A program made the translations under genes and the position numbers. Source: Candidatus Nomurabacteria bacterium (GTDB lineage: Bacteria > Patescibacteriota > Patescibacteriia > UBA1558 > GWA2-36-10). From it: a stretch of DNA of 64,000 nt. Positions 1-64,000 of the stretch are shown one piece after another. Each line of letters opens with the position of its first letter. Positions within the stretch are counted from its first letter, which is position 1. Where the stretch lies: contig JACKFO010000002.1 of the NCBI GenBank assembly GCA_020632415.1, forward strand, positions 119,947 to 183,946, written 5' to 3'. Below the pieces are notes generated by a model, which was given only the letters and a program-made list of their open reading frames with translations, did no database searches and was not told the origin of the DNA.

Positions 1-1
1 A

Positions 2-724
2 GCTGGTCCTTGTACAATCGCTCAAGTTAAGAGTGATAAAGATGGCTACAAAGCTGTACAAGTAGGCTTTGACACAAAACGTGTCATCAATAAACCTCTG
101 GCAGGTCACTTAAAGGGCCTGGCAAATTTTCGTTATTTAAGAGAATTTAGAGTTTTAGATACTGCTAATTTTGAAAAAGGAAAAGTTTTTGATCTTTCCA
201 GTTTTGAAGTTGGTGATCAGATCAAAGTGACTGCTATTTCTAAGGGTAAAGGTTTTCAGGGTGTAGTTAAACGTCATGGATTCCATGGCTCTCCTGCTTC
301 TCATGGTCACAAAGATCAATTGCGTATGCCTGGTTCTATTGGCGCTACTGATGCAGCTCGTGTTTTTAAAGGTACTCGGATGGCTGGCCACATGGGCGTT
401 GATACAGTGACTGTTCCAAATTTAAAAATAGTTGAGATTGATCAAGAAAATAATTTATTGTATGTCAAAGGAGCAATTCCTGGACATCGTAATACTTTAG
501 TTAAAATTGTTGCTGATGGAGATTTAACTTTTGTTGATTTAGAAGCCAAAAAAGAAGTCAAGTCAGAAGCCACAGAAGAAACAGCAGTAGAAGCTGAAGT
601 TAAAGAAGAAGTGACTTCAGAGGCAGTAGAAAATTCTGAAGTAGCAACAGAAGAAAAAGAAGAAACAAAGGTTGAAGAGAAAGTTGAGGCTCCAGTTGAT
701 TCAACAGAAGAACAAAAATCATAA
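2..724 (+). CDS. rplC: 50S ribosomal protein L3 (5' end lies outside the window) with a C-terminal Glu/Lys-rich tail
   Basis: The frame stays open from position 2. The translation ...KGKGFQGVVKRHGFHG...MAGHMG... is typical L3. It lies first in the conserved L3-L4-L23-L2 order. Confidence 0.9.
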   Translation, partial: AGPCTIAQVKSDKDGYKAVQVGFDTKRVINKPLAGHLKGLANFRYLREFRVLDTANFEKGKVFDLSSFEVGDQIKVTAISKGKGFQGVVKRHGFHGSPASHGHKDQLRMPGSIGATDAARVFKGTRMAGHMGVDTVTVPNLKIVEIDQENNLLYVKGAIPGHRNTLVKIVADGDLTFVDLEAKKEVKSEATEETAVEAEVKEEVTSEAVENSEVATEEKEETKVEEKVEAPVDSTEEQKS

Positions 725-747
725 TTTGGTAAATTTAAGCTAATTTT

Positions 748-1383
748 ATGGCAGATCTTAAAGTAAAATTATACGACTTCGCAGGTAAAGAGTTAGGAGA
801 AGAGAAATTAGACCCTAAATTATTTGGCGTGACTGTAAAACCAGGTGTAGTTCAAGAAGTTTATGTCGCGCAAACTGCAAATTCTCGTCAGGTTTTAGCT
901 CACACCAAAGGTAGAGCAGAAGTTCGTGGTGGTGGTAAAAAACCTTGGAAACAAAAAGGAACTGGTCGTGCTCGTCATGGTTCTTCACGTTCTCCAATTT
1001 GGATTGGTGGTGGAATCACTTTTGGTCCAACTAAAGAACGTAATTTTTCCAAACAAATTAATAAGAAAACCAAAAAAGCCGCTCTTGCCATGGTTTTATC
1101 AGACAAGCTTGCAACTGATCGTTTAGTTTTGCTTGATGCTTATGCTTTGAGTGAAGCTAAGACCAAGTTATTAAAAAATAGTTTAGATAAATTACCAAAC
1201 AAGAATAAATCAACTTTGATTGTTACCAAAAAAACTGATCAAAATGTAAAATTAGCAGCAGCTAATTTACCAAGAACAGAAACTATTTATTATGGTAGTT
1301 TAAATATTGTTGATTTATTAAAATACGATTATTTACTTTTAAGTAAAGAATTGTTAGCTAAGCTTGAAAAACATTATTCATAA
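748..1383 (+). CDS. rplD: 50S ribosomal protein L4
   Basis: The translation carries an L4-like KPWKQKGTGRARHGS motif. It follows rplC. Confidence 0.9.
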   Translation: MADLKVKLYDFAGKELGEEKLDPKLFGVTVKPGVVQEVYVAQTANSRQVLAHTKGRAEVRGGGKKPWKQKGTGRARHGSSRSPIWIGGGITFGPTKERNFSKQINKKTKKAALAMVLSDKLATDRLVLLDAYALSEAKTKLLKNSLDKLPNKNKSTLIVTKKTDQNVKLAAANLPRTETIYYGSLNIVDLLKYDYLLLSKELLAKLEKHYS

Positions 1384-1387
1384 AGAT

Positions 1388-1822
1388 ATGGGTATTTTTA
1401 ATAAAAAATCAAAAGAAGAAGTAAAGGATGCAGAACAAAAAGATCTTGCAGTCAAAGAGGATTCTGCTAAAAAGGTAGTAAAAAAAGCTACTAAAAAAGT
1501 TGATCGTGTTAAAAACACCGATGATCTTAAAGTTGATGTTATTGCTAGTCGTATTTTATTACGTCCAGTTATTTCTGAAAAAGCAACGATGGCTAATTCT
1601 GAAAATAAATATATTTTTGAAGTAGCAATCAAGGCTAATAAAGTAGAAGTCAAAAAAGCAATTCAAGAAGTTTATGGAATTGTGCCGCAAGCTGTGAATA
1701 TTATCAATCAGTCTGGCAAAAAAGTGCATTTTGGTCGTAGAGCAGGTCGTACCAAAGATGTTAAGAAAGCTATTGTTACTTTGAAAAAAGGTGATAGTAT
1801 TACAATTTACGAAGGTATTTAA
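1388..1822 (+). CDS. rplW: 50S ribosomal protein L23 with a Lys-rich N-terminal extension
   Basis: The C-terminal 95 aa, ...LLRPVISEKAT...VNIINQSGKKV..., form the L23 core. The ATG at 1388 lies right after the rplD stop. The upstream ORF start at 1364 is TTG. Confidence 0.85.
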   Translation: MGIFNKKSKEEVKDAEQKDLAVKEDSAKKVVKKATKKVDRVKNTDDLKVDVIASRILLRPVISEKATMANSENKYIFEVAIKANKVEVKKAIQEVYGIVPQAVNIINQSGKKVHFGRRAGRTKDVKKAIVTLKKGDSITIYEGI

Positions 1823-1844
1823 GTTTCAAATTTAAGCTAATTTT

Positions 1845-2693
1845 ATGGCAATTAAAGTTTACAAACCGACAACTCCAGCCAGAAGACAGACTAGTGTCTT
1901 GGTCAACAAATCTTTGAGCAAAGCTCGTCCAAAGAAATCTTTGATCGTGATTAAAAAGAAAAACGCTGGCCGTAATAGTCAAGGAAGAATTACTGTTCGT
2001 CATCAAGGCGGTGGCGTTAAAAGATATATTCGTTTAGTAGATTTCAAACGTCAAAAATTTGATGTTCCGGCTCGTGTTGAAACTTTAGAATACGATCCAA
2101 ATCGTAATGCTAGCATTGCTTTGCTTGTTTATGCTGATGGTGAACGTCGTTATATTTTAGCTCCAGAAAAATTAAAAGTTGGAGACAAAATTATTTCCTC
2201 TCAAGGAAAAGTAGCGATTAGCAATGGCAATCGTTTGTTGTTAAAAAATATTCCTACCGGTACAGTTGTTTATAATGTAGAAATGATGCCAGGCAAAGGT
2301 GGGCAATTAGCTCGTTCAGCTGGTAATTCTGTTACTTTAATGGCCTTAGACAACGGTAAAGCGCAATTAAAATTACCAAGTGGTGAAATCAGAATTGTTT
2401 CAGAAGAATGTTCAGCTACTATTGGCTCATTGAGTAATCCAGAACATCGAAATATCCGTTGGGGTAAAGCTGGTCGTATGAGACGTTTAGGTATTCGTCC
2501 AAGTGTCCGTGGTAAAGTAATGAATCCAGTAGATCATCCTCATGGTGGTGGTGAAGGTTCTAACCCGATTGGTTTGAAATCACCTAAGACTTATAAAGGT
2601 AAAAAAGCTTACGGTATTAAAACTCGCAAAGCTAAAAAATCTTCTAGCAAGCTTATTATCAAACGTCGTAAGAGTAGACAAACAAGTAAATAA
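1845..2693 (+). CDS. rplB: 50S ribosomal protein L2
   Basis: The motifs [16 protein letters not shown] and HPHGGGEG are hallmark L2. Confidence 0.95.
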
Positions 2694-2702
2694 TAAAACA
2701 TT

Positions 2703-2981
2703 ATGTCAAGAAGTTTAAAAAAAGGTCCTTATACTGATCCAAAGTTGCTAAAAAAGGTTAGTGATTTAAAACCAGAAGATGGCAAAGTTATCAAAACTTG
2801 GTCACGTCCTTCTGTAATTACTCCTGAAATGGTTGGCTTTACTTTTGGTGTCCACAATGGTCGTGAACATTTAAATGTTTATGTTGTTGAAAACATGGTT
2901 GGTCATAAGCTAGGAGAATTTGCTCCAACCAAAAAATTTGTCGGTCATGGTGGTAAAATGGCTAAAGAGAAAAAGAAATAA
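2703..2981 (+). CDS. rpsS: 30S ribosomal protein S19
   Basis: [17 protein letters not shown] is the S19 signature. Confidence 0.95.
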
Positions 2982-2993
2982 TTTTAAAAAATT

Positions 2994-3509
2994 ATGATTG
3001 AAGTCAAAGCAAAATTAAGTAACTTAAGAATTTCTGCCAAAAAAGCTCGTTTGGTAGTCGGTGCTATTCGTGGACTCAGTGTTAGCGAAGCTTTATTCCG
3101 TTTGCCGGTTATTTTTAAGAAAACAGCTCCAGTAGTTGAAAAACTTTTAAAATCAGCTGTTGCCAATGCCGTTGATCAATATGATTTAAAAGTAGAGGAT
3201 TTAGTTATCAAAAGCATTATTGTCAACAAAGGCATTGATTTAAAACGTTGGATTCCAGCTGCTTTTGGTCGCGCTCATCCTTTCCGTAAACACTCTTGTC
3301 ATATTGAAGTTGTTCTTACTGTCAAAGATGGTGTAAAAGTAGAAAAGAAAATCAAAGATACCAAAGTAGAAACAGTAAAATTAGCTGATTTAGATAAAGA
3401 AAAAAAAGCAGAACCAAAAAAAGAAAAAACTGAAAAAAAATCAGTAAAAAAGATTGAAAAAGAAGAAGCAAAAGAAGAGTCTAAAGAAAAAGATACTAAT
3501 AAGAAATAA
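2994..3509 (+). CDS. rplV: 50S ribosomal protein L22 with a Lys/Glu-rich C-terminal tail
   Basis: The core ...AKKARLVVGAIRG...RAHPF... is L22. It is followed by about 60 aa of KEKK repeats. Confidence 0.9.
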   Translation: MIEVKAKLSNLRISAKKARLVVGAIRGLSVSEALFRLPVIFKKTAPVVEKLLKSAVANAVDQYDLKVEDLVIKSIIVNKGIDLKRWIPAAFGRAHPFRKHSCHIEVVLTVKDGVKVEKKIKDTKVETVKLADLDKEKKAEPKKEKTEKKSVKKIEKEEAKEESKEKDTNKK

Positions 3510-3512
3510 TCT

Positions 3513-4298
3513 ATGGGACGCAAAATTAATCCAAAATTATTCCGCCTTGGTTTGAGTGAAAATTGGCGCTCTCGCTGGTACGCTGGTCGTGACTATGTTG
3601 AGTTTTTACGACAAGATACAGTGATGCGTAAATTTTTAAATGTCAAACTTAGAGACGCCGGCATTGATAAAATAGAGATTGAAAGAAACCGTGGCGAAGT
3701 AACAGTCAATATTTTAGCTGCTAAACCAGGTTTGATTATCGGCCGTGGTGGTTCAGGAATTGAAGATTTGAAAAAAATAATTTTAGCTAAATTTGTTGAT
3801 CGAAATACAAAATTACAGATCAATATTACTGAAATTTCCAATCCAAATTTATCAGCTGCCGTGATTGTTCGTAGTATGGCTGATGATTTAGAACGCCGTC
3901 TTCCTTTCCGCAGAGTTTTGAAACAGAATATTGAAAAAGTAATGAAGGCCGGCGCTAAGGGTGTCAAAGTTATGGTTGCTGGTCGTTTAAACGGTGTAGA
4001 TATCGCTCGAACTGAAAAACTAGTCGAAGGTACTATTCCGGTTAGTACTTTAAGAGCTGATGTTGATTATAGCCGTGGCATAGCAAGTACTACTTACGGT
4101 GTAATCGGAATTAAAGTTTGGATTTACAAAGGTGAATATTTTGCTAAAAAAGACAAAAAAGCTGACGAAGTTAAAGAGCCAGCAAAATCAGTTAAACTTT
4201 TCGGTAAAAATAAAGCTAGTATCCCAGAGATTAAAAAAAATAATAATAAAACTACCGAAAAGAAAGTAGTTAAAGTAGTCAAAAAAGAGACTAAATAG
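3513..4298 (+). CDS. rpsC: 30S ribosomal protein S3 with a Lys-rich C-terminal tail
   Basis: MGRKINP...GIIGRGGSGIE is the S3 KH domain. The tail is KKDKKADEVKEP... Confidence 0.95.
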   Translation: MGRKINPKLFRLGLSENWRSRWYAGRDYVEFLRQDTVMRKFLNVKLRDAGIDKIEIERNRGEVTVNILAAKPGLIIGRGGSGIEDLKKIILAKFVDRNTKLQINITEISNPNLSAAVIVRSMADDLERRLPFRRVLKQNIEKVMKAGAKGVKVMVAGRLNGVDIARTEKLVEGTIPVSTLRADVDYSRGIASTTYGVIGIKVWIYKGEYFAKKDKKADEVKEPAKSVKLFGKNKASIPEIKKNNNKTTEKKVVKVVKKETK

Positions 4299-4331
4299 TT
4301 AAAAGTCAAATAATTTAAATAATATTTTATT

Positions 4332-4748
4332 ATGTTAGCACCAAAGAAAGTAAAACATAGAAAGTGGCAAAGAGGAGACCAAATCAAAGGTAAAGCCACC
4401 CGAATGACTAAAGTTAGTTTTGGTGAGTATGGCCTAAAAAGTTTACAAGCTGGTTGGGTCACCTCTCGTCAAATCGAATCTGCTCGTCGTGCGATTACTG
4501 GTCATGTCCAACGTGGCGCTGATGTTTTTATTCGTATTTTTCCTGACAAGCCAATTACCGCCAAAGGTAACGAAATGCCAATGGGTAAAGGTAAGGGAGC
4601 TGTTGATCATTATGTAGCGGTTGTCAAACCAGGTACTGTGATGTTTGAAATGAAAGGTGTTGATGAGGAAACTTCTAAAAGAGCTTTGACTTTAGCTGCT
4701 CATAAATTGTCAGTAAAAACTAAATTTGTAACCAAGGAATTAAGATAA
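4332..4748 (+). CDS. rplP: 50S ribosomal protein L16
   Basis: [11 protein letters not shown]...RMGKGKG matches L16. Confidence 0.95.
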
Positions 4749-4752
4749 AATT

Positions 4753-4971
4753 ATGAAAGTCAATGAATTAAGACAATTGAGCATGGCTGATTTAAATAAG
4801 AAATTGCAAGAGTTAAGAAATAAAACCAGAGAGTTAAGATTTAGTATTGCTAATAATCAATTAAGTCATGTTAAGGATTTAGATAAAACTAAAAAAGAAA
4901 TTGCCAGAATTTTGACGATCATTAATCAAAAAAGAAGTGTTAGTGAAGGTCAATCTGTAGAGGCTAAATAA
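4753..4971 (+). CDS. rpmC: 50S ribosomal protein L29
   Basis: It has the expected size and position, with an L29-like ELRQLS...LQELR stretch. Confidence 0.85.
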   Translation: MKVNELRQLSMADLNKKLQELRNKTRELRFSIANNQLSHVKDLDKTKKEIARILTIINQKRSVSEGQSVEAK

Positions 4972-4995
4972 AAATGACTAATTAAGATCAAAAAA

Positions 4996-5250
4996 ATGTC
5001 AAACGAAGTTATTAAAAGAAAATTGCAGGGAGAAGTTGTCAGTAATAAAATGGACAAAAGTGTTATTGTCAAAGTTATTACTATTAAAACTCATCCTAAG
5101 TATAAAAAGCAATATAAAGTTAGCCGCAAATATTCAGCTCATGATGAGAAAAATGAATATCAGATTGGCGACGTGGTGATTATTGAGGCTTGCCGACCAT
5201 TGTCCAAGACAAAGCGTTGGAGAGTTTTAAAGAAAGCTACTAAAGCTTAA
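4996..5250 (+). CDS. rpsQ: 30S ribosomal protein S17
   Basis: ...[16 protein letters not shown]...HDE...GD matches S17. Confidence 0.9.
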
Positions 5251-5281
5251 GGTTTAAAAGATTTAATTTTAATTCACAGAT

Positions 5282-5653
5282 ATGATTCAACATAGATCAA
5301 TGCTAAAAGTTGCTGATAACTCTGGTGCCAAGTTAGTACAGTGCATCCGTGTTTTAGGTGGCTACAAAAAGCGTTATGCTCAAATCGGCGATATTATCAC
5401 CGTGGTTATTAAATCTGCTCAACCTTATGCTCAAGTCAAAAAGAGCCAAGTGGTCAGTGCAGTGATTGTTCGTCAAAGAAAAGAAATTCGCCGTAAAAAT
5501 GGTATTTACATCCGTTTTGATGAAAATGCAGTTGTGATTATTGATAAAAAGAATAAAGAGCCAAAAGCTACTCGTATTTTTGGACCAGTAGCCAGAGAAT
5601 TAAGAGCTAAAGGTTTTAATAAGATCGTTTCTTTAGCACCGGAGGTATTATAA
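5282..5653 (+). CDS. rplN: 50S ribosomal protein L14
   Basis: [17 protein letters not shown] is the canonical L14 N-terminus. Confidence 0.95.
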
Positions 5654-5654
5654 T

Positions 5655-5978
5655 ATGAACAAAAAATTTAAAATCAGAATCAATGACAAAGTTCAGGTTA
5701 TTGCCGGAAAAGATAAAGGAAAAACTGGCAAAGTTACCCAAATTTTACCTGAATTAGACAAAGTCGTAATTGAAGGCATTAATGTGATGTATAAACACAT
5801 TAAGAGTCGCAAACAGGGTGAAAAGGGTCAAAGGGTAGAATTTAATGGCCCAATTCATGTTAGTAATGTCATGTTAGTTTGTCCAAAAAGTGGCAAGCCA
5901 ACTAGAATTGGTATTAAAGCAGGTGAAAATAAACAAAAATCAAGAATCAGTAAAAAAGCAAAAGAAGTTATTGATTAA
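5655..5978 (+). CDS. rplX: 50S ribosomal protein L24
   Basis: The KOW motif IRINDKVQVIAGKDKGKTGKV is present. Confidence 0.9.
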   Translation: MNKKFKIRINDKVQVIAGKDKGKTGKVTQILPELDKVVIEGINVMYKHIKSRKQGEKGQRVEFNGPIHVSNVMLVCPKSGKPTRIGIKAGENKQKSRISKKAKEVID

Positions 5979-6001
5979 TTCTTGATTAAATTCAAAATAT
6001 T

Positions 6002-6553
6002 ATGAAAGGTTTGAAAGAATTGTATAATAAAGAAATCAAAGCCAAGCTAAAAGAAGAATTAGCTTTAGGTAATCTAATGTCCGTGCCAAAGATGCAGAAG
6101 GTCTCTATTAATATTGGCCTAAGTCGTGCCGCTCAAAACAAAGAATGGATTGAGATCGGCAAAAGCATTTTGGAGCGTATTAGTGGCCAAAAACCAGTTT
6201 TGACCAAAGCTAAAAAATCTATCTCTAATTTTAAAATCAGAGAAGGCATGGTTGTTGGCGCCAAAGTTACTTTGCGCGGCCAAAGAATGTATGATTTTAT
6301 CGACAGATTTGTGAATAGCACTTTGCCTCGAATGAGAGATTTTCATGGTCTAGATTTCAAAAAAGGCTTTGATGGAAATGGGAATTATACAATTGGTTTT
6401 AAAGAGCATATTATTTTTCCAGAAATCGGTATGGAAGATGTTGACAGGACGCATGGCTTGGAAGTGACCTTTAATACTAGTGCCAAGAAAAATGACCACA
6501 CTTTAGCTTTACTTAGAGCTTTTGGTTTTCCTTTTAAGAAAAATAAGAAATAA
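6002..6553 (+). CDS. rplE: 50S ribosomal protein L5
   Basis: [15 protein letters not shown] is the L5 signature. Confidence 0.95.
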
Positions 6554-6561
6554 TTAAGAAT

Positions 6562-6756
6562 ATGGCAACAAAAGCACAAATTGTAAAATCAAAAAGATCA
6601 CTAGAAAATCCAAAATATTCTACCAGAATAGTACGTCGTTGTTGGCGTTGTGGTCGAAAGCATGCTTATATGCGTGAGTTTGGATTATGCCGTATCTGTT
6701 TTCGAGAATTAGCTTCCAAGGGCGAAGTGCCAGGCGTAACTAAATCTAGTTGGTAA
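6562..6756 (+). CDS. rpsN: 30S ribosomal protein S14 type Z (zinc-binding)
   Basis: It is 64 aa with a CxxC...CxxC motif, [20 protein letters not shown]. Confidence 0.9.
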
Positions 6757-6790
6757 ATTTTATACATTAAATTAATTTTATATTAAAATT

Positions 6791-7180
6791 ATGACGGATC
6801 CTATTGCAGACATGTTAACAAGAATACGCAATGCTGTGGCTGTTAAAAAGCCAGAGGTGGTTTTGCCTTTCTCCAAGGTCAAGTTTAACATTGCTAAATT
6901 ATTGGAATCAGAAAACTATGTCGAAAAAGCTGAGCTGATTAAGGAAGCTAATTTTGATAAGGTAAAAATTACATTGAAATATAACGATGATCAACCGGCA
7001 ATTAGCCATTTGAAGAGAATTTCTAAGCCTGGTCAAAAAATTTATATCAATAGTCAAGAAATTCCAAGAATTTTAAATGGTTATGGTTTAGCGATTATTT
7101 CTACTTCCCAAGGAATTATGAGCGGCAAGCAAGCCAAGGTCGCTAAAGTCGGCGGAGAATTAATGTGTGAAATTTGGTAA
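6791..7180 (+). CDS. rpsH: 30S ribosomal protein S8
   Basis: MTDPIADMLTRIRNA is the canonical S8 N-terminus. Confidence 0.95.
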   Translation: MTDPIADMLTRIRNAVAVKKPEVVLPFSKVKFNIAKLLESENYVEKAELIKEANFDKVKITLKYNDDQPAISHLKRISKPGQKIYINSQEIPRILNGYGLAIISTSQGIMSGKQAKVAKVGGELMCEIW

Positions 7181-7213
7181 TTTTAGTTTTTATTTATTAG
7201 ATATTTAGATATT

Positions 7214-7753
7214 ATGTCAAGAATTGGAAAAAAACCGATCACCATCCCTCAAGGTGTTGAAGTAAAAATTGAAGGTCAAAAAGTTAGCGTCAAAGGACCA
7301 AAAGGGTCTTTAGAGGTTGAAATTTTACCAATGGTCAAAGCAGAATTAACAGATGGCCAAGTAATTTTTACAGTAGAAAATTCAGAAGACAGAGAGCAAA
7401 AAGCTTTTTGGGGTTTATTTCGTAACTTGGTTAATAACGCCATTATCGGAGTAAGTGAAGGTTTTTCAAAAAGTTTAGAAATTAACGGAGTCGGTTTCAA
7501 GGCAGCAATGCAAGGAAAAGATTTATTGTTAAACGTTGGTTTTTCTCACCCAGTTGTTTATAAGGCAGTAGAAGGAATTACGATTGAAGTAGAAAAAAAT
7601 GTGATCAAAATCAGCGGCATTGATAAACAGTTAGTCGGACAAACTTCTTCCGAAATTAGAGCGATCAAAAAACCAGAGCCTTACAAAGGCAAGGGCATTA
7701 AATACAGCGATGAAGTTATCAGACGTAAAGCTGGTAAGGTAGTCAAATCTTAA
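7214..7753 (+). CDS. rplF: 50S ribosomal protein L6
   Basis: MSRIGKKPI...GVEV is the L6 N-terminus. Confidence 0.95.
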   Translation: MSRIGKKPITIPQGVEVKIEGQKVSVKGPKGSLEVEILPMVKAELTDGQVIFTVENSEDREQKAFWGLFRNLVNNAIIGVSEGFSKSLEINGVGFKAAMQGKDLLLNVGFSHPVVYKAVEGITIEVEKNVIKISGIDKQLVGQTSSEIRAIKKPEPYKGKGIKYSDEVIRRKAGKVVKS

Positions 7754-7766
7754 TCTTTAAAATATT

Positions 7767-8123
7767 ATGAAAGATTTAAATAAATTAAAACAAGCCAAAT
7801 TCTTTCGTCGTCAAAGACGTACTAGAGCCAAAATCAACGGCACAAGCCAAAAGCCACGTTTGTCTGTTTTTCGTAGTCTAAAACACATCAGCATTCAAGC
7901 TATTGATGATTTTAATCGTGTGACTTTGGCTGCTGCCTCTGACAGAGAGTTGAAAGAAAAAGGAAATAAAACAGAGTTGGCTTCAAAACTTGGTGCATTA
8001 TTAGCTACTAAATTACAAGAAAAAAATATCGCCGAAGCAGTTTTTGATAAAGGCGCTTATAAATATCATGGTCGCGTCAAAGCAGTAGCTGAGGCTTTAA
8101 GAAGTAGTGGAATAAAATTTTAA
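7767..8123 (+). CDS. rplR: 50S ribosomal protein L18
   Basis: ...RRTRAKI...PRLSVFRSLKHI... matches L18. Confidence 0.9.
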   Translation: MKDLNKLKQAKFFRRQRRTRAKINGTSQKPRLSVFRSLKHISIQAIDDFNRVTLAAASDRELKEKGNKTELASKLGALLATKLQEKNIAEAVFDKGAYKYHGRVKAVAEALRSSGIKF

Positions 8124-8125
8124 TT

Positions 8126-8731
8126 ATGGCAGAAGAAAAAACAACAAAGGAAAATATCGCTCCTGCAGCAACCAAACAAAGTTTTGAAAAAAAACCAAAC
8201 TTTAGAGGTCGTCGTAGACAAGATTCTCGTCAAGAAAGAGAAAAAGATGAATTCCAACAAAAAATGGTTGATTTAGCTCGAGTTACTCGTGTGATGGCTG
8301 GTGGTAAAAGAATGAAGTTCAGAGCTTGTATGGTTGTTGGTGACGGCAAGGGCAAAGTTGGCATGGCTGTCGCTAAAGGTGCTGATGTTTCTTCGGCAAT
8401 TAATAAGGCAGTGACCAAAGCCAAAAAGGCTTTGATTACTGTACAGATTGTTGATGGTACAATTCCTCACGAAATTAATATTAAATTTAAAGCTGCTAGA
8501 CTAATGCTTAAACCTGCTAAAAAAGGTAATGGTATTAAAGCTGGCGGTGTGGTGCGTGTTGTTTTAGAGCTTGCTGGTGTCAAAGATGCGGTGGCTAAAA
8601 TTTTAGGTACTAATAACAAAGTCAACAACGTAAAAGCAACAGTTCAAGCTTTAAATTCTTTTAAGACTAGAACCAAGATGAAAACTGTGCTTAAAAAAAG
8701 CGAAACAGAAGTAAAAGAAGCCAAAGTTTAA
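8126..8731 (+). CDS. rpsE: 30S ribosomal protein S5 with N- and C-terminal extensions
   Basis: ...VDLARVTRVMAGGKRMKFRA.VVGDG.GKVG.A.AK... is the S5 core. Confidence 0.9.
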   Translation: MAEEKTTKENIAPAATKQSFEKKPNFRGRRRQDSRQEREKDEFQQKMVDLARVTRVMAGGKRMKFRACMVVGDGKGKVGMAVAKGADVSSAINKAVTKAKKALITVQIVDGTIPHEINIKFKAARLMLKPAKKGNGIKAGGVVRVVLELAGVKDAVAKILGTNNKVNNVKATVQALNSFKTRTKMKTVLKKSETEVKEAKV

Positions 8732-8759
8732 GATCATAAAAAAGATTTAAGAAATAATT

Positions 8760-9257
8760 ATGTTAGCTGTACACACATTAAAAGCGAACAAAAGCAATAA
8801 AAAGCCAAACAAGAGAGTTGGTCGTGGTAATTCTTCTGGTAAGGGTACTTATTCTGCTCGTGGCTTGAAAGGTCAGAAATCTCGTTCTGGCGGTAAGTCT
8901 GGACTACAAACTCGTAGCATCAAGGCTTATTTGTTGCGTATTCCAAAAAATAGAGGCTTTAAGTCTTTGCAAAATAAACCAGAAGTTGTTAATTTGTCAG
9001 ATTTAGAAAACAAATTTGAAGCCGGTAATAAAGTCAATGCTCGTGCTTTATTAAAAGCCGGATTGATTAGCACTATCGCTAATGGCGTAAAGGTTTTGTC
9101 TAACGGAACATTAACCAAGAAATTGCTAGTAGAAGCCAATGCTTTTTCAGAAACCGCTAAAGAAAAAATTGAAAAAGCCGGTGGTCAAGCAACTGTTGTT
9201 GGACAAAAAGCTAAAGATATTTTAAAAGAAGAAGCAAATAAACAAAAAGATGCTTAA
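8760..9257 (+). CDS. rplO: 50S ribosomal protein L15
   Basis: ...KRVGRGNSSGKGTYSARG.KGQKSRSGG is L15. It starts 28 nt after the rpsE stop, so there is no room for rpmD. Confidence 0.9.
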   Translation: MLAVHTLKANKSNKKPNKRVGRGNSSGKGTYSARGLKGQKSRSGGKSGLQTRSIKAYLLRIPKNRGFKSLQNKPEVVNLSDLENKFEAGNKVNARALLKAGLISTIANGVKVLSNGTLTKKLLVEANAFSETAKEKIEKAGGQATVVGQKAKDILKEEANKQKDA

Positions 9258-10527
9258 AAAAATACAACAACTTTGGAAAGCTAAAGACATTAGAAATAGT
9301 ATTTTCTATGTTTTGGCTTTACTAGTGGTTTTTAGGATTGCCGCTCATATTCCGATCCCTGGAGTTGATGCTGGTAGTCTAAAAGAAATTTTTTCTGGTA
9401 ATGATATTTTAGGCTTATTAAACTTATTCTCTGGTGGTGGCTTAGAAAATTTTTCCGTAGTTATGTTGGGCGTTGGTCCTTACATTACCGCTTCGATTAT
9501 TTTTCAGCTTTTGGTCATGATTGTTCCACGCTTGGAAGCTTTACAAAAAGAAGGGGAATATGGACAACAGAAAATTAACCAATACACTCGTCGTTTAACC
9601 GTGCCTTTGGCTATTGTTCAAGGTTATGGTTTTATTCATTTGTTAGATCAAAGAACCAATGGTGCTTTGATGGCTAACATGAGTGGTTTTCAATTTTTTA
9701 CTGCTATTGTGATGGTTACTGCCGGTACTGTTTTCTTGATGTGGCTTGGAGAATTAATTACTGAAAAGAAAATTGGCAATGGTATTTCTTTATTGATTTT
9801 TGCTGGTATTATCGCTAGCCTACCACAATCATTTGCTAATACTTTACTTGCTTTTGATAGCTCCCAAGTTTTGAATTTTGTTATTTTTATTATCATTGCT
9901 TTAGTCACCATTATTGCAATTGTGGTGATTACCGAAGGTCAAAGAAACATCCCTGTTTCTTATGCTCGTCATATGGTTGGTCAACGCAGCATGGGCGGAG
10001 TAAACACTCATTTGCCTTTACGAGTTAATCAAGCTGGCGTGATTCCAATCATCTTTGCTATCTCCATGATCTTGATTCCTCCTACTTTAGCTCAGTTTTT
10101 CTTAAGATCAGATGTTAGTTGGCTAGCTAGTTTTTCCCAATGGACCATTGATCTCTTCCAAAATCAAACTTTTTACGGTATTTTTTACTTTATTGTAGTT
10201 ATTGCTTTTACTTATTTTTACACTTCAATTATTTTTCATCCAAATCAGATTGCCGAAAATTTACAAAAGCAAGGTGGGTTTATTCCTGGCATTCGTCCTG
10301 GTCGTCATACTGAAGAGTATTTAAATAAGGTAATGACTCGTATTATTCTAGCTGGCGCTTTATTTTTGGGCGTTGTAGCCGTGTTACCGATTGTCGTTGC
10401 TCCACTTACTGGTGTCAGAACCATGTCTTTGGGCGGTACTAGTATTTTGATTGTTGTAGCGGTAGTGATCGAGACTGTGAAGCAAATTGATGCGCAATTA
10501 GTAATGCGTGATTACGAAGGATTTTAA
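9250..10527 (+). CDS. secY: preprotein translocase subunit SecY
   Basis: It is a 425-aa polytopic protein at the canonical SecY position, with a SecY-like GIS...GI..SL motif. Confidence 0.95.
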   Translation: MLKKIQQLWKAKDIRNSIFYVLALLVVFRIAAHIPIPGVDAGSLKEIFSGNDILGLLNLFSGGGLENFSVVMLGVGPYITASIIFQLLVMIVPRLEALQKEGEYGQQKINQYTRRLTVPLAIVQGYGFIHLLDQRTNGALMANMSGFQFFTAIVMVTAGTVFLMWLGELITEKKIGNGISLLIFAGIIASLPQSFANTLLAFDSSQVLNFVIFIIIALVTIIAIVVITEGQRNIPVSYARHMVGQRSMGGVNTHLPLRVNQAGVIPIIFAISMILIPPTLAQFFLRSDVSWLASFSQWTIDLFQNQTFYGIFYFIVVIAFTYFYTSIIFHPNQIAENLQKQGGFIPGIRPGRHTEEYLNKVMTRIILAGALFLGVVAVLPIVVAPLTGVRTMSLGGTSILIVVAVVIETVKQIDAQLVMRDYEGF

Positions 10528-10552
10528 ACAAAATAAGAATTTACATCTTTTT

Positions 10553-10576
10553 GCCCCCAGCCTTGGGGGCTTTTGT
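10553..10576 (+). terminator. rho-independent terminator after secY
   Basis: A GCCCCCA gcct TGGGGGC stem-loop is followed by TTTTG. Confidence 0.7.
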
Positions 10577-10601
10577 ATTTACAAGCATATTTTGCTATAA
10601 T
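10573..10601 (+). promoter_or_regulatory. sigma70-type promoter for adk-map-ruvX
   Basis: TTGTAT-N17-TATAAT lies 47 nt upstream of the adk ATG. Confidence 0.55.
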
Positions 10602-10648
10602 TTGTATGTTTCTAATTATTAAATCGGGGAAAAGAAATTTTTTATTTT

Positions 10649-11299
10649 ATGCCCAATAGTATAAAAAGAATTATTTTGATGGGGCCACAAGGCTCCGGAA
10701 AAACAACTCAAGGAGAGCGAATTGCCGAATTTTTAGAAGTAAAAATTATACCTGCTGGCAATGTTTTGAGGCAGGAGATAAAAGAAGAAAGTGATTTTGG
10801 AAAAAAAGTAAAAGAAATTGTTAATTCTGGATCTTTGATTCCCGATCAATTAATGATTGATCTAATGTTCTCTAAACTAGAACAAGTTGAATACCAAGAT
10901 GGTTTTATTTTGGATGGTTTTCCGCGTAGTGTTTTTCAAGCTAAAGCTTTAGATCAAAAATTTAAGATAGACAAAGTATTTAATATTGAAATTTCTGATC
11001 AAGAAGCAATTAAGCGTTTAAGTCAGAGAAGGGTTTGTCCAAATGGTCATGTGTTTCATTTAGTTTTCAATTTACCTCGTGTTGAAGGTATTTGCGACCT
11101 TTGTGGAGAAAAATTAAGTCAAAGAAAAGACGACTCAGAAGAAATTGTAAAAAAAAGATTAAAAATTTACCGTCAAGAAACAAGTAAACTTTTAAATTAC
11201 TACCAAGTGCAGAAAAAAATAGTAGTTTTTGATGGTGAAAAAAATATTCCTTTGGTGACTGATGAAATTTTAAATTATTTAAAGAATGAAATTAGATAA
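10649..11299 (+). CDS. adk: adenylate kinase with a Cys/His lid
   Basis: GPQGSGKTTQ is the P-loop. The lid is CPNGHVFH...CDLCGEKL. Confidence 0.95.
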   Translation: MPNSIKRIILMGPQGSGKTTQGERIAEFLEVKIIPAGNVLRQEIKEESDFGKKVKEIVNSGSLIPDQLMIDLMFSKLEQVEYQDGFILDGFPRSVFQAKALDQKFKIDKVFNIEISDQEAIKRLSQRRVCPNGHVFHLVFNLPRVEGICDLCGEKLSQRKDDSEEIVKKRLKIYRQETSKLLNYYQVQKKIVVFDGEKNIPLVTDEILNYLKNEIR

Positions 11300-12035
11300 A
11301 AAAACTTCAGAAGAAATTAAAATTTTGCAAGAAGGTGGTCACATTTTAGCTTTGATCAGAGATCAATTAGCTCAAATGGCTACTCTTGGCGTGACCGGCT
11401 TAGAGCTTGATGCTCAAGCGCAAAAGATGATTAAAGAAGCTGGTGGCAAACCAAGTTTTTTGGGTTATCACGGCTTTCCAAATGCTTTGTGTGTTTCGAT
11501 AAACGAAACTGTAGTGCACGGTATTCCTAATAAACAAGCTTTTCAGGAAGGAGATCTAGTCGGTTTGGACATTGGTATGGAATACAAAGGTTTGTATACT
11601 GACACCGCAACTACCGTGGCCATTGGCAAGGTTTCCGAAAAAATTCAAAAGTTATTAGAAGTGACCAAAAATTCTCTAGCCTTAGGAATTGATCAGGCTC
11701 AAGTCGGAAATGACATTGCTCAAATCGGCCAAGCCATTGAAAAATACGTTCGTCCTTTTGGCTTTGGGATTGTCAAAGATTTGGCCGGACATGGCGTCGG
11801 CCGGGCCGTTCATGAAGAGCCTTTTGTGCCAAATTATAATCCTGGTCAGAAGATTGCTAAAATACCTTCGGGCCTAGTGATTGCCATTGAACCAATGTTG
11901 ATTTTAGGTGGTAGTGACGAAGTATTGACCGGTTCAGATAATTGGGCAGTAAATGCTGCTGATGGCACCCAAACAGCTCATTTTGAGCATACTATCGCGA
12001 TTACAGAAGATGGTCCTTTGATTTTGACTATTTAA
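11286..12035 (+). CDS. map: type I methionine aminopeptidase
   Basis: It is of MetAP type with ...ALCVSINETVVHGIP...GHGVGRAVHEEP... It overlaps adk by 14 nt. Confidence 0.95.
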   Translation: MKLDKKTSEEIKILQEGGHILALIRDQLAQMATLGVTGLELDAQAQKMIKEAGGKPSFLGYHGFPNALCVSINETVVHGIPNKQAFQEGDLVGLDIGMEYKGLYTDTATTVAIGKVSEKIQKLLEVTKNSLALGIDQAQVGNDIAQIGQAIEKYVRPFGFGIVKDLAGHGVGRAVHEEPFVPNYNPGQKIAKIPSGLVIAIEPMLILGGSDEVLTGSDNWAVNAADGTQTAHFEHTIAITEDGPLILTI

Positions 12036-12037
12036 AT

Positions 12038-12439
12038 ATGCTCAAGGAAAAAGCAAAAATTTTAGGCTTAGATTACGGTGATCAAAGAGTTGGCGTAGCT
12101 TTAGCAAGTAAAGATAGTATGGCCGCTCCTTATTTGGTTTTAAAAAATAAGTCTTTTGATTTTTTGCTAGCAGAATTAAAAAAAATTATCGAGAGCGAAG
12201 AAATTGAGGCAATTGTGGTTGGTTTACCGCATAGTTTGTCTGGTCAAGTCAATCAACGATTATTAACCACGGAAAAATTTGTCGAACGCTTAAGGGAAAA
12301 AATAAACCTAGAAATTTTTACTGTTGATGAACAATATACTTCTAAATTATACACTCAACAAGGAGTGACCAAAGATCTTGATAAATATGCTGCAACCGCT
12401 ATTTTAGAAACTTGGCTTGAGCAAAATAAAAATGCTTGA
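12038..12439 (+). CDS. ruvX: Holliday-junction resolvase-like / pre-16S rRNA nuclease YqgF
   Basis: ILGLDYGDQRVGVALAS is the RuvX/YqgF N-terminus. It is 133 aa long. Confidence 0.85.
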   Translation: MLKEKAKILGLDYGDQRVGVALASKDSMAAPYLVLKNKSFDFLLAELKKIIESEEIEAIVVGLPHSLSGQVNQRLLTTEKFVERLREKINLEIFTVDEQYTSKLYTQQGVTKDLDKYAATAILETWLEQNKNA

Positions 12440-13511
12440 TGTAAAATTAAAATTTGTTCTAGTTTTTTTAAGCAGTTTAATTTTAAGCGCTTTATTTACT
12501 CGCTTGATGATTTTTCTCGCTAAAAAATGGGATATTTTAGATCGACCAGGTCAGCTTAGGAAAATTCATCAAAAAGCAATTCCTCTTTTAGGTGGTTGGG
12601 CAATTTATGCAGCAATACTTGTGGTTGTGCTTTATTTGTGGTGGCAAGGACAATTGATCGACGCAAAAATTTCCGCTAGTTTAGTTTTTTATTTTCTAGT
12701 TGCTGGTTTGATCTTGATGATTAGTGGATTTTTTGATGATAAATTTTCCCTTTCTTCAAAAATTAGTATTTTAGGGCCACTGATCGCTAGTTCTTTGATG
12801 CTTTTTGCTGGTTTAAAAATTGCTTATCTGACCTCTTGGCAAGGGGGAATTTTTTATTTAGAGCATTTGTTTGATAACTTTGCTCTAGCTAATTTTTTGA
12901 TGTTTGCTTTGACTTTTTTCTGGCTTTTAGGAACGACTTATACTACTAAAATTTTGGATGGTCTTGATGGCTTGGCCTCTAGCATTGGCTTAGTTGCAAG
13001 TTTAGTGATTTTTATCGTTAGTTTGTCTTGGGATGTTTCCGGTTCAACCACTTCTTTGTTAAGCTTAAGTTTAGCAGGAGCAATTTTAGGATTTTTAATT
13101 TTTAATTGGCATCCAGCAAAAATATTTTTAGGAGAAGCAGGTAGTACTTTTATTGGTTTTAGTTTAGGAGTTTTAGCGATTATTTCTGGATCAAAAATTG
13201 CCACCGCCTTACTCGTGATGGGTTTGCCGGCTTTAGATATTTTGTGGGTTATTGTCCATCGTTTAAAAAATCATCAGGCTTTTTGGCAAGGGGACAATCA
13301 GCACTTGCATTTTCGCTTGTTAAGAGTCGGCTTTTCTCAACAGCAGGTAGTTTTATTTATTAGTTTTTTAAGTTTACTTTTTGGTTTAGTTTCTATCTTT
13401 TTTACAACTAGAGCTAAATTAGGAGCTTTATTAATTTTATTAGCCTTGATGTTTGTTCTTAGTGCTTGGTTAAATTATCGTTTAAGTCAAAAAGATGAAG
13501 AAATTTCTTAG
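12417..13511 (+). CDS. GT4-family polyprenyl-phosphate HexNAc-1-phosphate transferase (WecA/TagO/MraY superfamily)
   Basis: It is a polytopic protein with an IPLLGGWAI motif (WecA has IPLVGG) and a GFFDDKF DD-motif. It is not in a dcw cluster context. Confidence 0.7.
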   Translation: MSKIKMLDVKLKFVLVFLSSLILSALFTRLMIFLAKKWDILDRPGQLRKIHQKAIPLLGGWAIYAAILVVVLYLWWQGQLIDAKISASLVFYFLVAGLILMISGFFDDKFSLSSKISILGPLIASSLMLFAGLKIAYLTSWQGGIFYLEHLFDNFALANFLMFALTFFWLLGTTYTTKILDGLDGLASSIGLVASLVIFIVSLSWDVSGSTTSLLSLSLAGAILGFLIFNWHPAKIFLGEAGSTFIGFSLGVLAIISGSKIATALLVMGLPALDILWVIVHRLKNHQAFWQGDNQHLHFRLLRVGFSQQQVVLFISFLSLLFGLVSIFFTTRAKLGALLILLALMFVLSAWLNYRLSQKDEEIS

Positions 13512-13932
13512 CTTTTTAGCTTTATTTTTGTTTTTCAGTGCTTGTGGAATAGAAAGTAGTCCTTTGCCGCGAACAAAAATTCATTTAGCTGGCTCTACTT
13601 TTCAGGTAGAATTAGCTAGAGATCGTACTGAGCAGACCAAAGGGCTTTCTGGTAGGGCAAGCTTGGCAGTTGACGAAGGAATGTTATTTGTCTATGCTGA
13701 TAAACAGCCTCTTAGGTTTTGGATGAAAGAAATGCTTTTTCCGATTGACCTGCTCTGGATCGATGGAAAAACCATTGTTGGTTTTGAAGAAAACCTGCCA
13801 AATCCAGTCCCAAATACCAAGGATGAGGATTTGACTAGCTTTAATTCTCCACAGGCCGTAGATAAGGTTCTGGAGCTTCCTGCGGGCACTGTTCAGCGCC
13901 TGAAGATTCAAATTGGTGATCAAATTAATTAA
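13495..13932 (+). CDS. DUF192 (COG1430) protein with a lipoprotein-like signal peptide
   Basis: LFVYADKQPLRFWMKEMLFPIDLLWIDG is the DUF192 core. The N-terminus LALFLFFSAC looks like a lipobox. Confidence 0.7.
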   Translation: MKKFLSFLALFLFFSACGIESSPLPRTKIHLAGSTFQVELARDRTEQTKGLSGRASLAVDEGMLFVYADKQPLRFWMKEMLFPIDLLWIDGKTIVGFEENLPNPVPNTKDEDLTSFNSPQAVDKVLELPAGTVQRLKIQIGDQIN

Positions 13933-13935
13933 AAT

Positions 13936-14658
13936 ATGCAAGCTTTATTACCATTTATTAGCCCAATTTTATTAGCCTTTGGTTTTTGGCGTTTTTTAGT
14001 TAAGCCAGATGATATTTGGTTGATTTCTGTTTTATCAATTGCTTTGATTATCTTGACAGTAAAGATTTTAGCTAAAAGACATTTTTTTGGTTTTTTTCGT
14101 TTGTGGATTAATTTGAGCATTGTTTATTTGGCACAGATTTTGTTTTTGATTATCCTCAATGTTAATTCTCTACGTTATTTATTGACAGTCCTTTGGATTG
14201 GTATTTGGTATTTGGTATTTTTGTTGATTGCTAAATATTTTAAAAATTTGAAGAACATCAATGACTTTGATTATTTAGCTTTTACTAGATTTTTGTATTA
14301 TTTATCTTTTTGGTTATTAGCCTCTAGTTTATATTATTTAATAATTTTTATTAACTTTTCTTTATGGTGGACTTTGGCTATTTTGTTATTGACGGCTGGT
14401 TTTTTTGCTAAAGAAATTTTATTGTTATCAGAAAAAATATCAAGTAAGCTTTTGTGGCTCTTGCTTTTTAGTTTAGGCCAATTATTATTGGCCCTGTATT
14501 TGATGCCGATTAGTTTTTATTTGGCGGGGACAATTGCTTGTTTATGGTTATTTTTCTTTTTAGAATGGAATTTGTTTGGCCAAAAAGGATTTTTGAAGTT
14601 TTTTTGGCTTTTTGTTGGAGCGATCGCTTTGTTATTGTTAAGTTCTTTACCTTTTTAA
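13936..14658 (+). CDS. hypothetical polytopic membrane protein rich in Trp/Phe/Leu
   Basis: It is 240 aa and almost entirely hydrophobic, with about 7-8 predicted helices. No motif was recognised. Confidence 0.5.
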   Translation: MQALLPFISPILLAFGFWRFLVKPDDIWLISVLSIALIILTVKILAKRHFFGFFRLWINLSIVYLAQILFLIILNVNSLRYLLTVLWIGIWYLVFLLIAKYFKNLKNINDFDYLAFTRFLYYLSFWLLASSLYYLIIFINFSLWWTLAILLLTAGFFAKEILLLSEKISSKLLWLLLFSLGQLLLALYLMPISFYLAGTIACLWLFFFLEWNLFGQKGFLKFFWLFVGAIALLLLSSLPF

Positions 14659-14680
14659 ATTAAAGTTTTAAGATAAATTT

Positions 14681-15784
14681 ATGGAAATAGATAAAAATTC
14701 TCACCATCCACATTTTGAACGTCCGACCAATATCAAGCCGCCTTCGATGTTTAGTTTGATTATTTTAGCAGCGATCATTGGTTTATTGGCTGGCGGTGCT
14801 GGTTATTGGTTGACTCAGTCTTTGGTTACCAGCGATTCGATCTATGCTGGATTTACAAACTTTAATAATCGAGTTAACGTCAACATCGATCAGCCTTTGA
14901 CTGATTTAGCTCAAAAATACAGCTCTAGCGTTGCTGGAGTCTACCAAAAGACAGCAAAATTAGTTAGTTTGGATAATCCGGTTTTTGATCAAAAAGATTA
15001 TTTAGGGGCAGCAACCGTGATCACTTCTGACGGTTGGTTAATGACTACTGACCAAGTTACCAAGAGTAAAGAGGTGATGCTTGTTTTAGGCGATAATGTT
15101 TATAGCCCAACAGAAATTAAATTTGATAGTTTTTCAGGATTAGCCTTTTTAAAAATAGAAGCTAGTTTTCTTTCGCCTATTGACTTTCAGTTAGCTGAAA
15201 ATTATCAAGCTGGTGAAAGATTATTTACAAATCTTGATTTAGCCCAGAGCAGTAGCGATTATTTCCACACAGCTTTTTTGAGTGATCGTCATTATGTTGC
15301 TGATAAATTTTTGACAACTGATCAAGTAGATTTTTATTTAAAAACTGATGAAGCAAATCTCAGTTTAAATTTGTTAGGAGCGCCATATTTCAATCTCAAG
15401 GGTGATGTTTTGGGTGTGGCTTATAGTTTTAATCAGGATTTGGTTTTGATTCCAGCTAAATATTTAAAACAAGCAGTGAAACATTTGTTAGACGGTACGG
15501 AGCGAGTGACCATGGGTCTTCGTTATTTAGATTTTGAAAATAATGCTGGCTTCTTAGAAAAAGGTCATTTGATTTATCATCCGACTTTAGCTGCTGTCGA
15601 AAGAAATTCCGCTGCTTTTAAAGCTGGAATTAAAGCTGGCGATCAAATTGTTGCCGTTAATAATAGTTTGATTTCTGAAGAGCAAAGTTTGACGGCTATT
15701 TTGCAAAATTATCGTCTGGGCGATAAAGTGATTTTAAGAATTTTACGTGATCGAGTAGAACAGGATATTGAGGTTCAATTGTAA
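14681..15784 (+). CDS. membrane-anchored HtrA/DegP-like protein with a C-terminal PDZ domain; catalytic residues appear substituted
   Basis: It has an N-terminal TM helix, a trypsin-fold-like middle and a PDZ-like C-terminus, GIKAGDQIVAVNN...LGDKVILRILRD. Where GNSGGAL is expected it has NLLGAPY. Where TNNHV is expected it has TTDQV. Confidence 0.6.
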   Translation: MEIDKNSHHPHFERPTNIKPPSMFSLIILAAIIGLLAGGAGYWLTQSLVTSDSIYAGFTNFNNRVNVNIDQPLTDLAQKYSSSVAGVYQKTAKLVSLDNPVFDQKDYLGAATVITSDGWLMTTDQVTKSKEVMLVLGDNVYSPTEIKFDSFSGLAFLKIEASFLSPIDFQLAENYQAGERLFTNLDLAQSSSDYFHTAFLSDRHYVADKFLTTDQVDFYLKTDEANLSLNLLGAPYFNLKGDVLGVAYSFNQDLVLIPAKYLKQAVKHLLDGTERVTMGLRYLDFENNAGFLEKGHLIYHPTLAAVERNSAAFKAGIKAGDQIVAVNNSLISEEQSLTAILQNYRLGDKVILRILRDRVEQDIEVQL

Positions 15785-15799
15785 ATTATAGTTAGAATA

Positions 15800-15832
15800 A
15801 AAAACTCTCAAGTCTAATTTGAGAGTTTTTTA
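15800..15832. terminator. bidirectional rho-independent terminator between convergent genes
   Basis: AAAAA CTCTCAA gtctaat TTGAGAG TTTTTT. Confidence 0.75.
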
Positions 15833-15833
15833 T

Positions 15834-16106
15834 TTATTCAGTAATTGTTTTTTCAGAAGGGGAGTATTTTTTATTCTTGATTTTCCACTGATCAACATAT
15901 TGCCCTAAACCTTGCGCCTTGAGTTGGTTAGAACGTCTAGTGGATTGTTGAGACCATTCAACTAGAGAGCTAAAGTTAATTTTATAACGGCCCTTGACAA
16001 CGATGTATTTTAACTCTTCGTTTTTGATTGCCTGGCGAATAGTTTTGCTAGAAACGCCAAATAATTGGCCAGCTTGAGAAACTGAAACTCGAATAATATT
16101 TTCCAT
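15834..16106 (-). CDS. small excisionase-family (MerR-like HTH_17) DNA-binding protein
   Basis: LFGVSSKTIRQAIKNEELKYIVVKGRYKINFSSLVEW resembles excisionase-type HTH proteins (…LGVS..TIYR.I..G.L…..G.R.RI…L..WL). Confidence 0.6.
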   Translation of the reverse strand: MENIIRVSVSQAGQLFGVSSKTIRQAIKNEELKYIVVKGRYKINFSSLVEWSQQSTRRSNQLKAQGLGQYVDQWKIKNKKYSPSEKTITE

Positions 16107-16414
16107 AGTTTTTTTAATTATCTATTTAAGTATACACTATTCTATACTTTATTACAAAAATAAGAACTTATTTACTTCTTGATCAGCTCGAACAAACGTC
16201 TGTTGAAATACGTTGTTTGCGTAGACTTACTGTTTTTTCTTTGGGCAAATAAGCTGAATCGAAGAGCTGGGGACAGAATCATTATTTGCTTAAAATAATA
16301 GCTTATTTGTTTTCTTTTCTTGTTTTTTTATGCTATAATTTTCGTTATTAAAGAATAATAATCAAGCCTGGTTTTAGGCTTTTGGTATTTACAAATATAG
16401 AAAATAGTGTTATA

Positions 16415-16478
16415 ATTTAGGCTAAGATTAGATTAATTATTTCTATTTTTTATATTTTTAGCTAATATTAGCCTAAAT
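16415..16478. promoter_or_regulatory. inverted repeat containing the palindrome GCTAATATTAGC, upstream of the ECF sigma gene
   Basis: ATTTAGGCTAA (16415-16425) is the reverse complement of TTAGCCTAAAT (16468-16478). The palindrome GCTAATATTAGC sits at 16461-16472. A TGTTATAAT extended -10 lies at 16407-16415. Confidence 0.45.
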
Positions 16479-16527
16479 AATCAAGTAAATTTACTGTAAT
16501 ATTTGTAGTAGTTTTGCGTCTTACCTT

Positions 16528-17082
16528 ATGAAAAGCTTAAAAAGCAATTTGAAAGAAAAAATAGCCTTTCTGAAGCTTAAAAGCGGAGATAGCGAAGCTT
16601 TCGGTTTTTTTTATGATCAATACCTTGGTCAGATCTATCGTTTTATTATGATGAAAGTTTCTGATCAGCAAGTTGCCGAAGATTTAACTCAAGATGTTTT
16701 CTTGAAAACCTGGCAACATTTAGTTGATCAAAAAAGCTTGAGTCATTTCCGGGCTTTCATTTTCCGAGTTGCTCGTAATGTCGTGATTGATCATTATCGT
16801 CAAAGTGGCAAACAAAACATTCCTTTAGAACACATTAGTGAAACTGTTGATGAAGCAGTTAACATTGATAAAAAGTTAGAGATTAAAGTAGAGGTCGAGC
16901 AATTGTTGCAGATTCTACAAAAACTCAAACCGGAGTATCAGGAAATTCTTGTTCTACGCTTTGTAGAAGAAATGTCATTTGATGAGATTGCTGAAATTCT
17001 CCAAAAAGATAAAAATAATGTTCGCGTCACTTTGCATCGAGCTTTAACTAAATTAAAACAATTAAGCGAAGAAAAGATTTAA
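16528..17082 (+). CDS. ECF-type RNA polymerase sigma factor (sigma-70 family, group 4)
   Basis: Region 2 reads DLTQDVFLKTWQHL...FRAFIFRVARNVVIDHYR. Region 4 reads ILVLRFVEEMSFDEIAEIL. Confidence 0.9.
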   Translation: MKSLKSNLKEKIAFLKLKSGDSEAFGFFYDQYLGQIYRFIMMKVSDQQVAEDLTQDVFLKTWQHLVDQKSLSHFRAFIFRVARNVVIDHYRQSGKQNIPLEHISETVDEAVNIDKKLEIKVEVEQLLQILQKLKPEYQEILVLRFVEEMSFDEIAEILQKDKNNVRVTLHRALTKLKQLSEEKI

Positions 17083-17094
17083 TAAATTAATCTT

Positions 17095-18474
17095 ATGAGT
17101 TTAGAAAAACAATTTGCCAAATTAAAGAATTTGGAAAAATTCCAAGCAAATCAAGATTGGCAAATGACAAGCAAATATGATTTGATGTCAGAGATTCATT
17201 CTCAAGCTAGATTGATGAAAGCTCAACAATTAAGTTCTGCTGAAAAGTTTGATCTTTTTGTGATGCGCTTTACTCGTCGTTTGATGCCTTCAGTAAGCAA
17301 AATGGTTGCTGGTTTATTGATTGTGGTGATGGGCTCTGGCGTTAGTTTTGCCGCACAGGCGTCTGTTCCAGGACAAGCTTTGTGGCCAGTTAAACGTTCG
17401 ATCGAAAAGGCTGAGTTAACCTTGGCTTTTAGCTCGGTTACTGAGACAGAAGTTCACATTAAGCATCTAAACAAAAGATTAGAAGAAATCAATAAAATTG
17501 TTGAAAAGTCTAAAGTTACTGATGAGCCGACTAGACTTGCTAAAAATGAAAAAGCAATTAAACAAGTAGTCCAACACTTAGAAAAAGAAGCTGTAGCTGT
17601 TGATCAAAATTTAAAAATAGTCAAAGAAGATACTAAGCCAATTGAAGTTGTTAATTTAGCTAAAAAAGTAACTGAAGTTGCCAAAGAAGCTAAAAAACAA
17701 GTCGGAGTTTTAGAAGGGCAAGTTGCTCAAACTGATCGCAGTGTCGTTTTAAAAGAAGCTTTAGACAATGTCAAAGTGATTAACGAAGAGGTTAATCGAA
17801 CTGCTGTAGATGTTGCAATTCAAGTTCATGAAGAGATAGTTGCTGCTAAAGTAGAAAAAGTTGCTAAAGAAATTTTAGAAAATCATTTTGATCAAGCTCA
17901 AACCGTGATTGATGATCAAGAAATAGAAGATGTTACTAAGGCTGTTGTTGAGTTAATCTTTGAGGATATCAATGAATTGAATGATGAAATTCAGGCTACT
18001 AAAGAAAAAACAGAGATTATTTCTGCAGAAAATATTGGTGAAGCAGTAACTAAGGCAAATAGTGTTGTTGCTGATCAAGAATTACCTGTAGATGGTGGTC
18101 CAGCAAAAGTAGAGGTAAAAGATATCAAAGAAATTAAAGAACAATCAGGTGAAGCACAGGCCACTTTAGAGCAGGCCAAAACTTTATTGGAAGAAGGATC
18201 TTTGAAGGATGCGGTGGCTAAAGTTGTAGAAACTAAAAAAATTCAGGAAAAAACTGCTACAGTCATTAAAAATATTGAACAAGCCGTTCAAGAAAAAGCA
18301 GTGTCAGACAAAGCCGAGGCTAGCGCCACATCAACTGTTCAGCAGATCAAACCGATAAATATCCAAATTAGTTCCACCACGATTGAAAAAGCAATGATTA
18401 ATGATGAAGATGCTTTGGTAGGAGAAGAAGAAAAGATTAAAGAAGAAGCGATTACTGATATTTTAAAACAATAA
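17095..18474 (+). CDS. putative anti-sigma factor (single TM, extracytoplasmic coiled-coil-rich domain)
   Basis: It is translationally coupled to the sigma gene. It has a short cytoplasmic N-terminus, one TM (MVAGLLIVVMGSGVSFAAQA), then a long Lys/Glu/Val-rich domain. Confidence 0.6.
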   Translation: MSLEKQFAKLKNLEKFQANQDWQMTSKYDLMSEIHSQARLMKAQQLSSAEKFDLFVMRFTRRLMPSVSKMVAGLLIVVMGSGVSFAAQASVPGQALWPVKRSIEKAELTLAFSSVTETEVHIKHLNKRLEEINKIVEKSKVTDEPTRLAKNEKAIKQVVQHLEKEAVAVDQNLKIVKEDTKPIEVVNLAKKVTEVAKEAKKQVGVLEGQVAQTDRSVVLKEALDNVKVINEEVNRTAVDVAIQVHEEIVAAKVEKVAKEILENHFDQAQTVIDDQEIEDVTKAVVELIFEDINELNDEIQATKEKTEIISAENIGEAVTKANSVVADQELPVDGGPAKVEVKDIKEIKEQSGEAQATLEQAKTLLEEGSLKDAVAKVVETKKIQEKTATVIKNIEQAVQEKAVSDKAEASATSTVQQIKPINIQISSTTIEKAMINDEDALVGEEEKIKEEAITDILKQ

Positions 18475-18480
18475 TTTAAA

Positions 18481-18830
18481 AATAAATCCCAAAGCGCGTA
18501 TTTAGTTTAGGTTGTGGATACATAGCTTTCGTTACCATGCACGGAAGGAAAGCTATAATCCCTAACTTATCGCTATATCGCGCGCGATTAGGGGTTATTG
18601 TTTTGTTCCTAGACAAAAATAATATTTACTTTCGGGGTCCGTACCCGAGCTTAATTGTTGCCTATAAGTTTAGTAGCCAGAAAGGTCGATGTGGCTAAAA
18701 ACTGCAGGAGCTAAGCATTATAGTTTTCCGCCAAAGGTGGATTAGTCTAAATGCATTTAGATGCTGACGATTTAGTTAAGAGTAAATTTTGTTTCCTAGA
18801 GAACATCTTATTAATTTAAAAAAAGAATAC
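18481..18830 (+). ncRNA. GC-enriched, highly structured ~300-nt leader or candidate small RNA upstream of the large surface-protein gene
   Basis: Several perfect hairpins are present. Example 1 is GGATacATAGCTTTC...GAAAGCTATaATCC. Example 2 is CCCTAA...ATCGC...GCGAT.TAGGG. Example 3 is TCGGG gtccgta CCCGA. Example 4 is TAGCCA...TGGCTA. A 14-nt palindrome CTAAATGCATTTAG lies at 18747-18760. Local GC is clearly above the flanks. Confidence 0.35.
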
Positions 18831-21800
18831 ATGAATTTAGTAAAGAAATTTTCAATCTTTGCTTTAATGATTGCTACAGTGTTCTCAATGTCCGGCGGCG
18901 TTTTATCCGTAAAAGCTGCTGGTAATTATGCTGCTGGTTCTTTACTTGCCCAATCTGGTGTAAGTGGAGCAGCTGTTTATTACATTGGCTCTGATGGCAT
19001 GAAATACGTTTTCCCAGATGTTAAAACTTATAACAGCTGGTACGAAAACTTTGACAATGTGGTTAGAGTATCTGTCGCCGAGTTAGATATGTACGCCGAT
19101 GGTGGTGCTGTCTCAGTTCGTCCAGGTACCAAATTAATCACTCACGAAAACACAGCAAAAATTTACGCTATTGAACCAGGTGGTGTAGCACGTTGGATTC
19201 CAACTGCTGAAGTTGCCGAAGCTTTATACGGCGCTAACTGGGGATCAAGAGTTATGGATGTAATTCCAGGCTTCTTCTCCTCAAGTTATACTGCTGGTTC
19301 TGATTTATCAAACACCTTACCAACTGGTACTATTGCCATGGAACAAGGTGGAAGTACTTATTATTACATTTCTAACGGCACCAAGAGACCATTTAGCTCT
19401 ATGGATGCTTTTGAAGCTAATAACTTCAATTTAGACAATGTTTTAGTAACATCTTTATCTTCATATAGTGCTGGTACATCCATCACTGGTGAAGAAATTG
19501 CTTTATCCGGCTATATGGCCGCTGAAGGTGGTAATGAAGTTGTTAGTGGAAATTTAACAGTGAGTTTAGCTGCTAATACTCCAGCTTCTACCACATTGGT
19601 AAAAGGACAGGCATTAGCTGATTTAGCTCACTTTAATTTTTCAGCATCAAATGCTGGTTCAGTTACAGTAAGAACATTAAAAGTTAAGAGAGTTGGCGTT
19701 TCTGAAGACGCAGACTTAACTTCTATTTATCTTTATGATGGATCAAATAGATTGACTGATAATGTTAGTGTTTCAAACAACTATGCAACATTTAATGATG
19801 CTAGTGGTTTATTCACTATTCCAGCTGGTACTACAAAAACTATTTCTGTTAAAGCAAACATTTATAGTTCAGCTAATGCTGGCTCAACAGTTGCTTTAGA
19901 AGTAGAAGCTGCTGGAGATGTAACTTCTAACTCAAGTTCAGTTGGTGGTTCATTCCCAGTTATGGGCAATACCCATACTATTGCTACTGCTACTTTAGCT
20001 GGCGTAGCTTTGGCTGGTACAACCTATCCAACAGCAAGTACTGTTGATGCTGGTGAAACAGAATACACAGTTTGGAAAAATAGTGTTAGTGTAACACAAA
20101 GATCTGCTAGTCTTGAATATTTGAGACTAAGAAATGTTGGTTCAATTGCTAACAACGATCTACAAAATTTAAAATTATTTGTAGACGGCGTACAAGCAGG
20201 TACATCACAGGCCACTTTGGATAGTGATGGCTATGTTACATTTGATTTAACTGGTTCCCCGGTAACTTTAACTACTGGCACTCGCGTAATCGAGGTCAGA
20301 GCTGATATTGTTGGCGGTTCTTCCAAGACATTCCAAATGTCTTTACGCTATGCTGTTGATGTAGTTGTAAAAGATACTCAATACAACGCTTACGTAACTG
20401 CTTCTGGTACTTTACCAGCCTCAGCTACAAGCGCTACTGTAAATTCTGGTAGTTTAACCGTTACCAAAATGACAGATTCTCCATCGGGCAATGTTCAAAA
20501 AGATGCTTCAGGTGTAACCTTGGCTTCTTATGAATTAAAGGCTTATGGTGAAAGTATTAAGATTGAACACTTACGTGTTACAGCCACTTCTACAAATGAC
20601 CAATCAATTAGTCAATTGAGAAATGGTGCTTTATTTGCTGACGGTGTACAAATTGGTTCTACGGCAGATATTCATATTGATGAAGCTGGCACTGATACAG
20701 TAACTGCAACTTATACTGATTACAACCTAGGTTCTTCCTTAATTGTAAATCCTGGTACCCCAGTTACTTTGGAAGTAAAGGCTGATATTTATGATAACGA
20801 TGGTACAAATAATATCACCGCAGGTGATTATTTGAAGGTAACATTGTCAACTTATACATCTGGTGCACAAAGAATGAGTTCATTAGGTTATATTGACGTA
20901 CCTACAAACTCAGTTGATGGCGGTACAGTTTCAGTAGTTACCGGTTCATTGAGTGTTGCTAAGAATACTTCTTATGGCAACCAGAACACAATTGATGATT
21001 TGTCAGCTTATAAGTTGGGATCATTTATTGTTTCTGCTACCGAAGGTGAAGATGTAAATATTAGTCAATTTACAGTTGGTGTTACTTATACAGATACCGT
21101 TTCTGATAGTGATACAGCTGCAACTACCTTGTCTGATATGTATTTGGTTTATGGTGATAATACTACAAATCCAAGAGGAACTGTTTCTGCTAGTAGCAAT
21201 AATTTCTCTGTAAATTATGTCATGCCAAATAACACTCAGATGCAGGTTGATGTTTATGCCAATGTAAACAATACTCCTGATGCTACAGATATAGTTTCGA
21301 CAACCTTGGCAGTTTCTGGTACAACAGCTGGTTCTGGTACCAATGCTGATGTTACAGCAGTATCTGGACAGACAATTACATTCCAAGATGGTTCAATCAC
21401 AGCCGCTGTTGATCCAACTACCGCGGTAACTGATATTGCTATTGCCGGTGGTTCTACAACTGCTGCTAAATTTAAATTAACAACTCAATATGCTCCTATT
21501 GTCTTGAAAGACTTTACCGTTAAAATGGTAACAGCTTCCAGTTCAAGAAGTGTTATGGGTGCTAAATTAGATTTAGATAACGATGGCATCGCTGATACTC
21601 CAAGAGTAAGCTTTGTTTATAATGCTGCGACTAATGCAAATTATGCTGCCTTCACAGGTTTGAATAACAACGTAGCGGCTAATACAAACAAAACTATCGG
21701 TGTTATTTTGGACTTGAATGACGTTATTGACAACGGCACATCTGGCGATGATGTAAAAGTAAACTTCTACAGTTACAAATACTCAATCGGTGGTGTAGAT

Positions 21801-22553
21801 ACAACAGCAACTCCTTCAAGTTTGAACGGTAATTCAATTTATGTACGTAACACTAAACCAACTGTTACCCAAGTAAGTACTGGTGGTACATTGACCAACG
21901 GTGCCGAAATGGATGTTTACAAGTTTACAGTAACAGCTGATCAAAATGCTAATGTTTCATTAAAACAAATGAAATATGCTGCTACTTTGACAGATGTTTC
22001 TACAACAGCTAACACATTGACATTGGGTAGTTGGAGATTCTTCCGTGGCTCTACAGATATCACTGATAGTGTATCTATAGAAAATGCTACAGGAACAGCT
22101 CCTGTAAGTTTGAAGTCTGGTGGAACAGCTTTTGCAGAAGGTGATACTACTGCAATCGTTAGATTCAGCACAGAAGAAGTTATCGAGGCTGGTGCTTCAG
22201 TAACTTATACTATCAAAGCTACTCCAAGTGGCTTTACCACTGCTTCTGACGATGATTATTTCACTATTCAAATGAGTGGTGATGCATCAGCTGCTACTGC
22301 TGGTAATGTTTACTTGCAAGACTCAGATGCAACGTCAAGTGAATATATCGCTGGCTTAGGTGCTGGTGATACCGATGATAGTGTACAAGCGGCCAACTTT
22401 ATCTGGTCAGACAATTCCAAGGTTTTGCATAATGCAACTTTGGCAGACACTACATCAGGCACTTCTGCTGCCTCAACTTCATCTGGAGATTGGACAAATG
22501 GTTATTTGATCAAGGATAACTTGCCAAGTAATTCAGTTCAATGGGTATACTAA
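18831..22553 (+). CDS. large secreted, signal-peptide-bearing Thr/Ser/Gly/Ala/Val/Asn-rich repeat protein; candidate S-layer or adhesin
   Basis: The signal peptide is MNLVKKFSIFALMIATVFSMSGGVLSVKAAG. Two N-terminal YYI(G/S)xxG.K..F...F..DNV repeats follow. After them come tandem divergent ~100-aa beta-rich modules recurring as ...L(Y/F)xDGV...V.F... The upstream ORF start at 18789 is TTG, so the ATG at 18831 is preferred. Confidence 0.75.
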   Translation: MNLVKKFSIFALMIATVFSMSGGVLSVKAAGNYAAGSLLAQSGVSGAAVYYIGSDGMKYVFPDVKTYNSWYENFDNVVRVSVAELDMYADGGAVSVRPGTKLITHENTAKIYAIEPGGVARWIPTAEVAEALYGANWGSRVMDVIPGFFSSSYTAGSDLSNTLPTGTIAMEQGGSTYYYISNGTKRPFSSMDAFEANNFNLDNVLVTSLSSYSAGTSITGEEIALSGYMAAEGGNEVVSGNLTVSLAANTPASTTLVKGQALADLAHFNFSASNAGSVTVRTLKVKRVGVSEDADLTSIYLYDGSNRLTDNVSVSNNYATFNDASGLFTIPAGTTKTISVKANIYSSANAGSTVALEVEAAGDVTSNSSSVGGSFPVMGNTHTIATATLAGVALAGTTYPTASTVDAGETEYTVWKNSVSVTQRSASLEYLRLRNVGSIANNDLQNLKLFVDGVQAGTSQATLDSDGYVTFDLTGSPVTLTTGTRVIEVRADIVGGSSKTFQMSLRYAVDVVVKDTQYNAYVTASGTLPASATSATVNSGSLTVTKMTDSPSGNVQKDASGVTLASYELKAYGESIKIEHLRVTATSTNDQSISQLRNGALFADGVQIGSTADIHIDEAGTDTVTATYTDYNLGSSLIVNPGTPVTLEVKADIYDNDGTNNITAGDYLKVTLSTYTSGAQRMSSLGYIDVPTNSVDGGTVSVVTGSLSVAKNTSYGNQNTIDDLSAYKLGSFIVSATEGEDVNISQFTVGVTYTDTVSDSDTAATTLSDMYLVYGDNTTNPRGTVSASSNNFSVNYVMPNNTQMQVDVYANVNNTPDATDIVSTTLAVSGTTAGSGTNADVTAVSGQTITFQDGSITAAVDPTTAVTDIAIAGGSTTAAKFKLTTQYAPIVLKDFTVKMVTASSSRSVMGAKLDLDNDGIADTPRVSFVYNAATNANYAAFTGLNNNVAANTNKTIGVILDLNDVIDNGTSGDDVKVNFYSYKYSIGGVDTTATPSSLNGNSIYVRNTKPTVTQVSTGGTLTNGAEMDVYKFTVTADQNANVSLKQMKYAATLTDVSTTANTLTLGSWRFFRGSTDITDSVSIENATGTAPVSLKSGGTAFAEGDTTAIVRFSTEEVIEAGASVTYTIKATPSGFTTASDDDYFTIQMSGDASAATAGNVYLQDSDATSSEYIAGLGAGDTDDSVQAANFIWSDNSKVLHNATLADTTSGTSAASTSSGDWTNGYLIKDNLPSNSVQWVY

Positions 22554-22580
22554 TTTAATTAATTAGTTATACAAAGAAAC

Positions 22581-22606
22581 AAAAAACCGCCATTTGGCGG
22601 TTTTTT
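22581..22606. terminator. bidirectional rho-independent terminator
   Basis: AAAAAA CCGCC attt GGCGG TTTTTT lies between convergent genes. Confidence 0.85.
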
Positions 22607-22627
22607 GTTTCTCTTTTTTAATATAAT

Positions 22628-23839
22628 TTAAAACAACCTCAAGTATATCTCCTCGATTTTTTCTAAAGTTTGTGTTAAGCTGAAATTTTTTTCAATGTTT
22701 TCTTTATTTTTTTTAGCTAACTTAGTAGCCAAATTATCATCGGCGGCTAATGTTTTTATTGCTTTTAATAAAGACGGGGGATTAGCAGGGGTTGTTAATA
22801 AACCAGTTTCTTGATTAGTGATGATTTCCGGAATACCACCAACATTACTGGCAATAGTCGGCACGCCGGCTAAACCCGCTTCTAAAATAGTATAAGGCAA
22901 GCCTTCTTTGACTGACGGCAAAATAAAATAGTCAAAAGCTTTGAGATATTTCCAGTCATTATCTTCTGACTTGATGATTTTGATATACTCTTCAAGCTTA
23001 CTTTCTTGAATTTTGTTTTTGATATTTTCTTCTTCTGGACCATCGCCAATAAAAATAAATTGGTGATTTTTTAATAACCCAGATTTTTCCGCCAGAGGCG
23101 GATCAGCCTTTGGCTGATCTTCTTTTAACAATTTAATCGCTTCAATCAAATAAGTATGCCCTTTGGTCTTATAAAAACTAGCAATTGTCCCAAAATATTT
23201 TTTATCATACTCCAAGGCTAATTTTTCTCTGGCCTGTTCTCGGTTTAAAAAATCATATTCTGAAAAATTTAAGCCATTATGAATGGTGATCATTTTATTT
23301 GGGTTGCAGATTTTATTTTCAATAGCACTTTGACGATCAAAGTCAGAAACAGTAATAATTGCATTTTCAAGGCTAGTGGAAAATTTTTCAGAGATTTTAT
23401 AAACAGTTTTTTCAATTTTGGCCAGCGGCTCATTAAAAACAAAACCATGAGCAGTATAGACTGTTCTTAGGCGCATGTTTAGAGGATTGAGGTTATGTAG
23501 CTTAGCAGCGATTGCGCCCAATAGACCGGCTTTTGAGCTGTTTAGGTGGACTAGATTATAGTTTTCTTTGGCTAGTAATTTTTTGATCTCAAAAATAGCA
23601 TTAACTTCTTTTGTTGGCTCAATTTTACGGACAAGGTTTTTTAAAGGAATGGTTTTAACACCGATTTTCTTAGCTTGGGTTAAAAATCTTTGATTTTGTT
23701 CAGTTATTTCACCAAAAGCTAGATGAACTTCGTTATTTTTAGCAAAATATTGAGCTAACTCTAGCACATATTTTTGTGCGCCACCCCATTTTGTCTGGGT
23801 AACTAGGTAGAGGATTTTTTTATTTTTGAGGTTTTTCAT
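22628..23839 (-). CDS. glycosyltransferase family 4 (GT-B fold)
   Basis: The C-terminus FILPSVKEGLPYTILEAGLAGVPTIASNVGGIPEII..ETGLL is GT4/EX7E-like. Confidence 0.85.
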   Translation of the reverse strand: MKNLKNKKILYLVTQTKWGGAQKYVLELAQYFAKNNEVHLAFGEITEQNQRFLTQAKKIGVKTIPLKNLVRKIEPTKEVNAIFEIKKLLAKENYNLVHLNSSKAGLLGAIAAKLHNLNPLNMRLRTVYTAHGFVFNEPLAKIEKTVYKISEKFSTSLENAIITVSDFDRQSAIENKICNPNKMITIHNGLNFSEYDFLNREQAREKLALEYDKKYFGTIASFYKTKGHTYLIEAIKLLKEDQPKADPPLAEKSGLLKNHQFIFIGDGPEEENIKNKIQESKLEEYIKIIKSEDNDWKYLKAFDYFILPSVKEGLPYTILEAGLAGVPTIASNVGGIPEIITNQETGLLTTPANPPSLLKAIKTLAADDNLATKLAKKNKENIEKNFSLTQTLEKIEEIYLRLF

Positions 23840-23891
23840 AGGTTTTTGTCTAATATTAGCTAAAATTAAAGTTGCTATTTTGTCCTGATTT

Positions 23892-23900
23892 TGTTATAAT
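23892..23900 (+). promoter_or_regulatory. extended -10 promoter element (TGTTATAAT) for the plus-strand GT operon
   Basis: TGnTATAAT lies about 35 nt upstream of the ATG at 23935. The region is divergent to the minus-strand GT gene. Confidence 0.45.
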
Positions 23901-23934
23901 TTTATAGTATTTATAGGATAAAAACAAGCTTTTC

Positions 23935-25080
23935 ATGCCTAAAATTCTTATTTTTTCCATTGCCTATCATCCTTTTATTGGCGGAGCAGAAATAGCGGTC
24001 AAAGAGGTTACTGATCGTTTACCTGATTTTGAGTATTATTTGATTACTAATAAATTTGATGCTAATTGGCTAGATGAAGAAAAAATTGGTAATATTAATG
24101 TTAGAAGAGTTGGAAATGGCAAAAAGATAGATAAATATTTTTATCCGTTTAGAGCTTTTCGTTATGCTTGGCGTTTGAATAAGCTAGTAAAATTTGATTT
24201 TGTTTGGAGCATCATGGCCTTTTATGCTGGGGCAACAGCTTTGTTTTTTAGGTATTTTAGCAAAATTCCGTATTTACTTACTTTGCAAAGTGGCGATAGT
24301 GATCAGTTTTTAAAGAAAAGAACTTGGTGGTGGAGTTTTTGGTACAAAAGAATTTATCGTCGTGCCAAATTAACACAGGTGATCAGCAAATACTTAGGAG
24401 AGCGATCTCGCAAAATGGGAAATAAAGGAGAAATTATTTTGATTCCTAATGGTGTTGATTTAAATTTGTTTCAAGCTAATTTGAGCATTGAAGAAAAAAT
24501 AGCCTTAAAAAGATCATTGGGTATTAGTGCTGATGATTTTGTTTTAATTTCCGCTTCACGTTTGGTTTTTAAAAATGCTATTGACGATCTAATTAAAGCT
24601 GTTAATTTTTTACTTTACAAGAGTGGCTTAAAAGTAAAATTAATTTTAATCGGTTCTGGTCCAGATGAACAGCCTTTAAAAAATCTAGCTCAACAACAAG
24701 GTGTAGCAGAAAATGTTATTTTTTTAGGACATAAACATTATTCTGAATTGCCAAGATATTTACAGTTGGCTGACGTATTTATTCGTCCTTCTTTGTCAGA
24801 GGGATTAGGCAGTGCTTTTTTGGAAAGCATGGCTGTCGGTACGCCGATCATTGGGACTGAGGTTGGTGGTATTCCAGATTTTTTAAAAAACGAAGAAACC
24901 GGTTTGTTTTGTGAGGTGAATAATCCAAGTTCTATTGCTTCTGCTGTTGAAAAATATGCCAAAAATCCAGAATTATATCAAAAGGTAAAAAATAATGGTC
25001 TAAAATTAGTTCCAGAAAAATATGATTGGGATTCCGTGGCTTTAAAAATGGCTAAATTATTTGAAAAAATGATTAATTAA
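23935..25080 (+). CDS. glycosyltransferase family 4
   Basis: FIRPSLSEGLGSAFLESMAVGTPIIGTEVGGIPDFLKNEETGLF. Confidence 0.85.
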   Translation: MPKILIFSIAYHPFIGGAEIAVKEVTDRLPDFEYYLITNKFDANWLDEEKIGNINVRRVGNGKKIDKYFYPFRAFRYAWRLNKLVKFDFVWSIMAFYAGATALFFRYFSKIPYLLTLQSGDSDQFLKKRTWWWSFWYKRIYRRAKLTQVISKYLGERSRKMGNKGEIILIPNGVDLNLFQANLSIEEKIALKRSLGISADDFVLISASRLVFKNAIDDLIKAVNFLLYKSGLKVKLILIGSGPDEQPLKNLAQQQGVAENVIFLGHKHYSELPRYLQLADVFIRPSLSEGLGSAFLESMAVGTPIIGTEVGGIPDFLKNEETGLFCEVNNPSSIASAVEKYAKNPELYQKVKNNGLKLVPEKYDWDSVALKMAKLFEKMIN

Positions 25081-25154
25081 GAATATGCAATTTTTATTTA
25101 TTTATGGTGCTTTAATTATCTTGTCTTTAATTTTTCAGCAAAATTTTTAATTTT

Positions 25155-26285
25155 ATGAAAATATTAATTGCTACCGGAATATTTATCCCAGAAGTTGGTG
25201 GGCCAGCAACTTATATTTTTAATTTAGCCAAAGAATTAATCGGCTCAGGTCATCAAATAATAATAGTCACATATTCAGATCAAAATATTTATGACTTAGA
25301 TCAAGACTTGCCTTATCAAGTGGTGCGGGTTAAAAGAAAATCAGGATTTTTTGGTAAATTTTTAAATTATTATAATTATTACAAAAAATTAAAAGAAATT
25401 TACTCTAAAGAGAATTTTGATATTGTATATTCTTTTGATCATTTTAGCGCTGGCATTCCAGTAAGCATCTTGGCTAAAAAAATAAAGAAACCAATAATTA
25501 TTCGAGTTGGCGGAGATTTTATTTGGGAACGATATTTATCTTACGCTAAGAAGCCGGTTACTTTAAGGGAGTTTTATCAACGAAGTTTTCATTTAAAATA
25601 TGAAAACATTAGGTTTAATTTAATCAGAAAAGTTTTTTCACAAGCAGATAAGATAGTTTTTACTACGCAATTTCAAAAAGAAATTTTTGCTCAGTATTAT
25701 AAATTGCCTGGCAGTAAGTTAGTCTTATTAAATAATCCTATTAACACAGCAATTAAATCAATAGAAAGAAATAATTTTAATCATAATATTATTTTTCATG
25801 GCCGAATAAATAAGAAAAATAATGTTAGTTTTTTGATCAAAGCTTTTTCGCAAATGCAAAATAAAGATTTTTCTTTACAAATTATTGGCGATGGCCCAGA
25901 AAAAAGTCAGTTAGAAAATTTAGTTGCCGAACTAAAATTAAACAATGTTATTTTTTTAGGTAGTTTATCCCGAGAAGAAACCTACCAGAAATTATCCAGA
26001 GCTTATTTAGCTGTTTATCCGAGTCTGACAGATATTAGTCCCAATGGTTTATTGGAAAGCTTACAGCTCAAGGTGCCGTTTGTCTGCACTACAGAAATTG
26101 GCTTTGATTGGCTAGCTGGTAAAGTAAAAATGTTTAGTCCACAAAAAATTGAGGAACTAATAAAAATTCTAGATGATTTGTCAATTTTAGATAATTATCA
26201 AGCATATCAAGGTAATTTAAATAAGATTGATTATCATTATAATTACTCACAATTAGCAGAAGATACCGTTAAAATTTTAAAGTAA
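25155..26285 (+). CDS. glycosyltransferase family 4-like
   Basis: The N-terminus MKILIATGIFIPEVGGPATY is GT4 N-domain-like. The C-terminus has LAVYPSLTDISPNGLLESL. Confidence 0.75.
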   Translation: MKILIATGIFIPEVGGPATYIFNLAKELIGSGHQIIIVTYSDQNIYDLDQDLPYQVVRVKRKSGFFGKFLNYYNYYKKLKEIYSKENFDIVYSFDHFSAGIPVSILAKKIKKPIIIRVGGDFIWERYLSYAKKPVTLREFYQRSFHLKYENIRFNLIRKVFSQADKIVFTTQFQKEIFAQYYKLPGSKLVLLNNPINTAIKSIERNNFNHNIIFHGRINKKNNVSFLIKAFSQMQNKDFSLQIIGDGPEKSQLENLVAELKLNNVIFLGSLSREETYQKLSRAYLAVYPSLTDISPNGLLESLQLKVPFVCTTEIGFDWLAGKVKMFSPQKIEELIKILDDLSILDNYQAYQGNLNKIDYHYNYSQLAEDTVKILK

Positions 26286-26289
26286 TTAA

Positions 26290-27366
26290 ATGAAAGTTTT
26301 AAATCTTAGTTTAGATCAAAAAATATTAGATAAAGAATCCGCAGTTTCCAAGCGAGCCATTTTGTATGGCCAAAAACTAGACAAATATTTTGTAGTGGCC
26401 ATTGGAGATAACAAGGAATTGCAATTATCTGATAAAATAAAGGTGTGTGGTGTTAGCGGGCAGAATAAAATATTTTCTTTTTTTAAATTAAGAAATTATC
26501 TAAGAAAATTATTAGCTCAAGAGCAATTTGATTTGATTACCATTCAAGATGCTTATTTTTTGGCTTTTTTGGGATTGTGCTTAGCAAAAAAATATCATTT
26601 AAAATCAGAAATTCAAGTTCACGGTTTTGAAAAGTTGAGCGGCATTAGAAAGTTTTTAGCTAAAAAGAATTTATCGCGAGCAGATTTGCTTAGAGTAGTG
26701 AGCCAGAGATTAAAAAATCAATTAGTTAAAGATTTTGGAGTGTCAGCAGAGAAAGTGTATATTGCGCCAGTTGCTGTTGACAAATTAAAGATTGAAAATA
26801 GTCAAGCAAATTTACAATTAAAACAAAAATATTATGGCAAATTCATTTTTTTGACGGTAGGGCGCTTAGTGCCAGTCAAAAAAATTGCTCTACAAATACA
26901 AGCTTTAGCCCAGTTAGATAACAAAAAAGTTCAATTATTGATAGTTGGTCAAGGTCCGGAAAAAAAACACTTACAAGACTTAGTTCAAGAACATTCTTTG
27001 CAGGCTCAAGTTGATTTTTTTGATTGGTCGGATGATATTGGTAGTTTTTATAAAATAGCAGATTGTTTTTTGTTGACTTCTCAGAGCGAAGGCTACGGCA
27101 TGGTCATAGCGGAGGCTGTATCAGTGAATTTGCCAGTGATTACGACTGACGTTGGCGTGGCTGGCGACTTGGTAGAGGATGGAACGAATGGCTTTATTGT
27201 TCCAATAAACGATTTAGAGACATTGAAGCGAAAAATGGAACTAATAGTTAGTAATAGTGATTTATTATCTAAATTTAGAAATAATACTAGCAAATTTAAA
27301 GATAAGATTTTAGATCAAGAAGAATTAAGGTCAAAAATTATAAGTAATTGGAAAAATCTTTTATGA
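26290..27366 (+). CDS. glycosyltransferase family 4
   Basis: FLLTSQSEGYGMVIAEAVSVNLPVITTDVGVAGDLVEDGTNGFIV. The stop codon is TGA. Confidence 0.85.
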   Translation: MKVLNLSLDQKILDKESAVSKRAILYGQKLDKYFVVAIGDNKELQLSDKIKVCGVSGQNKIFSFFKLRNYLRKLLAQEQFDLITIQDAYFLAFLGLCLAKKYHLKSEIQVHGFEKLSGIRKFLAKKNLSRADLLRVVSQRLKNQLVKDFGVSAEKVYIAPVAVDKLKIENSQANLQLKQKYYGKFIFLTVGRLVPVKKIALQIQALAQLDNKKVQLLIVGQGPEKKHLQDLVQEHSLQAQVDFFDWSDDIGSFYKIADCFLLTSQSEGYGMVIAEAVSVNLPVITTDVGVAGDLVEDGTNGFIVPINDLETLKRKMELIVSNSDLLSKFRNNTSKFKDKILDQEELRSKIISNWKNLL

Positions 27367-28400
27367 AACTATTGATCATTACGCAAATTGTGGATCAGAA
27401 TGACGCTGTTTTAGGATTTTTTCATAATTGGCTTTTAAAATTTTCTAAAAAATTTGAGCAGATAACTGTGATTTGTTTGCAAAAAGGAGAATGTAATTTA
27501 CCTGACAATGTAAAAGTTTTGTCTTTAGGTAAAGAGAAGAAAGTCTCACGTTTGCAGTATTTAATAAATTTTTATAAGTATCTTTGGCGAGAAAGAAAAA
27601 ATTATGACACTGTTTTTGTTCACATGAACCAAGAGTATGTTGTTTTAGCTGGGTTAATTTGGCGTATTTTTGGTAAAAAAATTGTCATGTGGCGCAATCA
27701 TCCTTATGGTAATTTTATGACCCGCTTGGCCATTTTTTTATCTAATAAAGTTTTATGTACATCAAAGGAGTCTTTTACTGCTAAATTCAGTAAAACAAAA
27801 ATAATGCCAGTTGGAGTAGATACTGATTTTTTCCAAAAAATATCAGAAAAAAAGGATGAAAATTCGATTTTATTTTTAAGTAGAATATCGAGCTATAAAA
27901 ATGCGGAGACTCTGATCAATGCTTTGGATATTTTACAAAAAAAATCGGTTAATTTTACGGCTAGCTTTATAGGAGACGCGCCTAAGAATTCTGTTGGCTT
28001 AAAAAAAGAATTAATAAACAAGACACAATCGTTGCACTTAGACTCAAAAGTTCAATGGTTGCCTGGCGTAAGTAATGAGCAAACTGTTTTTATATATAAT
28101 CAATTCGAGATATTTGTAAATGACACGACGCCAGGTAGTTTTGACAAGACAATTTTAGAGGCGATGTCCTGTCAGACTTTGACTTTAGCTTCAAATCCTT
28201 CGTTGCGTGATAGTTTGCCTGAGGAATTATTTTTTGAACATAAAAATGCTGTAGACTTGGCTAGTAAAATAGAAAATATTTTTAATCAGTCAGCAGAACA
28301 TAAGCGAGAGCTAGTTAAGAAATTAAGAAAAATAGTCATTGATAAGTACAGTTTGAACAATTTAGTGCACGAGTTAAATAAAATTTTTAATAATTTATAA
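27363..28400 (+). CDS. GT-B glycosyltransferase (GT1/GT4-like)
   Basis: It overlaps the upstream gene as ATGA. The C-terminus has FVNDTTPGSFDKTILEAMSC. The alternative TTG start is at 27348. Confidence 0.65.
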   Translation: MKLLIITQIVDQNDAVLGFFHNWLLKFSKKFEQITVICLQKGECNLPDNVKVLSLGKEKKVSRLQYLINFYKYLWRERKNYDTVFVHMNQEYVVLAGLIWRIFGKKIVMWRNHPYGNFMTRLAIFLSNKVLCTSKESFTAKFSKTKIMPVGVDTDFFQKISEKKDENSILFLSRISSYKNAETLINALDILQKKSVNFTASFIGDAPKNSVGLKKELINKTQSLHLDSKVQWLPGVSNEQTVFIYNQFEIFVNDTTPGSFDKTILEAMSCQTLTLASNPSLRDSLPEELFFEHKNAVDLASKIENIFNQSAEHKRELVKKLRKIVIDKYSLNNLVHELNKIFNNL

Positions 28401-28403
28401 TTT

Positions 28404-29075
28404 ATGGAAAATAATTCTACCCAAAATATTTATGAAAAACATCATCAAAACAGCAGAGAATCTGGCTTTAGCATTTTAGAAAAAGAAAGAGGAATTTTAC
28501 TTAAAGAAATTATTGGCGAAAATAAAAAAGTTTTAGATATTGGTTGTAGAGATGGCGCTTTGACTAAATATTTTTCTGAAAAAAATGATGTTACTGGAGT
28601 AGATATTGATAATTTGTCTTTAGCTAAGGCAGCAAAAAATTTAGGAATTAAAACTTCTTTTGTTGATTTAAACGGTGATTGGAGAGAGCTAAAAGAAGAA
28701 AAATTTGATTTTGTTGTTGCTGGTGAAATTTTGGAACATCTTTATCATCCGGAAAAAATTATTCAACAAGTTATAAAATATTTAGATCAAGGCGGCTTAT
28801 TTTTAGGTTCTGTTCCAAATGCTTTTAGTCTTAAAAATAGACTCAGATATTTAAAGGGATCAAAGAGATTTACGCCTCTTTCTGATCCAACTCACATCAA
28901 TCATTTTAGCTATAATGAATTAAAAAAGATATTTGAAAAATATTTTTTACAAGTGGAAATAATTGGTTTAGGTAGATATTCTTGGCTAGCAAAAAAATTT
29001 CCAAATTTTTTTGCTTTTGATTTATTTTTTAAAGTAAGTAGTTTTCAAAATGAAAAAAATATTAGTAGTAATTAA
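28404..29075 (+). CDS. class I SAM-dependent methyltransferase
   Basis: Motif I is VLDIGCRDGALT. The post-I region is FDFVVAGEILEHL. Confidence 0.8.
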   Translation: MENNSTQNIYEKHHQNSRESGFSILEKERGILLKEIIGENKKVLDIGCRDGALTKYFSEKNDVTGVDIDNLSLAKAAKNLGIKTSFVDLNGDWRELKEEKFDFVVAGEILEHLYHPEKIIQQVIKYLDQGGLFLGSVPNAFSLKNRLRYLKGSKRFTPLSDPTHINHFSYNELKKIFEKYFLQVEIIGLGRYSWLAKKFPNFFAFDLFFKVSSFQNEKNISSN

Positions 29076-30114
29076 TAGTTTGGGAGTTGGCGGAGCAGAA
29101 AGGATGGCAGTCAATCAAGTTAATGAGATGATTAGGCGCGGTTTTAAGGTTCGACTTTTGACTTTAAAATTAGAATCAGAAAAATCTTTTTTAAAGGACT
29201 GTTTAATTGAGCAAAAAAATTGGAAAATTATTAATTTTGGTAGTCTATTTAATTTTTTTAGTTGGCTAAAAGTATTTTTTTATCTTAAAAAAGAGCATCC
29301 AGATTTGGTGATTAGTCATTTGTGGTTTTCAAATTTAATTTCTAGAATTGTCTGTAAAATTTTAAATTTAAAAATATTATCTTTTGAGCAAAACGTCTAT
29401 GATTCAGTGAAGACTAAAAAAATGTTTTTTATTGATCGACTTTTGCAAGGATTGGCTTTTAAAATTGTTGCTGTTTCAGAGGTTGTAAAAAGATCATTGA
29501 TTAGTCATGGGATAAAAGAGGATAAAATAGTAGTTATTTATAATTCCGTAGATTTAGAGGCCTATCAAAATGTTGAGGTAGATCAAGAGATGTCAAAAGA
29601 TAAAAATTTTAAATTTTTATATGTTGGTAGGTTGATAAATCAAAAAGGTTTGGACACTTTAATTAAAGCTTTTGCAAAGACCAAGGGCGCAAATCTTTAT
29701 TTACTTGGTCAAGGTCAAGATCGTGAGCGGCTTGAAAAATTAGCTGAAGAAAAAGGCGTGAGAGATAGGGTATTTTTTTGGGGGGTAAGGGATAATGTTT
29801 CGAAAGTTATTGCAGCAGCCGACTCTTTTGTTTATCCTTCAAGACACGATGGTTTTAGCTTGGTTTTATTGGAGGCTTTAGCTTCAAAAAAGCCGGTAAT
29901 AGTTTCTGATTTTTTTTCGAATCTTGAAGTTGTGGAAGATGGAAAAAGCGGTTTAGTTTTTCCTGTTGACAATATCGAATCTTTGACTGAAAAGATGAAT
30001 TTGATTATGAATAATGAAAAAATAAGAATAGATTTATCATTTTTTGCTGGAGAGAGAGTGAAAGATTTTTCTATTACAAATCATATAAATAAAATCATTG
30101 AATATGCAAAATAA
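29050..30114 (+). CDS. glycosyltransferase family 4
   Basis: FVYPSRHDGFSLVLLEALASKKPVIVSD...VEDGKSGLVF. Confidence 0.85.
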   Translation: MKKILVVINSLGVGGAERMAVNQVNEMIRRGFKVRLLTLKLESEKSFLKDCLIEQKNWKIINFGSLFNFFSWLKVFFYLKKEHPDLVISHLWFSNLISRIVCKILNLKILSFEQNVYDSVKTKKMFFIDRLLQGLAFKIVAVSEVVKRSLISHGIKEDKIVVIYNSVDLEAYQNVEVDQEMSKDKNFKFLYVGRLINQKGLDTLIKAFAKTKGANLYLLGQGQDRERLEKLAEEKGVRDRVFFWGVRDNVSKVIAAADSFVYPSRHDGFSLVLLEALASKKPVIVSDFFSNLEVVEDGKSGLVFPVDNIESLTEKMNLIMNNEKIRIDLSFFAGERVKDFSITNHINKIIEYAK

Positions 30115-30880
30115 TAATTCTAATTCAAAAATAGAAGCTTATTTGAGCAAGAGATTTAAAAATTCTGATTCTTATGAATTAGATCATTTGCGAAGTGATT
30201 GGGAACATAAGGAAAAAAGCTCTTTTGGAGTGCTCAATGATTTTAAAAATAGAATAGGAAGTCCAAATGGAAAAAAAGTTTTGGACATTGGCTTTGGCAA
30301 TGGTATTATGACCAAAGTCTTTTTTTCCGAAGGGGCTATTATGAGCGGCATTGAGGTAGATGATTTTCTTTTTGAGATAGCCAAAGAATACTTGAATGAA
30401 CTAAGCATTGATGTTGATCTGAAACTTTACGATGGAAAAAAGTTTCCTTTTGACGATGATTATTTTGATTATATTTATAGTACAAGTGTTTTAGAGCACG
30501 TGGATGATTCAGAGCTTTTTTTATCAGAAGCAAGCAGAGTCTTGAAAAGTGGCGGTAAAATTTACTTAGCTTTTCCAAATAGATTTGCTTTGCGTGATAG
30601 TCATAGTGGAGTTTATTTTTTGGGTTATTTCCCTAGATTTATGTCTCAACTTATTTTGAAATTATTAAAAAAAGGGTCGTTAGAAGATTGGAATTTACAC
30701 TTTTTGAGTTATTTTTCAATATTAAAGATTATTAGAAAAAATAAATTGCCTTTAGAAATTAAGATGGAAACAAATTCAAAATATTTTTTTAGAAAGTTGG
30801 TTAAAAAATTTTTAGCAATTTTTAATATTCATTATGGAGCTTTGTTGTCTAGCATTGTTATTATTATAGAAAAAAAATAA
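30104..30880 (+). CDS. class I SAM-dependent methyltransferase
   Basis: VLDIGFGNGIMT and FDYIYSTSVLEHV are present. The ATG at 30104 is preferred over the TTG at 30098. Confidence 0.8.
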   Translation: MQNNNSNSKIEAYLSKRFKNSDSYELDHLRSDWEHKEKSSFGVLNDFKNRIGSPNGKKVLDIGFGNGIMTKVFFSEGAIMSGIEVDDFLFEIAKEYLNELSIDVDLKLYDGKKFPFDDDYFDYIYSTSVLEHVDDSELFLSEASRVLKSGGKIYLAFPNRFALRDSHSGVYFLGYFPRFMSQLILKLLKKGSLEDWNLHFLSYFSILKIIRKNKLPLEIKMETNSKYFFRKLVKKFLAIFNIHYGALLSSIVIIIEKK

Positions 30881-30881
30881 T

Positions 30882-32720
30882 ATGTTTTTAAAAACAGATT
30901 GGAGTGATTATTTGCATCAAATTAGAAAAAAAGAAATAGATATTATTTTTTCTTATTTTAAAAAAGATTTTTTTAACCATGGTCTTGAAATTGGCGCTGG
31001 AGATGGTTATCAAACACAGTTTCTTTTTACAAAATGCAAATCATTTATTTCTTCGGACTTGAACTTTGAAAGAATTAAAAAAGAAAACAAAAAAAATGAC
31101 GTTAAATATATAAAGTTAGATGCTGATAAAATGAGCGATTATTTTCCAGCTGATAAATTTGATTTTATTTTTTCTTCAAATGTCTTAGAGCATCTTTCTA
31201 ATGTAGATAACTTTTTGAAAGAAAATTATAGGATACTTTCTGACGATGGGATTTCTGTGCATATTGTGCCAAATAGATTTATGAAATTTTTTTATCTCTT
31301 ATTTTTTTATTTGCACATTTTTTCTTTAAGTGTTGATAGATTTTTTGGTTTATTCAGTGGAAAAAAGATATTTCGTGGTTCTGGTATTAATTTAGAAAAT
31401 AATATAAACTCAGTCAAAATAAAAGAAAAAAAGTTAGGGAAAATAAAAAAACTATTTTTACCACAAATACACGGAAATTATCACAGTCATGTCGAAGAGT
31501 GGAGAAGCTGGGGTCTTAAGAAATGGAGGAATAAATTTTTAGCCGCTGGATTTATCGTTGAGAAAGAAATGAAAGGACCTATTTTTTCTGGTTATGGATT
31601 CGGATTTAATGTTTTAAGGGCTATATTTGAAAAATTAGGAGTATCATCAGAGTATATCTATGTTTTGAGAAAAAAAGTCGATTATAAAATTAAGCCTAAA
31701 GAAATCGATGAATTAAGAGTTGCGATTATAACAGCTGTTAGTGGTGGAGGATATTTAACAAATACTGTAATAGACGGATTTTTGGATTTAAAAAATAGCG
31801 GAAAAAATATTAGTATTGGAATTCCGGATCATTACCCAGTAAAAATGTTTGATCAACATCTTTCTAGATTCAAAGAACAGGATTTTATTAATTTTTCTAA
31901 AACAGCTGATCTTATTTTTTGCGCATATACTGACGGTGGTTTGACTGATTATAAATTACTTAAAAAAATTGATTTATATAAAAATCTGATTGTTTTAGAT
32001 GGTTCTGAGACCAAGGGTACTGGACGTAGTAATTTTGAGGTTCAAAAAAAAATCATCAATCTCTCTTATGATAAATTTGGTGCAATTGATAACGATTTGT
32101 TAAAAAAATGCGCTCTATATTTTAGAAGGGAAAAACCTTATTTAAATAATATCATTCCCTTGCCTTATGGCATAGAAAGAAGGTATAAGGTTTACGATAA
32201 AAACTTTAAGAAAGACATAGACTTTGTTTGCATTTTTGGACAAGAGGATTTTTCGCCAATGAGAAAATATTGCCGTGAGATGTTAGAAGATTTTTGTAAA
32301 AAAAATAATCTTATTTGTGTGACAAAAAAAACCAAAGGATTTTCATTTGATTCGGGAAAAACTGTTGGTCGCGATGAGTTTTATGAGTTGCTTGCTCGCG
32401 CAAAGGTTGGGATTTCTGTTAGTGGCGGTGGTTATGATACCGCCAGGTTTTGGGAAACTTTGGCTAATAATTGTTTGCTTTTAACAGAGAAAATAGACAT
32501 TTTTAATCCAGAAGATAAAAAGCTTGATTATAAAAGAATTTGGGAATTTGGGAATTTATTTGATTTTCAATATCAGTTAGAAAAAATTAGTAGTTATCTG
32601 AAGAGTGAGTACAACGTAGAGTCTCTATCGGAAGAATACCAGCAAATATTGAACAAGCATTCTTCTAGAGCAAGGGTTGAAGAAATCTTAAGTGAAGTAA
32701 AAAAAAGAGGGATTTTATAA
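30882..32720 (+). CDS. fusion protein: N-terminal class I SAM methyltransferase plus C-terminal GT-B/CgeB-like putative glycosyltransferase domain
   Basis: The N-terminus has GLEIGAGDGYQT and FDFIFSSNVLEHL. The C-terminal ~350 aa have GT1-like ...SGGGYDTARFWETLANNCLLLTE... Confidence 0.6.
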   Translation: MFLKTDWSDYLHQIRKKEIDIIFSYFKKDFFNHGLEIGAGDGYQTQFLFTKCKSFISSDLNFERIKKENKKNDVKYIKLDADKMSDYFPADKFDFIFSSNVLEHLSNVDNFLKENYRILSDDGISVHIVPNRFMKFFYLLFFYLHIFSLSVDRFFGLFSGKKIFRGSGINLENNINSVKIKEKKLGKIKKLFLPQIHGNYHSHVEEWRSWGLKKWRNKFLAAGFIVEKEMKGPIFSGYGFGFNVLRAIFEKLGVSSEYIYVLRKKVDYKIKPKEIDELRVAIITAVSGGGYLTNTVIDGFLDLKNSGKNISIGIPDHYPVKMFDQHLSRFKEQDFINFSKTADLIFCAYTDGGLTDYKLLKKIDLYKNLIVLDGSETKGTGRSNFEVQKKIINLSYDKFGAIDNDLLKKCALYFRREKPYLNNIIPLPYGIERRYKVYDKNFKKDIDFVCIFGQEDFSPMRKYCREMLEDFCKKNNLICVTKKTKGFSFDSGKTVGRDEFYELLARAKVGISVSGGGYDTARFWETLANNCLLLTEKIDIFNPEDKKLDYKRIWEFGNLFDFQYQLEKISSYLKSEYNVESLSEEYQQILNKHSSRARVEEILSEVKKRGIL

Positions 32721-33977
32721 GTCTCTCTTTTTTAAGTTATAAGATAGTGTTAGAGAAAAAATATTACTGATCATTTTCCCTAAAATAGCGCCCCAAATAC
32801 CATAAAAATATATTAGGCCAATTGTTATCAAAATAGTAAATGCGGGATTGGCTATATTAAAAATAAATATTTTGTTTGAACGAGTCGCAAATAAAGATGT
32901 TATTGGTAAATTTCCAGCAAGATAAATAACAGCAGATAATATATAAATTTGAGAATAAACTATAGACTCTAAATATTGAGGAAAAAATACCTTAAAGATA
33001 AAAGGGGCTGCAAAAATATAAAGTAGTCCTATGGCCAGGGAAAAAATTAGTAATTGAATTGTTTTTTGAAAGATGTTTTTTGTTTGATTACCAGTACTTT
33101 CTTTTTCGGATAATTTTGGCAAGGCCATAGTTATGGCTGGTTTGAATAAGTTAATTATTCTTTCTGGTATATTTGCCGCAAAAGAATAAATAGCTAGAGC
33201 AGCAGCTCCTTGAAAGTAGAAGATGGCTAAACTTGGCACGCTGAATGCAACGAGAGGAAGGATGTTCGACAGGCTTAATTTTTTTCCATATTTTATCGCT
33301 TCATCGTCTCTGTTCTGGTTAAATTGGTATTTTTTTGTTAGTCTGATGTAAATAATAAGATTACTAAAGACTAATAGTAGAAAATTGATACTTATTAATA
33401 AGGTAATATTTTTAATGAAAACTACCCCAAGAATCATTCCTAGGTAGTATATAAAATTTATAAATTGATTATTAAGGAAAATATTTTTAAAATCTTTTTT
33501 CCCCTGTAGAAAAGCAACCCAGGTGTTTAAAGTGTTATTAAGAGGTATTAATAAACCAATTATTAAAATACCCAGAGAGATGCTTAATGTGTTATTTAAA
33601 AAATAGAAGTAGTATACAAATAGCAACAAAGAGAATAAAAACGGAATAAATAAAAATTTAATTTGTTCTCTTATCGCTTGTTTGAATACTTGGTCAGAAC
33701 CTTTGGCGACAGATTGAGTCACAGCTATGTTTATGCCAGTTAATGTGAGAGTTCCTATGATCGTGGATAGGGAAATAAGAAATTGATAGTTACCGTAATT
33801 TTCTTTACTTAAAAAATTTGCAAATAGTATTGATAAAATTAGAGCCAAAAGACTTGAGCCTAGGGTATTAAGATTTAACCAAAAACCACCTTTGCTTAAG
33901 TAAACCATGTCGGTTTTAGTGTATTTTTCACTCCAACGTAAAATTTGGTAGATTTTATTGCGTAATTTAGCCAACAT
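32715..33977 (-). CDS. Wzx-type oligosaccharide flippase (MOP / polysaccharide-biosynthesis family)
   Basis: It is 420 aa with about 12 TM helices. The N-terminus fits the polysacc_synt pattern, including ...ENYGNYQFLISL... An SD AGGAAG lies upstream. Confidence 0.75.
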   Translation of the reverse strand: MLAKLRNKIYQILRWSEKYTKTDMVYLSKGGFWLNLNTLGSSLLALILSILFANFLSKENYGNYQFLISLSTIIGTLTLTGINIAVTQSVAKGSDQVFKQAIREQIKFLFIPFLFSLLLFVYYFYFLNNTLSISLGILIIGLLIPLNNTLNTWVAFLQGKKDFKNIFLNNQFINFIYYLGMILGVVFIKNITLLISINFLLLVFSNLIIYIRLTKKYQFNQNRDDEAIKYGKKLSLSNILPLVAFSVPSLAIFYFQGAAALAIYSFAANIPERIINLFKPAITMALPKLSEKESTGNQTKNIFQKTIQLLIFSLAIGLLYIFAAPFIFKVFFPQYLESIVYSQIYILSAVIYLAGNLPITSLFATRSNKIFIFNIANPAFTILITIGLIYFYGIWGAILGKMISNIFSLTLSYNLKKRDL

Positions 33978-33978
33978 A

Positions 33979-35346
33979 TTATCTTCCTAAGCTTCTGTTA
34001 AAAATCGTATTGATGGTTTTTAAAATAATTGAGATGTCCAAAGCAATGCTTTGATTTTTTACATAAAATAAATCGTATTGAAGTTTTTCTTTAGCATCTT
34101 CAATAGAAGCTCCATAAGGAAAGTTGATCTGCGCCCAGCCAGTTAAGCCTGGTTTGATTAGGTGTCTTTCATTGTAGAAGGGGATTTCTTGCTTCAAAAT
34201 TTCTACAAATTCTGGTCTTTCTGGACGGGGACCGACAAAACTCATCTCACCTTTGATAATGTTCCAAAATTGAGGGATTTCATCAATTCTGGTTTTACGA
34301 ATAATTTTGCCAATTTTAGTAATTCGAGCATCTTTTTCTTTTGCCCATTGCGCGCCGGTATTTTTTTCAGCATCTTTTTTCATGGAACGGAATTTATAAG
34401 CATAGAATTCCTTACCACCCAAACCAACTCTTTTTTGTTTGTAAATCAGCGGGCCATTACTTTCTAGCTTGATGAGCAAGGCTAGAAATGGTAGGAAAAC
34501 TAAAGAGATCAAACCAAAAAGAATGGCAAAAAATAAATCATAAATTCTTTTAATAATTTGAAACCAATCATTATTTTTTTGGCTTAAATTTTCAAAAAAC
34601 CAGCTTCTTTCTAAATCTGTTACGGGAATTTTGCCAGTGATTTTTTCATAAAAATCTATTAAGTTGCTATAAGTAATCTTTAAGTCAATACTTTCAAATA
34701 AATAGCGGGCAACTTCTGGACTATATTTTGGATTGTTGACTACTACTACGGTATTGATTTTATATTTTTCAAGGTCTTTTTTTAAGTTTGCCAAATCTTT
34801 GGTACTAGGAATGATTTGAAATTTTTCAGGGATATTTAATGACTCCGGGTTAATAAATAATTTTAATTTATATCCCAAATGTGGTTGAGTGATTATTTCT
34901 TGGGCAAGGAGTAGCGACTCAGGGTTGATGCCAATGATTGCTAGATTATTAGATAGTCTGATGCTAGAAAGAAGGGAAAAGAATATTTTTCGCCAAATAA
35001 TCCAGAGAATTGCAAAGATTAAAATTAAGATGATCAAAACTTTTTGTGGTCTTAAGTTACTGAATCTTCCTAGGATCAAATAAAAGAAGGAAAAAGCCAG
35101 TAAAGTATTGACGATTAAATTATTGATTAGTTGTCCGTAAAATTTATAATCATTTTTTACTTTACGGATTTCGTATAGACCATTGATGAAAAAGACAATT
35201 AACCAAAGGGCAAAGACAATGCTAAAGGGCCAAAGGTGCTCTTGTAAGAGTTCCCAGCTAAAATATTGATAACGAATAAATAAGGTTATGACTAAACTGA
35301 AATAAAGTAGTATAATGTCAGTAAGCAAAAGGATTGTTTTTTTCAT
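33979..35346 (-). CDS. initiating polyprenyl-phosphate hexose-1-phosphate transferase (WbaP/PssY-type bacterial sugar transferase)
   Basis: It has N-terminal TM helices. The C-terminus PLIYKQKRVGLGGKEFYAYKFRSM...DEIPQFWNIIKGEMSFVGPRPERPEF is the conserved bacterial sugar transferase domain. Confidence 0.85.
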   Translation of the reverse strand: MKKTILLLTDIILLYFSLVITLFIRYQYFSWELLQEHLWPFSIVFALWLIVFFINGLYEIRKVKNDYKFYGQLINNLIVNTLLAFSFFYLILGRFSNLRPQKVLIILILIFAILWIIWRKIFFSLLSSIRLSNNLAIIGINPESLLLAQEIITQPHLGYKLKLFINPESLNIPEKFQIIPSTKDLANLKKDLEKYKINTVVVVNNPKYSPEVARYLFESIDLKITYSNLIDFYEKITGKIPVTDLERSWFFENLSQKNNDWFQIIKRIYDLFFAILFGLISLVFLPFLALLIKLESNGPLIYKQKRVGLGGKEFYAYKFRSMKKDAEKNTGAQWAKEKDARITKIGKIIRKTRIDEIPQFWNIIKGEMSFVGPRPERPEFVEILKQEIPFYNERHLIKPGLTGWAQINFPYGASIEDAKEKLQYDLFYVKNQSIALDISIILKTINTIFNRSLGR

Positions 35347-35416
35347 AATATTTTTAAGTATTTTCTATATTATAATAAAAATCATATTTTTTGTCAAATA
35401 AAATTAATTTCAAATT

Positions 35417-37516
35417 ATGTCAAAATTAAGTAAATATCTGTGGTGGAGTACTGTTGTTTTTAGTTTAGCAATTCTATTTGCGCCGCTAATTATAAATGGT
35501 AATTTTTATTTTCCTTTTATTGTGCCACGAAATCTGTTTTTCCGAATGCTCGTGGAACTTTCTTTTTTTAGTTATTTAATTTTAATCATTTTAGATCAGA
35601 ATTTTCGACCAAAATTTAATAAAGCTTATTTAATTTTTTTATTTTTTATTTTAAGTTTAACGATTTCTAGTTTGCTAGCTGGAAATTTTGGCTTTTCTTT
35701 TTGGAGTAATTTTGAGAGAATGGATGGTTTGTTAAATTGGTATCATTTGGCAGCCTATGTTTTTGTGTTGTTAGGAATTTTTGGTCACGATCAAAAGAAG
35801 ATTTTTTTATTCCTCAAGATTTCTTTAATTCCAGCCTTCCTAGTAGCTTTGATTGCTGTTGGTCAAAGATTGAATTTAAGTTTTGTCCTAGAGTCTTCTG
35901 GTGGCACCAGACTTGCTTCTACTTTGGGAAATGCTGCCTATGTTGGCTCGTATATGTTTTTGCATATTATCATTGCCCTTTATTTATTTTTTAAAGAAAA
36001 AGCCAAGAAATATTGGCAGTTTATTTATGCGTTTTTGATTATTTTATTTACTTGGACTTTGATTGGTACTTCTACTCGAGGTTCATTTTTGGGTTTAATT
36101 TTATTTATTTTTTTGTTAGGACTTTTCTTTTTGTGGTTCAAAAGAAAGCAAAAAAATCTTCAGTATTGGCTAGTTTTATCTCTAGCGGCTATTTCTATTA
36201 TTTTCGTTGTTGCTCTTTTTTTACAAAAAGATAGCGCTTGGGTTAAAGGCGTTCCTTTATTTAGTAAGATAGCTAATATTTCTTTGACCGACACAACTAC
36301 TCAGTCTCGTTTAGTCATTTGGCGCAATAGCTTGAGTGGTTTTCAGGGAAAGCCAATTTTTGGTTGGGGAGAAGAAAATTTTACCCAAGTTTTTAATAAA
36401 TATTTTCCAATTGAAATATTTCACGATACTGGCTCAGAAGTTTGGTTTGATCGTCCACATAATATCTTGGTCCAACATTTGATTCAAGGCGGAATCGTGG
36501 GTTTGGGTCTATATTTGGGAATTTTTATCTACCTGATCATTTTGCTTTATCGTCGACAAAAAAAAGATCAAGATTGGCTAAGCTTTTCTTTTTGGTCAGC
36601 GTTTTTGTTAAGCTTTTTGTTTCAAGATTTATTTATTTTTGACAATGTCAATGTCAATGTAGTCTTTTATTTTATTCTGTCATTTTTGTTTAGTTTGGAT
36701 GCCAAAGTTTATTTTGCTAAATATTCTTGGAAAAAATATCAGAAAATTTTTGTTTTATTGAGTTTTTGTTTATTTTTATTAAGTCTTAATTTTTTTATTA
36801 TTCGCCCTTATTATGCTAATACTTTATTAGTTCAAACCTTGCAGGCAGTTCCGGTGATTAATAATGATCAGGACTTAGAAATCGTTTTAAAAAATTGGGA
36901 AAAATCCTTTAAACTTACTAGACAAGGCGATAAAGAAAAGGTGCAAAATTTGTATCGTTTATCTCTAACTTTTGCTCAAAATCAAAATTTAAGCGTTGAA
37001 GCAAGATCGAATTTTATTTTGGCTACTGAAAATTATTTTGAAATTTTAAAAAATAGATATCCACAAGACGTTAGGTCAAATTTATTTTTATCAAATTTTT
37101 ATCAAAGTTTATCTAGTTTCAAGCCAGAGTACATTGAAAAAAATATTAGTTTATTAAATCATTTACAAGAACTCGCTCCAAATCGACCAGATATTTTATT
37201 GAACTTAACTACAGCTTACCTGATGTCCGGAAAAATAGAAGAAGCTCAGATTTCAGCCGATCATTTGAGGGACTTAGCTCCATGGGCGAAAGCAGTTTAT
37301 TGGAATAGTTTCAAAGTAGATACTAGCCTTGGAGATTTTGAAAAAATAAAAAAAGACCTAGATAAAATTGTGGAAATTAATCAGAGTAGTTCGAAATTAA
37401 ATTTTACGGAGCAAGAGTTAGGTCAAATTAATAGCTTTTTGGCTTATGTTCAAGAAAACGATAATCAAGCGTTGGAAGATTTATTGTTAAAGTATTTGTC
37501 ATTAAAAAATGAATAA
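35417..37516 (+). CDS. Wzy_C-domain (O-antigen ligase / O-oligosaccharyltransferase / polymerase-like) membrane protein with a C-terminal TPR-like domain
   Basis: It is polytopic, with RLVIWRNSL...PIFGWGEENF...FDRPHNILVQHLIQGGIVGL (Wzy_C HNxxL..E.G motif). The C-terminal ~220 aa are soluble and helical-repeat-like. Confidence 0.75.
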   Translation: MSKLSKYLWWSTVVFSLAILFAPLIINGNFYFPFIVPRNLFFRMLVELSFFSYLILIILDQNFRPKFNKAYLIFLFFILSLTISSLLAGNFGFSFWSNFERMDGLLNWYHLAAYVFVLLGIFGHDQKKIFLFLKISLIPAFLVALIAVGQRLNLSFVLESSGGTRLASTLGNAAYVGSYMFLHIIIALYLFFKEKAKKYWQFIYAFLIILFTWTLIGTSTRGSFLGLILFIFLLGLFFLWFKRKQKNLQYWLVLSLAAISIIFVVALFLQKDSAWVKGVPLFSKIANISLTDTTTQSRLVIWRNSLSGFQGKPIFGWGEENFTQVFNKYFPIEIFHDTGSEVWFDRPHNILVQHLIQGGIVGLGLYLGIFIYLIILLYRRQKKDQDWLSFSFWSAFLLSFLFQDLFIFDNVNVNVVFYFILSFLFSLDAKVYFAKYSWKKYQKIFVLLSFCLFLLSLNFFIIRPYYANTLLVQTLQAVPVINNDQDLEIVLKNWEKSFKLTRQGDKEKVQNLYRLSLTFAQNQNLSVEARSNFILATENYFEILKNRYPQDVRSNLFLSNFYQSLSSFKPEYIEKNISLLNHLQELAPNRPDILLNLTTAYLMSGKIEEAQISADHLRDLAPWAKAVYWNSFKVDTSLGDFEKIKKDLDKIVEINQSSSKLNFTEQELGQINSFLAYVQENDNQALEDLLLKYLSLKNE

Positions 37517-39377
37517 ACTACAAAAAATTTTACAATCTCTTTTGGTTTTGATTTTATTTACACCCTTGGTTTTAGATTTGCATTTTTACCAACCTTACAT
37601 TAGTGCTAAATATTTTTACTTTATTTTATTGCTTATTTTGGCCCTGCCTTTTGTTTTTGCTTTGTTAAAAAATAAAAAAATTATTTGGCAGAGTAATTTA
37701 GTAAGGGTAGTTTTTGGGTTTTTAGCTTTTTTGCTTTCTAGCCTTTTTTTAAGCATCGATCCTTTAAAAAGTTTTTTTGGTGATTGGCAGCGTTTTGATG
37801 GTTTGCTTTATTTTCTTTTCTTTTTTATTTTCTTTTTGGTCTTAATTTTAGTTTTTGAACAGAAAAAAGATTGGCTTCATTTTTTGCGGGTTAATCAGCT
37901 CGTGGTTCTAGCGACTCTACTTTGGGCTTATGGCCAATATTTTGCTCTAGGTTTTTTTGCTGATGATCAAGCGGGAAGAGTTTTTGCTTTGATTGGTAAT
38001 GCCAATTTTTTAGCGCACTATTTGTTGTTAGCGTTATTTTTGAGTTTATTTTTGGTATATTTTGATCAAAAATTTAAAATTTATCATCTTTTATTAAGCC
38101 TTTTGATTTTTCCTGTTATTTTAATGACGCAATCAAGGGCCGCTTTTCTAAGTTTGGTCTTAGTCTTTTTGATTTTGGCGATTGTGGCAATTATTAAATT
38201 TTGGCAAAAATCCAAAAAAACTAGTTTGGGCTTGATAGTCTTATTATTTTTGTTAGCACTATTTTCGAATCAGATTTTGAGCCATCGTTTTACTAAATAT
38301 TCTTGGCAAGATACAACCATTGAGACTAGATTGGTTGCTTGGCAAGCAGGATTGATCGGCTGGCAAGACAAGCCTTTATTTGGTTGGGGTAGGAACAATT
38401 TTAATTTAGTTTTTAATAAATATTTTGATTTAAAGATTTACAAAGGCGCCGGTACTCGAATGTGGTTTGATAAGGCTCATAATCAGTACCTAGATTATTT
38501 GGTAGAGCAGGGAATTTTGGGTTTGGTATTTTATCTAATATTTTTACTAATACCTTTTAGCTATTTTCAAAAAATTAAGAAAAAACATGGTTTAGCAGCA
38601 AGCATCTTTTTATTTTCTGGCTTAGTAGCAAATATCATTTTCTTATTTTTTAATTTTGATACTTTAAATTCTTATTTATTATATTTTGTTTATTTGGCCT
38701 TGATTTATTATTTGAGTTTTGAAAAAAGCGTAGAACAAAAAGAATTAAAGCAAGATAAATATTTGTTTGTTTTTGGCCTAGTTTTATTGTTTTTTTCTTT
38801 TTGTTATATTTTATTTCCGCAAATTCAAGGAAATTTAGCCTTAAAAAAGATTTTTCTCAGTCAACAGAATAATTTGAGCCTAAAAGATTGGTCTGAACAA
38901 GCAGAGATCGTTGCTCAAAAAACTCCTGAATATCAAGAAGACTTGAGTTTTGTTTTGGCAGAAAGTTTAGAAAAATCATCTTGGGAAATTAATGATCAAA
39001 TTCAAGCTCTGCAGACTTTGAATTATTATGGCAATCAAGCTGCTCAACAACACATTTTGGATGCCAGGTTGCATTATTTAATTGCCAATACTTTTTTACG
39101 TTGGGGTGCAATTTCTTCTGATCTTGATAAATTAGAGAAAGCAAAAAGTTATTATCAAGAGATTTTACCACGACTAACTAATCAAAAACGGCCAGAATTA
39201 GTCTATAATTTAGCTAGTGCTAATTATAATTTATCCTTATTTTTAACAGAGGAATCTGAAAAAAATCAACTCAAAAAAGAGAGTCTATCTGCTTTAGAGG
39301 ATAATTTTAAACGTTTTCCAAAAATTAAAGAAGCCAAAGATAAGTTAGAATATTTTCAATATTTATTTGAACAATAA
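37509..39377 (+). CDS. second Wzy_C-domain membrane protein with a C-terminal TPR-like domain (paralog of the upstream gene)
   Basis: RLVAWQAGL...PLFGWGRNNF...FDKAHNQYLDYLVEQGILGL. It has the same architecture as the upstream gene and overlaps it by 8 nt. Confidence 0.75.
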   Translation: MNKLQKILQSLLVLILFTPLVLDLHFYQPYISAKYFYFILLLILALPFVFALLKNKKIIWQSNLVRVVFGFLAFLLSSLFLSIDPLKSFFGDWQRFDGLLYFLFFFIFFLVLILVFEQKKDWLHFLRVNQLVVLATLLWAYGQYFALGFFADDQAGRVFALIGNANFLAHYLLLALFLSLFLVYFDQKFKIYHLLLSLLIFPVILMTQSRAAFLSLVLVFLILAIVAIIKFWQKSKKTSLGLIVLLFLLALFSNQILSHRFTKYSWQDTTIETRLVAWQAGLIGWQDKPLFGWGRNNFNLVFNKYFDLKIYKGAGTRMWFDKAHNQYLDYLVEQGILGLVFYLIFLLIPFSYFQKIKKKHGLAASIFLFSGLVANIIFLFFNFDTLNSYLLYFVYLALIYYLSFEKSVEQKELKQDKYLFVFGLVLLFFSFCYILFPQIQGNLALKKIFLSQQNNLSLKDWSEQAEIVAQKTPEYQEDLSFVLAESLEKSSWEINDQIQALQTLNYYGNQAAQQHILDARLHYLIANTFLRWGAISSDLDKLEKAKSYYQEILPRLTNQKRPELVYNLASANYNLSLFLTEESEKNQLKKESLSALEDNFKRFPKIKEAKDKLEYFQYLFEQ

Positions 39378-39412
39378 CATCTTTGTTTCACCAGCTAAAA
39401 TATGTTATAATA

Positions 39413-39438
39413 AAAGAGTTATTTAAGACTCTTTTTTG
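39413..39438 (+). terminator. stem-loop plus T-run after the glycan locus (terminator or 5' UTR hairpin of the chemosensory operon)
   Basis: AAGAGT tatttaag ACTCTT TTTTTG. A TGTTATAAT-like element sits immediately upstream at 39403-39411, so the role is ambiguous. Confidence 0.45.
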
Positions 39439-39481
39439 TTTTAAATTCGGATAACAAAAATAAAAATACCATTTTCGTTTT

Positions 39482-40621
39482 ATGCGTCTTTCTGAGACCA
39501 AAATATATTTTAAATTTATCGGTTGGTTTTTGCTAGTCGCTATTTTGCCTTTATTTTTATTATTTTTTGCCTTATTTAGACTTCAGCCAGATAGCTTTAT
39601 TTTTCAAACTACTTTTTTAAATAATGTTCTATTTAGCATTTTCTCCACTTCTGCTCTAGTTTTGACTTTAGCTCTGATTGCTGCTAGGCATTTTTCTTAT
39701 TTGATTACTAAGCCGGTTAAAGTTTCTATTGATGATTTAGAAAAAGTAATTGGCACTTTAAAAAAATCGATTGACAATTTAGCCGAAAGTAATAAGCATA
39801 ACAAGCAAATTGCCTCTTTGCTATTTTCTAGCACTAAAGATCAACAAAAAGGTTTAAATACCGGGGATAAAGCAGTGGGAGAAATTGTTCAATCTTTATC
39901 TTTGATTAATCAAAATATTAACCGAACCCAAAAAAATACTTCGCAAATCAAGGGTTTGGCCAATGAAGGAGAGTCCAAAGCTCAGCTGGCTTTGAGTAGT
40001 TTAGTGGCCATTAAACATCTTTCTACTGAAAACCAAAAATTAAATCAAGCTTTAGCGAGTTACGCGGGGCAAGTTTCCTCAATTGCTGAAAGAGTTGATC
40101 AAATGGCCGAGGCGGTGCGTTATTTAAGCCTCAATGCCTCAATAGAGGCAGCGAAATCAGAGGTTTCTCTAGAATTCGAAGCTTTAGTTCATCAAGTTAG
40201 GCAGATTAATTCCATCAGCCAAGAGGCTGCTTTAGGCATTAAAAAATTTGCTACTAGCATGCAGCAGCAAATTAAAAATTCAGAAAATGCTTCCCAGTAT
40301 GAATTAAAAGAAGCAGATAAAAATATTGGCATTGTTGGCCAAACTATCCAATTTTTGGCTAAAATTACGAAAGATAGTACTCAAATTAGTAAAAATATCG
40401 ACATTATTTGTTCTGAATCAGGAGAAACTAAACAAGCAGCTGATCAAGTTACCGAAGTTATTAAAAACCTGGGAAACAATAGTAAGAATTTAGTTAAAGA
40501 AGCTCAAAATGTTAATCACTTAGTTGAAAAACAAAGTAACAATTTAAGAGTTTTGCGTCGCTCTTTTAACATTTTGAGCGACACAGTGGCTAATTTAGCC
40601 GAAATAGTAGAAAAAAATTAG
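39482..40621 (+). CDS. methyl-accepting chemotaxis protein (PilJ-like; two N-terminal TM helices, minimal sensor loop)
   Basis: The MCP signalling domain is ...VRYLSLNASIEAAKSEVSLEFEALVHQVRQINSISQEAA... Confidence 0.8.
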   Translation: MRLSETKIYFKFIGWFLLVAILPLFLLFFALFRLQPDSFIFQTTFLNNVLFSIFSTSALVLTLALIAARHFSYLITKPVKVSIDDLEKVIGTLKKSIDNLAESNKHNKQIASLLFSSTKDQQKGLNTGDKAVGEIVQSLSLINQNINRTQKNTSQIKGLANEGESKAQLALSSLVAIKHLSTENQKLNQALASYAGQVSSIAERVDQMAEAVRYLSLNASIEAAKSEVSLEFEALVHQVRQINSISQEAALGIKKFATSMQQQIKNSENASQYELKEADKNIGIVGQTIQFLAKITKDSTQISKNIDIICSESGETKQAADQVTEVIKNLGNNSKNLVKEAQNVNHLVEKQSNNLRVLRRSFNILSDTVANLAEIVEKN

Positions 40622-41038
40622 ATGAATAAAACTAAACAAAAATTTATTTTGTTTGATCTAGCAGAGAATAAATATGCTCTAGAAATTTCTGATACTTATC
40701 GTATTTTTGAAGTACAAAGTTTAAGTCCTGTTCCTGGTTCTGATCAGAGAATTGCTGGCCTAAGTTATTTTGACGGTCATTTAGTGACAATTTTAGCCAC
40801 AGATAAAATTTTGAGTTTAAAAAATCAAAATCAAGAAATAAACCAGGCTTTACTAGTCAAAAATGATAATCATTATTATGCATATTTAGTTGATCAAGTA
40901 GCGGATGTAGTTGATGCTTTTTTGCAAAAAAGCAAGACTAAGCTTAATGGTTTAAATAATTTTATTTTAATCAATAAACAAAAAATTTTTGTCCTGGAAA
41001 CGGATTTTTTATTAAAAGAAATATTCGATAATGAATAG
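40622..41038 (+). CDS. CheW-like coupling protein (PilI-like)
   Basis: It is a 138-aa single CheW domain, FILFDLAENKYALEISDTYRIFEV. Confidence 0.75.
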   Translation: MNKTKQKFILFDLAENKYALEISDTYRIFEVQSLSPVPGSDQRIAGLSYFDGHLVTILATDKILSLKNQNQEINQALLVKNDNHYYAYLVDQVADVVDAFLQKSKTKLNGLNNFILINKQKIFVLETDFLLKEIFDNE

Positions 41039-42596
41039 CGAAAAGTATAAAGATTTTTACTTAGAAACAAGCCGTGATCAATTAAGAAAATTGTCTGATC
41101 TTTTTTTGGCTTGGGAGAAGAAAAGTACTGATCCTTATCTTTTGGAAGACATTTTAAGTCTTTTGCACTCAATGAAAGGTGCGGCGGTGACAATGGATTA
41201 TCAAAACACCGGCAAAGCTTTGCATCTTGCCGAAGATGTTTTTTATGCAATTTTGCATAAAGACTTGGAACTTAGTTCACTGATCATTGAAACTTTGTTT
41301 AGATTTTTAGAAAGTTTAGAAAATAATTTTGATTCTTTAGCAAAAAAAGGAAAAGAGTCTTCTTTTCAAGCTGTTTTTAATAATTTGCAAAAAATTGTTA
41401 AAAATAAAGCAAGTAAAAAACAAAGCAAAAAGAAAATTTCTTCAGAAACGATAATTAATTTAAATCACTCCCGTTCTTTTTTTAGAACACCTTTAGAGTT
41501 GGTGATTCCAACTTATCGCTTGGATAAAATTCAGAGCATCGTTGATAATCTATCAATTGCCAAAATAAACATCAATAGCAATATCAAAAATAGCGCTAGC
41601 GATAATTTGTTAAAATCTTGTGCTAATATCGATAAGATTGTTTCAGATTTGCGTCGAGAAATTGAAGAAATTAGACTTTTGCCGGTAGCACAGATATTTT
41701 CACCTCTACCTCGTTTAGTTAGACAGCTTGCTAAAGACGAGGAGAAAAAAGTCGATTTGATCATTGAGGATAATAATTTGTCTTTAGATAAATCTATTTT
41801 GGATGATTTGATGGATATTGTAATTCAGCTTTTGCGTAACGCTGTTGTTCATGGCATCGATAAAAAACAAGACAATGGTCAGATTATCGTTAGAGTTGAA
41901 TTAGTAGATGGTCGAGTGAGATTGATGGTTGCAGATAACGGTCACGGTATTGATTGGCAGGAAGTTGTAAAATTATCCGTTAGAAAGAAAATTATTAGCC
42001 AAGCGGAGGCTAAAAAATTAAACATTTTGGAAATTAAACAGCTTTTGTTTAGTAATCGTTTTTCCTCGCAAAAAGTAGTTACTTTAAATAGTGGTCGTGG
42101 CGTCGGTTTAAGTTTGGTTAAAAAAAGAGTTGATGATTTGAATGGAAATATCAGCTTGGAAAGTTCCAAGGCACATGGCGCACGTTTTATAATAGACTTG
42201 CCACTTTATACCTCTGTTTTTAGAGCTCTTGTTTTTCAACTAGCTGATTTTTATTTAGCAATTCCTTTGGTTAATATTCAAAAGATTATTCGTTTGCCAA
42301 AAATAGAAACTTTTTCTAATCAAAAAAGTTTTGTTTACAAGAAGATAAATTATCGACTTTTGTCTCTGAAAAAGATAATCGGAGCAAATCTTTCTTTGTC
42401 GACGCAGAATTTGTTATTGATCAAATTTAATGATCAGGAAAAATTGTTGGCTGTTCCGCAAAATTTAAAAGAAGAGGAAGTGGTGATGAAAAGGCAGCCA
42501 AAAATTTTGAAAGACAATCCGATTGTTTCTTCAGCCGCAGTAGCCAGTGATGGTCGGGTGATCTTGATTTTAAACATGCACAGTTTAATGCAATAA
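41031..42596 (+). CDS. CheA/ChpA-like histidine kinase (Hpt, dimerisation, HATPase_c and CheW domains)
   Basis: The Hpt is LHSMKGAAVTMDYQ. The dimerisation/kinase core is LPVAQIFSPLPRLVRQLAKDEEKKVDLIIEDNN...LLRNAVVHGI...DNGHGID...GRGVGLSLVKKRVDDLNGNISLES. It ends in a CheW-like domain. Confidence 0.85.
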   Translation: MNSEKYKDFYLETSRDQLRKLSDLFLAWEKKSTDPYLLEDILSLLHSMKGAAVTMDYQNTGKALHLAEDVFYAILHKDLELSSLIIETLFRFLESLENNFDSLAKKGKESSFQAVFNNLQKIVKNKASKKQSKKKISSETIINLNHSRSFFRTPLELVIPTYRLDKIQSIVDNLSIAKININSNIKNSASDNLLKSCANIDKIVSDLRREIEEIRLLPVAQIFSPLPRLVRQLAKDEEKKVDLIIEDNNLSLDKSILDDLMDIVIQLLRNAVVHGIDKKQDNGQIIVRVELVDGRVRLMVADNGHGIDWQEVVKLSVRKKIISQAEAKKLNILEIKQLLFSNRFSSQKVVTLNSGRGVGLSLVKKRVDDLNGNISLESSKAHGARFIIDLPLYTSVFRALVFQLADFYLAIPLVNIQKIIRLPKIETFSNQKSFVYKKINYRLLSLKKIIGANLSLSTQNLLLIKFNDQEKLLAVPQNLKEEEVVMKRQPKILKDNPIVSSAAVASDGRVILILNMHSLMQ

Positions 42597-42597
42597 A

Positions 42598-43260
42598 ATG
42601 AGTGAACAGAAAGTAAAAATTTTATTTGTTGATGATGATAGTTTTTTGAGAAAGGTTTATGATTCAGAATTAACAGAAAATAATTATGATGTAGCTCTGG
42701 CTGTTGATGGTCAAGATGGTTTAGATAAGGCGCGTGATGTTGATCCTGATTTGATCATTTTGGATATGGTAATGCCCAAAAAAAATGGTTTTGAAGTTTT
42801 GACAGAATTGCAATCTGATCCAGAAACAGCTCATATTCCAGTGATTATTTTATCAAATTTGGGTCAGGCAGCCGATCGGCAAAAGGGTCTGGATCTTGGC
42901 GCGGTTGATTATTTGGTAAAAGATAGCACGACTCTAGGAGTAATTATGTCTAGAATTGATAATATTTTACATTCACATACTAGCAGTAAAGAAGTAAGGA
43001 AAAAGAGTCATGAGATGGCGATCAAAGAAGCCAGTAAAATTCCTGAACCAGAAAAAATAGACGAAGCAAAAACTTCTGCTAATATTTTGACTAATGTTGC
43101 AAAACAGTTAGTCAAAAAATCAGAAAGAAAATCTACGGATGATAGACAGATAGAAAGTAGTAGCGGTGGCGCTGGTTTCCAATTTTGTCCAGAATGTGGT
43201 TCAAAAATAAAGATAAATTATAAATTTTGTCCAAAGTGTGGGTATAAATTAGAAAAATAA
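42598..43260 (+). CDS. CheY-like response regulator fused to a C-terminal zinc ribbon
   Basis: The REC domain is ILFVDDDSFLRK...DLIILDMVMPKKNGFEVL...IPVIILSN. The C-terminus is FQFCPECGSKIKINYKFCPKCGYKL. Confidence 0.8.
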   Translation: MSEQKVKILFVDDDSFLRKVYDSELTENNYDVALAVDGQDGLDKARDVDPDLIILDMVMPKKNGFEVLTELQSDPETAHIPVIILSNLGQAADRQKGLDLGAVDYLVKDSTTLGVIMSRIDNILHSHTSSKEVRKKSHEMAIKEASKIPEPEKIDEAKTSANILTNVAKQLVKKSERKSTDDRQIESSSGGAGFQFCPECGSKIKINYKFCPKCGYKLEK

Positions 43261-43264
43261 TTTT

Positions 43265-44950
43265 ATGGCGATAATTTCTGACAACAAAATTCACAATATC
43301 ATTAGTAAAGTAGGTTTGGTACCACTTGATGTTTTGGATACAAGTTTAAAAACTGCTCACGAGAAAAAAGAAGATTTTGTTACTTTTTTGATTAAGCAAA
43401 ATTTGATTAAATCAGAGGAAGTCGGTCAATTAATTGCCAACAATCTTCATGTTCGTTTTGTTAATTTAATCAAAGAGCAAATTAAGCTAGAAATTTTAAA
43501 AATTATTCCAGAGATTGTTGCTCGTAAACAAAAAATTATTGCTTTTCGTCATGATGAAGAGGGTTTAAAAGTAGCAATGAACAATCCTTTTGATTACAAC
43601 ATGGTCAAAATGTTAGAAAAAAAGGTGGGAGACAAAGTAATCCCTTATTATGCTACTGATTACGATATTAAAAATGCTTTTGGTTTGTATCGTAAGGCTG
43701 TTCAGCAAGAATATGCAACACAAATTCAGCAGCACGCGGTACGTGCTCAAGGTTCGCAAGTTGAAGATGTTTCGGTGGTTAGTTTGGTTGATGATTTGTT
43801 TAACTACGCTTACACTAATCATGCTTCGGATATTCATATTGAGCCAGCAGAAGAAGAAATTAAAATTAGATTTAGAATTGATGGTATTTTGCACGATGTT
43901 TTGACTCTACCAAAAAATATTTTGAGTTTGATCGTTGCTCGTTTAAAAATTTTAGCCAAGTTAAGAACTGATGAAACTCGCGCTGCTCAAGACGGAAAAA
44001 TAAACACCAAAGTAGAAGGTGAAAAAGTAGATATCAGAGTATCAATTGTTCCGATCACTCAAGGTGAAAAAGTCGTTATGCGTTTATTGTCTTCCAAAGG
44101 TCAGCAGTTTAGCTTGGAAGATTTAGGGATGAATAGTCGTGATTTAGGTTTGGTCTCAAGAGGAATTAAAAAACCTTATGGCATGATCTTAGTCACTGGT
44201 CCAACTGGTTCTGGTAAGACAACGACCCTTTATGCTTTGATTAAAATTATTAATAGCCGAGATGTTAATATTTGTACAATTGAAGATCCAGTAGAATATG
44301 ATTTAGAAGGAATTAATCAAATTCAAGTTAATCCAAAAACCAATTTGACTTTTGCCGAAGGTTTACGTTCTCTGCTAAGACAAGATCCAGATGTGATGAT
44401 GGTCGGAGAAATTCGAGATGAAGAGACAGCGAGTATTGCTGTTAATTCTGCAATGACTGGTCATTTGGTTTTATCTACTTTGCATACCAATGATTCAGCT
44501 ACTGCTTTACCACGTTTGTTGGACATGAAGATCGAGCCGTTTTTAGCAGCGTCAACAGTGAATGTGATCATTGCTCAGCGTTTGGTTCGACATATTTGTT
44601 TGAAATGTATTGTTAGTTATACTTTAACTGATCAAGAAATTGAAGATTTGAAAAAAATGGTGGATATCGATAAATTTTTGGATGTCGAAAAATTAAAAGA
44701 TATTCGTTTGTATCATGGTAAGGGCTGTGATAAATGTAACAACACTGGCTATACTGGTCGAATGGGCATTTTTGAAGTTTTGGAAGTGGAGGAGACGATT
44801 AGACAGTTGATTGCTGAGCGTGCTGATTCTGATCGAATTAAAGAGGCAGCTCAAAAATTAGGAATGACCACGATGCTTGAAGACGGTTTTGAAAAAGTGG
44901 TATCTGGTCAAACAACTTTAGATGAAATATTAAGAGTAACTCGTCAATAA
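43265..44950 (+). CDS. pilB: type IV pilus assembly ATPase PilB/GspE
   Basis: It has a T2SSE_N-like N-terminus and a Walker A GPTGSGKTTTLYA. The tetracysteine motif is CLKC...CDKC. Confidence 0.9.
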   Translation: MAIISDNKIHNIISKVGLVPLDVLDTSLKTAHEKKEDFVTFLIKQNLIKSEEVGQLIANNLHVRFVNLIKEQIKLEILKIIPEIVARKQKIIAFRHDEEGLKVAMNNPFDYNMVKMLEKKVGDKVIPYYATDYDIKNAFGLYRKAVQQEYATQIQQHAVRAQGSQVEDVSVVSLVDDLFNYAYTNHASDIHIEPAEEEIKIRFRIDGILHDVLTLPKNILSLIVARLKILAKLRTDETRAAQDGKINTKVEGEKVDIRVSIVPITQGEKVVMRLLSSKGQQFSLEDLGMNSRDLGLVSRGIKKPYGMILVTGPTGSGKTTTLYALIKIINSRDVNICTIEDPVEYDLEGINQIQVNPKTNLTFAEGLRSLLRQDPDVMMVGEIRDEETASIAVNSAMTGHLVLSTLHTNDSATALPRLLDMKIEPFLAASTVNVIIAQRLVRHICLKCIVSYTLTDQEIEDLKKMVDIDKFLDVEKLKDIRLYHGKGCDKCNNTGYTGRMGIFEVLEVEETIRQLIAERADSDRIKEAAQKLGMTTMLEDGFEKVVSGQTTLDEILRVTRQ

Positions 44951-44954
44951 AAAT

Positions 44955-46160
44955 ATGTGGTTTTCTTATCAGGTAGTTAATAAAAAAGGAAAGATTATCT
45001 CTGGCAACATTGAAGCAAGAGCAGAGGATCTTGCTCGAACAAAATTAGTCGAAAAAAAAGGTACGGTTTTGTCTTTGAATCAAATTAGTAAGCCAAATAA
45101 AGAGGGCTTGCAAATTGTGATTGGTCGAGTGAAATTGATGGACAAGATGATCTTTGCTAAGCATCTGGCAGTGATGATTCGTTCTGGCATGCCTCTTGAT
45201 GAGTCTTTGGACACTTTGATGCAGCAGAGTAGTCCGCCAATGGCTAAGAGAATTAAGCGTATTTTATTTGACGTCAAACAAGGAAATTCCTTGTCTAATG
45301 CCCTAAGAAAACAGAAGCGTGTTTTTGACACAATGTTTATTAACATGGTTGCTGCCGGAGAAGCGAGTGGACAATTAGAACAAAATTTAAATATCGTTGC
45401 TACTCAACAAGAAAAAAATTATACCCTACGAAGTAAAATCAAAGCAGCAATGCTTTATCCAACGGTAATTTTTTTGGCAATTATTGGTTTATTAGCTGTA
45501 ATTGCAATTTTTGTCTTACCAAAGTTAATCGGCTTTTTTAGTACGCTTAATGCTAATTTGCCATTATCTACTAGGATTTTAATTGCTGGTTCAGATTTTT
45601 TGGTTAATAATTGGCCTTTGGTTTTCGGGGGAATAATTCTTTTGTTTATTGCAATTAAAGTAATGACTCGTTTCGCAAAAACTAGGTTTATTTTGCATTT
45701 AATTTTATTACGCATTCCTATTTTCGGTAAGATTAGTAAAAATATGAATTTAGCGATTTTTTGTCGCTCTTTATCCTCGCTATTAAGTAGTGGAATTACC
45801 ATTGATCAAGCCTTGAATATTGTCTCAGATACAGTGACCAATGATAGTTATAAACATAAAATTAATGCCGTTTATCATCAAGTATTAAAAGGTAGCGCTT
45901 TATCAGAAGTTTTACTACAAGACAAAAGTTTCCCAATTTTGGTTTCTCGAATGAGTAAAGTTGGCGAGCGATCGGGAAATTTAGCAGAAACTTTGGATTA
46001 TTTGGCAGACTTTTATGAGACAGAAGTTGATAATACTACCAAAAACTTATCTACCATGTTAGAGCCAGCCTTATTGGTCTTTATTGGTTTGGCTGTTGGT
46101 TTTGTAGCTATTTCAATTATTAATCCAATTTATGAATTAACTAGTAAAGTTGGAGCTTAG
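44955..46160 (+). CDS. pilC: type IV pilus platform protein PilC/GspF
   Basis: It is 401 aa with 3 TM helices and duplicated GspF domains, ...MAAGEASGQLEQNL.../...SRMSKVGERSGNLAETL... Confidence 0.9.
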   Translation: MWFSYQVVNKKGKIISGNIEARAEDLARTKLVEKKGTVLSLNQISKPNKEGLQIVIGRVKLMDKMIFAKHLAVMIRSGMPLDESLDTLMQQSSPPMAKRIKRILFDVKQGNSLSNALRKQKRVFDTMFINMVAAGEASGQLEQNLNIVATQQEKNYTLRSKIKAAMLYPTVIFLAIIGLLAVIAIFVLPKLIGFFSTLNANLPLSTRILIAGSDFLVNNWPLVFGGIILLFIAIKVMTRFAKTRFILHLILLRIPIFGKISKNMNLAIFCRSLSSLLSSGITIDQALNIVSDTVTNDSYKHKINAVYHQVLKGSALSEVLLQDKSFPILVSRMSKVGERSGNLAETLDYLADFYETEVDNTTKNLSTMLEPALLVFIGLAVGFVAISIINPIYELTSKVGA

Positions 46161-46676
46161 ATGAGATTTTTTTTAAAAAATAATAAAGGCTTTTCTTTGT
46201 TAGAGATGATTTTGGTCGTTGCAATTTTTGTGATTATTTTATCTTCAGTCGTTGGTCTACTAGGAGACAAAACTGTGCGAGAAGATTTGTCAGCAAAAGC
46301 TCAAGAGGTGGTAAATATTATTTCTCGCGCTCATGATTATGCCGTTAATTCTTATTATGGAGATAATTGGGGGGTAAAAATTTTGGATGCTAGTACAGAT
46401 TGTTATACCGATGGTTCAAGTGGTGATTGTTTAATTATTTTCAAAGGAAAGTCTTATGATTCGCGTAGTTCTGATTACGATGAAAAAGTTTTATTAGATA
46501 CTTCGGTATTTATCGATAGTGATCAAACTAATGAATTTTATTTTCAAAGGATTTCCGGTTGGCTTTCAACTACTACTGGCGCCTTAGCTGAACAAGCGAT
46601 TATTTTACAAACCAATTTAGGAAGTCAAAAGATAGTTACCACCACTCCTACGGGCTTGGTTTATTATGGAGATTAA
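46161..46676 (+). CDS. prepilin-type N-terminal cleavage/methylation-domain protein (minor pilin)
   Basis: MRFFLKNNKG|FSLLEMILVVAIFVIIL is a class III signal peptide with Glu at +5. Confidence 0.8.
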   Translation: MRFFLKNNKGFSLLEMILVVAIFVIILSSVVGLLGDKTVREDLSAKAQEVVNIISRAHDYAVNSYYGDNWGVKILDASTDCYTDGSSGDCLIIFKGKSYDSRSSDYDEKVLLDTSVFIDSDQTNEFYFQRISGWLSTTTGALAEQAIILQTNLGSQKIVTTTPTGLVYYGD

Positions 46677-48729
46677 TAATATGAAAAAATTAAAACAAAA
46701 ATTTCAAAATAATTTTGGCTTTAGTTTAGTAGAGCTTGTAGTTGCCGTGGGTGTTTTTGCAATTTTAGCTTCTGGTGTGTTTTATGTTGTCACCAATTCG
46801 TATACAAATTTTTATGGCACTGGCGATAAACAGGCGATTGCAGAATTTGCTCAAGAGGGCTTAGAGGCTGTACGTTCAATTAGAGAAAATTCTTGGCAAT
46901 ATATCGAGGATAATGTTGGTTCAGACTTAGGTGTCTCGCAGACGGCTGGTTTATGGTCTTTTAGTGGTAGCTCTGATGTGAGCGGCGGGCTAACGCGTGT
47001 GATTACTATTGCTGATGTTAGTCGAGATACAAGTGGTAATATTGTTAGTTCTGGAGGAAGTGATGATCCTTTAACCAAAAAAATAACAATCACTGTTTCA
47101 GGTACTGGAATATCTGATTATGTACTTACCAGTTATTTAACTTCTTGGGCTAATCGCTCCTGGGAACAGACAGATTGGTCTGGTGGAGTTGGTACACATT
47201 ATTGGTCCTATGAAGATCAGGCTTATTCTTCTTCTAGTATTGACGGACTTTCAACACCAGGGGAGCTAAAGTTGGCTTATGTTCCAGGGGTAACTACTTG
47301 GGGATGGGGTGATCTAACTGATTTTGCTTCCAGCTCAATGACAGGGAATAATTACGCTGCCTTGATGGATGATGATCATGATTATTATTATAATTGCGGT
47401 AGTGATAGTGGTGTGAGGCGTTATGACATTTCTAATATCAAGACATCGGGGTTTGGTACTCAAACATATTTGGCTACTGGGCATAATTGTTATGCTTCAG
47501 GTCTGAATTCAGTCAACAAGCATATTTATGCTGCTGGCGGAGCAAGTGTTATAACGAGTATTGAAATTGGCACTTTTGCTGTTTTAGACACCTATACTCC
47601 AGCTACTTATTTGGGAAAACCTTATGCCATAGCTATTAATGAAGCGGGAGATCATATGTATATGGGCGGAGCTTCTAGTAAATTGTTCAGTTTAGATATT
47701 GCTTCGAATGGTACTCTGACCTGCACCAACTGCACTTTGTGGTGTGATACAAAAATTGACCCAAAATGTACTCCAAATATGGACGATCCGCAAAATTTTG
47801 GCGCTTCCGTGATCAATGGTCTTTGGCTTGATGACACGAATGAGAAGTTATACATGGTTACAGATGATGCGAATCGAGCCATTACTAGACTGGATGTTTC
47901 TGATCCAAATAATATTACTGAAGACTATTCTTTGTATTATGCTTATGACATGGTTGATATAAAATATATTGGTTTAAATTCTACTGGTCATCCTCGTTTT
48001 TTGGTTGGTTTAGATTATTTATCTTCTGGTAATGAAGTGATGTTGATCGATGATAATCCAGATTCTTCAACTTTTACAATTGTCGCCGGAGTTGATTTGA
48101 GCGCTTATGCTGGTAAGGCAATTTATGTTAGAGATTTGGAGTATACCAATAACAATGAGGCTTTTGTGGCTGCGGTTGATGCTGATGGCATACCTTATGT
48201 GCATTTGTATGCTCTTGATGATATTGCAGCTACAGATGGTGTTAGTCCTTCTATTATTTATAATGCCACTGGACCTTATGGTTATTATACGCTTAATTAT
48301 CATCCAATAGCTTATAGTGATAAGTATGGGGGAATTTTTGCTGGCTGGACTTATTATGATAGCTCGACTAGAAGAGTTACTTTTTTTGAGCAAGAAGAAG
48401 TTCCCGGAGTTGGTTCTTATGCTTCTAGCGGTAACCTAGTTTCTTCGATTTTGGACATTGGCTCAAGTGATCAGGAATTACATAGCTTAACAGTTTCTCA
48501 AAACATTCCTTCTGGCTGTGGGATTGAGATTACTCTAGAAGCTGATGATAACTCAAGTTTTTCTAGTCCAACCCAACAAGTGATTTCTGGCACAGCTAGT
48601 TCTTATGCCACGGAAATAAATGTGGCTCTTAGTAATCAAAGGTGGTTAAGATATCAAGTAGATATGACGCCTTGTAATAGCGGCACTGAAACTCCGAGTT
48701 TATACTCTTTGCATTTGAATTATCGTTAA
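46666..48729 (+). CDS. large (687 aa) prepilin-like protein with beta-propeller-like and Cys-rich domains (candidate pilus tip adhesin)
   Basis: ...NNFG|FSLVELVVAVGVFAILASG is the prepilin motif. Downstream are YVTN/LVIVD-like repeats, ...LYMVTDDANRAITRLDV..., and the Cys cluster CTNCTLWCDTKIDPKC. An alternative ATG is at 46681. Confidence 0.7.
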   Translation: MEINNMKKLKQKFQNNFGFSLVELVVAVGVFAILASGVFYVVTNSYTNFYGTGDKQAIAEFAQEGLEAVRSIRENSWQYIEDNVGSDLGVSQTAGLWSFSGSSDVSGGLTRVITIADVSRDTSGNIVSSGGSDDPLTKKITITVSGTGISDYVLTSYLTSWANRSWEQTDWSGGVGTHYWSYEDQAYSSSSIDGLSTPGELKLAYVPGVTTWGWGDLTDFASSSMTGNNYAALMDDDHDYYYNCGSDSGVRRYDISNIKTSGFGTQTYLATGHNCYASGLNSVNKHIYAAGGASVITSIEIGTFAVLDTYTPATYLGKPYAIAINEAGDHMYMGGASSKLFSLDIASNGTLTCTNCTLWCDTKIDPKCTPNMDDPQNFGASVINGLWLDDTNEKLYMVTDDANRAITRLDVSDPNNITEDYSLYYAYDMVDIKYIGLNSTGHPRFLVGLDYLSSGNEVMLIDDNPDSSTFTIVAGVDLSAYAGKAIYVRDLEYTNNNEAFVAAVDADGIPYVHLYALDDIAATDGVSPSIIYNATGPYGYYTLNYHPIAYSDKYGGIFAGWTYYDSSTRRVTFFEQEEVPGVGSYASSGNLVSSILDIGSSDQELHSLTVSQNIPSGCGIEITLEADDNSSFSSPTQQVISGTASSYATEINVALSNQRWLRYQVDMTPCNSGTETPSLYSLHLNYR

Positions 48730-48732
48730 AGA

Positions 48733-50019
48733 ATGTTAAAAATATTTAATAAAAAATTTAATCAGCAAGGCTTTAGTTTAGTAGAAACTATTTTGTATTT
48801 GGCGATTGTTGCGATTTTATTGGTGGCCGTGGTTAATTTTAATTTAACTTTGAGCGGCACAACTAGTAAGCTATCTGCTAATATCAAAACTTCTCAAAAC
48901 AGAAGAACTACCTTGGGTGTTATTGACTATTTGACGCGTAATGCCGATGGCTTGTTAAAAGATGTTGACGGCTATTGTATGTCATCGACTACTTTGGCTT
49001 TATATTTTGATAATGATGATTATCTGCCTGGTACTTGCGTAGAAAATGGTGGAGGAGTAAAAATCACCGCCAGTAGTAGTCGGGCGATTATGGATTGTTA
49101 TCCGAATATTAGCATTAATGGTCAATACGGAGCTTGTGATGCGACAATTGGTAATAGTTACTATTTAAGCGCGCCAGATATTAATATTGCAAGTAATGGT
49201 TTAGTGTTTTCTACTTCTACAGCCACTTCTACTTTTAGTAGTTTTATGAATATTAATGCCTATTTAACTTTTATAAATTTAGCTAACAATCAAACAGAAT
49301 TATTATCTACTTCTACTGCTACTTCTACCATGACCTTACGTAACGCTCAGCCTGATGGTTTGATTGCTTGGTGGAAAATGGATGATAGTCCAGCTTCAGT
49401 AATTACAGATAGTAAAAATGGCTATAACGGAACTTGTAGTCCAGCTCCAACGGCAGTTACCGGCTTGGTCAATAGTTCGAGTGGCGCTTTTGATTTTGAG
49501 TTGTCAGAAAGTGATTCTTGTGATCTAGGTAATGAAGATGCTTTAAATATTAATGATTCATTTACAATTACTTCTTGGGTTAAGCCAGAATCTTTTGTAG
49601 CAGCAAATATTATAGTGCATAAACATAATTGGTCAAATCAAACTGGTTATACTACTTGGTTGCAGTCAGGAAAATTTTATTGTCGAGTCTGTGATGACGT
49701 TGGTTGCACTGGTCCAAACGAAACAACTTCTACTTTGCTAGTTGATCACACTTATCACGTTGCTTGTACTTTTGATGAAGATACACAAGAGATAAAAATG
49801 TATGTGTACGAAGAAGGTGTTGGTGGCATTGGCACAACGACTTCAGCTACTACGCGTGAAAATTTGGTTAATTACGACACAAATATGAAAATTGGTGAGT
49901 CAGCTGATGTGGGCGGTAATTATTTTGATGGTGTAATTGACGAAGTGCGTATTTATAATCGTAAATTATCGGATCAAGAAATTTGGGCTTTGCAATCTCA
50001 AGGCGCCGTGGCTAATTAA
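48733..50019 (+). CDS. prepilin-like protein with a C-terminal LamG/concanavalin-A-like lectin domain
   Basis: ...NQQG|FSLVETILYLAIVAILL is the prepilin motif. The C-terminus DSFTITSWVKPES...DGVIDEVRIYNRKLSDQEIWAL is LamG_3-like. Confidence 0.7.
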   Translation: MLKIFNKKFNQQGFSLVETILYLAIVAILLVAVVNFNLTLSGTTSKLSANIKTSQNRRTTLGVIDYLTRNADGLLKDVDGYCMSSTTLALYFDNDDYLPGTCVENGGGVKITASSSRAIMDCYPNISINGQYGACDATIGNSYYLSAPDINIASNGLVFSTSTATSTFSSFMNINAYLTFINLANNQTELLSTSTATSTMTLRNAQPDGLIAWWKMDDSPASVITDSKNGYNGTCSPAPTAVTGLVNSSSGAFDFELSESDSCDLGNEDALNINDSFTITSWVKPESFVAANIIVHKHNWSNQTGYTTWLQSGKFYCRVCDDVGCTGPNETTSTLLVDHTYHVACTFDEDTQEIKMYVYEEGVGGIGTTTSATTRENLVNYDTNMKIGESADVGGNYFDGVIDEVRIYNRKLSDQEIWALQSQGAVAN

Positions 50020-50022
50020 AAT

Positions 50023-51792
50023 ATGTTTAATAAATATTTAAAATTAAATAATCAAGGAAACATCGCCTTAATTTTGGTAATTATGGTCACTACTTTGACT
50101 TTAGTTTCGGCTTTGACTTTGGCCTTGGTTAACATTTCAGATTTAACAGCTAATTATCATTTGATAGAAAATGAACAAATGATAAGTCAGCGCGATTCTT
50201 GTCTTGAGGATGCCTTGTCAAAAGTTAGCCAAAATTTATATGCAACAGGCACTTATTATTTGGTAACGGATAATATTTATTGTGATTATCAAATTTCAGA
50301 GACGATTGATGGTTTTAAAACTGTGACTACTACGGCAGCGGCTTTGGCGGATTTTGGATATTGGCAGGGGACAGTGATTGCAGAAGTAAATGTTTCTAGT
50401 ACGCCAATTGCCCTTAATTCTTACAAAGATTTGTCAGGCGATGCCTGGTCTAGTGCTGATTGGTTATATCGAATGAAAATATCTATTCACGGAGATCAGG
50501 TGTCAGAAGATTTGCATAATTTTCCAGTTTATCTTGATTTGGCTGATTTAGGCTCATCTTTTTTTAGTCATGTCAATAGTGATGGCTCGGACATCGTGAT
50601 TACTACTGCTGATGGTAGTACAAAATTGTTAAGAGAAGTAGTGAGATTGAGCACCGGAGGTGAAAGTGGAGAGCTTCATTTTTTGGCTCCAATTTTAGCC
50701 AGCGGAGTTGATACTGATTTTTATATTTATTTTGGCAATGCCGCGGCAACAGAAGCGAATAATTTGTTTTGGTTAGCTGATTATAGTTTGGTTCAGCATT
50801 TAGATCAAAATCCTTCAGATGTTGCTCCACAAATGTTAGATAGCAGTCAAAGCCAAAATGATGGCAGTAGTTATGGATCGATGTTGTCTGGTGATTTAGT
50901 TGATGCAAAAATTGGGAAAGGAATTGATTTTGATGGCTCAGATGATGGTATTAGTTTAGGCACTTTTAATAATTTAACATCAGCGCAAGGAACTATTTCT
51001 TTTTGGGTTAAGTTTAATACAATACAAGTTTCTACTCCGTTTCATTTTTATGAATCAGCTTATACGGATTTTATTAGGGCTTATTTATATGCCGATGGAC
51101 GCATACTTTTGACTGTTGAGGATGGTGATGCTCAAATGATCTCGGCAGTTAACAATACTTTTAATCCAGATACTACTACTTGGCGCTATTTAGCTTGGAC
51201 GCAAGATGGCGTAGCTGCAAAATTATATATCGATGGAGAAGAGGCCGTGTTAACTGGGACTAATAGCGGCGACTGGTGGACTGATCATTTGACTCTGAGT
51301 GGAGCTACAATTGGCGATGGTTCTTGGGGTAATGCAGCGGCGATTATGGATGAATTTCGAGTAAGCAACAAAGCTTTGTCTGCAGAATGGATAGCGACTG
51401 AATATAATAATCAAAATGACACTACAACTTTTTATTCAACTACTACCGCCGAGTATTTGCCAGGCGGAACTCCTTGTGATGGCTATTCTTATGAGGGTTA
51501 TTGTTGGTATTATGCTAGTACTTTTAATATGAGTTGTGATCAAGTTTGCGCTGAAAATGCTCTTTCTTGTGTTTCGGGTGTAGGCTATGGACCAGATACT
51601 AACTGTGATTTGAATAAAGGTGTTAGTGGAAAAACTTGTCTAAATGGTTGTTATGCTGCAGATGGACAATCTTATGCTCCTGGTGTTTATGATGCATATG
51701 ATTTTTGTTTATTTGATAATTTAAGTCCAGCTTACATTTGCTCTGAAACAGAGAGCGCTGGTATATATAATATTATCTGCGCCTGTGAGTAA
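50023..51792 (+). CDS. GspK/PilX-like minor pseudopilin (no Glu+5) with a LamG-like domain and a C-terminal Cys-rich module
   Basis: ...NNQG|NIALILVIMVTTL... is the N-terminus. GTISFWVKFNT...AIMDEFRVSNKALSAEWIATEYNNQ is LamG-like. The final ~110 aa carry 14 Cys. Confidence 0.6.
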   Translation: MFNKYLKLNNQGNIALILVIMVTTLTLVSALTLALVNISDLTANYHLIENEQMISQRDSCLEDALSKVSQNLYATGTYYLVTDNIYCDYQISETIDGFKTVTTTAAALADFGYWQGTVIAEVNVSSTPIALNSYKDLSGDAWSSADWLYRMKISIHGDQVSEDLHNFPVYLDLADLGSSFFSHVNSDGSDIVITTADGSTKLLREVVRLSTGGESGELHFLAPILASGVDTDFYIYFGNAAATEANNLFWLADYSLVQHLDQNPSDVAPQMLDSSQSQNDGSSYGSMLSGDLVDAKIGKGIDFDGSDDGISLGTFNNLTSAQGTISFWVKFNTIQVSTPFHFYESAYTDFIRAYLYADGRILLTVEDGDAQMISAVNNTFNPDTTTWRYLAWTQDGVAAKLYIDGEEAVLTGTNSGDWWTDHLTLSGATIGDGSWGNAAAIMDEFRVSNKALSAEWIATEYNNQNDTTTFYSTTTAEYLPGGTPCDGYSYEGYCWYYASTFNMSCDQVCAENALSCVSGVGYGPDTNCDLNKGVSGKTCLNGCYAADGQSYAPGVYDAYDFCLFDNLSPAYICSETESAGIYNIICACE

Positions 51793-51821
51793 GATTAGTT
51801 TCTTTATGTTATAATATATTT

Positions 51822-53567
51822 ATGTTGAATTTTATTAATCACTTTACCGAAGAGCAAGTTATTGGCTTAAATATTTCTGATTTTTCAGCCGAAGCTGTGA
51901 TTTTGGAGAAAAAAAATAAAGGCTGGAAAGTTTTGTCATTTGCTCGTTATCGTTTGTCGCCAGGAGTGGTTGAGGATGGAAATATTTTACAGGCCGAAAA
52001 ATTAAAAGAAGATTTAAAAAAACTATTTGCTTTAGGAAAACCGCAAGAAATGAAAGCTAGCAGTGTTTTTTTATCGATTCCTGATTCTAAGGTTTTTATT
52101 AGAGTTTTGTCATTGCCAAAAACCTTAAGACAGAAAGACTTGATTAACGCTGCTTTGGGAAAAGCAGAAGAATTTGTTCCAGAAGATACTGATAATCTTT
52201 CTCCGGTCACAAAGGTTTTGTCAGTGATAAATGGCCAGGCACAAGTTTTATATGCCGCTGCTAAAAAAAGCTTGGTCAAAGAGTGGGCAGATTTGTTTGA
52301 ATCCATGAACATTGATATTATTGGCATGACCGTGGAATCCGTCAGTTCTTTTGCTGGCTTGGCTGAGGGATTAAAGAAAGAAGATACTTTGCTTTTGGAT
52401 TTGGGGGCCAGGACTACTATTGCTTCTATTTTTGATCAAGAAGGAATTAAAGATTCAATCGTTGTTCCAATTGCTGGTAATAATATTACTGATGCAATTG
52501 TTCAGAAATTAAATATTTCTCATACTGCCGCTGAAGAGAAAAAAAGAAAAATTGGCATGGACGCTTCGGTTGATCAGGGGGAGATCATGTGGATTATTCA
52601 GGGGCAAATGCAACCGATAGCCGATGAGTTAAAAAGACTAATTGCTTTTCATGAGGAGAGTACTGGGAAAAAGTTAAAAAATTTGATTTTAATTGGCGGT
52701 ACAGCACAAATCAAGGGAATTGAAAAATATTTTGGTGATAATTTAGGCTTGAAAGTAATTCCAGTAGAAACTATTGTTGAACATAAACAAGCAAAGCATT
52801 TTGAATATTTTCAAGATTCCAAATACATCAATGCTTTGGGTTTGGCAAAACTTGCTTATGATAAAAAAACCGAAATTAATTTTTATCAAACAATTAGAGT
52901 TGATTTACAACAAAGAGTTGATTGGCAAAATTTGAGCCTCTGGTTGAAGGCGATCAAAATGTTTTTCAAAAAAGGAGCAAAATTTTTAGTTAGTCGTTTA
53001 GGAATTTTTATTATAGTTTTAGTAATTATTTCAGGAGTGGTAATTTGGAAATATGATAGTATTATTAATCTAGTTTCTCCTCCTCAAAAAATATTTAATC
53101 AAGAAGTGATTGTTGCCAAGCAGAATCAAGGGTGGAATAATTTTATTCAAGGCGCTGAGCTCAAAGAGTCGGTTTTTGTTAAACAAGATCTTCCAGGCTT
53201 GCCTTATCAGGCAGCTGTCAACTTGATTAGATTAGAAGGAGAAAAACTAGCTTTAGAAAGAGTTAAAAGTAAAATTAAAAGTACTCAATATTTATTAGAA
53301 AAACCAATTAATTTGGAGGTTATTAGTTTATTTCCAAGTGAAGAAGATTTTGTTATTGGCGACATTCTTAGCATGAGAGCAAATTATGTTTTTTTAGAAA
53401 TTGATCAACAATTGGTAAAAAAGTATATTTTATCTAATTTGAGCGCCAAAGAAATTGAAAAATATTCTACTTGGCAAATTGTTAGTCAAAATTTTAGCTT
53501 TACTCCAAGCATCGGCCAAGAACCTTATTTCGTGGTCCAAAGTCAGTTGGAGCTACGCAAGCCCTAG
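51822..53567 (+). CDS. pilM: PilM (actin-like ATPase fold) fused to a PilN/PilO-like TM and periplasmic domain
   Basis: The N-terminus VIGLNISDFSAEAVILEK...KVLSFA and ...LILIGGTAQIKGIEKYF... are PilM-like. A TM helix IFIIVLVIISGVVIW precedes a ~170-aa C-terminal domain. Confidence 0.75.
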   Translation: MLNFINHFTEEQVIGLNISDFSAEAVILEKKNKGWKVLSFARYRLSPGVVEDGNILQAEKLKEDLKKLFALGKPQEMKASSVFLSIPDSKVFIRVLSLPKTLRQKDLINAALGKAEEFVPEDTDNLSPVTKVLSVINGQAQVLYAAAKKSLVKEWADLFESMNIDIIGMTVESVSSFAGLAEGLKKEDTLLLDLGARTTIASIFDQEGIKDSIVVPIAGNNITDAIVQKLNISHTAAEEKKRKIGMDASVDQGEIMWIIQGQMQPIADELKRLIAFHEESTGKKLKNLILIGGTAQIKGIEKYFGDNLGLKVIPVETIVEHKQAKHFEYFQDSKYINALGLAKLAYDKKTEINFYQTIRVDLQQRVDWQNLSLWLKAIKMFFKKGAKFLVSRLGIFIIVLVIISGVVIWKYDSIINLVSPPQKIFNQEVIVAKQNQGWNNFIQGAELKESVFVKQDLPGLPYQAAVNLIRLEGEKLALERVKSKIKSTQYLLEKPINLEVISLFPSEEDFVIGDILSMRANYVFLEIDQQLVKKYILSNLSAKEIEKYSTWQIVSQNFSFTPSIGQEPYFVVQSQLELRKP

Positions 53568-53573
53568 GGTGGG

Positions 53574-53603
53574 TTGGGCAAATTTTAAAATTTGTGGTAT
53601 AAT
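53574..53603 (+). promoter_or_regulatory. sigma70 promoter with extended -10 (TGGTATAAT) for the pilin genes
   Basis: TTGGGC-N18-TGGTATAAT lies about 60 nt upstream of the pilin ATG. Confidence 0.5.
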
Positions 53604-53663
53604 AATTTTGTTATATTTTTAGAGATTATTTATTAAAAAATAGATTAATTAAATTAAAAAATT

Positions 53664-54149
53664 ATGAAAAAACAAGGTTTTACTTTGATAGAGTTGATCA
53701 TTGTGATTGCAGTGATTGCTCTACTTGCTGCGGCGGTGTTTGTGGCCGTTGATCCAGCAAAACGTATCGGTCAAGCACGTGATGCTCAGCGTTGGTCTGA
53801 TGTGACCGCGGTGGCTGACGCTATTATGAAATATGTTGTTGATAACAATGGTACTTTTGCAACAACTACGCCATTGCCAACTGTTGATGATTATTATTTA
53901 ATAGCTGGTTATCAAGTGACTGGTACCACGGGAACTACCTGTCAAAACGCTACTATTGATGGTGCTGGAGCCGCCATACGTTTAGATTCTTTAGTGCCAA
54001 CTTATTTACCGACTATGCCTACTGATCCTTCTTTTACTTCCGGCGCTAGCACTCAGTATTACTTTATGAGAAATTCTGCTGGTCGGATAAAGATTGGCGC
54101 TTGTGAGGAAAGTGATTACGCTACAGCTTCCATTTACGTCCAACGATAA
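53664..54149 (+). CDS. type IVa major pilin
   Basis: MKKQG|FTLIELIIVIAVIALLAAAVFVAV. A C-terminal Cys pair sits in the ...CQNATIDG...IGACEESDYATASIYVQR region. Confidence 0.9.
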   Translation: MKKQGFTLIELIIVIAVIALLAAAVFVAVDPAKRIGQARDAQRWSDVTAVADAIMKYVVDNNGTFATTTPLPTVDDYYLIAGYQVTGTTGTTCQNATIDGAGAAIRLDSLVPTYLPTMPTDPSFTSGASTQYYFMRNSAGRIKIGACEESDYATASIYVQR

Positions 54150-54169
54150 AAATTATCTTCTTTAATTTT

Positions 54170-54664
54170 ATGAACAAACGAGGATTCACTTTAATTGAAT
54201 TAATTATTGTGGTAGCAATTATTGGTTTGTTGGCTGCGGCGGCTTTTGTAGCTGTTGATCCAGCAAAACGTATTGGTAAGGCTAACGATGCTACGCGTTG
54301 GGCAGACATTACAGCGATTGCTGATGCAATTATGAAATATACAGTTGATCAAAATGGCACGTTACCCTCTGGCGTGAGTTCTGCTGTAGCTGATACTACT
54401 TATTTGCTTACTGTTGCCGGTGGCTCAGTAACTGGTAAATATTGTGACGCGCTTGGCTCTAGTACATATAATGGATTAAATATTTCTGGAGATATTGTGT
54501 CTGCTTATATAGCTACTATGCCAATTGATCCAGAAGTAACCATCTCAATAGCCAATGCAAGTTCTACTTCATATTATATCGTCAAAGATTCTAATGGCCG
54601 AATTAAAGTCGGGGCTTGTAATGAAAGTGATTACGCCACCGCCTCAATCTATGTTCAACGTTAA
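54170..54664 (+). CDS. type IVa pilin paralog
   Basis: MNKRG|FTLIELIIVVAIIGLLAAAAFVAV...VGACNESDYATASIYVQR. Its centre diverges from the first pilin. Confidence 0.9.
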   Translation: MNKRGFTLIELIIVVAIIGLLAAAAFVAVDPAKRIGKANDATRWADITAIADAIMKYTVDQNGTLPSGVSSAVADTTYLLTVAGGSVTGKYCDALGSSTYNGLNISGDIVSAYIATMPIDPEVTISIANASSTSYYIVKDSNGRIKVGACNESDYATASIYVQR

Positions 54665-54675
54665 ATTTAAATTAA

Positions 54676-54716
54676 AAACAGCCTTCCGGGTTTAAATCCC
54701 AGAAGGCTGTTTTTTG
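54676..54716 (+). terminator. rho-independent terminator after the pilin genes
   Basis: ACAGCCTTC cgggtttaaatccca GAAGGCTGT TTTTTG. Confidence 0.85.
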
Positions 54717-54740
54717 TCCCTAGCTGGTCTTTTTTAATTC

Positions 54741-54749
54741 TGGTATAAT
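54741..54749 (+). promoter_or_regulatory. extended -10 element (TGGTATAAT) for the ABC exporter operon
   Basis: It lies 27 nt upstream of the ATG at 54776. The 9-mer is identical to the one at the pilin promoter. Confidence 0.45.
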
Positions 54750-54775
54750 AGAAGTAGTAATTAAATTTTTACTCT

Positions 54776-56428
54776 ATGTTTAAGAAAAAATGGTTTATTT
54801 TTGGAGGAATCGTGATAGTGATTATTATTTTGGTAAGTGTTTTTAATAATCGTAATCAAGAAAGTCCATATTTAACAACTAAAGTTATAAAACAGGACAT
54901 TGTTCAAACAGTTGAGGTGACTGGTCAGATTGAATCAGCCGATGATATTGATCTTAATTTTAAAAGTTCCGGCTTAATTCAAAGCATTAGTGTTAAAGTC
55001 GGAGATTTGGTGAAAAAGGGGCAAGCTTTGGCTTATTTGAGGGCAAATAATATTTCTTCTCAAGTAGCCGATGCCCAGGCAGCGGTGGCAATTGCTCAAA
55101 GTGATTTGGAAAAATTAATGGCTGGTTTAAGCACAGAAGATTTATCAGTGATTGAAGAAGAGGTTCGGGCAGCGGAAATTAGCCATAATACAGCAGTTGA
55201 TAATTTAGATAATTTAATTAGTACTCGTGATCAAGATTTAAGTAATTTAAAAGCCACTCTTGTTGATACAATTCAAGATAAATATTTTGCGATTAGTTAT
55301 GCTTTGGATTTAGTAGAAGACGCTGTTGCTGATTCAGACGCTGATTATTATCTTTATGTGACAGATCAGAATGTTTTAAGAGACGCTAAAAATAAATATC
55401 AATTATCCAATAGTCATTATCAAGATTTTGCTATTAATCTAGATACTCTTTCAGCAAGTCAAGAAATTTCTAGCTTATTAAGCATTTCGGATGATTTTAA
55501 GTTATTATTAGAACAAACTTCACAAGCTCTTTCCCTTACTTTTGATACAATGTTAGTTACTATTGAAAATAGTGAATACACAGCCACGGTTATTGCTACT
55601 TTTAAGACTAACCTGAATACCCAGAGTACAGCTATTAATGCTGGGATTAGTAGTCTTCAAACAGCGGCAGCCAGTTTAAGAACAAAAAATTTGTATTATC
55701 AAACAGAAATTGCTGCCACTGAAAACGCCGTGCAGTCTGCTTTGGCGAATTTAAGTTTGGCTCAAGCTAAATTAAGAGCAAAGCAAGCTCCGCCAAGGGA
55801 TTTTGAAATTGCCTCAGCTCAGGCAAATGTTGCCAGAGCTCAAGCTACTTTAAATCGTTATTATAGTGAACTAGCCGACACAATTATTAAAGCGCCAGTT
55901 GATGGAATAATTACTAAGGTTAATTTTAATCCTGGAGAAACTAGTTCGCTTTCTCAAAGCGTAATTTCAATGATTGGTGATAGTGATTTACAAATTGAGG
56001 TTGAAGTTCCTGAATCGGATATTACTAAAATTGCAGTTGATGATAAAGTCAAAATTACTTTAGATGCTTTTTCTAGCGATGATCAGTTTATGGGCGTTGT
56101 CACTTTCATTGATCCAGCAGCGACGGTGATTAATGATGTAATCTATTATAAAGTAAAAGTATCTTTTGATAACATTGATCAGAGAATGAAGTCTGGTATG
56201 ACTGCGGATTTGACAATTTTTACTGATCAAAGAGAGGGTGTTTTGGCGATTCCGGCTCGTTCTATTATTTATCAAAACGGAGGAAAATACGTCAGAATCC
56301 TAAGTGAAGAGATGGTAATTGAAAAAGAGGTTGGCATTGGCTTAAAAGGTGACGATGGAATGATTGAAATCATTTCTGGTCTAAATTTAGATCAGGAAGT
56401 AATAACTTTTGATAAAACCGTTCAATAA
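54776..56428 (+). CDS. HlyD/MacA-family periplasmic adaptor (membrane fusion protein)
   Basis: It has an N-terminal TM, coiled-coil-rich centre and a beta-barrel C-terminus, ...IIKAPVDGIITKVNFNPGE... It is followed by MacB-type ABC genes. Confidence 0.8.
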   Translation: MFKKKWFIFGGIVIVIIILVSVFNNRNQESPYLTTKVIKQDIVQTVEVTGQIESADDIDLNFKSSGLIQSISVKVGDLVKKGQALAYLRANNISSQVADAQAAVAIAQSDLEKLMAGLSTEDLSVIEEEVRAAEISHNTAVDNLDNLISTRDQDLSNLKATLVDTIQDKYFAISYALDLVEDAVADSDADYYLYVTDQNVLRDAKNKYQLSNSHYQDFAINLDTLSASQEISSLLSISDDFKLLLEQTSQALSLTFDTMLVTIENSEYTATVIATFKTNLNTQSTAINAGISSLQTAAASLRTKNLYYQTEIAATENAVQSALANLSLAQAKLRAKQAPPRDFEIASAQANVARAQATLNRYYSELADTIIKAPVDGIITKVNFNPGETSSLSQSVISMIGDSDLQIEVEVPESDITKIAVDDKVKITLDAFSSDDQFMGVVTFIDPAATVINDVIYYKVKVSFDNIDQRMKSGMTADLTIFTDQREGVLAIPARSIIYQNGGKYVRILSEEMVIEKEVGIGLKGDDGMIEIISGLNLDQEVITFDKTVQ

Positions 56429-57137
56429 AATGATTGAATTAAAAAATATCAACAAAGAATTCGTCAATGAAGATGTGGTGACCAAGGTTCTGCACGACAT
56501 TAATTTTTCAATTGCTAAAGGAGAGTTTGTTTCGATTATGGGGCCCTCTGGTTCTGGTAAATCTACTCTGATGCATATTTTGGGTTTTTTGGATACGATC
56601 AGCAGTGGAGAATATCTTTTTTTTGATAAAGATGTTAGTAAATTATCAGAAGATAAATTAGCTGATTTAAGAAATGAAAGCGTTGGTTTTATTTTTCAGA
56701 ATTTTAATTTACTACCAAAAACTACGATTTGGGAAAATGTTCGATTACCACTTTTGTATGCTGATAAAAAAATAGATTTAAGCATTGTTGATCAAGTGAT
56801 TAAAAGCGTTGGTCTAGAACATCGTAAAGATTATTTATCAAATCAATTGTCAGGAGGAGAAAGACAGCGTGTGGCAATTGCACGAGCTTTGGTCAACTCT
56901 CCAGATATTATTTTTGCTGATGAACCAACTGGTAATCTAGATTCCAAATCAGGTTTGCAAGTAATGTCTATTTTACAAGATTTAAATGCTTCCGGAAAAA
57001 CGATCATTTTGGTAACTCACGAGACTTCAACCGCGGAACATGCCAAAAGAATTATCAAAATGAGAGATGGTAAAATAGAGGATGATACTACGGATTTTAA
57101 AAGAAAAATTGCCAATTCTTTGAGTGATTTGAAATAA
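56409..57137 (+). CDS. ABC transporter ATP-binding protein (MacB/LolD/FtsE type)
   Basis: Walker A is GPSGSGKST. The signature is [15 protein letters not shown]. Walker B is [12 protein letters not shown]. Confidence 0.9.
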
Positions 57138-58375
57138 TGAAAAAAGAAAAAATAACTAATTCTTTTTATTCTGTGCGAGTTTTGTTACGTAATAAAACCC
57201 GTACTTTTTTGACTTCTTTAGGGATCATCATTGGCATTGCCTCGGTAATTATCATTATGTCTGTTGGTGCTGGAGCACAGAGTTTAATCATTAATCAGAT
57301 CAAAGGGATTGGCTCTGACTTATTGGGTATTTTGCCTGGCGGTAGCGATGAAAGCGGTCGTCCGGCAGCTTCTTTAGGTGTTTCGATTACTACCTTGACT
57401 TATGATGACGTGCAAGCAATCGATGCTTTACCAGAAGTAGCTTTTGCAACTGGTTATTCCAAAGGGATGGCGACGGTGACTTGGCAAAATCGGAGCACAG
57501 ACACAAATTTTGTTGGGGTGACTAGTGATTATCCAGGGGTAGAATCAACTGAGCTTATTGATGGTAGTTTTTTGTCTCCGGAAGATGATTTTGGAGTAAA
57601 CAAGATTGCGGTTTTAGGATCACAGGTCAAAGAAGATTTGTTTGGAGATTTTAATCCGATTAATGAAAAAATAAAAATCAACAAAGAGTCTTTTCGAGTA
57701 ATTGGTGTCATGGAATCAAGAGGAACGGCCGGTTTTCAAAATCAAGATGATCAAATTTTTATTCCGATCGAAACAGCGCAAAAATTAATGCTGGGAGTAA
57801 ATCATTTAGGTTTTGCTCGAGCTAAAGTTGCTCCTAATGTTGACGGTTTAGTGGCTGAAGCTGCAGTGGAGGCTTTATTAAGAGAGCGTCACGATATTGA
57901 AAACCCTGAAGAAGACGATTTTACTGTCTCTTTGGCTGATCAAGCAATTGGTGCTTTGACTAGTATTACTGATGCTTTGAATTATTTTTTAGCAGCTGTT
58001 GCGGCCATTTCTTTATTGGTTGGTGGAATTGGTGTGATGAATATTATGTTAGTAGCGGTTTCAGAAAGGACTAGAGAAATTGGTTTACGTAAAGCAGTCG
58101 GCGCTCATCCCAAAGACATTAGCCAACAATTTTTACTAGAAGCAGTATTATTGACAGCAATTGGTGGTTTGATCGGCATTGTTATTGGAATTTTCATATC
58201 CTGGTTAGTAAGTTTAGTTGCTCAGTACTTGGGTTATGATTGGGACTTTGTGGTTTCTTTTTTCTCTATTTTTTTAGCAGTTATTTTTATTGCTTTAGTG
58301 GGCTTACTTTTTGGTTGGTGGCCAGCCAAAAAAGCAGCGAGTTTAAATCCAGTAGAAGCTTTAAGGTACGAATAA
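57137..58375 (+). CDS. ABC transporter permease, MacB/FtsX family with a periplasmic domain
   Basis: The topology is one N-terminal TM, a large extracytoplasmic domain, then a C-terminal FtsX-like 3-TM bundle. Confidence 0.85.
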   Translation: MKKEKITNSFYSVRVLLRNKTRTFLTSLGIIIGIASVIIIMSVGAGAQSLIINQIKGIGSDLLGILPGGSDESGRPAASLGVSITTLTYDDVQAIDALPEVAFATGYSKGMATVTWQNRSTDTNFVGVTSDYPGVESTELIDGSFLSPEDDFGVNKIAVLGSQVKEDLFGDFNPINEKIKINKESFRVIGVMESRGTAGFQNQDDQIFIPIETAQKLMLGVNHLGFARAKVAPNVDGLVAEAAVEALLRERHDIENPEEDDFTVSLADQAIGALTSITDALNYFLAAVAAISLLVGGIGVMNIMLVAVSERTREIGLRKAVGAHPKDISQQFLLEAVLLTAIGGLIGIVIGIFISWLVSLVAQYLGYDWDFVVSFFSIFLAVIFIALVGLLFGWWPAKKAASLNPVEALRYE

Positions 58376-58377
58376 TT

Positions 58378-59625
58378 ATGCAGTATAAAGAAAGCTTCAA
58401 GATATCTATTCAAGCTCTTAAAATCAACAAAGCCCGGTCTTTGTTGACGATTTTAGGCATTGTGATTGGCATTGCTGCAGTTTTAGTCGTCATGTCTGCT
58501 GGGCGCAGTATCCAGAATCTAGTTTATGATGAAATGGATAGTTTTGGTAGCGACGTAATTCAGACTGAAGTTAAAGTACCAAGTGCCAAGCAAGTTTCTT
58601 CAGATAACGCCTTATCAATGGCTCAAGGCGTGGTTATTACAACTTTGACTTTGGATGATAAAGAGGCTATTTCTAAGTTGCCAAACATCAAACAAAACTA
58701 CGCTGCTTTTATCGGTCAAGAAGTTGTTCACTGGGATTCGAATGTCAAAAGTACGATGATTATGGGAGCCTCACCTGAGATGCTTGATATTGATGCTTTG
58801 GAAATTGCTGAGGGAAGATTTTTCTCCAAAGAGGAAGATAACTCTTTGCTTAGAGTAGCAGTGATTGGCAGTGAAATTAAAGAAAAATTATTTGGTGCTA
58901 GTGAAGCAATTGGTCAAAATATAAAAATTAGAAAAACAAATTTTAAAATTATTGGTATAGCCAAGGCCAGTGGAGGATCTTTATTTTTTGATCGTGATCA
59001 AATTGTTTATATCCCAATTCAGACAGCTCAAAAAATATTGTGGGGAGTGGATTATGTAAATTACATCACTTCAGAAATGATCGATACAGCCAAGCAAGAT
59101 GAAACTGTGGATGAAATAATTTATACTTTAAGAGAAAGACATGATATTTCTGATCCAGACAAGGATGATTTTGCAGTGGTCTCAATGGAAGATGCTAAAA
59201 AATTATTAGACACAGTTTTCGGTGGAGTGCAGCTACTTTTAATCGCTTTAGCTGGTATTTCTTTGGTGGTTGGCGGTGTTGGGATTATGAATATTATGTA
59301 TGTTTCGGTTGCTGAGCGTACTTTTGAAATTGGCCTGCGCAAAGCAATCGGCGCTAAATACAAAGATATTATGCAACAGTTTTTAACTGAGGCGGTGGTA
59401 GTGACCGTGCTTGGCGGCGTAGTGGGAATAATTTTAGGTATTATTTTAAATTATTTAGTTTATTTGGTAGCCGGCAGTAAGGGTTTTAACTGGGCTTTGT
59501 CTTTACCACTTTCGGCTCTGTTTACTTCTTTGAGTTTTGCAGTAATAATTGGCTTAGTTTTTGGTATTTTTCCAGCCAAAACGGCAGCCAAGTTAGAGCC
59601 AATTCAAGCCTTACGGAAAGAGTAG
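58378..59625 (+). CDS. second MacB/FtsX-family ABC permease
   Basis: It is a paralogous architecture. The ATG at 58378 follows the upstream stop. The ORF-track start at 58240 would overlap the preceding gene and is rejected. Confidence 0.8.
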   Translation: MQYKESFKISIQALKINKARSLLTILGIVIGIAAVLVVMSAGRSIQNLVYDEMDSFGSDVIQTEVKVPSAKQVSSDNALSMAQGVVITTLTLDDKEAISKLPNIKQNYAAFIGQEVVHWDSNVKSTMIMGASPEMLDIDALEIAEGRFFSKEEDNSLLRVAVIGSEIKEKLFGASEAIGQNIKIRKTNFKIIGIAKASGGSLFFDRDQIVYIPIQTAQKILWGVDYVNYITSEMIDTAKQDETVDEIIYTLRERHDISDPDKDDFAVVSMEDAKKLLDTVFGGVQLLLIALAGISLVVGGVGIMNIMYVSVAERTFEIGLRKAIGAKYKDIMQQFLTEAVVVTVLGGVVGIILGIILNYLVYLVAGSKGFNWALSLPLSALFTSLSFAVIIGLVFGIFPAKTAAKLEPIQALRKE

Positions 59626-59698
59626 GTCAATTGACCTTGAATTAATTTTAATATACACTAAAATAAATAATGGTTGTTTTCAATGATGGAGTTAAACG

Positions 59699-59803
59699 AT
59701 GCGTGAATTGATTGTTCTATCAGCAGGGATCGTTTTTGCCGCCATTGCTTTGTTCATTGGCACTGGCTATGATTCTCTGCAGAGGCAGAAGCGATCTCAG
59801 TAA
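59699..59803 (+). CDS. candidate 34-aa hydrophobic small protein
   Basis: The translation is MRELIVLSAGIVFAAIALFIGTGYDSLQRQKRSQ. An SD GGAG lies 8 nt upstream and a terminator lies immediately downstream. Confidence 0.4.
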   Translation: MRELIVLSAGIVFAAIALFIGTGYDSLQRQKRSQ

Positions 59804-59810
59804 GATCTTT

Positions 59811-59844
59811 TCCCTCCCAACCCTTCTTGACGGAGGGTTTTTTA
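59811..59844 (+). terminator. rho-independent terminator
   Basis: TCCCTCC caacccttcttgac GGAGGG TTTTTT. Confidence 0.8.
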
Positions 59845-59878
59845 AATATGGCTAATATTAGCTAATATTTTATTTATA

Positions 59879-59905
59879 TTAGCACTCCTTGACTCTGAGT
59901 GCTAA
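59879..59905 (+). promoter_or_regulatory. CIRCE operator (HrcA binding site)
   Basis: TTAGCACTC-cttgactct-GAGTGCTAA is a perfect match to the CIRCE consensus with a 9-nt spacer. Confidence 0.9.
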
Positions 59906-59917
59906 ATGCTTTATAAT
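59889..59917 (+). promoter_or_regulatory. sigma70 promoter of the hrcA operon, with the -35 inside CIRCE
   Basis: TTGACT (59889-59894) -N17- TATAAT (59912-59917). Confidence 0.65.
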
Positions 59918-59940
59918 TATTTATACATAAACTTTTGAAG

Positions 59941-60591
59941 ATGGAAAAAAGGTCTGAACAATTATTAAAAGCAATCGTTGAGCTCTATATTGCAGATGCT
60001 CGACCAATTGGCTCGTCTGCTTTAGCTGATACCTTTGAGGTAAGTCCAGCTACTATTCGTAATGCTATGATGGCTTTAGAAACAGAAGGTTATATTTATC
60101 AGCCTCATACTTCGGCCGGTAGAATTCCTACTATTCAAGGTTATAAATATTATTTAGACAATTTACTATCTGTTACTGACTGTTCTGAAAAAGAAAAAAC
60201 AGAATTACAAACAGCCTATAATAAAGACGTTAGAGAATTAGCAAAATTATTAGTTGAAAAAACAAATTTAGCTAGCATTATTGCTTTTGCTCCTTCAGAT
60301 CTTTACTTTACCGGCTTGTTTAATTTATTTTCTCAGCCAGAGTTTGAAGATTACAAAATGGTTTTATCAATGAGTCAAGTTGTGGATAGTTTAGAAAAGG
60401 CCATTAATAATATTTATCATAAAATTGATAAGCCTCAGGTATTGTTAGGTGAAGACAATCCATTTTCTGCTGACTGTTCAGTGATTATTGCGCCCTTAGC
60501 TCATGATAACAAGCAACTATTAGCAATTTTAGGGCCAATTAGAATGGATTATAATAAAATTTTAGGTTTATTTGAAGCAATCGTAAAATAA
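59941..60591 (+). CDS. hrcA: heat-inducible transcription repressor HrcA (short form)
   Basis: LLKAIVELYIADARPIGSSALADTFEVSPATIRNAMMALETEGYIYQPHTSAGRIPTIQGYKYY is the HrcA winged-HTH N-terminus. It is only about 216 aa long. The ATG at 59941 is preferred over the TTG at 59935. Confidence 0.85.
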   Translation: MEKRSEQLLKAIVELYIADARPIGSSALADTFEVSPATIRNAMMALETEGYIYQPHTSAGRIPTIQGYKYYLDNLLSVTDCSEKEKTELQTAYNKDVRELAKLLVEKTNLASIIAFAPSDLYFTGLFNLFSQPEFEDYKMVLSMSQVVDSLEKAINNIYHKIDKPQVLLGEDNPFSADCSVIIAPLAHDNKQLLAILGPIRMDYNKILGLFEAIVK

Positions 60592-60597
60592 AACAAC

Positions 60598-61086
60598 ATG
60601 TCAGAAAAAAAAGAATCAAATAAAAAGCAAACTAAGCTCAGTCGAGAAGAATTAGAGATTCAAGTCGCCGAAAATTTAGCTGGTTGGCAAAAAGCCTTAG
60701 CTGATTATCAAAATTTACAAAGAGAAAATGGACAGAAGATTAGCAATTTGAGTAATCTATTAACTAATAATTTAGTTTTAGAATTATTGCCAATCTTTGA
60801 CAATTATCAAACAGCGATTAATCATATACCGGAAGCTGAAAAAACAAGTTCTTGGGCTGTTGGTTTAGAGCATATTTTGAAAATGTGGGAAACCTTTTTA
60901 GCAGATCATAATGTCACTCGCATCAAGACTATTGGCGAAGAATTTAATCCTCACATTCATGAAGCTTTAGATCAAGTCAGCGAAGAAGATAAGGCGGATC
61001 AAGAAATCGTTGAAGAAAAACAAGCCGGTTTTATGCTTAATGATGATGTTATCAGACCTGCAAAAGTAATTATAAATAATAAATAA
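60598..61086 (+). CDS. grpE: nucleotide exchange factor GrpE
   Basis: It is 162 aa, in the position between hrcA and dnaK, with a GrpE-like C-terminus ...GEEFNPHIHEAL... Confidence 0.85.
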   Translation: MSEKKESNKKQTKLSREELEIQVAENLAGWQKALADYQNLQRENGQKISNLSNLLTNNLVLELLPIFDNYQTAINHIPEAEKTSSWAVGLEHILKMWETFLADHNVTRIKTIGEEFNPHIHEALDQVSEEDKADQEIVEEKQAGFMLNDDVIRPAKVIINNK

Positions 61087-61101
61087 AGAAAGGAGAATAT
61101 T

Positions 61102-61491
61102 ATGTCATTAATACCATGGAGTCCATTTTTGGACACTTTTGAAAGTTTGGAAAATACAAATTTTCTACCAGCCATCGATGTCTATGAAGATCATGATCAG
61201 GTGGTAGTGGAGGCTAGTTTAGCCGGTATTAGTCCAGAAGATGTAAACATCTCAGTGAAAGACGATGTTTTTACACTAGAAGGAACACGTCGAGAAACTT
61301 CCGAAATTGATGAGAAAAATTATTATCGTAAAGAAGTGCGTACTGGTTCATTTCATCGTTCAGTAATCTTGCCAGATTCTGTTCAAGCTGACAAAGCAGA
61401 AGCTCATTTTGAAAACGGATTATTAAAAGTAAGATTACCAAAAGAGACTCAAGAAAAATCAAAAAATATTGAGATTAAAATTAAAAAATAA
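61102..61491 (+). CDS. Hsp20/alpha-crystallin family small heat-shock protein
   Basis: The alpha-crystallin domain is ...AIDVYEDHDQVVVEASLAGISPEDVNISVKDDVFTLEGTR...GSFHRSVILP...ENGLLKVRLPK. A strong SD AGGAG is present. Confidence 0.85.
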   Translation: MSLIPWSPFLDTFESLENTNFLPAIDVYEDHDQVVVEASLAGISPEDVNISVKDDVFTLEGTRRETSEIDEKNYYRKEVRTGSFHRSVILPDSVQADKAEAHFENGLLKVRLPKETQEKSKNIEIKIKK

Positions 61492-61823
61492 TGTTAAATA
61501 CAAATCATCCCTTAAGTCTGAAGTTGATCAAATCTTGTCCGATTTGTTCAAATGTTTATGAGCAAACCAAAATTCAAATTTTAGAGGAAAGTGAATACGG
61601 AATTTTGACTTATGTGACTTGTCAAAATTGTGGAGCTAACTTACTCACAAAAATTTCAACTCTCGCTCAAGGTTTAGTTGGACAAGCAATTTTAACCGAT
61701 TTAAAAGCTAGTGAAGTAATGGATTTTGCCGTTGGCAATGATCTTGAAGCGGATCAAGTTTTAAAGATGCAGGAGATGATTCATCAGAATCAATTAATTA
61801 ATAATTTTAGAGAAATAATTTAA
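61491..61823 (+). CDS. hypothetical zinc-ribbon protein embedded in the heat-shock operon
   Basis: It is 110 aa with CPICSN...CQNCGAN. It overlaps hsp20 as TAATG. Confidence 0.5.
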
Positions 61824-61834
61824 TCAAAAAAGAT

Positions 61835-63754
61835 ATGGGAAAAATATTAGGAATCGATTTGGGTACTACTAATTCCGCTTTCGCCATTATTGAAGGAGGC
61901 CAACCAAAAATCTTGGAAAACAAAGAAGGCGCTCGTACGACCCCTTCGATGGTTGCTATCTCCAAAAATGGTGAGCGTTTAGTAGGTTTGCCGGCAAAAC
62001 GTCAGGCAGTAACCAATCCAGAAAATACAATTTTTTCAGTCAAGCGTTTGATTGGAAGAAAATTTGAAGATGCTGAGGTATCAAAAGACATTGAAACAAT
62101 GCCTTACAAGATTATTAAATCAGGCGTTGGCGTCAAAGTCGTGATGAACGGTAAAGAGCATAGTCCACAAGAAGTTTCAGCAATGATTTTACAAAAAATT
62201 AAGGCTGACGCCGAAGAGCGTTTAGGTGAGTCAGTAACTGAAGCGGTTATTACTGTGCCAGCTTATTTTGATGACTCACAACGTCAGGCTACTAAAGATG
62301 CTGGTAAAATCGCTGGTTTAGAAGTAAAGCGTATTATTAATGAGCCAACAGCCGCAGCTTTGGCTTACGGATTTGATAAAAAGAAAGATCAACAAGTGGT
62401 AGTTTATGACTTGGGCGGTGGTACTTTTGATGTTTCTATTTTAGACGTTTCAGCTGATACCGTAGAAGTGAAATCCACCAATGGTGATACTCATCTTGGC
62501 GGTGATGATTTTGATCAAGTTATTATCAATTGGATTTTAAGTGAGTACAAAAGACAAGAAGGCATTGATTTATCCAAAGATAATTTAGCCTTACAAAGAT
62601 TAAAAGAGTCAGCTGAAAAAGCCAAGATTGAACTTTCTTCATCAATGGAGACTGAAATTAATCAGCCATTTATTACTACCGATGAATCTGGTCCAAAACA
62701 TTTGGTGATGAAAATTACTCGTGCTCAATTAGAAGATTTAGTTGGTGATTTGGTTACTAGAACTTTAGAGCCATGCAAAAAAGCGCTGGCTGATGCTAAA
62801 TTAGAAGTCAAAGATATCGAAGAGGTTGTTATGGTTGGTGGTATGACTCGTATGCCACTTGTCCAAAAGAAAGTAGAAGAATTTTTTGGTAAAAAACCAA
62901 ATGTTTCTGTCAATCCTGACGAAGTTGTGGCTTTAGGCGCGGCTGTACAAGCTGGAGTTTTGCAAGGTGATGTCAAAGATGTCTTGTTACTTGATGTTAC
63001 TCCGCTTACTTTAGGTATTGAAACCATGGGTGGTGTTCGTACGCCGTTGATTGATCGCAATACGACTATTCCTGCCTCCAAATCACAGATTTTCTCCACT
63101 GCTGCTGATAATCAGCCTAGTGTCGAGATTCATGTCTTGCAAGGTGAACGTGAAATGGCTGCTGATAACAAAACTTTAGGTAGGTTTACTTTGTCTGGTA
63201 TTCCACCAGCACCACGCGGTGTGCCACAAATTGAAGTTAGTTTTGATATCGATGCCAATGGTATTTTGCATGTCAAAGCTGTAGACAAGGGAACCGGCAC
63301 TGAACAAAAAATTACCATTCAGTCATCTTCTGGCTTATCTGATGAGGAAATTAAAAATATGCAAAAAGATGCTGAGATTCATGCCGATGAAGATAAGAAA
63401 AAGAAAGAAGCAGTAGAAACTCGTAACGCTGCTGACAATATTGTTTTCCAAACTGAAAAATTCATCAAAGATAATGGTGATAAATTCAAAGCAGAAGATA
63501 AAAAAGAAATGGAAGAAAAAACCGAAGCTCTGAAAAAAGTCAAAGATGGCGAAGATTTAGAAGTTATTAAAACTGCTACCAAGGACTTGGAAGAAGTAGT
63601 GCAAAAAGTTGGCGCTGCTATGTACCAGCAACAAGCTACTGATCAGCAACAAGCTGCTGGTAGTTCTGGTCCAGATGCTGCAGCTGAAGGCGAGAAAAAA
63701 GAAGATGCCTCTGAAGGTGACTTCGAAGACGTCAAAGCAGAAGAAAATAAATAA
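61835..63754 (+). CDS. dnaK: molecular chaperone DnaK (Hsp70)
   Basis: [18 protein letters not shown]...[12 protein letters not shown]...[11 protein letters not shown]. Confidence 0.97.
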
Positions 63755-63768
63755 TAAATTTAATTTGT

Positions 63769-63793
63769 CCGCCCCGGGATAAACCCGGGGCGG
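63769..63793 (+). promoter_or_regulatory. perfect GC-rich hairpin between dnaK and dnaJ (attenuator or processing / stability element)
   Basis: CCGCCCCGGG ataaa CCCGGGGCGG is a 10-bp GC stem with no T-run after it. Confidence 0.5.
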
Positions 63794-63805
63794 CTTAAAA
63801 TACAA

Positions 63806-64000
63806 ATGTCCAAAGACTACTATAAAATATTGGGTGTAAATAAATCCGCTAGCGCCGAAGAGATAAAAAAAGCTTTTCGAAAACTAGCCCACGAACATCA
63901 TCCTGACAAAAATAATGGTGATGATGCTAAATTTAAAGAAGCCAATGAAGCTTATCAAGTGTTGAGTGACAAAAACAAACGCGCTCAGTATGATCAATTT
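63806..64000 (+). CDS. dnaJ: DnaJ J-domain (3' end lies outside the window)
   Basis: [11 protein letters not shown]...[14 protein letters not shown]...EAYQVLSD includes the HPD motif. Confidence 0.9.

Follow-up and report, generated by a model that had tools for sequence, protein, structure and literature searches.

A palindromic element common to the promoter regions of an ECF sigma operon, divergent glycosyltransferase genes and hrcA in a lineage of Parcubacteria

Parcubacteria belong to the Candidate Phyla Radiation (CPR) and are not culturable, and to our knowledge almost nothing has been established about the regulation of their genes. The DNA analyzed here, hereafter the window, is a 64-kb stretch of a source genome of approximately 842 kb, in which one short palindromic word lies in front of an ECF sigma factor gene, between two divergent glycosyltransferase genes and upstream of hrcA. 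The locus therefore raises the question of what a single element may be doing at the promoters of such different genes and, if a protein recognizes it, which protein that would be.

An 18-bp dyad at three promoter regions

The element was first noticed as an 11-mer said to occur at three places. CTAATATTAGC is indeed found at 16462-16472, 23850-23860 and 59852-59862, the last of these having been placed 10 positions too low, at 59842-59852, in the initial annotation. The full 12-mer palindrome GCTAATATTAGC occupies 16461-16472 and 59851-59862, as had been proposed, and its variant at the second site reads TCTAATATTAGC; the tandem GCTAATATT described after the third site is likewise present, at 59861-59869. 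All three sites are intergenic, and the earlier impression that the 11-mer avoids coding DNA was borne out by a count of zero coding copies in the window. Pfam assignments agree with the gene contexts named at the outset, namely an ECF sigma factor, divergent glycosyltransferases, and hrcA with CIRCE.

The G+C content of the window is 34% overall and 31% in the spacers, and the claim that three copies exceed chance expectation in such DNA was upheld, as dinucleotide shuffles yielded 0.01 expected copies of the 11-mer against the three observed. The common word is in fact longer, a 14-mer, CTAATATTAGCTAA, with three copies in the window, that of site 1 being on the minus strand. The reader's freedom to pick any word was corrected for by a look-anywhere simulation, with a first-order Markov model of 3.7 kb of intergenic DNA at 31% G+C: in none of 1000 runs did a 14-mer containing three or more G/C reach three copies. 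Just nine 14-mers have at least three copies in the window, and the others are mostly A/T-only words of low complexity. The sequences that flank the three copies are unrelated to one another.

An alignment of 23 instances defined the full element as an 18-bp dyad, TTRGCTAA-NN-TTAGCYAA. The GCTAA and TTAGC blocks are near-invariant in the 23 sites, the outer TTR and YAA are symmetric, and the central NN is free, being TA, AG, TC, TT, GA or AA. The same 18-mer can be parsed as a pair of pseudo-palindromes of 8 bp each, TTRGCYAA, spaced from centre to centre by 10 bp, or one helix turn. Because of these two parses, an inverted dimer, a dimer of dimers and a tandem pair all fit the sequence.

At the sigma gene the element is present twice. 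The main copy, O2, lies at 16458..16475 (TTAGCTAATATTAGCCTA, built around the 12-mer core; 25.4 bits with the position weight matrix), and a weaker copy, O1, at 16418..16435 (TAGGCTAAGATTAGATTA; 17.6 bits), 40 bp away from centre to centre. Two promoters on the plus strand accompany them. The sigma-70-type promoter P2 (16388..16416; TTTACA-17-TATAAT, 11/12 matches) is kept in orthologs, and its predicted transcription start is overlapped by O1. The second, P3 (16495..16523; TGTAAT-N16-CGTCTTA), is a classical ECF-type promoter that is presumably autoregulated by the sigma factor. O2 ends 19 nt before the ECF -35, on its upstream side. Since P3 ends 7 nt before the ATG, with no Shine-Dalgarno sequence, a leaderless sigma mRNA is probable, and the centre of O2 falls at about -61.5 from the ATG as the presumed start of this transcript. 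The operon that follows (16528..18474, plus strand) encodes the ECF sigma factor (16528-17082), followed by a putative anti-sigma factor with DUF5667 (17095-18474).

Further features surround this operon. Upstream of P2 lies a third conserved promoter-like element, the extended -10 TGCTATAAT (16331-16339), and about 25 nt after it comes a terminator-like hairpin (16364-16381) with a T run, the whole spanning 16331-16385; the hairpin is not clearly kept in relatives, and the arrangement could represent a tiny transcript or an attenuator. Downstream, a protein of about 1250 aa (18789-22553) with no Pfam domain always follows sigma and DUF5667 in relatives (loci L002, L005, L042, L044 and L045), and is probably the main output or a partner of the ECF system.

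The second element (23846..23863; TTGTCTAATATTAGCTAA; 24.2 bits) lies between divergent GT4 genes assigned by Pfam, at 22628-23839 on the minus strand and 23935-25080 on the plus strand, which stand at the head of a long glycan cluster. Its end is separated by 8 nt from the downstream -35 of the plus-strand operon promoter (23872..23900; TTGCTA-17-TATAAT with a TG extension), and its start lies 7 nt beyond the ATG of the minus-strand gene.

The third element (59848..59865; ATGGCTAATATTAGCTAA; 25.4 bits) runs into the tandem GCTAATATT, which amounts to a partial third unit. It ends 13 nt upstream of CIRCE (TTAGCACTC-N9-GAGTGCTAA, 59879-59905), and its centre is at about -67.5 from the predicted start. 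CIRCE is interleaved with the hrcA promoter (TTGACT at 59889-59894 and TATAAT at 59912-59917, plus strand; 59879..59917 as a whole), and the -35 falls within the CIRCE spacer in all relatives. The operon at 59941..63754 on the plus strand has the order hrcA (59941-60591), grpE, hsp20, a gene for a 110-aa protein, and dnaK, with dnaJ right after it, just past the window end.

Several properties of this region deserve mention in their own right. With 216 aa, HrcA aligns to the 338-position HrcA model in two separate segments, and part of the usual protein is missing. The hsp20 gene and that of the conserved 110-aa CxxC...CxxC protein, which has a weak Lar-like zinc-ribbon match, are inserted between grpE and dnaK (61102-61823), and likewise in the related locus L017. 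Between the MacB/FtsX genes and the third element, a 34-aa hydrophobic ORF is followed by a strong intrinsic terminator (59699-59839), and on the Logan contig L052 this ORF was called a gene. In L017 and L041, the gene that diverges from hrcA had no Pfam match, and its translation in L017 is membrane-protein-like.

Conservation and turnover in related genomes

The comparison set comprised 15 loci from reference genomes, retrieved with the sigma protein, and 25 from metagenomes, retrieved with HrcA, together with more loci found through homologues of two further proteins, the minus-strand glycosyltransferase and the HTH_17 protein encoded beside the sigma gene. Across species with protein identities of only 45-91%, the element still stands before each of the three gene sets.

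The sigma gene shows the most consistent association. The element was found in 11 of 12 orthologous or paralogous sigma loci (L002-L009, L042 and L045 among them) and is absent in L044. The proteins are 45-77% identical, and the upstream DNA has diverged outside three blocks, TTTT-R-GCTAA-NN-TTAGC, TGTAAYATT and CGTCT, which are invariant in eight aligned upstream regions. TGTAAY, CGTCT and the 16-nt and 7-nt spacings do not change in the orthologs, CGTC(T) ending 7 nt before the ATG. The gap from the element to TGTAAY is 18-20 nt in nine loci and 43-44 nt in L009 and L042. The second copy is also a recurrent feature: L002 has the O1-O2 layout of the window, L003 and L004 carry a second copy inside the P2 spacer, 72 bp from O2, and operator-like copies overlap the P2 core in four species in all. 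In addition, the metagenome bin CAIRBL01 contains three sigma paralogues (L002, L006 and L008), 63-77% identical to the window protein, each preceded by the palindrome and an ECF promoter.

At the glycosyltransferase locus the element was found in three of six species, those of the window, of L003/L048 and of L049 (the genome of L005), with the 8-nt gap in all of them. In L003 the copy follows immediately after the ATG of the orthologous minus-strand gene, matching the window layout. The plus-strand promoter is kept in all orthologs, even those that lack the element; thus L004, L050 and L051 retain it, together with an unusual conserved -10 region, and an element module of about 22 bp is cleanly missing. 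In L050 a YafQ/HigB-like toxin-antitoxin pair (1879-2383) is inserted between the divergent genes.

Among the hrcA loci, the element stands before CIRCE in L017, L018 and L041, those of the closest relatives (HrcA identity 78-91%), and also in L028, L030, L039 and, weakly, L025 (64-69%). The gap between the two is 13-14 nt in seven of eight loci; in L018 it is 35 nt, that is, 21 nt or two turns longer. About a dozen further hrcA loci have CIRCE and the promoter and no element.

Enrichment of the motif in intergenic over coding DNA, which the initial annotation had proposed to check, was seen in this larger set. Allowing at most one mismatch to GCTAA-NN-TTAGC over 428 kb of the window and its relatives, we counted 24 matches in the intergenic part (34 kb) and another 24 in the coding part (394 kb), an enrichment that is partly ascertained because the loci were chosen via sigma and hrcA. 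The window itself and the glycosyltransferase site of L003 are unaffected by this ascertainment; the sigma gene by which L003 was retrieved is 9.5 kb from that site. The intergenic matches in this count belong to the three gene sets except a weak one (L030:20467), and with the position weight matrix each intergenic match above 17 bits belongs to one of them. The comparable in-gene matches were just two, one inside ruvX (L005:5807-5824) and one at the 3' end of a PilM-like gene (L030:4063-4080), about 230 nt upstream of a pilin gene. Both are probably due to chance, and the pilus-linked one might be functional.

A second species most likely carries the element at the sigma gene, the glycosyltransferase locus and hrcA. 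L003, which has the sigma and glycosyltransferase sites, is 99.98% identical to L048, and an exact record of the L048 glycosyltransferase protein (P0126) also exists for the 428-kb contig to which L017, with its hrcA site, belongs. The distribution as a whole shows that the sigma gene is the core target, and that the glycan and chaperone sites are lineage-variable, having been gained or lost.

The nature of the element

Dyad symmetry with conserved half-sites and a free spacer, location at promoters and a phylogenetic footprint are the general marks of an operator, and the element displays all of them. On this sequence evidence, we consider it probable that the element is the operator of one sequence-specific transcription factor in this Parcubacteria lineage. 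According to the initial annotation, the copies would be one shared operator through which a dimeric regulator connects envelope, glycan and heat-shock functions. The shared operator is supported by the conservation of the element, its invariant half-sites, the fixed spacing, the intergenic enrichment, the lack of RNA covariation and the dissimilar flanks. As for the dimer, the dyad symmetry agrees with it, and a tetramer or a tandem arrangement is equally compatible; the link to glycan and heat-shock genes holds in part of the clade.

The element might instead be an auxiliary or variant HrcA site, through which HrcA would control the sigma and glycan genes as well. The TTAGC and GCTAA of the element are common to the outer ends of the CIRCE arms, the element stands at a fixed 13-14 nt from CIRCE at hrcA, and the HrcA of this genome is unusually short, all of which would favor this reading. 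Read by these outer bases, however, the element would be TTAGC-N8-GCTAA and CIRCE TTAGC-N17-GCTAA, an arm spacing shorter by 9 bp that one dimer geometry cannot accommodate along with the other. The invariant bases of the element are moreover the inner, everted GCTAA-NN-TTAGC, and the outer ones differ between sites, most sigma sites having TTGGC...GCCAA; nor does the element contain the CACTC/GAGTG core of CIRCE. Many hrcA loci also have CIRCE without the element, and the sigma loci have the element without CIRCE. Taken together, these differences make an HrcA site very improbable. A core promoter or UP-type element for some sigma factor (ECF, sigma-54 or other) seems even less probable. The distances from the element to the -35 elements are fairly fixed, and the element contains hexamers resembling a -35 (TTGGCT) and a -10 (TAATAT), but it has dyad symmetry where promoters are directional, no conserved partner hexamer was found 16-18 nt from it, and complete sigma-70 promoters lie downstream of it at the glycosyltransferase and hrcA loci. 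The ECF promoter is a separate block, TGTAAY-N16-CGTCT, which is absent from the glycosyltransferase and hrcA sites and was found nowhere else in the window or its relatives; because this block is confined to the sigma gene, the palindrome is not the ECF promoter. Sigma-54 promoters have an invariant GG and GC exactly one turn apart (TGGCAC-N5-TTGC). In the element the spacing of GG and GC is one base short and the GG is missing at the hrcA and glycosyltransferase sites, and a sigma-54 promoter was therefore rejected.

The least probable of the readings, and one to which we give almost no weight, is that the palindrome works as an RNA hairpin, belongs to a family of small mobile or repeated elements, or arose by chance from the composition of AT-rich spacers. 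A hairpin of 5-7 bp can be formed from it, and both the window as a whole and its spacers are poor in G+C. However, no covariation was seen in the stem (covariation term 0, with invariant pairs), and the sole consensus structure is the hairpin inherent in the palindrome; Rfam searches at gathering and at permissive thresholds gave no match, and no tRNA was found either. Site 3 is probably outside any transcript, since it is placed after a terminator and before a promoter. Chance is excluded by the shuffles and Markov simulations described above, and the orthologous placement across species also speaks against an accident. The unrelated sequences around the three copies exclude a mobile or interspersed repeat of the REP or MITE type; in addition, the copies are confined to three specific promoter regions.

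Mode of action and candidate regulators

That a factor bound at the element acts as a repressor is a direction we infer from the layout, and we put it at about even, with a slight lean in its favor. The strongest hint is that copies of the element overlap the P2 core. Furthermore, the core promoters of the glycosyltransferase (10/12) and hrcA (11/12) genes are near consensus and so do not look activator-dependent. The placing of the glycosyltransferase site within the leader of the minus-strand gene points the same way, as does the constant gap of 13-14 nt to CIRCE at hrcA, which suggests cooperation with HrcA. Relative to the starts, however, the site centres are at -52.5 (plus-strand glycosyltransferase), -61.5 (P3) and -67.5 (hrcA), and at -86 in two species; all are upstream of the -35 and share no helical phase, a pattern expected neither of a simple steric repressor nor of an activator with one class I geometry. 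The factor may instead activate, or play a dual role.

The protein would bind the two units on one helix face, whether as a single dimer, as two dimers joined or as a tandem pair. At the sigma gene, with O1 on the P2 start or spacer and O2 40 or 72 bp downstream, repression would be cooperative or looped, and with P2 silenced the sigma gene would depend on its own ECF promoter. On the minus-strand glycosyltransferase gene the factor would sit in the initially transcribed region, and at hrcA it could act together with HrcA. Stress would then release the factor and turn on the sigma factor, the chaperones and the envelope glycan genes together.

Which protein might this be? The search for regulators in the target operons and the 64-kb window returned just four candidates: an HTH_17 protein, the ECF sigma factor, HrcA, and a REC protein with a C-terminal zinc ribbon (42598-43260), which is encoded in an MCP-CheW-CheA cluster adjoining type IV pilus genes. 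Besides the sigma factor and HrcA, the HTH_17 protein (90 aa; 15834-16106, minus strand) is the sole classical DNA-binding protein of the window. It is the divergent neighbour of the sigma gene, and this arrangement recurs in eight loci (window, L003, L004, L005, L009, L042, L044 and L045), in which the module of HTH_17, sigma, DUF5667 and the protein of about 1250 aa is conserved; the protein itself is 63-86% identical across the clade. This small excisionase- or BldC-like protein could bind as a pair, or as a head-to-tail oligomer on the 10-bp-phased units. BldC, a small MerR-like wHTH protein that binds cooperatively to 9-bp repeats of AT-rich sequence plus C, provides a precedent for a small wHTH protein on phased repeats (PMC5859096). 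Here, too, a gene for a wHTH-only protein adjoins the main site, and the element consists of phased AT-rich units, each with a G-C step. However, the BldC sites are 9-bp direct repeats, AATTXXXX(C) (PMC5859096), whereas the element has a 10-bp period, palindromic units and an overall dyad. The gene is adjacent in eight loci but uncoupled from the element in three genomes: L002 and L007 have the element and no HTH_17 gene beside sigma, and L044 has an HTH_17 protein with an identical recognition helix and no element. Moreover, the HTH_17 promoter (TTGTAA-17-TATACT) holds a different conserved palindrome, AAGTATAGA-N4-TCTATACTT (16128-16149), which is confined to this promoter among all the sequence compared and would be a more natural target. 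We therefore regard HTH_17 as an unlikely binder of the element, given this uncoupling and its own palindrome, and from the sequence it is probably an autoregulated BldC-like factor. Its nearest solved structure is a phage excisionase, with weak significance. The regulator is probably encoded elsewhere in the genome.

Although the motif is new, the arrangement has known counterparts. CtsR and HrcA exert dual control, as co-repressors, over the dnaK and groESL operons of Staphylococcus aureus, as do HspR and HrcA over the hrcA and groES promoters of Helicobacter pylori. As in those systems, CIRCE and the core promoter of hrcA-grpE-dnaK are preceded, at a short and constant distance, by another operator of unrelated sequence, and the second regulator would also govern other stress genes. 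The sequence of the element is unlike both the CtsR box (GGTCAAA repeats) and the HspR HAIR box (CTTGAGT-N7-ACTCAAG), and the other targets here are an ECF sigma operon and glycosyltransferases rather than clp genes; we know of neither CtsR nor HspR from Parcubacteria. The doubled sites at the sigma gene recall lac, gal and deo, in which one operator lies on the core promoter and an auxiliary operator a few helical turns away: O1 is on the P2 start or spacer and the stronger copy lies downstream, by 40 bp in the window and L002 or by 72 bp in L003 and L004, both distances being close to whole helical turns. The present case differs in that another promoter, dependent on the ECF factor, is present as well, and the stronger copy is placed with respect to it too. 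P3 itself is of the same kind as the autoregulated promoters of the SigW/SigX/SigM type in Bacillus (TGAAAC/TGTAAC-N16-17-CGTx) and likewise lies directly upstream of the sigma gene. Unlike in Bacillus, the palindrome forms a separate block 18-20 nt farther upstream, and is also found at promoters without ECF elements.

Literature searches for the element sequence and for Patescibacteria regulons returned nothing relevant, and the motif and its regulon appear to be undescribed. A palindromic operator common to several stress promoters is a familiar category, however, so that this is a new motif of an ordinary kind. A more far-reaching proposal, which we hold tentatively and find on balance doubtful, is that the element marks a multi-operon stress regulon of Parcubacteria, in which one regulator stands above the ECF sigma factor and coordinates the HrcA-controlled chaperones with cell-surface glycosylation. 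This regulator would possibly belong to a family not yet recognised as DNA-binding, or be the highly conserved BldC-like HTH_17 protein.

To conclude, our work describes an 18-bp element that provides a testable handle on a stress circuit of Parcubacteria, and the 18-mer can be used both as a capture bait and as a probe in regulon searches. The element would add a second layer of control to that exerted by HrcA through CIRCE, and its distribution shows turnover of the regulon between lineages. If the proposed regulon is real, it would be the first multi-operon circuit reconstructed for uncultivated, genome-reduced CPR bacteria beyond those of HrcA and LexA.

What the first reader, a model, noticed from the sequence alone, without database searches (positions are those of the whole stretch)
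18481..18830. GC-rich, hairpin-dense ~300-nt element upstream of the surface-protein gene
In an otherwise AT-rich intergenic landscape, this region contains several perfect 5-13-bp stems, including CGCGCGCG runs and a 14-nt perfect palindrome CTAAATGCATTTAG at 18747-18760. Long structured 5' UTRs that stabilise the mRNA are a known feature of S-layer genes such as slpA, rsaA and vapA. That fits the S-layer hypothesis for the downstream gene. Alternatively it is an independent small RNA or a riboswitch-like element. The palindrome could be a dimeric regulator operator.
Basis: seen in the sequence. Interest (0 to 1): 0.55.

Follow-up and report, generated by a model that had tools for sequence, protein, structure and literature searches.

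The report
Conserved structured leader RNA, surface-protein gene
The hairpin-rich stretch is a real, evolutionarily conserved ~340-nt folded RNA, absent from Rfam, that always sits just ahead of a large surface-protein gene in a group of ultra-small (Patescibacteria) bacteria, and its function is still unknown.

Summary
Window 18466-18805 (+) folds far better than shuffles (z = -5.5), and the CGCGCGCG run and the palindrome are where stated.

It is a conserved structured RNA. I found 22 distinct homologues. All lie between a DUF5667 (anti-sigma-like) gene and the orthologous ~1200-aa secreted protein gene, and all follow an ECF sigma gene.

Two sub-clade alignments give 91 and 76 base pairs. 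About 95% of cells are paired, against 36-47% in register-shifted controls. 38 and 19 pairs show changes on both sides. A 37-nt core (18558-18594) is near-invariant although the flanking proteins are only 35-60% identical.

The 3' domain carries AAAGGUCG on the 5' side of a covarying helix. That 7-mer occurs upstream of the orthologous gene in 45 of 55 Patescibacteria species loci, 48 times on the sense strand and once on the antisense strand.

There is no Rfam match, no terminator and no sequestered ribosome-binding site. No sigma-70 or cognate ECF promoter consensus lies between DUF5667 and the RNA.

Best reading: a cis-acting leader or intercistronic RNA of the surface-protein mRNA, probably bound by a factor. 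The palindrome is a covarying hairpin, not an operator. This is a new RNA family of unknown mechanism.

The parts
18466..18805 (+). Whole structured leader RNA: a 5' domain of helices P1-P4 and a 3' domain closed by helix P5.
   Evidence: MFE z = -5.46. Homologous in 22 distinct sequences. RNAalifold and pair counts in two clades. Coordinates.
18467..18474 (+). Outer P1, 5' strand (AACAAUAA). It covers the last codons and the stop codon of DUF5667 and pairs with 18595-18602 (UUAUUGUU).
   Evidence: Perfect 10-nt inverted repeat 18465-18474 / 18595-18604 (I11). The same pairing is found in clade A relatives. The sequence does not vary, so there is no covariation for this outer part.
18487..18490 (+). 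Inner P1, 5' strand (UCCC). It pairs with GGGG at 18591-18594.
   Evidence: Helix 1. In clade B the helix covaries (AAAUCC/GGAUUU, GACAAACC/GGUUUGUC, AUAAACCCUA/UAGGGUUUGU). Per-sequence duplexes are -8 to -15 kcal/mol.
18494..18498 (+). P2, 5' strand (GCGCG). It pairs within the CGCGCGCG run at 18579-18586.
   Evidence: MFE structure. In relatives the 5' strand varies only to G-U-compatible forms (GCGUG, GUGCG, GUGUG), read from the sequences. MAFFT misaligns this strand for the window row in A5.
18506..18571 (+). P3-P4 long hairpin (18506-18536 pairs with 18543-18571).
   Evidence: Helix 3 (26 pairs, 6 with changes on both sides, 96% paired). Helix 2 (25 pairs, 5 with changes on both sides, 98% paired). 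Also.
18558..18594 (+). Near-invariant core ATCCCTAACTTATCGCT(N1-3)ATCGCGCGCGA(N2-4)GGG. It comprises the 3' strands of P3, P2 and P1 and the junction between them.
   Evidence: Invariant in alignment A3. Present in all 27 members.
18604..18613 (+). P5, 5' strand (UGUUCCUAGA). It closes the 3' domain by pairing with 18794-18805 (UCCUAGAGAACA).
   Evidence: MFE structure. Helix 4 (11 pairs, 94.9% paired). In clade A the change CUAG to UUAAG is matched by CUAG to CUUAA on the other strand, read from the sequences.
18620..18643 (+). TAATATTT-N12-CGTA, which resembles the cognate ECF promoter. It overlaps helix 18624-18629 / 18782-18787 and the hairpin at 18632-18648.
   Evidence: Same position in clade A only; absent from L050 and clade B. 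The two helices are helices 4 and 5, each with 4 pairs changed on both sides.
18649..18661 (+). 5' strand of the long-range helix that pairs with 18763-18776.
   Evidence: Helix 6 (11 pairs, 4 with changes on both sides, 97% paired).
18662..18723 (+). AAAGGUCG module. Stem X (18662-18674 pairs with 18710-18723) encloses a mini-hairpin (18675-18678 / 18684-18687), the motif, and hairpin H (18690-18694 / 18702-18706).
   Evidence: Helices 7, 8 and 9 (8 of 13 and 4 of 5 pairs changed on both sides in X and H). The same topology appears in about 30 other loci. CM R3 hit at 18671-18713, 17.9 bits, E = 1.5 (weak).
18681..18688 (+). AAAGGUCG motif, invariant in every family member that has it.
   Evidence: AAGGTCG occurs at 1.48 per kb on the + strand upstream of the orthologous gene, against 0.03-0.07 per kb elsewhere.
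18726..18741 (+). Variable hairpin (UUCCGC/GGUGGA).
   Evidence: Helix 10 (6 of 6 pairs changed on both sides, 79% paired).
18745..18762 (+).
   Evidence: Helix 11. The stem sequence differs among relatives while pairing is kept.
18806..18830 (+). Unpaired A/U-rich linker with a weak ribosome-binding site. The ATG is at 18831.
   Evidence: Left unpaired. The distance from P5 to the ATG is 18-29 nt in the members where P5 was located.
16528..18474 (+). Upstream genes of the conserved cassette: ECF sigma factor (16528-17082) and a DUF5667 single-pass membrane protein (17095-18474).
   Evidence: Pfam. Synteny in all members and in most of the 80 species loci. Topology read from the sequence.
18831..22553 (+). 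1240-aa secreted protein gene that the leader precedes.
   Evidence: 377 homologues, about 1100-1350 aa, Patescibacteria. No Pfam match and no PDB sequence match.

Best explanation
Window 18466-18805 encodes a cis-acting structured leader (or intercistronic) RNA of the surface-protein mRNA. It belongs to a family of Patescibacteria leader RNAs that is absent from Rfam.

Shown:
- The RNA is read from the + strand and folds into about 13 covarying helices in two domains.
- It is at least as conserved as the flanking coding DNA.
- It always lies between the DUF5667 gene and the orthologous surface-protein gene.
- It ends 18-29 nt before the start codon in the members checked and leaves the ribosome-binding region free.
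- Its 3' domain holds an AAAGGUCG bulge between two stacked helices. The same motif and layout occur upstream of the same gene in many Patescibacteria lineages.

Inferred:
- It is transcribed with the ECF-sigma/DUF5667 genes. No sigma-70 or cognate ECF consensus was found between DUF5667 and the RNA, no terminator precedes it, and P1 overlaps the upstream stop codon.
- The exposed AAAGGUCG bulge is a docking site for a trans-acting factor, most likely a protein.
- Together with the compact fold at the 5' side of the coding region, this sets the stability, processing or elongation of the 3.7-kb mRNA.
- That would let surface-protein output be uncoupled from the sigma/anti-sigma genes upstream.
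For: Fold: z = -5.46 on the + strand against -3.13 on the - strand.

Homologues: nhmmer and blastn hits lie directly upstream of the orthologous gene. A pattern scan found 19 further members. Synteny is constant.

Covariation, clade A: 94.6% of cells paired against 36-45% when the partner is slid; 38 pairs changed on both sides against 4-11; 0 of 500 shuffles as high.

Covariation, clade B: 95.4% against 40-47%; 19 against 2-11.

Strand: several conserved pairs are G-U. On the other strand they would be A-C mismatches.

Conservation: the leader is 79% identical to L010, against 62-70% for the flanking coding DNA.

AAAGGUCG module:
- 48 sense against 1 antisense occurrences; 45 of 55 loci.
- Own-flank pairing ddG is -5.45 against -1.40 for swapped flanks, p = 2e-13.
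- The CM alignment has 95% of cells paired and 13 of 14 pairs changed on both sides.

Promoters and terminators:
- The cognate ECF promoter TGTAAY-N16-CGTC is found only in front of the sigma gene.
- No consistent sigma-70 consensus lies upstream of P1.
- No terminator precedes the ATG.

In L072 the motif lies in a 5' UTR just after a consensus sigma-70 promoter of a second secreted-protein gene. This fits an RNA-level signal.
Against: - There are no transcript data. The transcription start site, co-transcription and processing are all inferred.
- No binding factor is identified.
- The window's own AAAGGUCG module scores only 17.9 bits (E = 1.5) with the family model R3, which was built mainly from other lineages. 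Its homology to the wider module therefore rests on the motif, the position and the topology.
- The outer part of P1 does not vary, so it is not proven by covariation.
- Clade A has an ECF-promoter-like sequence inside the leader (18620-18643). This could mean that a shorter transcript also exists.
- A simple stabilising role would not need this much sequence conservation, so something more specific, such as ligand binding or catalysis, cannot be excluded.
Confidence: 0.55

Rival explanations
1. Passive stabilising 5' UTR, as in Lactobacillus S-layer genes. The folded leader only protects the abundant surface-protein mRNA from 5'-end-dependent decay and binds no specific partner.
For: It lies upstream of a large secreted protein gene. 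The fold is very stable. Long 5' UTRs that form stabilising structures are documented for slpA of L. acidophilus and L. crispatus (PMC3666127). No expression platform was found.
Against: Protection needs only a 5' hairpin. Here a 37-nt junction core is near-invariant and an 8-nt unpaired bulge is invariant in every instance aligned across diverse lineages, while helices drift freely. That pattern points to selection on specific contacts. The S-layer nature of the protein is not shown.
Confidence: 0.2
2. Ligand-sensing riboswitch or self-processing ribozyme. The invariant junction nucleotides would form a binding pocket or active site that controls the downstream gene or cleaves the polycistronic transcript.
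For: It has a complex multi-helix fold, with conservation concentrated in junctions and bulges. It lies in a 5' leader. It may sit in an intercistronic position where cleavage would be useful.
Against: There is no terminator or anti-terminator and no helix that sequesters the ribosome-binding site. It is linked to a single gene family with no metabolic connection. Only the small AAAGGUCG module is shared between lineages, and the rest of the architecture is replaced. No Rfam riboswitch or ribozyme model matches.
Confidence: 0.12
3. Independent trans-acting non-coding RNA gene that merely happens to lie here.
For: Its size and structural complexity are typical of stand-alone ncRNAs. Gene callers leave the gap empty.
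Against: There is no intrinsic terminator between the last helix and the ATG. The spacing to the start codon is constant at 18-29 nt where P5 was located. It is always on the strand of the downstream gene and always next to it. No recognisable promoter of its own was found.
Confidence: 0.06
4. DNA-level control region. The conserved blocks would be promoter or operator sites, for example an ECF-dependent promoter in the core or at 18620-18643 and a regulator site at the palindrome, rather than RNA structure.
For: An ECF sigma gene lies directly upstream. The core contains AAC-N16-CG. The sequence at 18620-18643 resembles the cognate promoter TGTAAY-N16-CGTC. A TTACCA-N16-TATAAT match lies at 18532-18559.
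Against: Dozens of compensatory base-pair changes and conserved G-U pairs show selection on RNA. The exact ECF consensus is absent from the region in all members. The 18620 motif is confined to six close relatives. The -35-like segment of the 18532 match is missing in members with a short P4. The palindrome sequence is not conserved. An internal promoter could still exist in addition to the RNA fold.
Confidence: 0.05

Closest known systems
Stabilising 5' UTRs of S-layer genes (Lactobacillus acidophilus / L. crispatus slpA; PMC3666127)
   Same: A long structured leader in front of a gene for an abundant secreted surface protein. The ribosome-binding site is left free.
   Different: This leader is much larger (about 340 nt and 13 helices, against a roughly 100-nt hairpin; the slpA size is from my own knowledge). 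It has a near-invariant core and a motif conserved across much of the phylum. It probably lies within an operon after sigma/anti-sigma genes. There is no sequence or model similarity.
Protein-binding autoregulatory mRNA leaders (ribosomal-protein leaders such as L10, S15, L20; own knowledge)
   Same: Each is tied to one gene family. Conserved unpaired nucleotides are displayed in a bulge or junction between covarying helices. No metabolite link is apparent.
   Different: No partner protein is known here. The downstream gene is not an RNA-binding protein. No Rfam leader model matches.
Processive-antitermination leader RNAs and recruitment sites (EAR RNA of Bacillus eps operons, LoaP leader hairpins, RfaH ops; own knowledge)
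   Same: Conserved elements placed inside or ahead of long operons that encode cell-surface components. A short invariant motif is combined with a hairpin.
   Different: No sequence or model match was found. No NusG paralogue and no downstream terminators were examined here. This is an analogy of position only.
Large orphan bacterial ncRNAs (OLE, GOLLD, ROOL, raiA; Rfam)
   Same: Size and helix count, strong covariation, conserved junctions, unknown biochemical function.
   Different: Those RNAs are usually stand-alone genes, whereas this one abuts a start codon. None of their Rfam models matches.
Riboswitches
   Same: A conserved, complex fold in a 5' leader.
   Different: No expression platform was found and there is no ligand-related gene context.

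Membership tests
Any Rfam 15 family (4227 models) | Covariance-model score at or above the family's gathering threshold. | tested here: not met
   0 hits in the whole window. Only chance-level matches with E >= 0.12 in 18300-19000. 0 hits in 17 related loci.
Riboswitch | Conserved aptamer-like fold with invariant junction nucleotides. | tested here: met
Riboswitch | Expression platform: an intrinsic terminator/anti-terminator or a helix that sequesters the ribosome-binding site. | tested here: not met
   The only terminator-like hit (18631-18649) is an internal conserved hairpin, and its tail is paired in helix 6. The region from P5 to the ATG is unpaired.
Riboswitch | Association with genes that make, use or transport one ligand. 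| tested here: not met
   It is always upstream of the same surface-protein gene.
Riboswitch | Direct ligand binding. | not testable with these tools
   Needs in-line probing or ITC.
S-layer-gene stabilising 5' UTR | Lies in the 5' UTR of a gene shown to encode the S-layer protein. | tested here: inconclusive
   The protein has no Pfam or PDB sequence match, and its N-terminus looks signal-peptide-like only by eye. Pfam hits PG_binding_1 or SLH are on record for some homologues. The transcription start site is unknown.
S-layer-gene stabilising 5' UTR | Lengthens mRNA half-life. | not testable with these tools
   Needs rifampicin-chase or reporter assays.
ECF-sigma-dependent promoter | -35 and -10 elements that match the cognate sigma's autoregulated promoter (TGTAAY-N16-CGTC, defined from 15 loci). 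| tested here: not met
   The motif occurs only in front of the sigma gene in every member. A weaker TAAY-N16-CGT lies at 18620-18642 in six clade A sequences only, which is inconclusive for an internal promoter.
Operator for a dimeric regulator (the palindrome at 18746-18761) | The half-site sequence is conserved among orthologous loci. | tested here: not met
   The stem sequence varies while complementarity is kept (helix 11).
Independent sRNA gene | Its own promoter and its own intrinsic terminator. | tested here: not met
   It abuts the start codon at a fixed distance.
Patescibacteria AAAGGUCG-bulge leader module (defined here) | Sense-strand AAAGGUCG upstream of the orthologous surface-protein gene. 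| tested here: met
   18681-18688 is the only intergenic copy in the window.
Patescibacteria AAAGGUCG-bulge leader module (defined here) | The motif is enclosed by a covarying stem X and followed by hairpin H. | tested here: met
   Helices 7 and 9. The same topology is seen elsewhere. The window type has an extra mini-hairpin and a longer 3' spacer.
Patescibacteria AAAGGUCG-bulge leader module (defined here) | Significant score with the family covariance model. | tested here: inconclusive
   R3 gives 17.9 bits and E = 1.5 over 716 kb searched on both strands, at the right place. R2 gives 12.8 bits, within the noise.

The most novel reading that the evidence does not exclude
The leader is the RNA component of a previously unknown control system for the cell envelope of Patescibacteria. 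It would be a new class of large ligand-sensing or self-processing RNA, or an RNA bound directly by the adjacent sigma/anti-sigma signalling pair. The AAAGGUCG bulge would be a widespread recognition signal for surface-protein mRNAs.
Probability: 0.15. Interest if true: 0.85.

Novelty: new variant of a known kind. Interest (0 to 1): 0.68.

Why it matters
Patescibacteria (CPR) are a very large, mostly uncultured part of bacterial diversity with tiny genomes and little known about their regulation.

A leader of about 340 nt and 13 helices is at least as conserved as the genes around it. Its core motif recurs in front of the same large surface-protein gene in 45 of 55 sampled species. This points to an important post-transcriptional control point for the cell surface, which is the interface these episymbionts use to contact hosts.

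The family has no Rfam match and none turned up in the papers searched. Large, complex bacterial RNAs of unknown function are rare. This one offers a defined target for transcript mapping, structure probing and pull-down experiments. It also comes with a defined cassette of ECF sigma, anti-sigma-like gene, leader and surface protein that can be studied as one unit.

Tried and rejected
- Rfam at gathering and at E <= 10: nothing real.
- tRNA and tmRNA scan: none.
- Repeat or mobile element: the region is single-copy in the window. The viral-contig scan found only an unrelated phage coding match.
- Coding potential: the 53-aa ORF at 18537-18698 has no Pfam match. Its ATG lies in a P4 loop segment that many homologues lack.
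- Sigma-70 promoter at 18532-18559: the -35 part is missing in members with a short P4, and the region is covarying helix.
- ECF promoter in the invariant core: the cognate consensus TGTAAY-N16-CGTC is not there.
- Kissing interaction between the CAUGCA of the P4 loop and the AUGCAU of the palindrome loop: the two do not co-occur across members.
- Pairing of the palindrome with the start codon region (I8): seen only in four close relatives.
- Pseudoknot partner for AAAGGUCG (a GACC tract): none is conserved (read from the sequences).
- MAFFT alignments of the 5' part and of the module were structurally inconsistent. I therefore used clade-specific alignments, an alignment-free flank-swap test and iterated covariance models.
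- Model R1 was too narrow. R2 and R3 remained centred on Falkowbacteria-type sequences.
- Literature searches for DUF5667, for the motif, and for Patescibacteria ncRNAs found nothing relevant.
- The closest protein homologue (P0002, 51% identity) carries the other leader architecture, so protein similarity does not predict leader type.

Full report
**Observation.** The finding lies in the 356-nt gap 18475-18830. On one side is a DUF5667 gene (17095-18474), itself preceded by an ECF sigma-factor gene (16528-17082). On the other side is a 1240-aa ORF whose ATG is at 18831. The features reported are there:
- CGCGCGCG is at 18579-18586.
- A perfect 16-nt palindrome is at 18746-18761.
- The + strand has a minimum free energy of -107.2 kcal/mol, against -77.7 +/- 5.4 for dinucleotide shuffles (z = -5.46, 0 of 100). 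The - strand gives z = -3.13.
- GC content is 36% (up to 40% locally), against a window mean of 33.8% and 9-31% for most other gaps. 'GC-rich' therefore holds only relative to intergenic DNA.

**What it is not.**
- Rfam 15 gives no hit at gathering thresholds in the window or in 17 related loci. Only chance-level matches appear at E <= 10.
- There are no tRNA or tmRNA genes.
- The region is not repeated in the window.
- The 53-aa ORF inside it has no Pfam match, and its ATG sits in a segment that many homologues lack.

**Homologues.** The downstream protein has hundreds of homologues of about 1100-1350 aa in Patescibacteria.
- I fetched 80 species-level loci that encode it. Searching them with the window's intergenic DNA hit six loci, each directly upstream of the orthologous gene. 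One hit was 81% identical over 347 nt, although the proteins are only about 40-45% identical.
- The alignment showed a near-invariant core, ATCCCTAACTTATCGCT..ATCGCGCGCGA..GGG.
- A pattern scan of metagenome contigs with that core gave 61 stretches. Nineteen are true members. The rest are chance hits in high-GC contigs or an unrelated phage coding match.
- Together with the window there are 22 distinct sequences.
- In all of them the order is PDZ protease, ECF sigma, DUF5667, this element, surface protein.
- The sigma / anti-sigma-like / long gap / surface-protein arrangement also holds for most of the 80 loci.
- Against L010, the leader is 79% identical in nucleotides, while the flanking coding DNA is 62-70% identical.

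**Structure.** Two sub-architectures exist.
- RNAalifold on seven clade A sequences, which include the window, predicts 91 pairs. On nine clade B sequences it predicts 76 pairs.
- In clade A, 94.6% of cells form standard pairs, against 36-45% when partners are slid by 1-3 columns. 38 pairs show changes on both sides, against 4-11 in the slid controls. No shuffle out of 500 reaches the observed values.
- In clade B the figures are 95.4% against 40-47%, and 19 pairs against 2-11.
- These structures were derived from the same alignments. That inflates the 'paired' measure, but it does not explain the excess of double changes.
- Conserved G-U pairs, which would be A-C on the other strand, and the z-scores place the RNA on the + strand.

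In window coordinates the fold is as follows.
- 5' domain:
  - P1 has an outer part, 18467-74 with 18595-602, and an inner part, 18487-90 with 18591-94.
  - P2 is GCGCG at 18494-98 paired with the CGCGCGCG run.
  - P3-P4 is 18506-36 with 18543-71.
- 3' domain:
  - It is closed by P5, 18604-13 with 18794-805.
  - Inside it are helices 18624-29/18782-87, 18632-36/18644-48, 18649-61/18763-76, stem X 18662-74/18710-23, 18675-78/18684-87, hairpin H 18690-94/18702-06, 18726-31/18736-41 and 18745-51/18756-62.
In relatives its stem reads CCGAA/UUCGG, CAACG/CGUUG, CCGGC/GCCGG, CCUGC/GCAGG and so on. It is therefore a covarying hairpin, not a conserved DNA site.
- P1 covaries strongly in clade B (helix 1). 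The outer P1 of clade A is invariant and so is unproven. Its 5' strand is the last codons plus the stop codon of DUF5667.

**A widespread core module.** The invariant AAAGGUCG at 18681-18688 led further.
- In 55 species loci with a well-placed start codon, AAGGTCG occurs 48 times on the sense strand within 600 nt upstream of the gene, and once on the antisense strand. It is present in 45 of the 55 loci. The density is 1.48 per kb, against 0.03-0.07 per kb elsewhere.
- Constrained folds show a common layout: a 7-10-bp stem X, then 1-3 nt, then AAAGGUCG and a purine, then a hairpin H whose 3' strand runs straight into X'.
- An alignment-free test supports covariation. Each 5' flank pairs with its own 3' flank (median ddG -5.45 kcal/mol) far better than with flanks of other members (-1.40). 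The Mann-Whitney p is 2e-13.
- Iterated covariance models (R1-R3) recover up to 40 matches at E <= 5. The great majority are on the sense strand upstream of the gene.
- In the alignment built with R2 (A12), 13 of 14 pairs change on both sides and 95% of cells are paired, against 40-49% in slid controls.
- These models are centred on Falkowbacteria-type sequences. The window's module scores only 17.9 bits (E = 1.5) with R3, though at the right place, and 12.8 bits with R2. Its membership therefore rests on motif, position, strand and topology, not on the model score.
- Other lineages replace the window's 5' domain with other elements. One is a second conserved block, GGGGRAGCGGGAUUCCGGYUGAUUUGC.
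- In L072 two AAGGUCG copies lie in the 5' UTR of a second secreted-protein gene, just after a consensus TTGACA-N17-TATAAT promoter. This fits an RNA-level signal.

**Transcription context.** Upstream of the ECF gene, 15 loci share three elements:
- a sigma-70-type promoter (window 16388-16416);
- a palindrome (16460-16473);
- an ECF-type promoter, TGTAAY-N16-CGTC, which ends 7 nt before the ATG (16495-16520).

That ECF motif is found nowhere between DUF5667 and the surface-protein gene in any member. No consistent sigma-70 consensus precedes P1. No terminator separates DUF5667 from the RNA, or the RNA from the ATG. I therefore infer co-transcription with the sigma/DUF5667 genes, but this is not shown.

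Clade A, but not L050 or clade B, has TAAY-N16-CGT at 18620-18642. This resembles the ECF promoter and overlaps two covarying helices. An additional internal promoter cannot be excluded.

**Mechanism.**
- The last helix ends 18-29 nt before the start codon where it was located, and the ribosome-binding region is never paired in the conserved structure. Classical riboswitch or attenuator logic is thus not supported.
- The element is tied to a single gene family, as protein-binding leaders are.
- The conservation pattern is one of free drift in the helices with invariant unpaired nucleotides in a bulge and a junction. This argues for specific contacts rather than mere stability.
- My best-supported reading is a cis-acting leader or intercistronic RNA whose AAAGGUCG bulge recruits a trans-acting factor. 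Its compact fold would set the stability, processing or elongation of the 3.7-kb mRNA and so uncouple it from the upstream regulatory genes. The steps from 'factor' onward are inference.
- A purely passive stabiliser, as described for Lactobacillus slpA leaders (PMC3666127), is the main rival.
- A riboswitch or ribozyme, an independent ncRNA and a DNA-level control region are less likely, for the reasons listed under the rivals.

**Novelty.** No Rfam family matches. The library searches found nothing on DUF5667, on this motif, or on Patescibacteria structured RNAs of this kind. The kind of element, a structured mRNA leader, is known. This family, its size and its near-universal link to the sigma/anti-sigma/surface-protein cassette of Patescibacteria appear to be new.

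Noticed in passing
window 15834-16106 (-): A 90-aa helix-turn-helix (excisionase-like) ORF lies between the PDZ protease gene and the ECF operon and is transcribed divergently from the operon. It is 74-86% identical in 12 syntenic loci, more conserved than the sigma factor itself.
   Followed up: partly
window 16388-16520: Three elements upstream of the ECF sigma gene are conserved in 15 loci: a sigma-70-type promoter TTTACA-N17-TATAAT (16388-16416), a palindrome AGCTAATATTAGCC (16460-16473), and an ECF-type promoter TGTAAT-N16-CGTC (16495-16520). The last one ends 7 nt before the ATG, which suggests a leaderless sigma mRNA.
   Followed up: partly
window 18620-18643: TAATATTT-N12-CGTA inside the leader resembles the cognate ECF promoter. 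It is at the same position in six clade A sequences only. It may be an internal promoter that gives a shorter leader starting near 18650.
   Followed up: partly
window 18747-18759 and 18828-18840: The palindrome hairpin is 11 of 13 complementary to the start-codon region TACATGAATTTAG (I8). This is seen only in the window and three close relatives (L104, L113, L140), so it may be a lineage-specific translational switch or a coincidence.
   Followed up: partly
L001, L002, L012, L022, L025-L033, L040, L041, L048, L051, L053-L056, L063, L067, L069, L075, L077, L080, L151 (56-408 nt before the surface-gene ATG): A second highly conserved leader block, GGGGRAGCGGGATTCCGGYTGATTTGC, occurs in other lineages. 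Its reverse complement often occurs about 2-2.9 kb upstream, near the sigma gene. It has no Rfam match.
   Followed up: partly
L072 6514-6590: AAAGGTCG and AAGGTCG lie in the 5' UTR of a second secreted-protein gene, right after a consensus TTGACA-N17-TATAAT promoter. L030 and L072 also carry three AGGTCG copies ahead of the main surface-protein gene.
   Followed up: partly
window 18531-18541 (P4 loop) and homologues: About half of the members share a conserved insertion, UUCCCAUGCR, in the P4 loop. The others have a short P4. Its partner or role is unknown.
   Followed up: no
window 15799-15831: A perfect hairpin flanked by A and T runs (AAAAAACTCTCAAG..TTTGAGAGTTTTTT) lies between the convergent PDZ protease and HTH genes. 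It looks like a bidirectional terminator.
   Followed up: no
window 2694-2993, 4749-5281, 59626-59934: Three other long intergenic gaps (300-533 nt, 29-34% GC) were not examined.
   Followed up: no

Follow-up and report, generated by a model that had tools for sequence, protein, structure and literature searches.

ORF A and ORF B are consecutive genes in a 64,000-nucleotide window from Candidatus Nomurabacteria, a tiny, uncultured member of the CPR/Patescibacteria. The two are diverged paralogues within a subfamily of Wzy_C enzymes (WaaL/PglL type, GT-C_B fold) that occurs across Patescibacteria. Both may act as extracytoplasmic en-bloc glycan transferases, and we put at about even the chance that they are protein O-oligosaccharyltransferases (O-OTases) in which the diverged C-terminal TPR domains give each enzyme a different acceptor. 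Apart from fold, topology and synteny, this account is what we infer from the gene context and from comparison with known systems.

CPR/Patescibacteria account for a large part of bacterial diversity and lead a life attached to other microbes, in which pili and surface layers are central. Pilin glycosylation has been predicted in these bacteria, with no enzyme named. Our searches of the literature on CPR, Patescibacteria or Parcubacteria in combination with O-antigen ligases, OTases or S-layer glycosylation returned nothing relevant, and the literature searched contained no description of the A–B pair or of the superlocus around it.

Results

ORF A (35417..37516, + strand) encodes 699 aa and ORF B (37509..39377, + strand) 622 aa. 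Each is a Wzy_C/WaaL-like enzyme with 13 transmembrane (TM) helices, followed in ORF A by a C-terminal TPR domain and in ORF B by a shorter, degenerate TPR-like domain. The ATG of ORF B begins at 37509 and the TAA of ORF A ends at 37516, with the stop and start codons lying in a shared 8 nt, ATGAATAA (37509..37516, + strand). The same 8-nt overlap is found in one related locus (L140) and also between the two copies of another (L005).

Pfam Wzy_C (PF04932, gathering cut-off 31.7 bits) matches residues 207–367 of ORF A (E 1.1e-21, 77.7 bits) and residues 196–343 of ORF B (E 6.1e-22, 78.5 bits), and it matches every aligned relative in two sets of 63 and 48 proteins. The core motif reads RLVIWRNSLSGFQGKPIFGWGEENF...FDRPHNILVQHLIQGGIVGL in ORF A and RLVAWQAGLIGWQDKPLFGWGRNNF...FDKAHNQYLDYLVEQGILGL in ORF B, and the database annotation of both proteins is 'O-antigen ligase family protein'. 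The sequence-only reading had described two proteins of about 620–700 aa that overlap by 8 nt and share a polytopic Wzy_C core, and had suggested aligning them; coordinates, Pfam matches, motif and helix counts all bear this out, and the alignment shows homology from end to end, with 27% identity over the full length (E 2e-35). The PglL_A (PF15864) and Wzy_C_2 models found no match at E ≤ 0.1 in either ORF and are absent among the 25 most frequent families listed for the 63 and 48 relatives.

AlphaFold (AF2) models of both proteins (pLDDT 94–95) contain a WaaL-like core with 13 TM helices, assigned from the AF2 helix boundaries together with charge counts. Short loops rich in K/R fall on the predicted inner side only. 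The models predict an internal N-terminus and place the catalytic Arg/Arg/Asp/His loop on the outer face of the membrane; the C-terminal domain (C-domain) is likewise placed outside, because of the 13 helices and the positive-inside pattern. Standalone TPR proteins encoded beside relatives carry an N-terminal TM anchor, so their TPR domains are also placed outside.

The large extracytoplasmic loop of ORF A (residues 270–349; 36224..36463, + strand) lies between TM9 and TM10 and is the most conserved region of the protein, with 0.70 identity inside the clade and with R298, W302, P313, G316, G318, W343, D345, H348 and N349 invariant. The catalytic loop of ORF B is likewise extracytoplasmic (residues 257–325; 38277..38483, + strand) and contains R274, W278, P289, G292, G294, D321, H324 and N325. 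All of the family-invariant residues R101, R165, R221, R298, D345 and H348 (ORF A numbering) are retained in ORF B. R221/R298/H348 of ORF A and R210/R274/H324 of ORF B align with positions 191/265/313 of 7tpg, as counted off the alignment, and correspond to R215/R288/H338 of E. coli WaaL and R224/R298/H349 of NmPglL. These Arg/Arg/His columns are invariant in the family alignments, with ORF B R210 nearly so (at least 90%). Cytoplasmic repeats, or loss of a conserved Arg/His from one copy, had been named beforehand as arguments against substrate recognition by the C-domain; the predicted location is extracytoplasmic, and both copies keep the residues.

The extracytoplasmic C-domain of ORF A (residues 466–699; 36812..37513, + strand) spans 234 aa in 11 helices, with E507, R553 (in a DVR motif) and P588 near-invariant. 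Its counterpart in ORF B (residues 442–622; 38832..39374, + strand) spans 181 aa in eight helices, with DAR at 518 and RPE at 561. A TPR-like domain had been proposed for both proteins; the ORF A domain has a true TPR fold, whereas that of ORF B is merely TPR-like, and the two are 14% identical with homology still detectable. Within clades, identity is about 0.70 in the loop and 0.37–0.39 in the C-domain; between ORF A and ORF B it is 0.42 and 0.14, respectively. Judged from these alignments, both copies are under constraint, and their divergence is greatest in the C-domain.

The pair sits within a superlocus that runs in the order ECF sigma factor, surface protein, variable glycan island, Wzx, initiating phosphoglycosyltransferase (PGT), A–B, chemosensory module and type IV pilus. 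The genes for the ECF sigma factor and a DUF5667 protein (16528..18474, + strand) are conserved in their position upstream of the surface-protein gene (18789..22553, + strand; likely start ATG 18828). This gene encodes a secreted protein of 1254 aa with a signal peptide, 24% Ser+Thr and no Pfam match, and its product is a candidate acceptor. The glycan island (22628..32720, no single strand assigned) holds six GT4 glycosyltransferases, two methyltransferases and one methyltransferase-glycosyltransferase fusion, and its GC content falls to 0.27–0.31. It is followed by a Wzx-type flippase (Polysacc_synt; 32715..33977, − strand) and a WbaP-like PGT (Bac_transf; 33979..35346, − strand) that diverges from ORF A. 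The 70-nt intergenic region between the divergent genes contains a perfect promoter-like site, TTGACA-17-TATAAT (35369..35397, − strand), upstream of the PGT gene. Scans of the window located no tRNA genes or Rfam families.

Downstream of ORF B, an AT-rich hairpin, AAAAGAGT/ACTCTTTT, is followed by a T-run (39412..39442, + strand; −8.3 kcal/mol, z −2.8) ahead of the MCP gene, and is a possible terminator of an A–B bicistron. It was found by manual reading; the promoter/terminator scan reported no terminator 3′ of ORF B under a GC-pair rule that excludes AT-rich hairpins. The chemosensory module comprises MCP, CheW, CheA and a response regulator with a zinc ribbon (39482..43260, + strand). Next come the type IV pilus genes for PilB, PilC, PilM, a LamG protein and three N_methyl minor pilins, one of them carrying a LamG domain (43265..53567, + strand). 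Two tandem major-pilin-like genes (53664..54664, + strand) encode proteins of 161 and 164 aa that are 56% identical and are further candidate acceptors.

The arrangement PGT(−)|A(B)-MCP-CheW-CheA-RR-PilB-PilC-pilins is kept in at least 10 contigs, with varying glycan genes. Members of the A clade are always the first gene past the divergent PGT and lie directly ahead of the pilus operon, while the B clade forms a long branch and occurs at the A–B position only. Across related genomes, this pilus-side position is occupied by A+B, A+A′, A alone or B alone: L004 has only B, L006, L007 and L009 have only A, and L005/L008 have two A-type copies. Family members also occur on the surface-protein side of the island: in 15 of 17 related loci, a surface-protein homologue is followed within 1.5 kb by the start of one to three of them, and related CPR loci are laid out as surface protein, TPR protein, Wzy_C-TPR gene and glycosyltransferase genes. 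One contig joins both situations, with a family gene after the surface-protein gene, another before the pilus genes and a glycan island in between.

Members of the CPR-wide Wzy_C-TPR subfamily occupy over 555 loci in species-representative genomes. In the wider family, 24 of 62 loci have a divergent PGT or Wzx gene within 3 kb upstream. Linkage to pilus genes was rejected as a family-wide trait, since it occurs in 4 of 51 wider-family loci and is confined to the A/B clade.

Discussion

In the mechanism that we propose, glycan synthesis on a polyprenyl phosphate carrier would begin with the WbaP-like PGT and continue with the island's GT4 glycosyltransferases and methyltransferases, and the Wzx-like flippase would bring the glycan to the outside. 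From the lipid carrier, ORF A and ORF B would pass it en bloc to an acceptor. The acceptors are most likely secreted proteins, which would make both enzymes O-OTases, and the strongly diverged TPR domains would determine acceptor choice. Candidates are encoded on both sides: type IV pilins downstream, and upstream the large Ser/Thr-rich surface protein. The Wzy_C matches, the retained Arg/Asp/His residues, the outside C-domain and the surface-protein and pilus gene context make this the best reading.

Several observations run against transfer to protein. The PglL_A and Wzy_C_2 models are unmatched. ORF B is separated from the major pilin genes by 14 kb, not adjacent to them as for TfpO, and the hairpin and T-run after ORF B suggest that co-transcription of A–B with the pilus genes may be absent. 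The pilus linkage is clade-specific and, in small syntenic CPR genomes, could partly be inherited gene order. Enzyme copy number is also not tracked by the number of pilin paralogues: in a crude search with PilA1, covering its best 120 matches and assigning contigs by length, a genome with a single pilus-side enzyme had at least three PilA-like genes (844504-base contig), and a genome with A+B had at least one (80015-base contig). The sequence-only reading had raised the possibility of two OTases with different protein substrates, surface protein and pilin, recognized through the TPR domain. Of the roles considered, this fits the gene context best, given the surface-protein adjacency in 15 of 17 loci and the pilus operon, but the expectation of one enzyme per pilin paralogue drew no support from the PilA1 search.

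A more specific form of the acceptor-selecting OTase model is tentative and, in our estimate, rather doubtful. Here, one hypervariable glycan island would serve two acceptor-specialised OTases, with ORF A directed to the type IV pilus, ORF B functionally equivalent to the enzymes that follow the S-layer-like surface-protein gene in related genomes and the TPR domain picking the acceptor, in what would be the first CPR protein O-glycosylation system to be recognised. If so, pili and cell coat would bear one and the same strain-specific glycan, which would affect how the cells attach to hosts and evade phages.

An earlier proposal, that one paralogue is a Wzy-type polymerase of flipped units and the other a ligase or OTase that moves the polymer to its final acceptor, now appears unlikely. 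Pfam Wzy_C does include some polymerases, and the glycan island holds no other Wzy-like polytopic gene, so that polymerisation would need ORF A or ORF B. The overlapping genes suggest coupled expression, and at L089 a 505-aa Wzy_C protein without a C-domain is paired with a TPR-type member. Yet either type can stand alone at the pilus-side position or be replaced by two A-type copies, the Arg/Asp/His set is identical in both copies and is the one usual for ligases and OTases, and no Wzz/PCP, GNVR or LCP domain was detected in any ORF scanned across the 64-kb window, which leaves it without a chain-length regulator or LCP ligase. These three points disfavour an obligate polymerase-ligase pair, and both copies also possess an extracytoplasmic repeat domain.

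We consider it quite improbable that both enzymes are instead ligases for a glycolipid, a lipoglycan anchor or the cell wall, as WaaL analogues in a monoderm, with the TPR domain binding glycan or a scaffold. The closest solved structure, for the WaaL-like polytopic fold of both proteins, is WaaL of Cupriavidus metallidurans (PDB 7TPG/7TPJ), the database label points the same way, and many members of the family lie beside neither a surface-protein gene nor pilus genes. Nor is a TPR domain proof of a protein acceptor, because such domains are also known from polysaccharide-export scaffolds. WaaL, however, has about 400–413 aa (403–413 aa in the 7tpg chain), uses a lipid A-core acceptor and ends without a C-terminal domain, whereas ORF A and ORF B add a 13th TM helix and external repeat domains of 234 and 181 aa, an architecture that matches O-OTases. 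The position of family genes directly after a secreted surface-protein gene and the close parallel to WsaA/WsaB and WsfB also argue against a non-protein acceptor. CPR bacteria are generally considered to have neither LPS nor an outer membrane, so that WaaL's usual acceptor should be absent; the 64-kb window, part of an 842-kb genome, contains no LPS genes.

Least probable of the alternatives is that the enzymes share acceptors and differ in lipid-linked glycan or chain length, as TfpO and TfpM do, or form a hetero-oligomer: the many glycosyltransferases and methyltransferases of the island could make more than one glycan, a second initiating transferase (WecA/MraY type) lies within the window, the glycan length accepted varies between known OTase classes, and an 8-nt overlap kept in L140 and L005 is typical of co-expressed partners, but divergence peaks in the TPR domain and not in the membrane and loop regions expected to bind the donor, and a hetero-complex cannot be obligatory, given the single-copy loci.

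Acceptor-selecting O-OTases have precedents of related architecture. PglL, PglS, TfpO (PilO) and TfpM of Gram-negative bacteria share with ORF A and ORF B the extra TM helix and the large external C-domain; in contrast to PglL, the C-domain here is TPR or TPR-like, the PglL_A and Wzy_C_2 models do not match and the host belongs to the CPR. As a precedent for linkage to pili, 21 of 31 pglL homologues adjoin pilin genes. The tfpO/pilO gene lies immediately 3′ of the major pilin gene, whereas A and B lie upstream of the whole chemosensory-pilus array.

Closer in layout are the S-layer O-glycosylation systems of Paenibacillus alvei and Geobacillus stearothermophilus, in which the OTase role of WsfB and WsaB was still a prediction as of a 2010 review. 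WsfB carries a C-terminal TPR domain on a Wzy_C enzyme, as ORF A and ORF B do, and is likened to them by architecture and layout; WsaB is paired with a small separate TPR protein, WsaA, encoded just upstream, comparable to the standalone TPR proteins beside CPR relatives. These systems and the CPR locus share hosts without an outer membrane, and in both a WbaP-type PGT initiates the glycan. WsfB/WsaB clusters can adjoin the S-layer gene, and in the window a putative surface-layer protein gene bounds the island; in those 15 related loci, this gene lies directly next to family genes. The known clusters export through a Wzm/Wzt ABC transporter and have a single transferase, whereas the CPR locus has a Wzx-type flippase, and CPR genomes show arrays of one to three enzymes beside one end of the island and a further set beside the opposite end.

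A polytopic lipid-donor glycosyltransferase with a periplasmic or lumenal TPR domain that acts on protein Ser/Thr is also found in TfpW, the pilin arabinosyltransferase of P. aeruginosa, whose TPR domain is periplasmic, and in eukaryotic TMTC1-4. These belong to another GT-C branch (ArnT/PMT-like, with a DDX motif) and not to Wzy_C, and their resemblance to ORF A and ORF B is architectural only.

By setting Wzy_C-TPR enzymes between a variable glycan island and two classes of surface protein, the superlocus supplies concrete candidates. The two enzymes would most likely decorate surface proteins such as pili with a strain-variable sugar chain, and the conservation of their gene setting offers a testable lead on the CPR surface coating. 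Should acceptor choice reside in the TPR domain, the naturally occurring sets of one to three paralogues would form a panel in which O-OTase specificity could be studied and possibly engineered.

That ORF B is a relocated enzyme from the left, surface-protein side of the island is only a hypothesis. NJ trees place ORF B on a long branch inside no left-end clade, and its other best outgroup matches, P0141 and P0138, occur in housekeeping-gene contexts. Copy counts fit a relocation, with one left and one right enzyme in two genomes against none on the left and two on the right in the window.

Architecture and catalytic residues of the paralogues

ORF A (35417..37516, 699 aa) and ORF B (37509..39377, 622 aa) lie in tandem on the forward strand exactly where the sequence-only reading had placed them, overlapping by 8 nt (ATGAATAA) so that B's ATG falls within A's final codons. 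Both contain Wzy_C (Pfam E 1.1e-21 in A and 6.1e-22 in B, far over the gathering score) and the Wzy_C motif that had been quoted for them, and their paralogy is real, as the alignment spans both proteins from end to end (27% identity, E 2e-35). At the sequence level, the TPR-like C-terminal domain gives a weak Pfam match in A (TPR_19, E 0.011) and none in B. Among PDB entries, only the WaaL O-antigen ligase 7tpg is related to them in sequence. Database entries identical to A and B, from an 842-kb contig of a Candidatus Nomurabacteria bacterium (Patescibacteria/CPR), are annotated as 'O-antigen ligase family protein', and all three features tested place A and B within the Wzy_C/GT-C_B superfamily. 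The earlier observation of tandem Wzy_C paralogues is confirmed.

AF2 models of A (pLDDT 94.1, pTM 0.91) and B (pLDDT 95.1, pTM 0.93) each show 13 TM helices with a large TM9-TM10 loop, followed by an all-helical repeat domain of 11 helices in A and 8 in B. Topology was assigned from the K/R counts of loops between AF2 helix boundaries. Short K/R-rich loops are confined to positions after even-numbered TMs, and A has 11 K+R inside versus 2 outside, the outside pair being the invariant R101 and R165. This distribution indicates that the N-terminus is inside and that the catalytic loop and C-domain face outward. The repeats, whose proposed role in substrate recognition would sit poorly with a cytoplasmic location, are thus predicted to be external.

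The family-invariant columns are R101, R165, G171, N172, R221, R298, W302, G316, G318, W343, D345, H348 and N349 in A, all with counterparts in B (R95, R157, G163, N164, R210, R274, W278, G292, G294, W319, D321, H324 and N325). In a HMMER alignment to 7tpg, R221, R298 and H348 of A lie opposite WaaL positions 191, 265 and 313, counted along the alignment. They are the counterparts of R215/R288/H338 in E. coli WaaL and R224/R298/H349 in N. meningitidis PglL, residues known to be functionally important (PMC3643930). Neither paralogue has lost its conserved Arg/His set, a loss that had been raised as an argument against the proposed role: R221/R298/H348 are kept in A and R210/R274/H324 in B. Within-clade conservation follows the same order in both clades, highest in the loop (~0.70), then the TM region (~0.5) and the C-domain (0.37-0.39). 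Given these intact residues and similar conservation patterns, both copies look functional. Between A and B, identity is greatest in the loop (0.42) and lowest in the C-domain (0.14), so it is mainly the external repeat domain that has diverged.

Genomic neighbourhood in the window

Upstream of A, on the reverse strand, are genes for a WbaP-like phosphoglycosyltransferase (PGT; 33979..35346) and a Wzx-type flippase (32715..33977). The 70-nt divergent spacer between PGT and A contains a perfect sigma-70 consensus, TTGACA-17-TATAAT (35369..35397, reverse strand), that faces the PGT gene. The adjoining glycan island (22628..32720) encodes six GT4 glycosyltransferases, two methyltransferases and one methyltransferase-GT fusion; the fusion (30882..32720, 612 aa) joins an N-terminal SAM methyltransferase to a C-terminal Glyco_trans_1_2 domain. 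GC content is 0.27-0.31 over the island, A and B (24000..40000), compared with 0.33-0.38 in the flanks. Further upstream (14681..22553) lie genes for a PDZ protein, an ECF sigma factor, a DUF5667 protein and a 1254-aa surface protein. The surface protein carries a signal peptide, is 24% Ser+Thr, lacks Cys and matches no Pfam family. A WecA/MraY-type polyprenyl-phosphate sugar-phosphate transferase (Glycos_transf_4; 12417..13511), encoded after RuvX, is possibly a second initiating enzyme located outside the island. A domain scan of the ORFs in the 64-kb window found no Wzz or LCP genes.

Downstream of B, a chemosensory module (39482..43260) comprising an MCP, CheW, CheA and a response regulator with a C-terminal zinc ribbon directly precedes pilB. 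The MCP has two N-terminal TM segments; the compact module is kept in related CPR loci, with MCP and CheW missing from an 80015-base contig. The B-MCP spacer holds an AT-rich hairpin and T-run (-8.3 kcal/mol, z -2.8), overlooked by the terminator scan for having fewer than three G-C pairs; A and B may therefore form a separate bicistron. An extended -10-like TGtTATAAT directly precedes this hairpin, the two together occupying 39403..39442.

Beyond the chemosensory genes follow PilB, PilC, three N_methyl minor pilins, a LamG protein, PilM and two major pilins. The tandem major-pilin-like genes (53664..54149 and 54170..54664) are 56% identical; their products have in common the N-terminal helix and a C-terminal ...ESDYATASIYVQR, and differ in their Ser/Thr-rich central loops. 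Very large minor pilins and pilus-associated proteins (687, 428 and 589 aa) are encoded at 46666..51792; two of them are Cys-rich with LamG/ConA-like lectin domains, and these may act as adhesins.

Conservation of the locus across CPR genomes

The orthologues of A form a well-defined group (39-72% identity), and those of B a separate, smaller and faster-evolving one (43-55%). Remoter relatives (~30% identity) are CPR proteins of 700-830 aa with strong canonical TPR Pfam matches. Across two aligned sets, Wzy_C occurs in all members (63/63 and 48/48) and TPR_19 in 44/63 and 31/48. A scan of species-representative genomes located relatives at more than 555 places, nearly all in Patescibacteria MAGs.

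The same order is seen at all loci examined that carry an A or B orthologue: variable glycan genes, Wzx and PGT on the reverse strand, then one or more Wzy_C genes, MCP, CheW, CheA, response regulator, PilB, PilC and pilins. The glycan genes change from locus to locus and include, among others, sulfotransferase with PAPS synthesis, carbamoyltransferase, asparagine synthase, radical SAM and GT2 genes; L140, the closest relative with an A orthologue 72% identical, is no exception to this variation. Such unlike island content in every related locus is known for O-antigen and capsule loci. At this pilus-side (right) end, A and B occur together in the window, in related loci L001/L002 and L003, and on the 80015-base and 318467-base contigs; L140 probably also has both, with the identical 8-nt overlap. 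In L005/L008 there are two A-type copies, paired as sisters in the tree, which points to an independent duplication, while L006, L007 and L009 have A alone and L004 B alone.

Pilus linkage is rare in the wider family (4/51, from 80 representative-genome loci). Many loci have a divergent PGT or Wzx no more than 3 kb upstream (24/62, an underestimate from single-sequence phmmer). Tandem family arrays recur in L016, L059 and L075, and in L059, L075 and L017 the gene immediately before the family genes encodes a homologue of the 1254-aa surface protein. In L059, IS200-like (Y1_Tnp) genes at 9149-9853 and 14314-15009 bracket such a pair, which hints at mobility.

With a surface-protein alignment as query, a metagenome scan showed that the PDZ-ECF sigma-DUF5667-surface protein frame is widely conserved, also in L088 and L092-L108; the surface proteins of this frame (~1100-1350 aa) may be S-layer-like and under ECF-sigma control. 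Seventeen loci had the surface protein at full length and 2.5 kb or more of sequence beyond it; some loci are near-duplicates of identical gene lengths (L091/L092, L110/L111). In 15 of the 17, one to three family genes begin within 1.5 kb past the surface protein (one copy in seven loci, two in six and three in two), and the other two have none. In L124, four tandem surface-protein paralogues (4910-14673) are followed by no family gene in the next 5.6 kb. Small standalone TPR proteins (~200 aa, one N-terminal TM anchor) often stand between the Wzy_C-TPR genes at this left end (L088 9385-9996; L075 7056-7643; also L091-L093, L098 and L105). One contig holds both ends: surface protein, standalone TPR protein, Wzy_C-TPR (P0142) and reverse-strand GT4 on the left, then the glycan island, reverse-strand Wzx and PGT, an A-type gene and pilus genes.

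Discussion

A and B combine a WaaL-like fold and an intact catalytic set with an external TPR or TPR-like domain. Their linkage to a PGT/Wzx glycan pathway is tight and recurrent, as is placement beside secreted surface-protein genes and, for the A/B clade, pilus genes.

With their additional TM and C-domain, they are not typical WaaL enzymes. They share a large external C-domain with the O-OTases PglL, TfpO and PglS, in which it is periplasmic; PglL-specific models match neither A nor B, and their gene placement is unlike that of TfpO. In function, their nearest analogues are WsfB, a Wzy_C-TPR protein, and WsaA/WsaB, in which the small TPR protein WsaA is encoded just upstream of WsaB; in these Gram-positive S-layer systems initiation is of the WbaP type, and the S-layer gene can be near the cluster (PMC2943079). 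The standalone TPR proteins of CPR loci resemble WsaA of Geobacillus stearothermophilus in this placement. In contrast, the analogues export through an ABC transporter rather than Wzx, and multi-paralogue arrays at both island ends distinguish the CPR loci.

A and B would accept a flipped polyprenyl-PP-glycan and pass it en bloc to an acceptor, presumably a protein. This proposal draws on the O-OTase-like architecture, the S-layer parallel, TPR-bearing protein glycosyltransferases such as TfpW and the lack of LPS generally ascribed to CPR bacteria. Our literature searches turned up no description for CPR of either O-antigen-ligase-like enzymes or a protein glycosylation machinery; a study of Saccharibacteria pili went no further than predicting pilin glycosylation, a process it termed unexplored. 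The conserved superlocus makes CPR surface glycosylation directly testable.

That A and B are O-OTases with different protein acceptors, as the sequence-only reading offered second, is the best supported explanation, and we give it roughly an even chance. Divergence centred on the TPR domain fits such acceptor specialisation; the number of pilin copies does not follow that of the enzymes. Left-end family copies are absent from the window, which has two at the right end, and copy counts over three genomes are compatible with B replacing an absent left-end enzyme, although B does not group with left-end enzymes in the tree. An obligate pair, one paralogue polymerising and the other ligating, is less likely, since right-end content varies between A+B, two A-type copies, A alone and B alone. 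Elsewhere, L089 encodes a Wzy_C protein of 505 aa that lacks a C-terminal domain (7954-9471), followed 0.5 kb downstream by a TPR-type member of 715 aa (10001-12148); unlike A and B, this pair might be a true polymerase/transferase couple.
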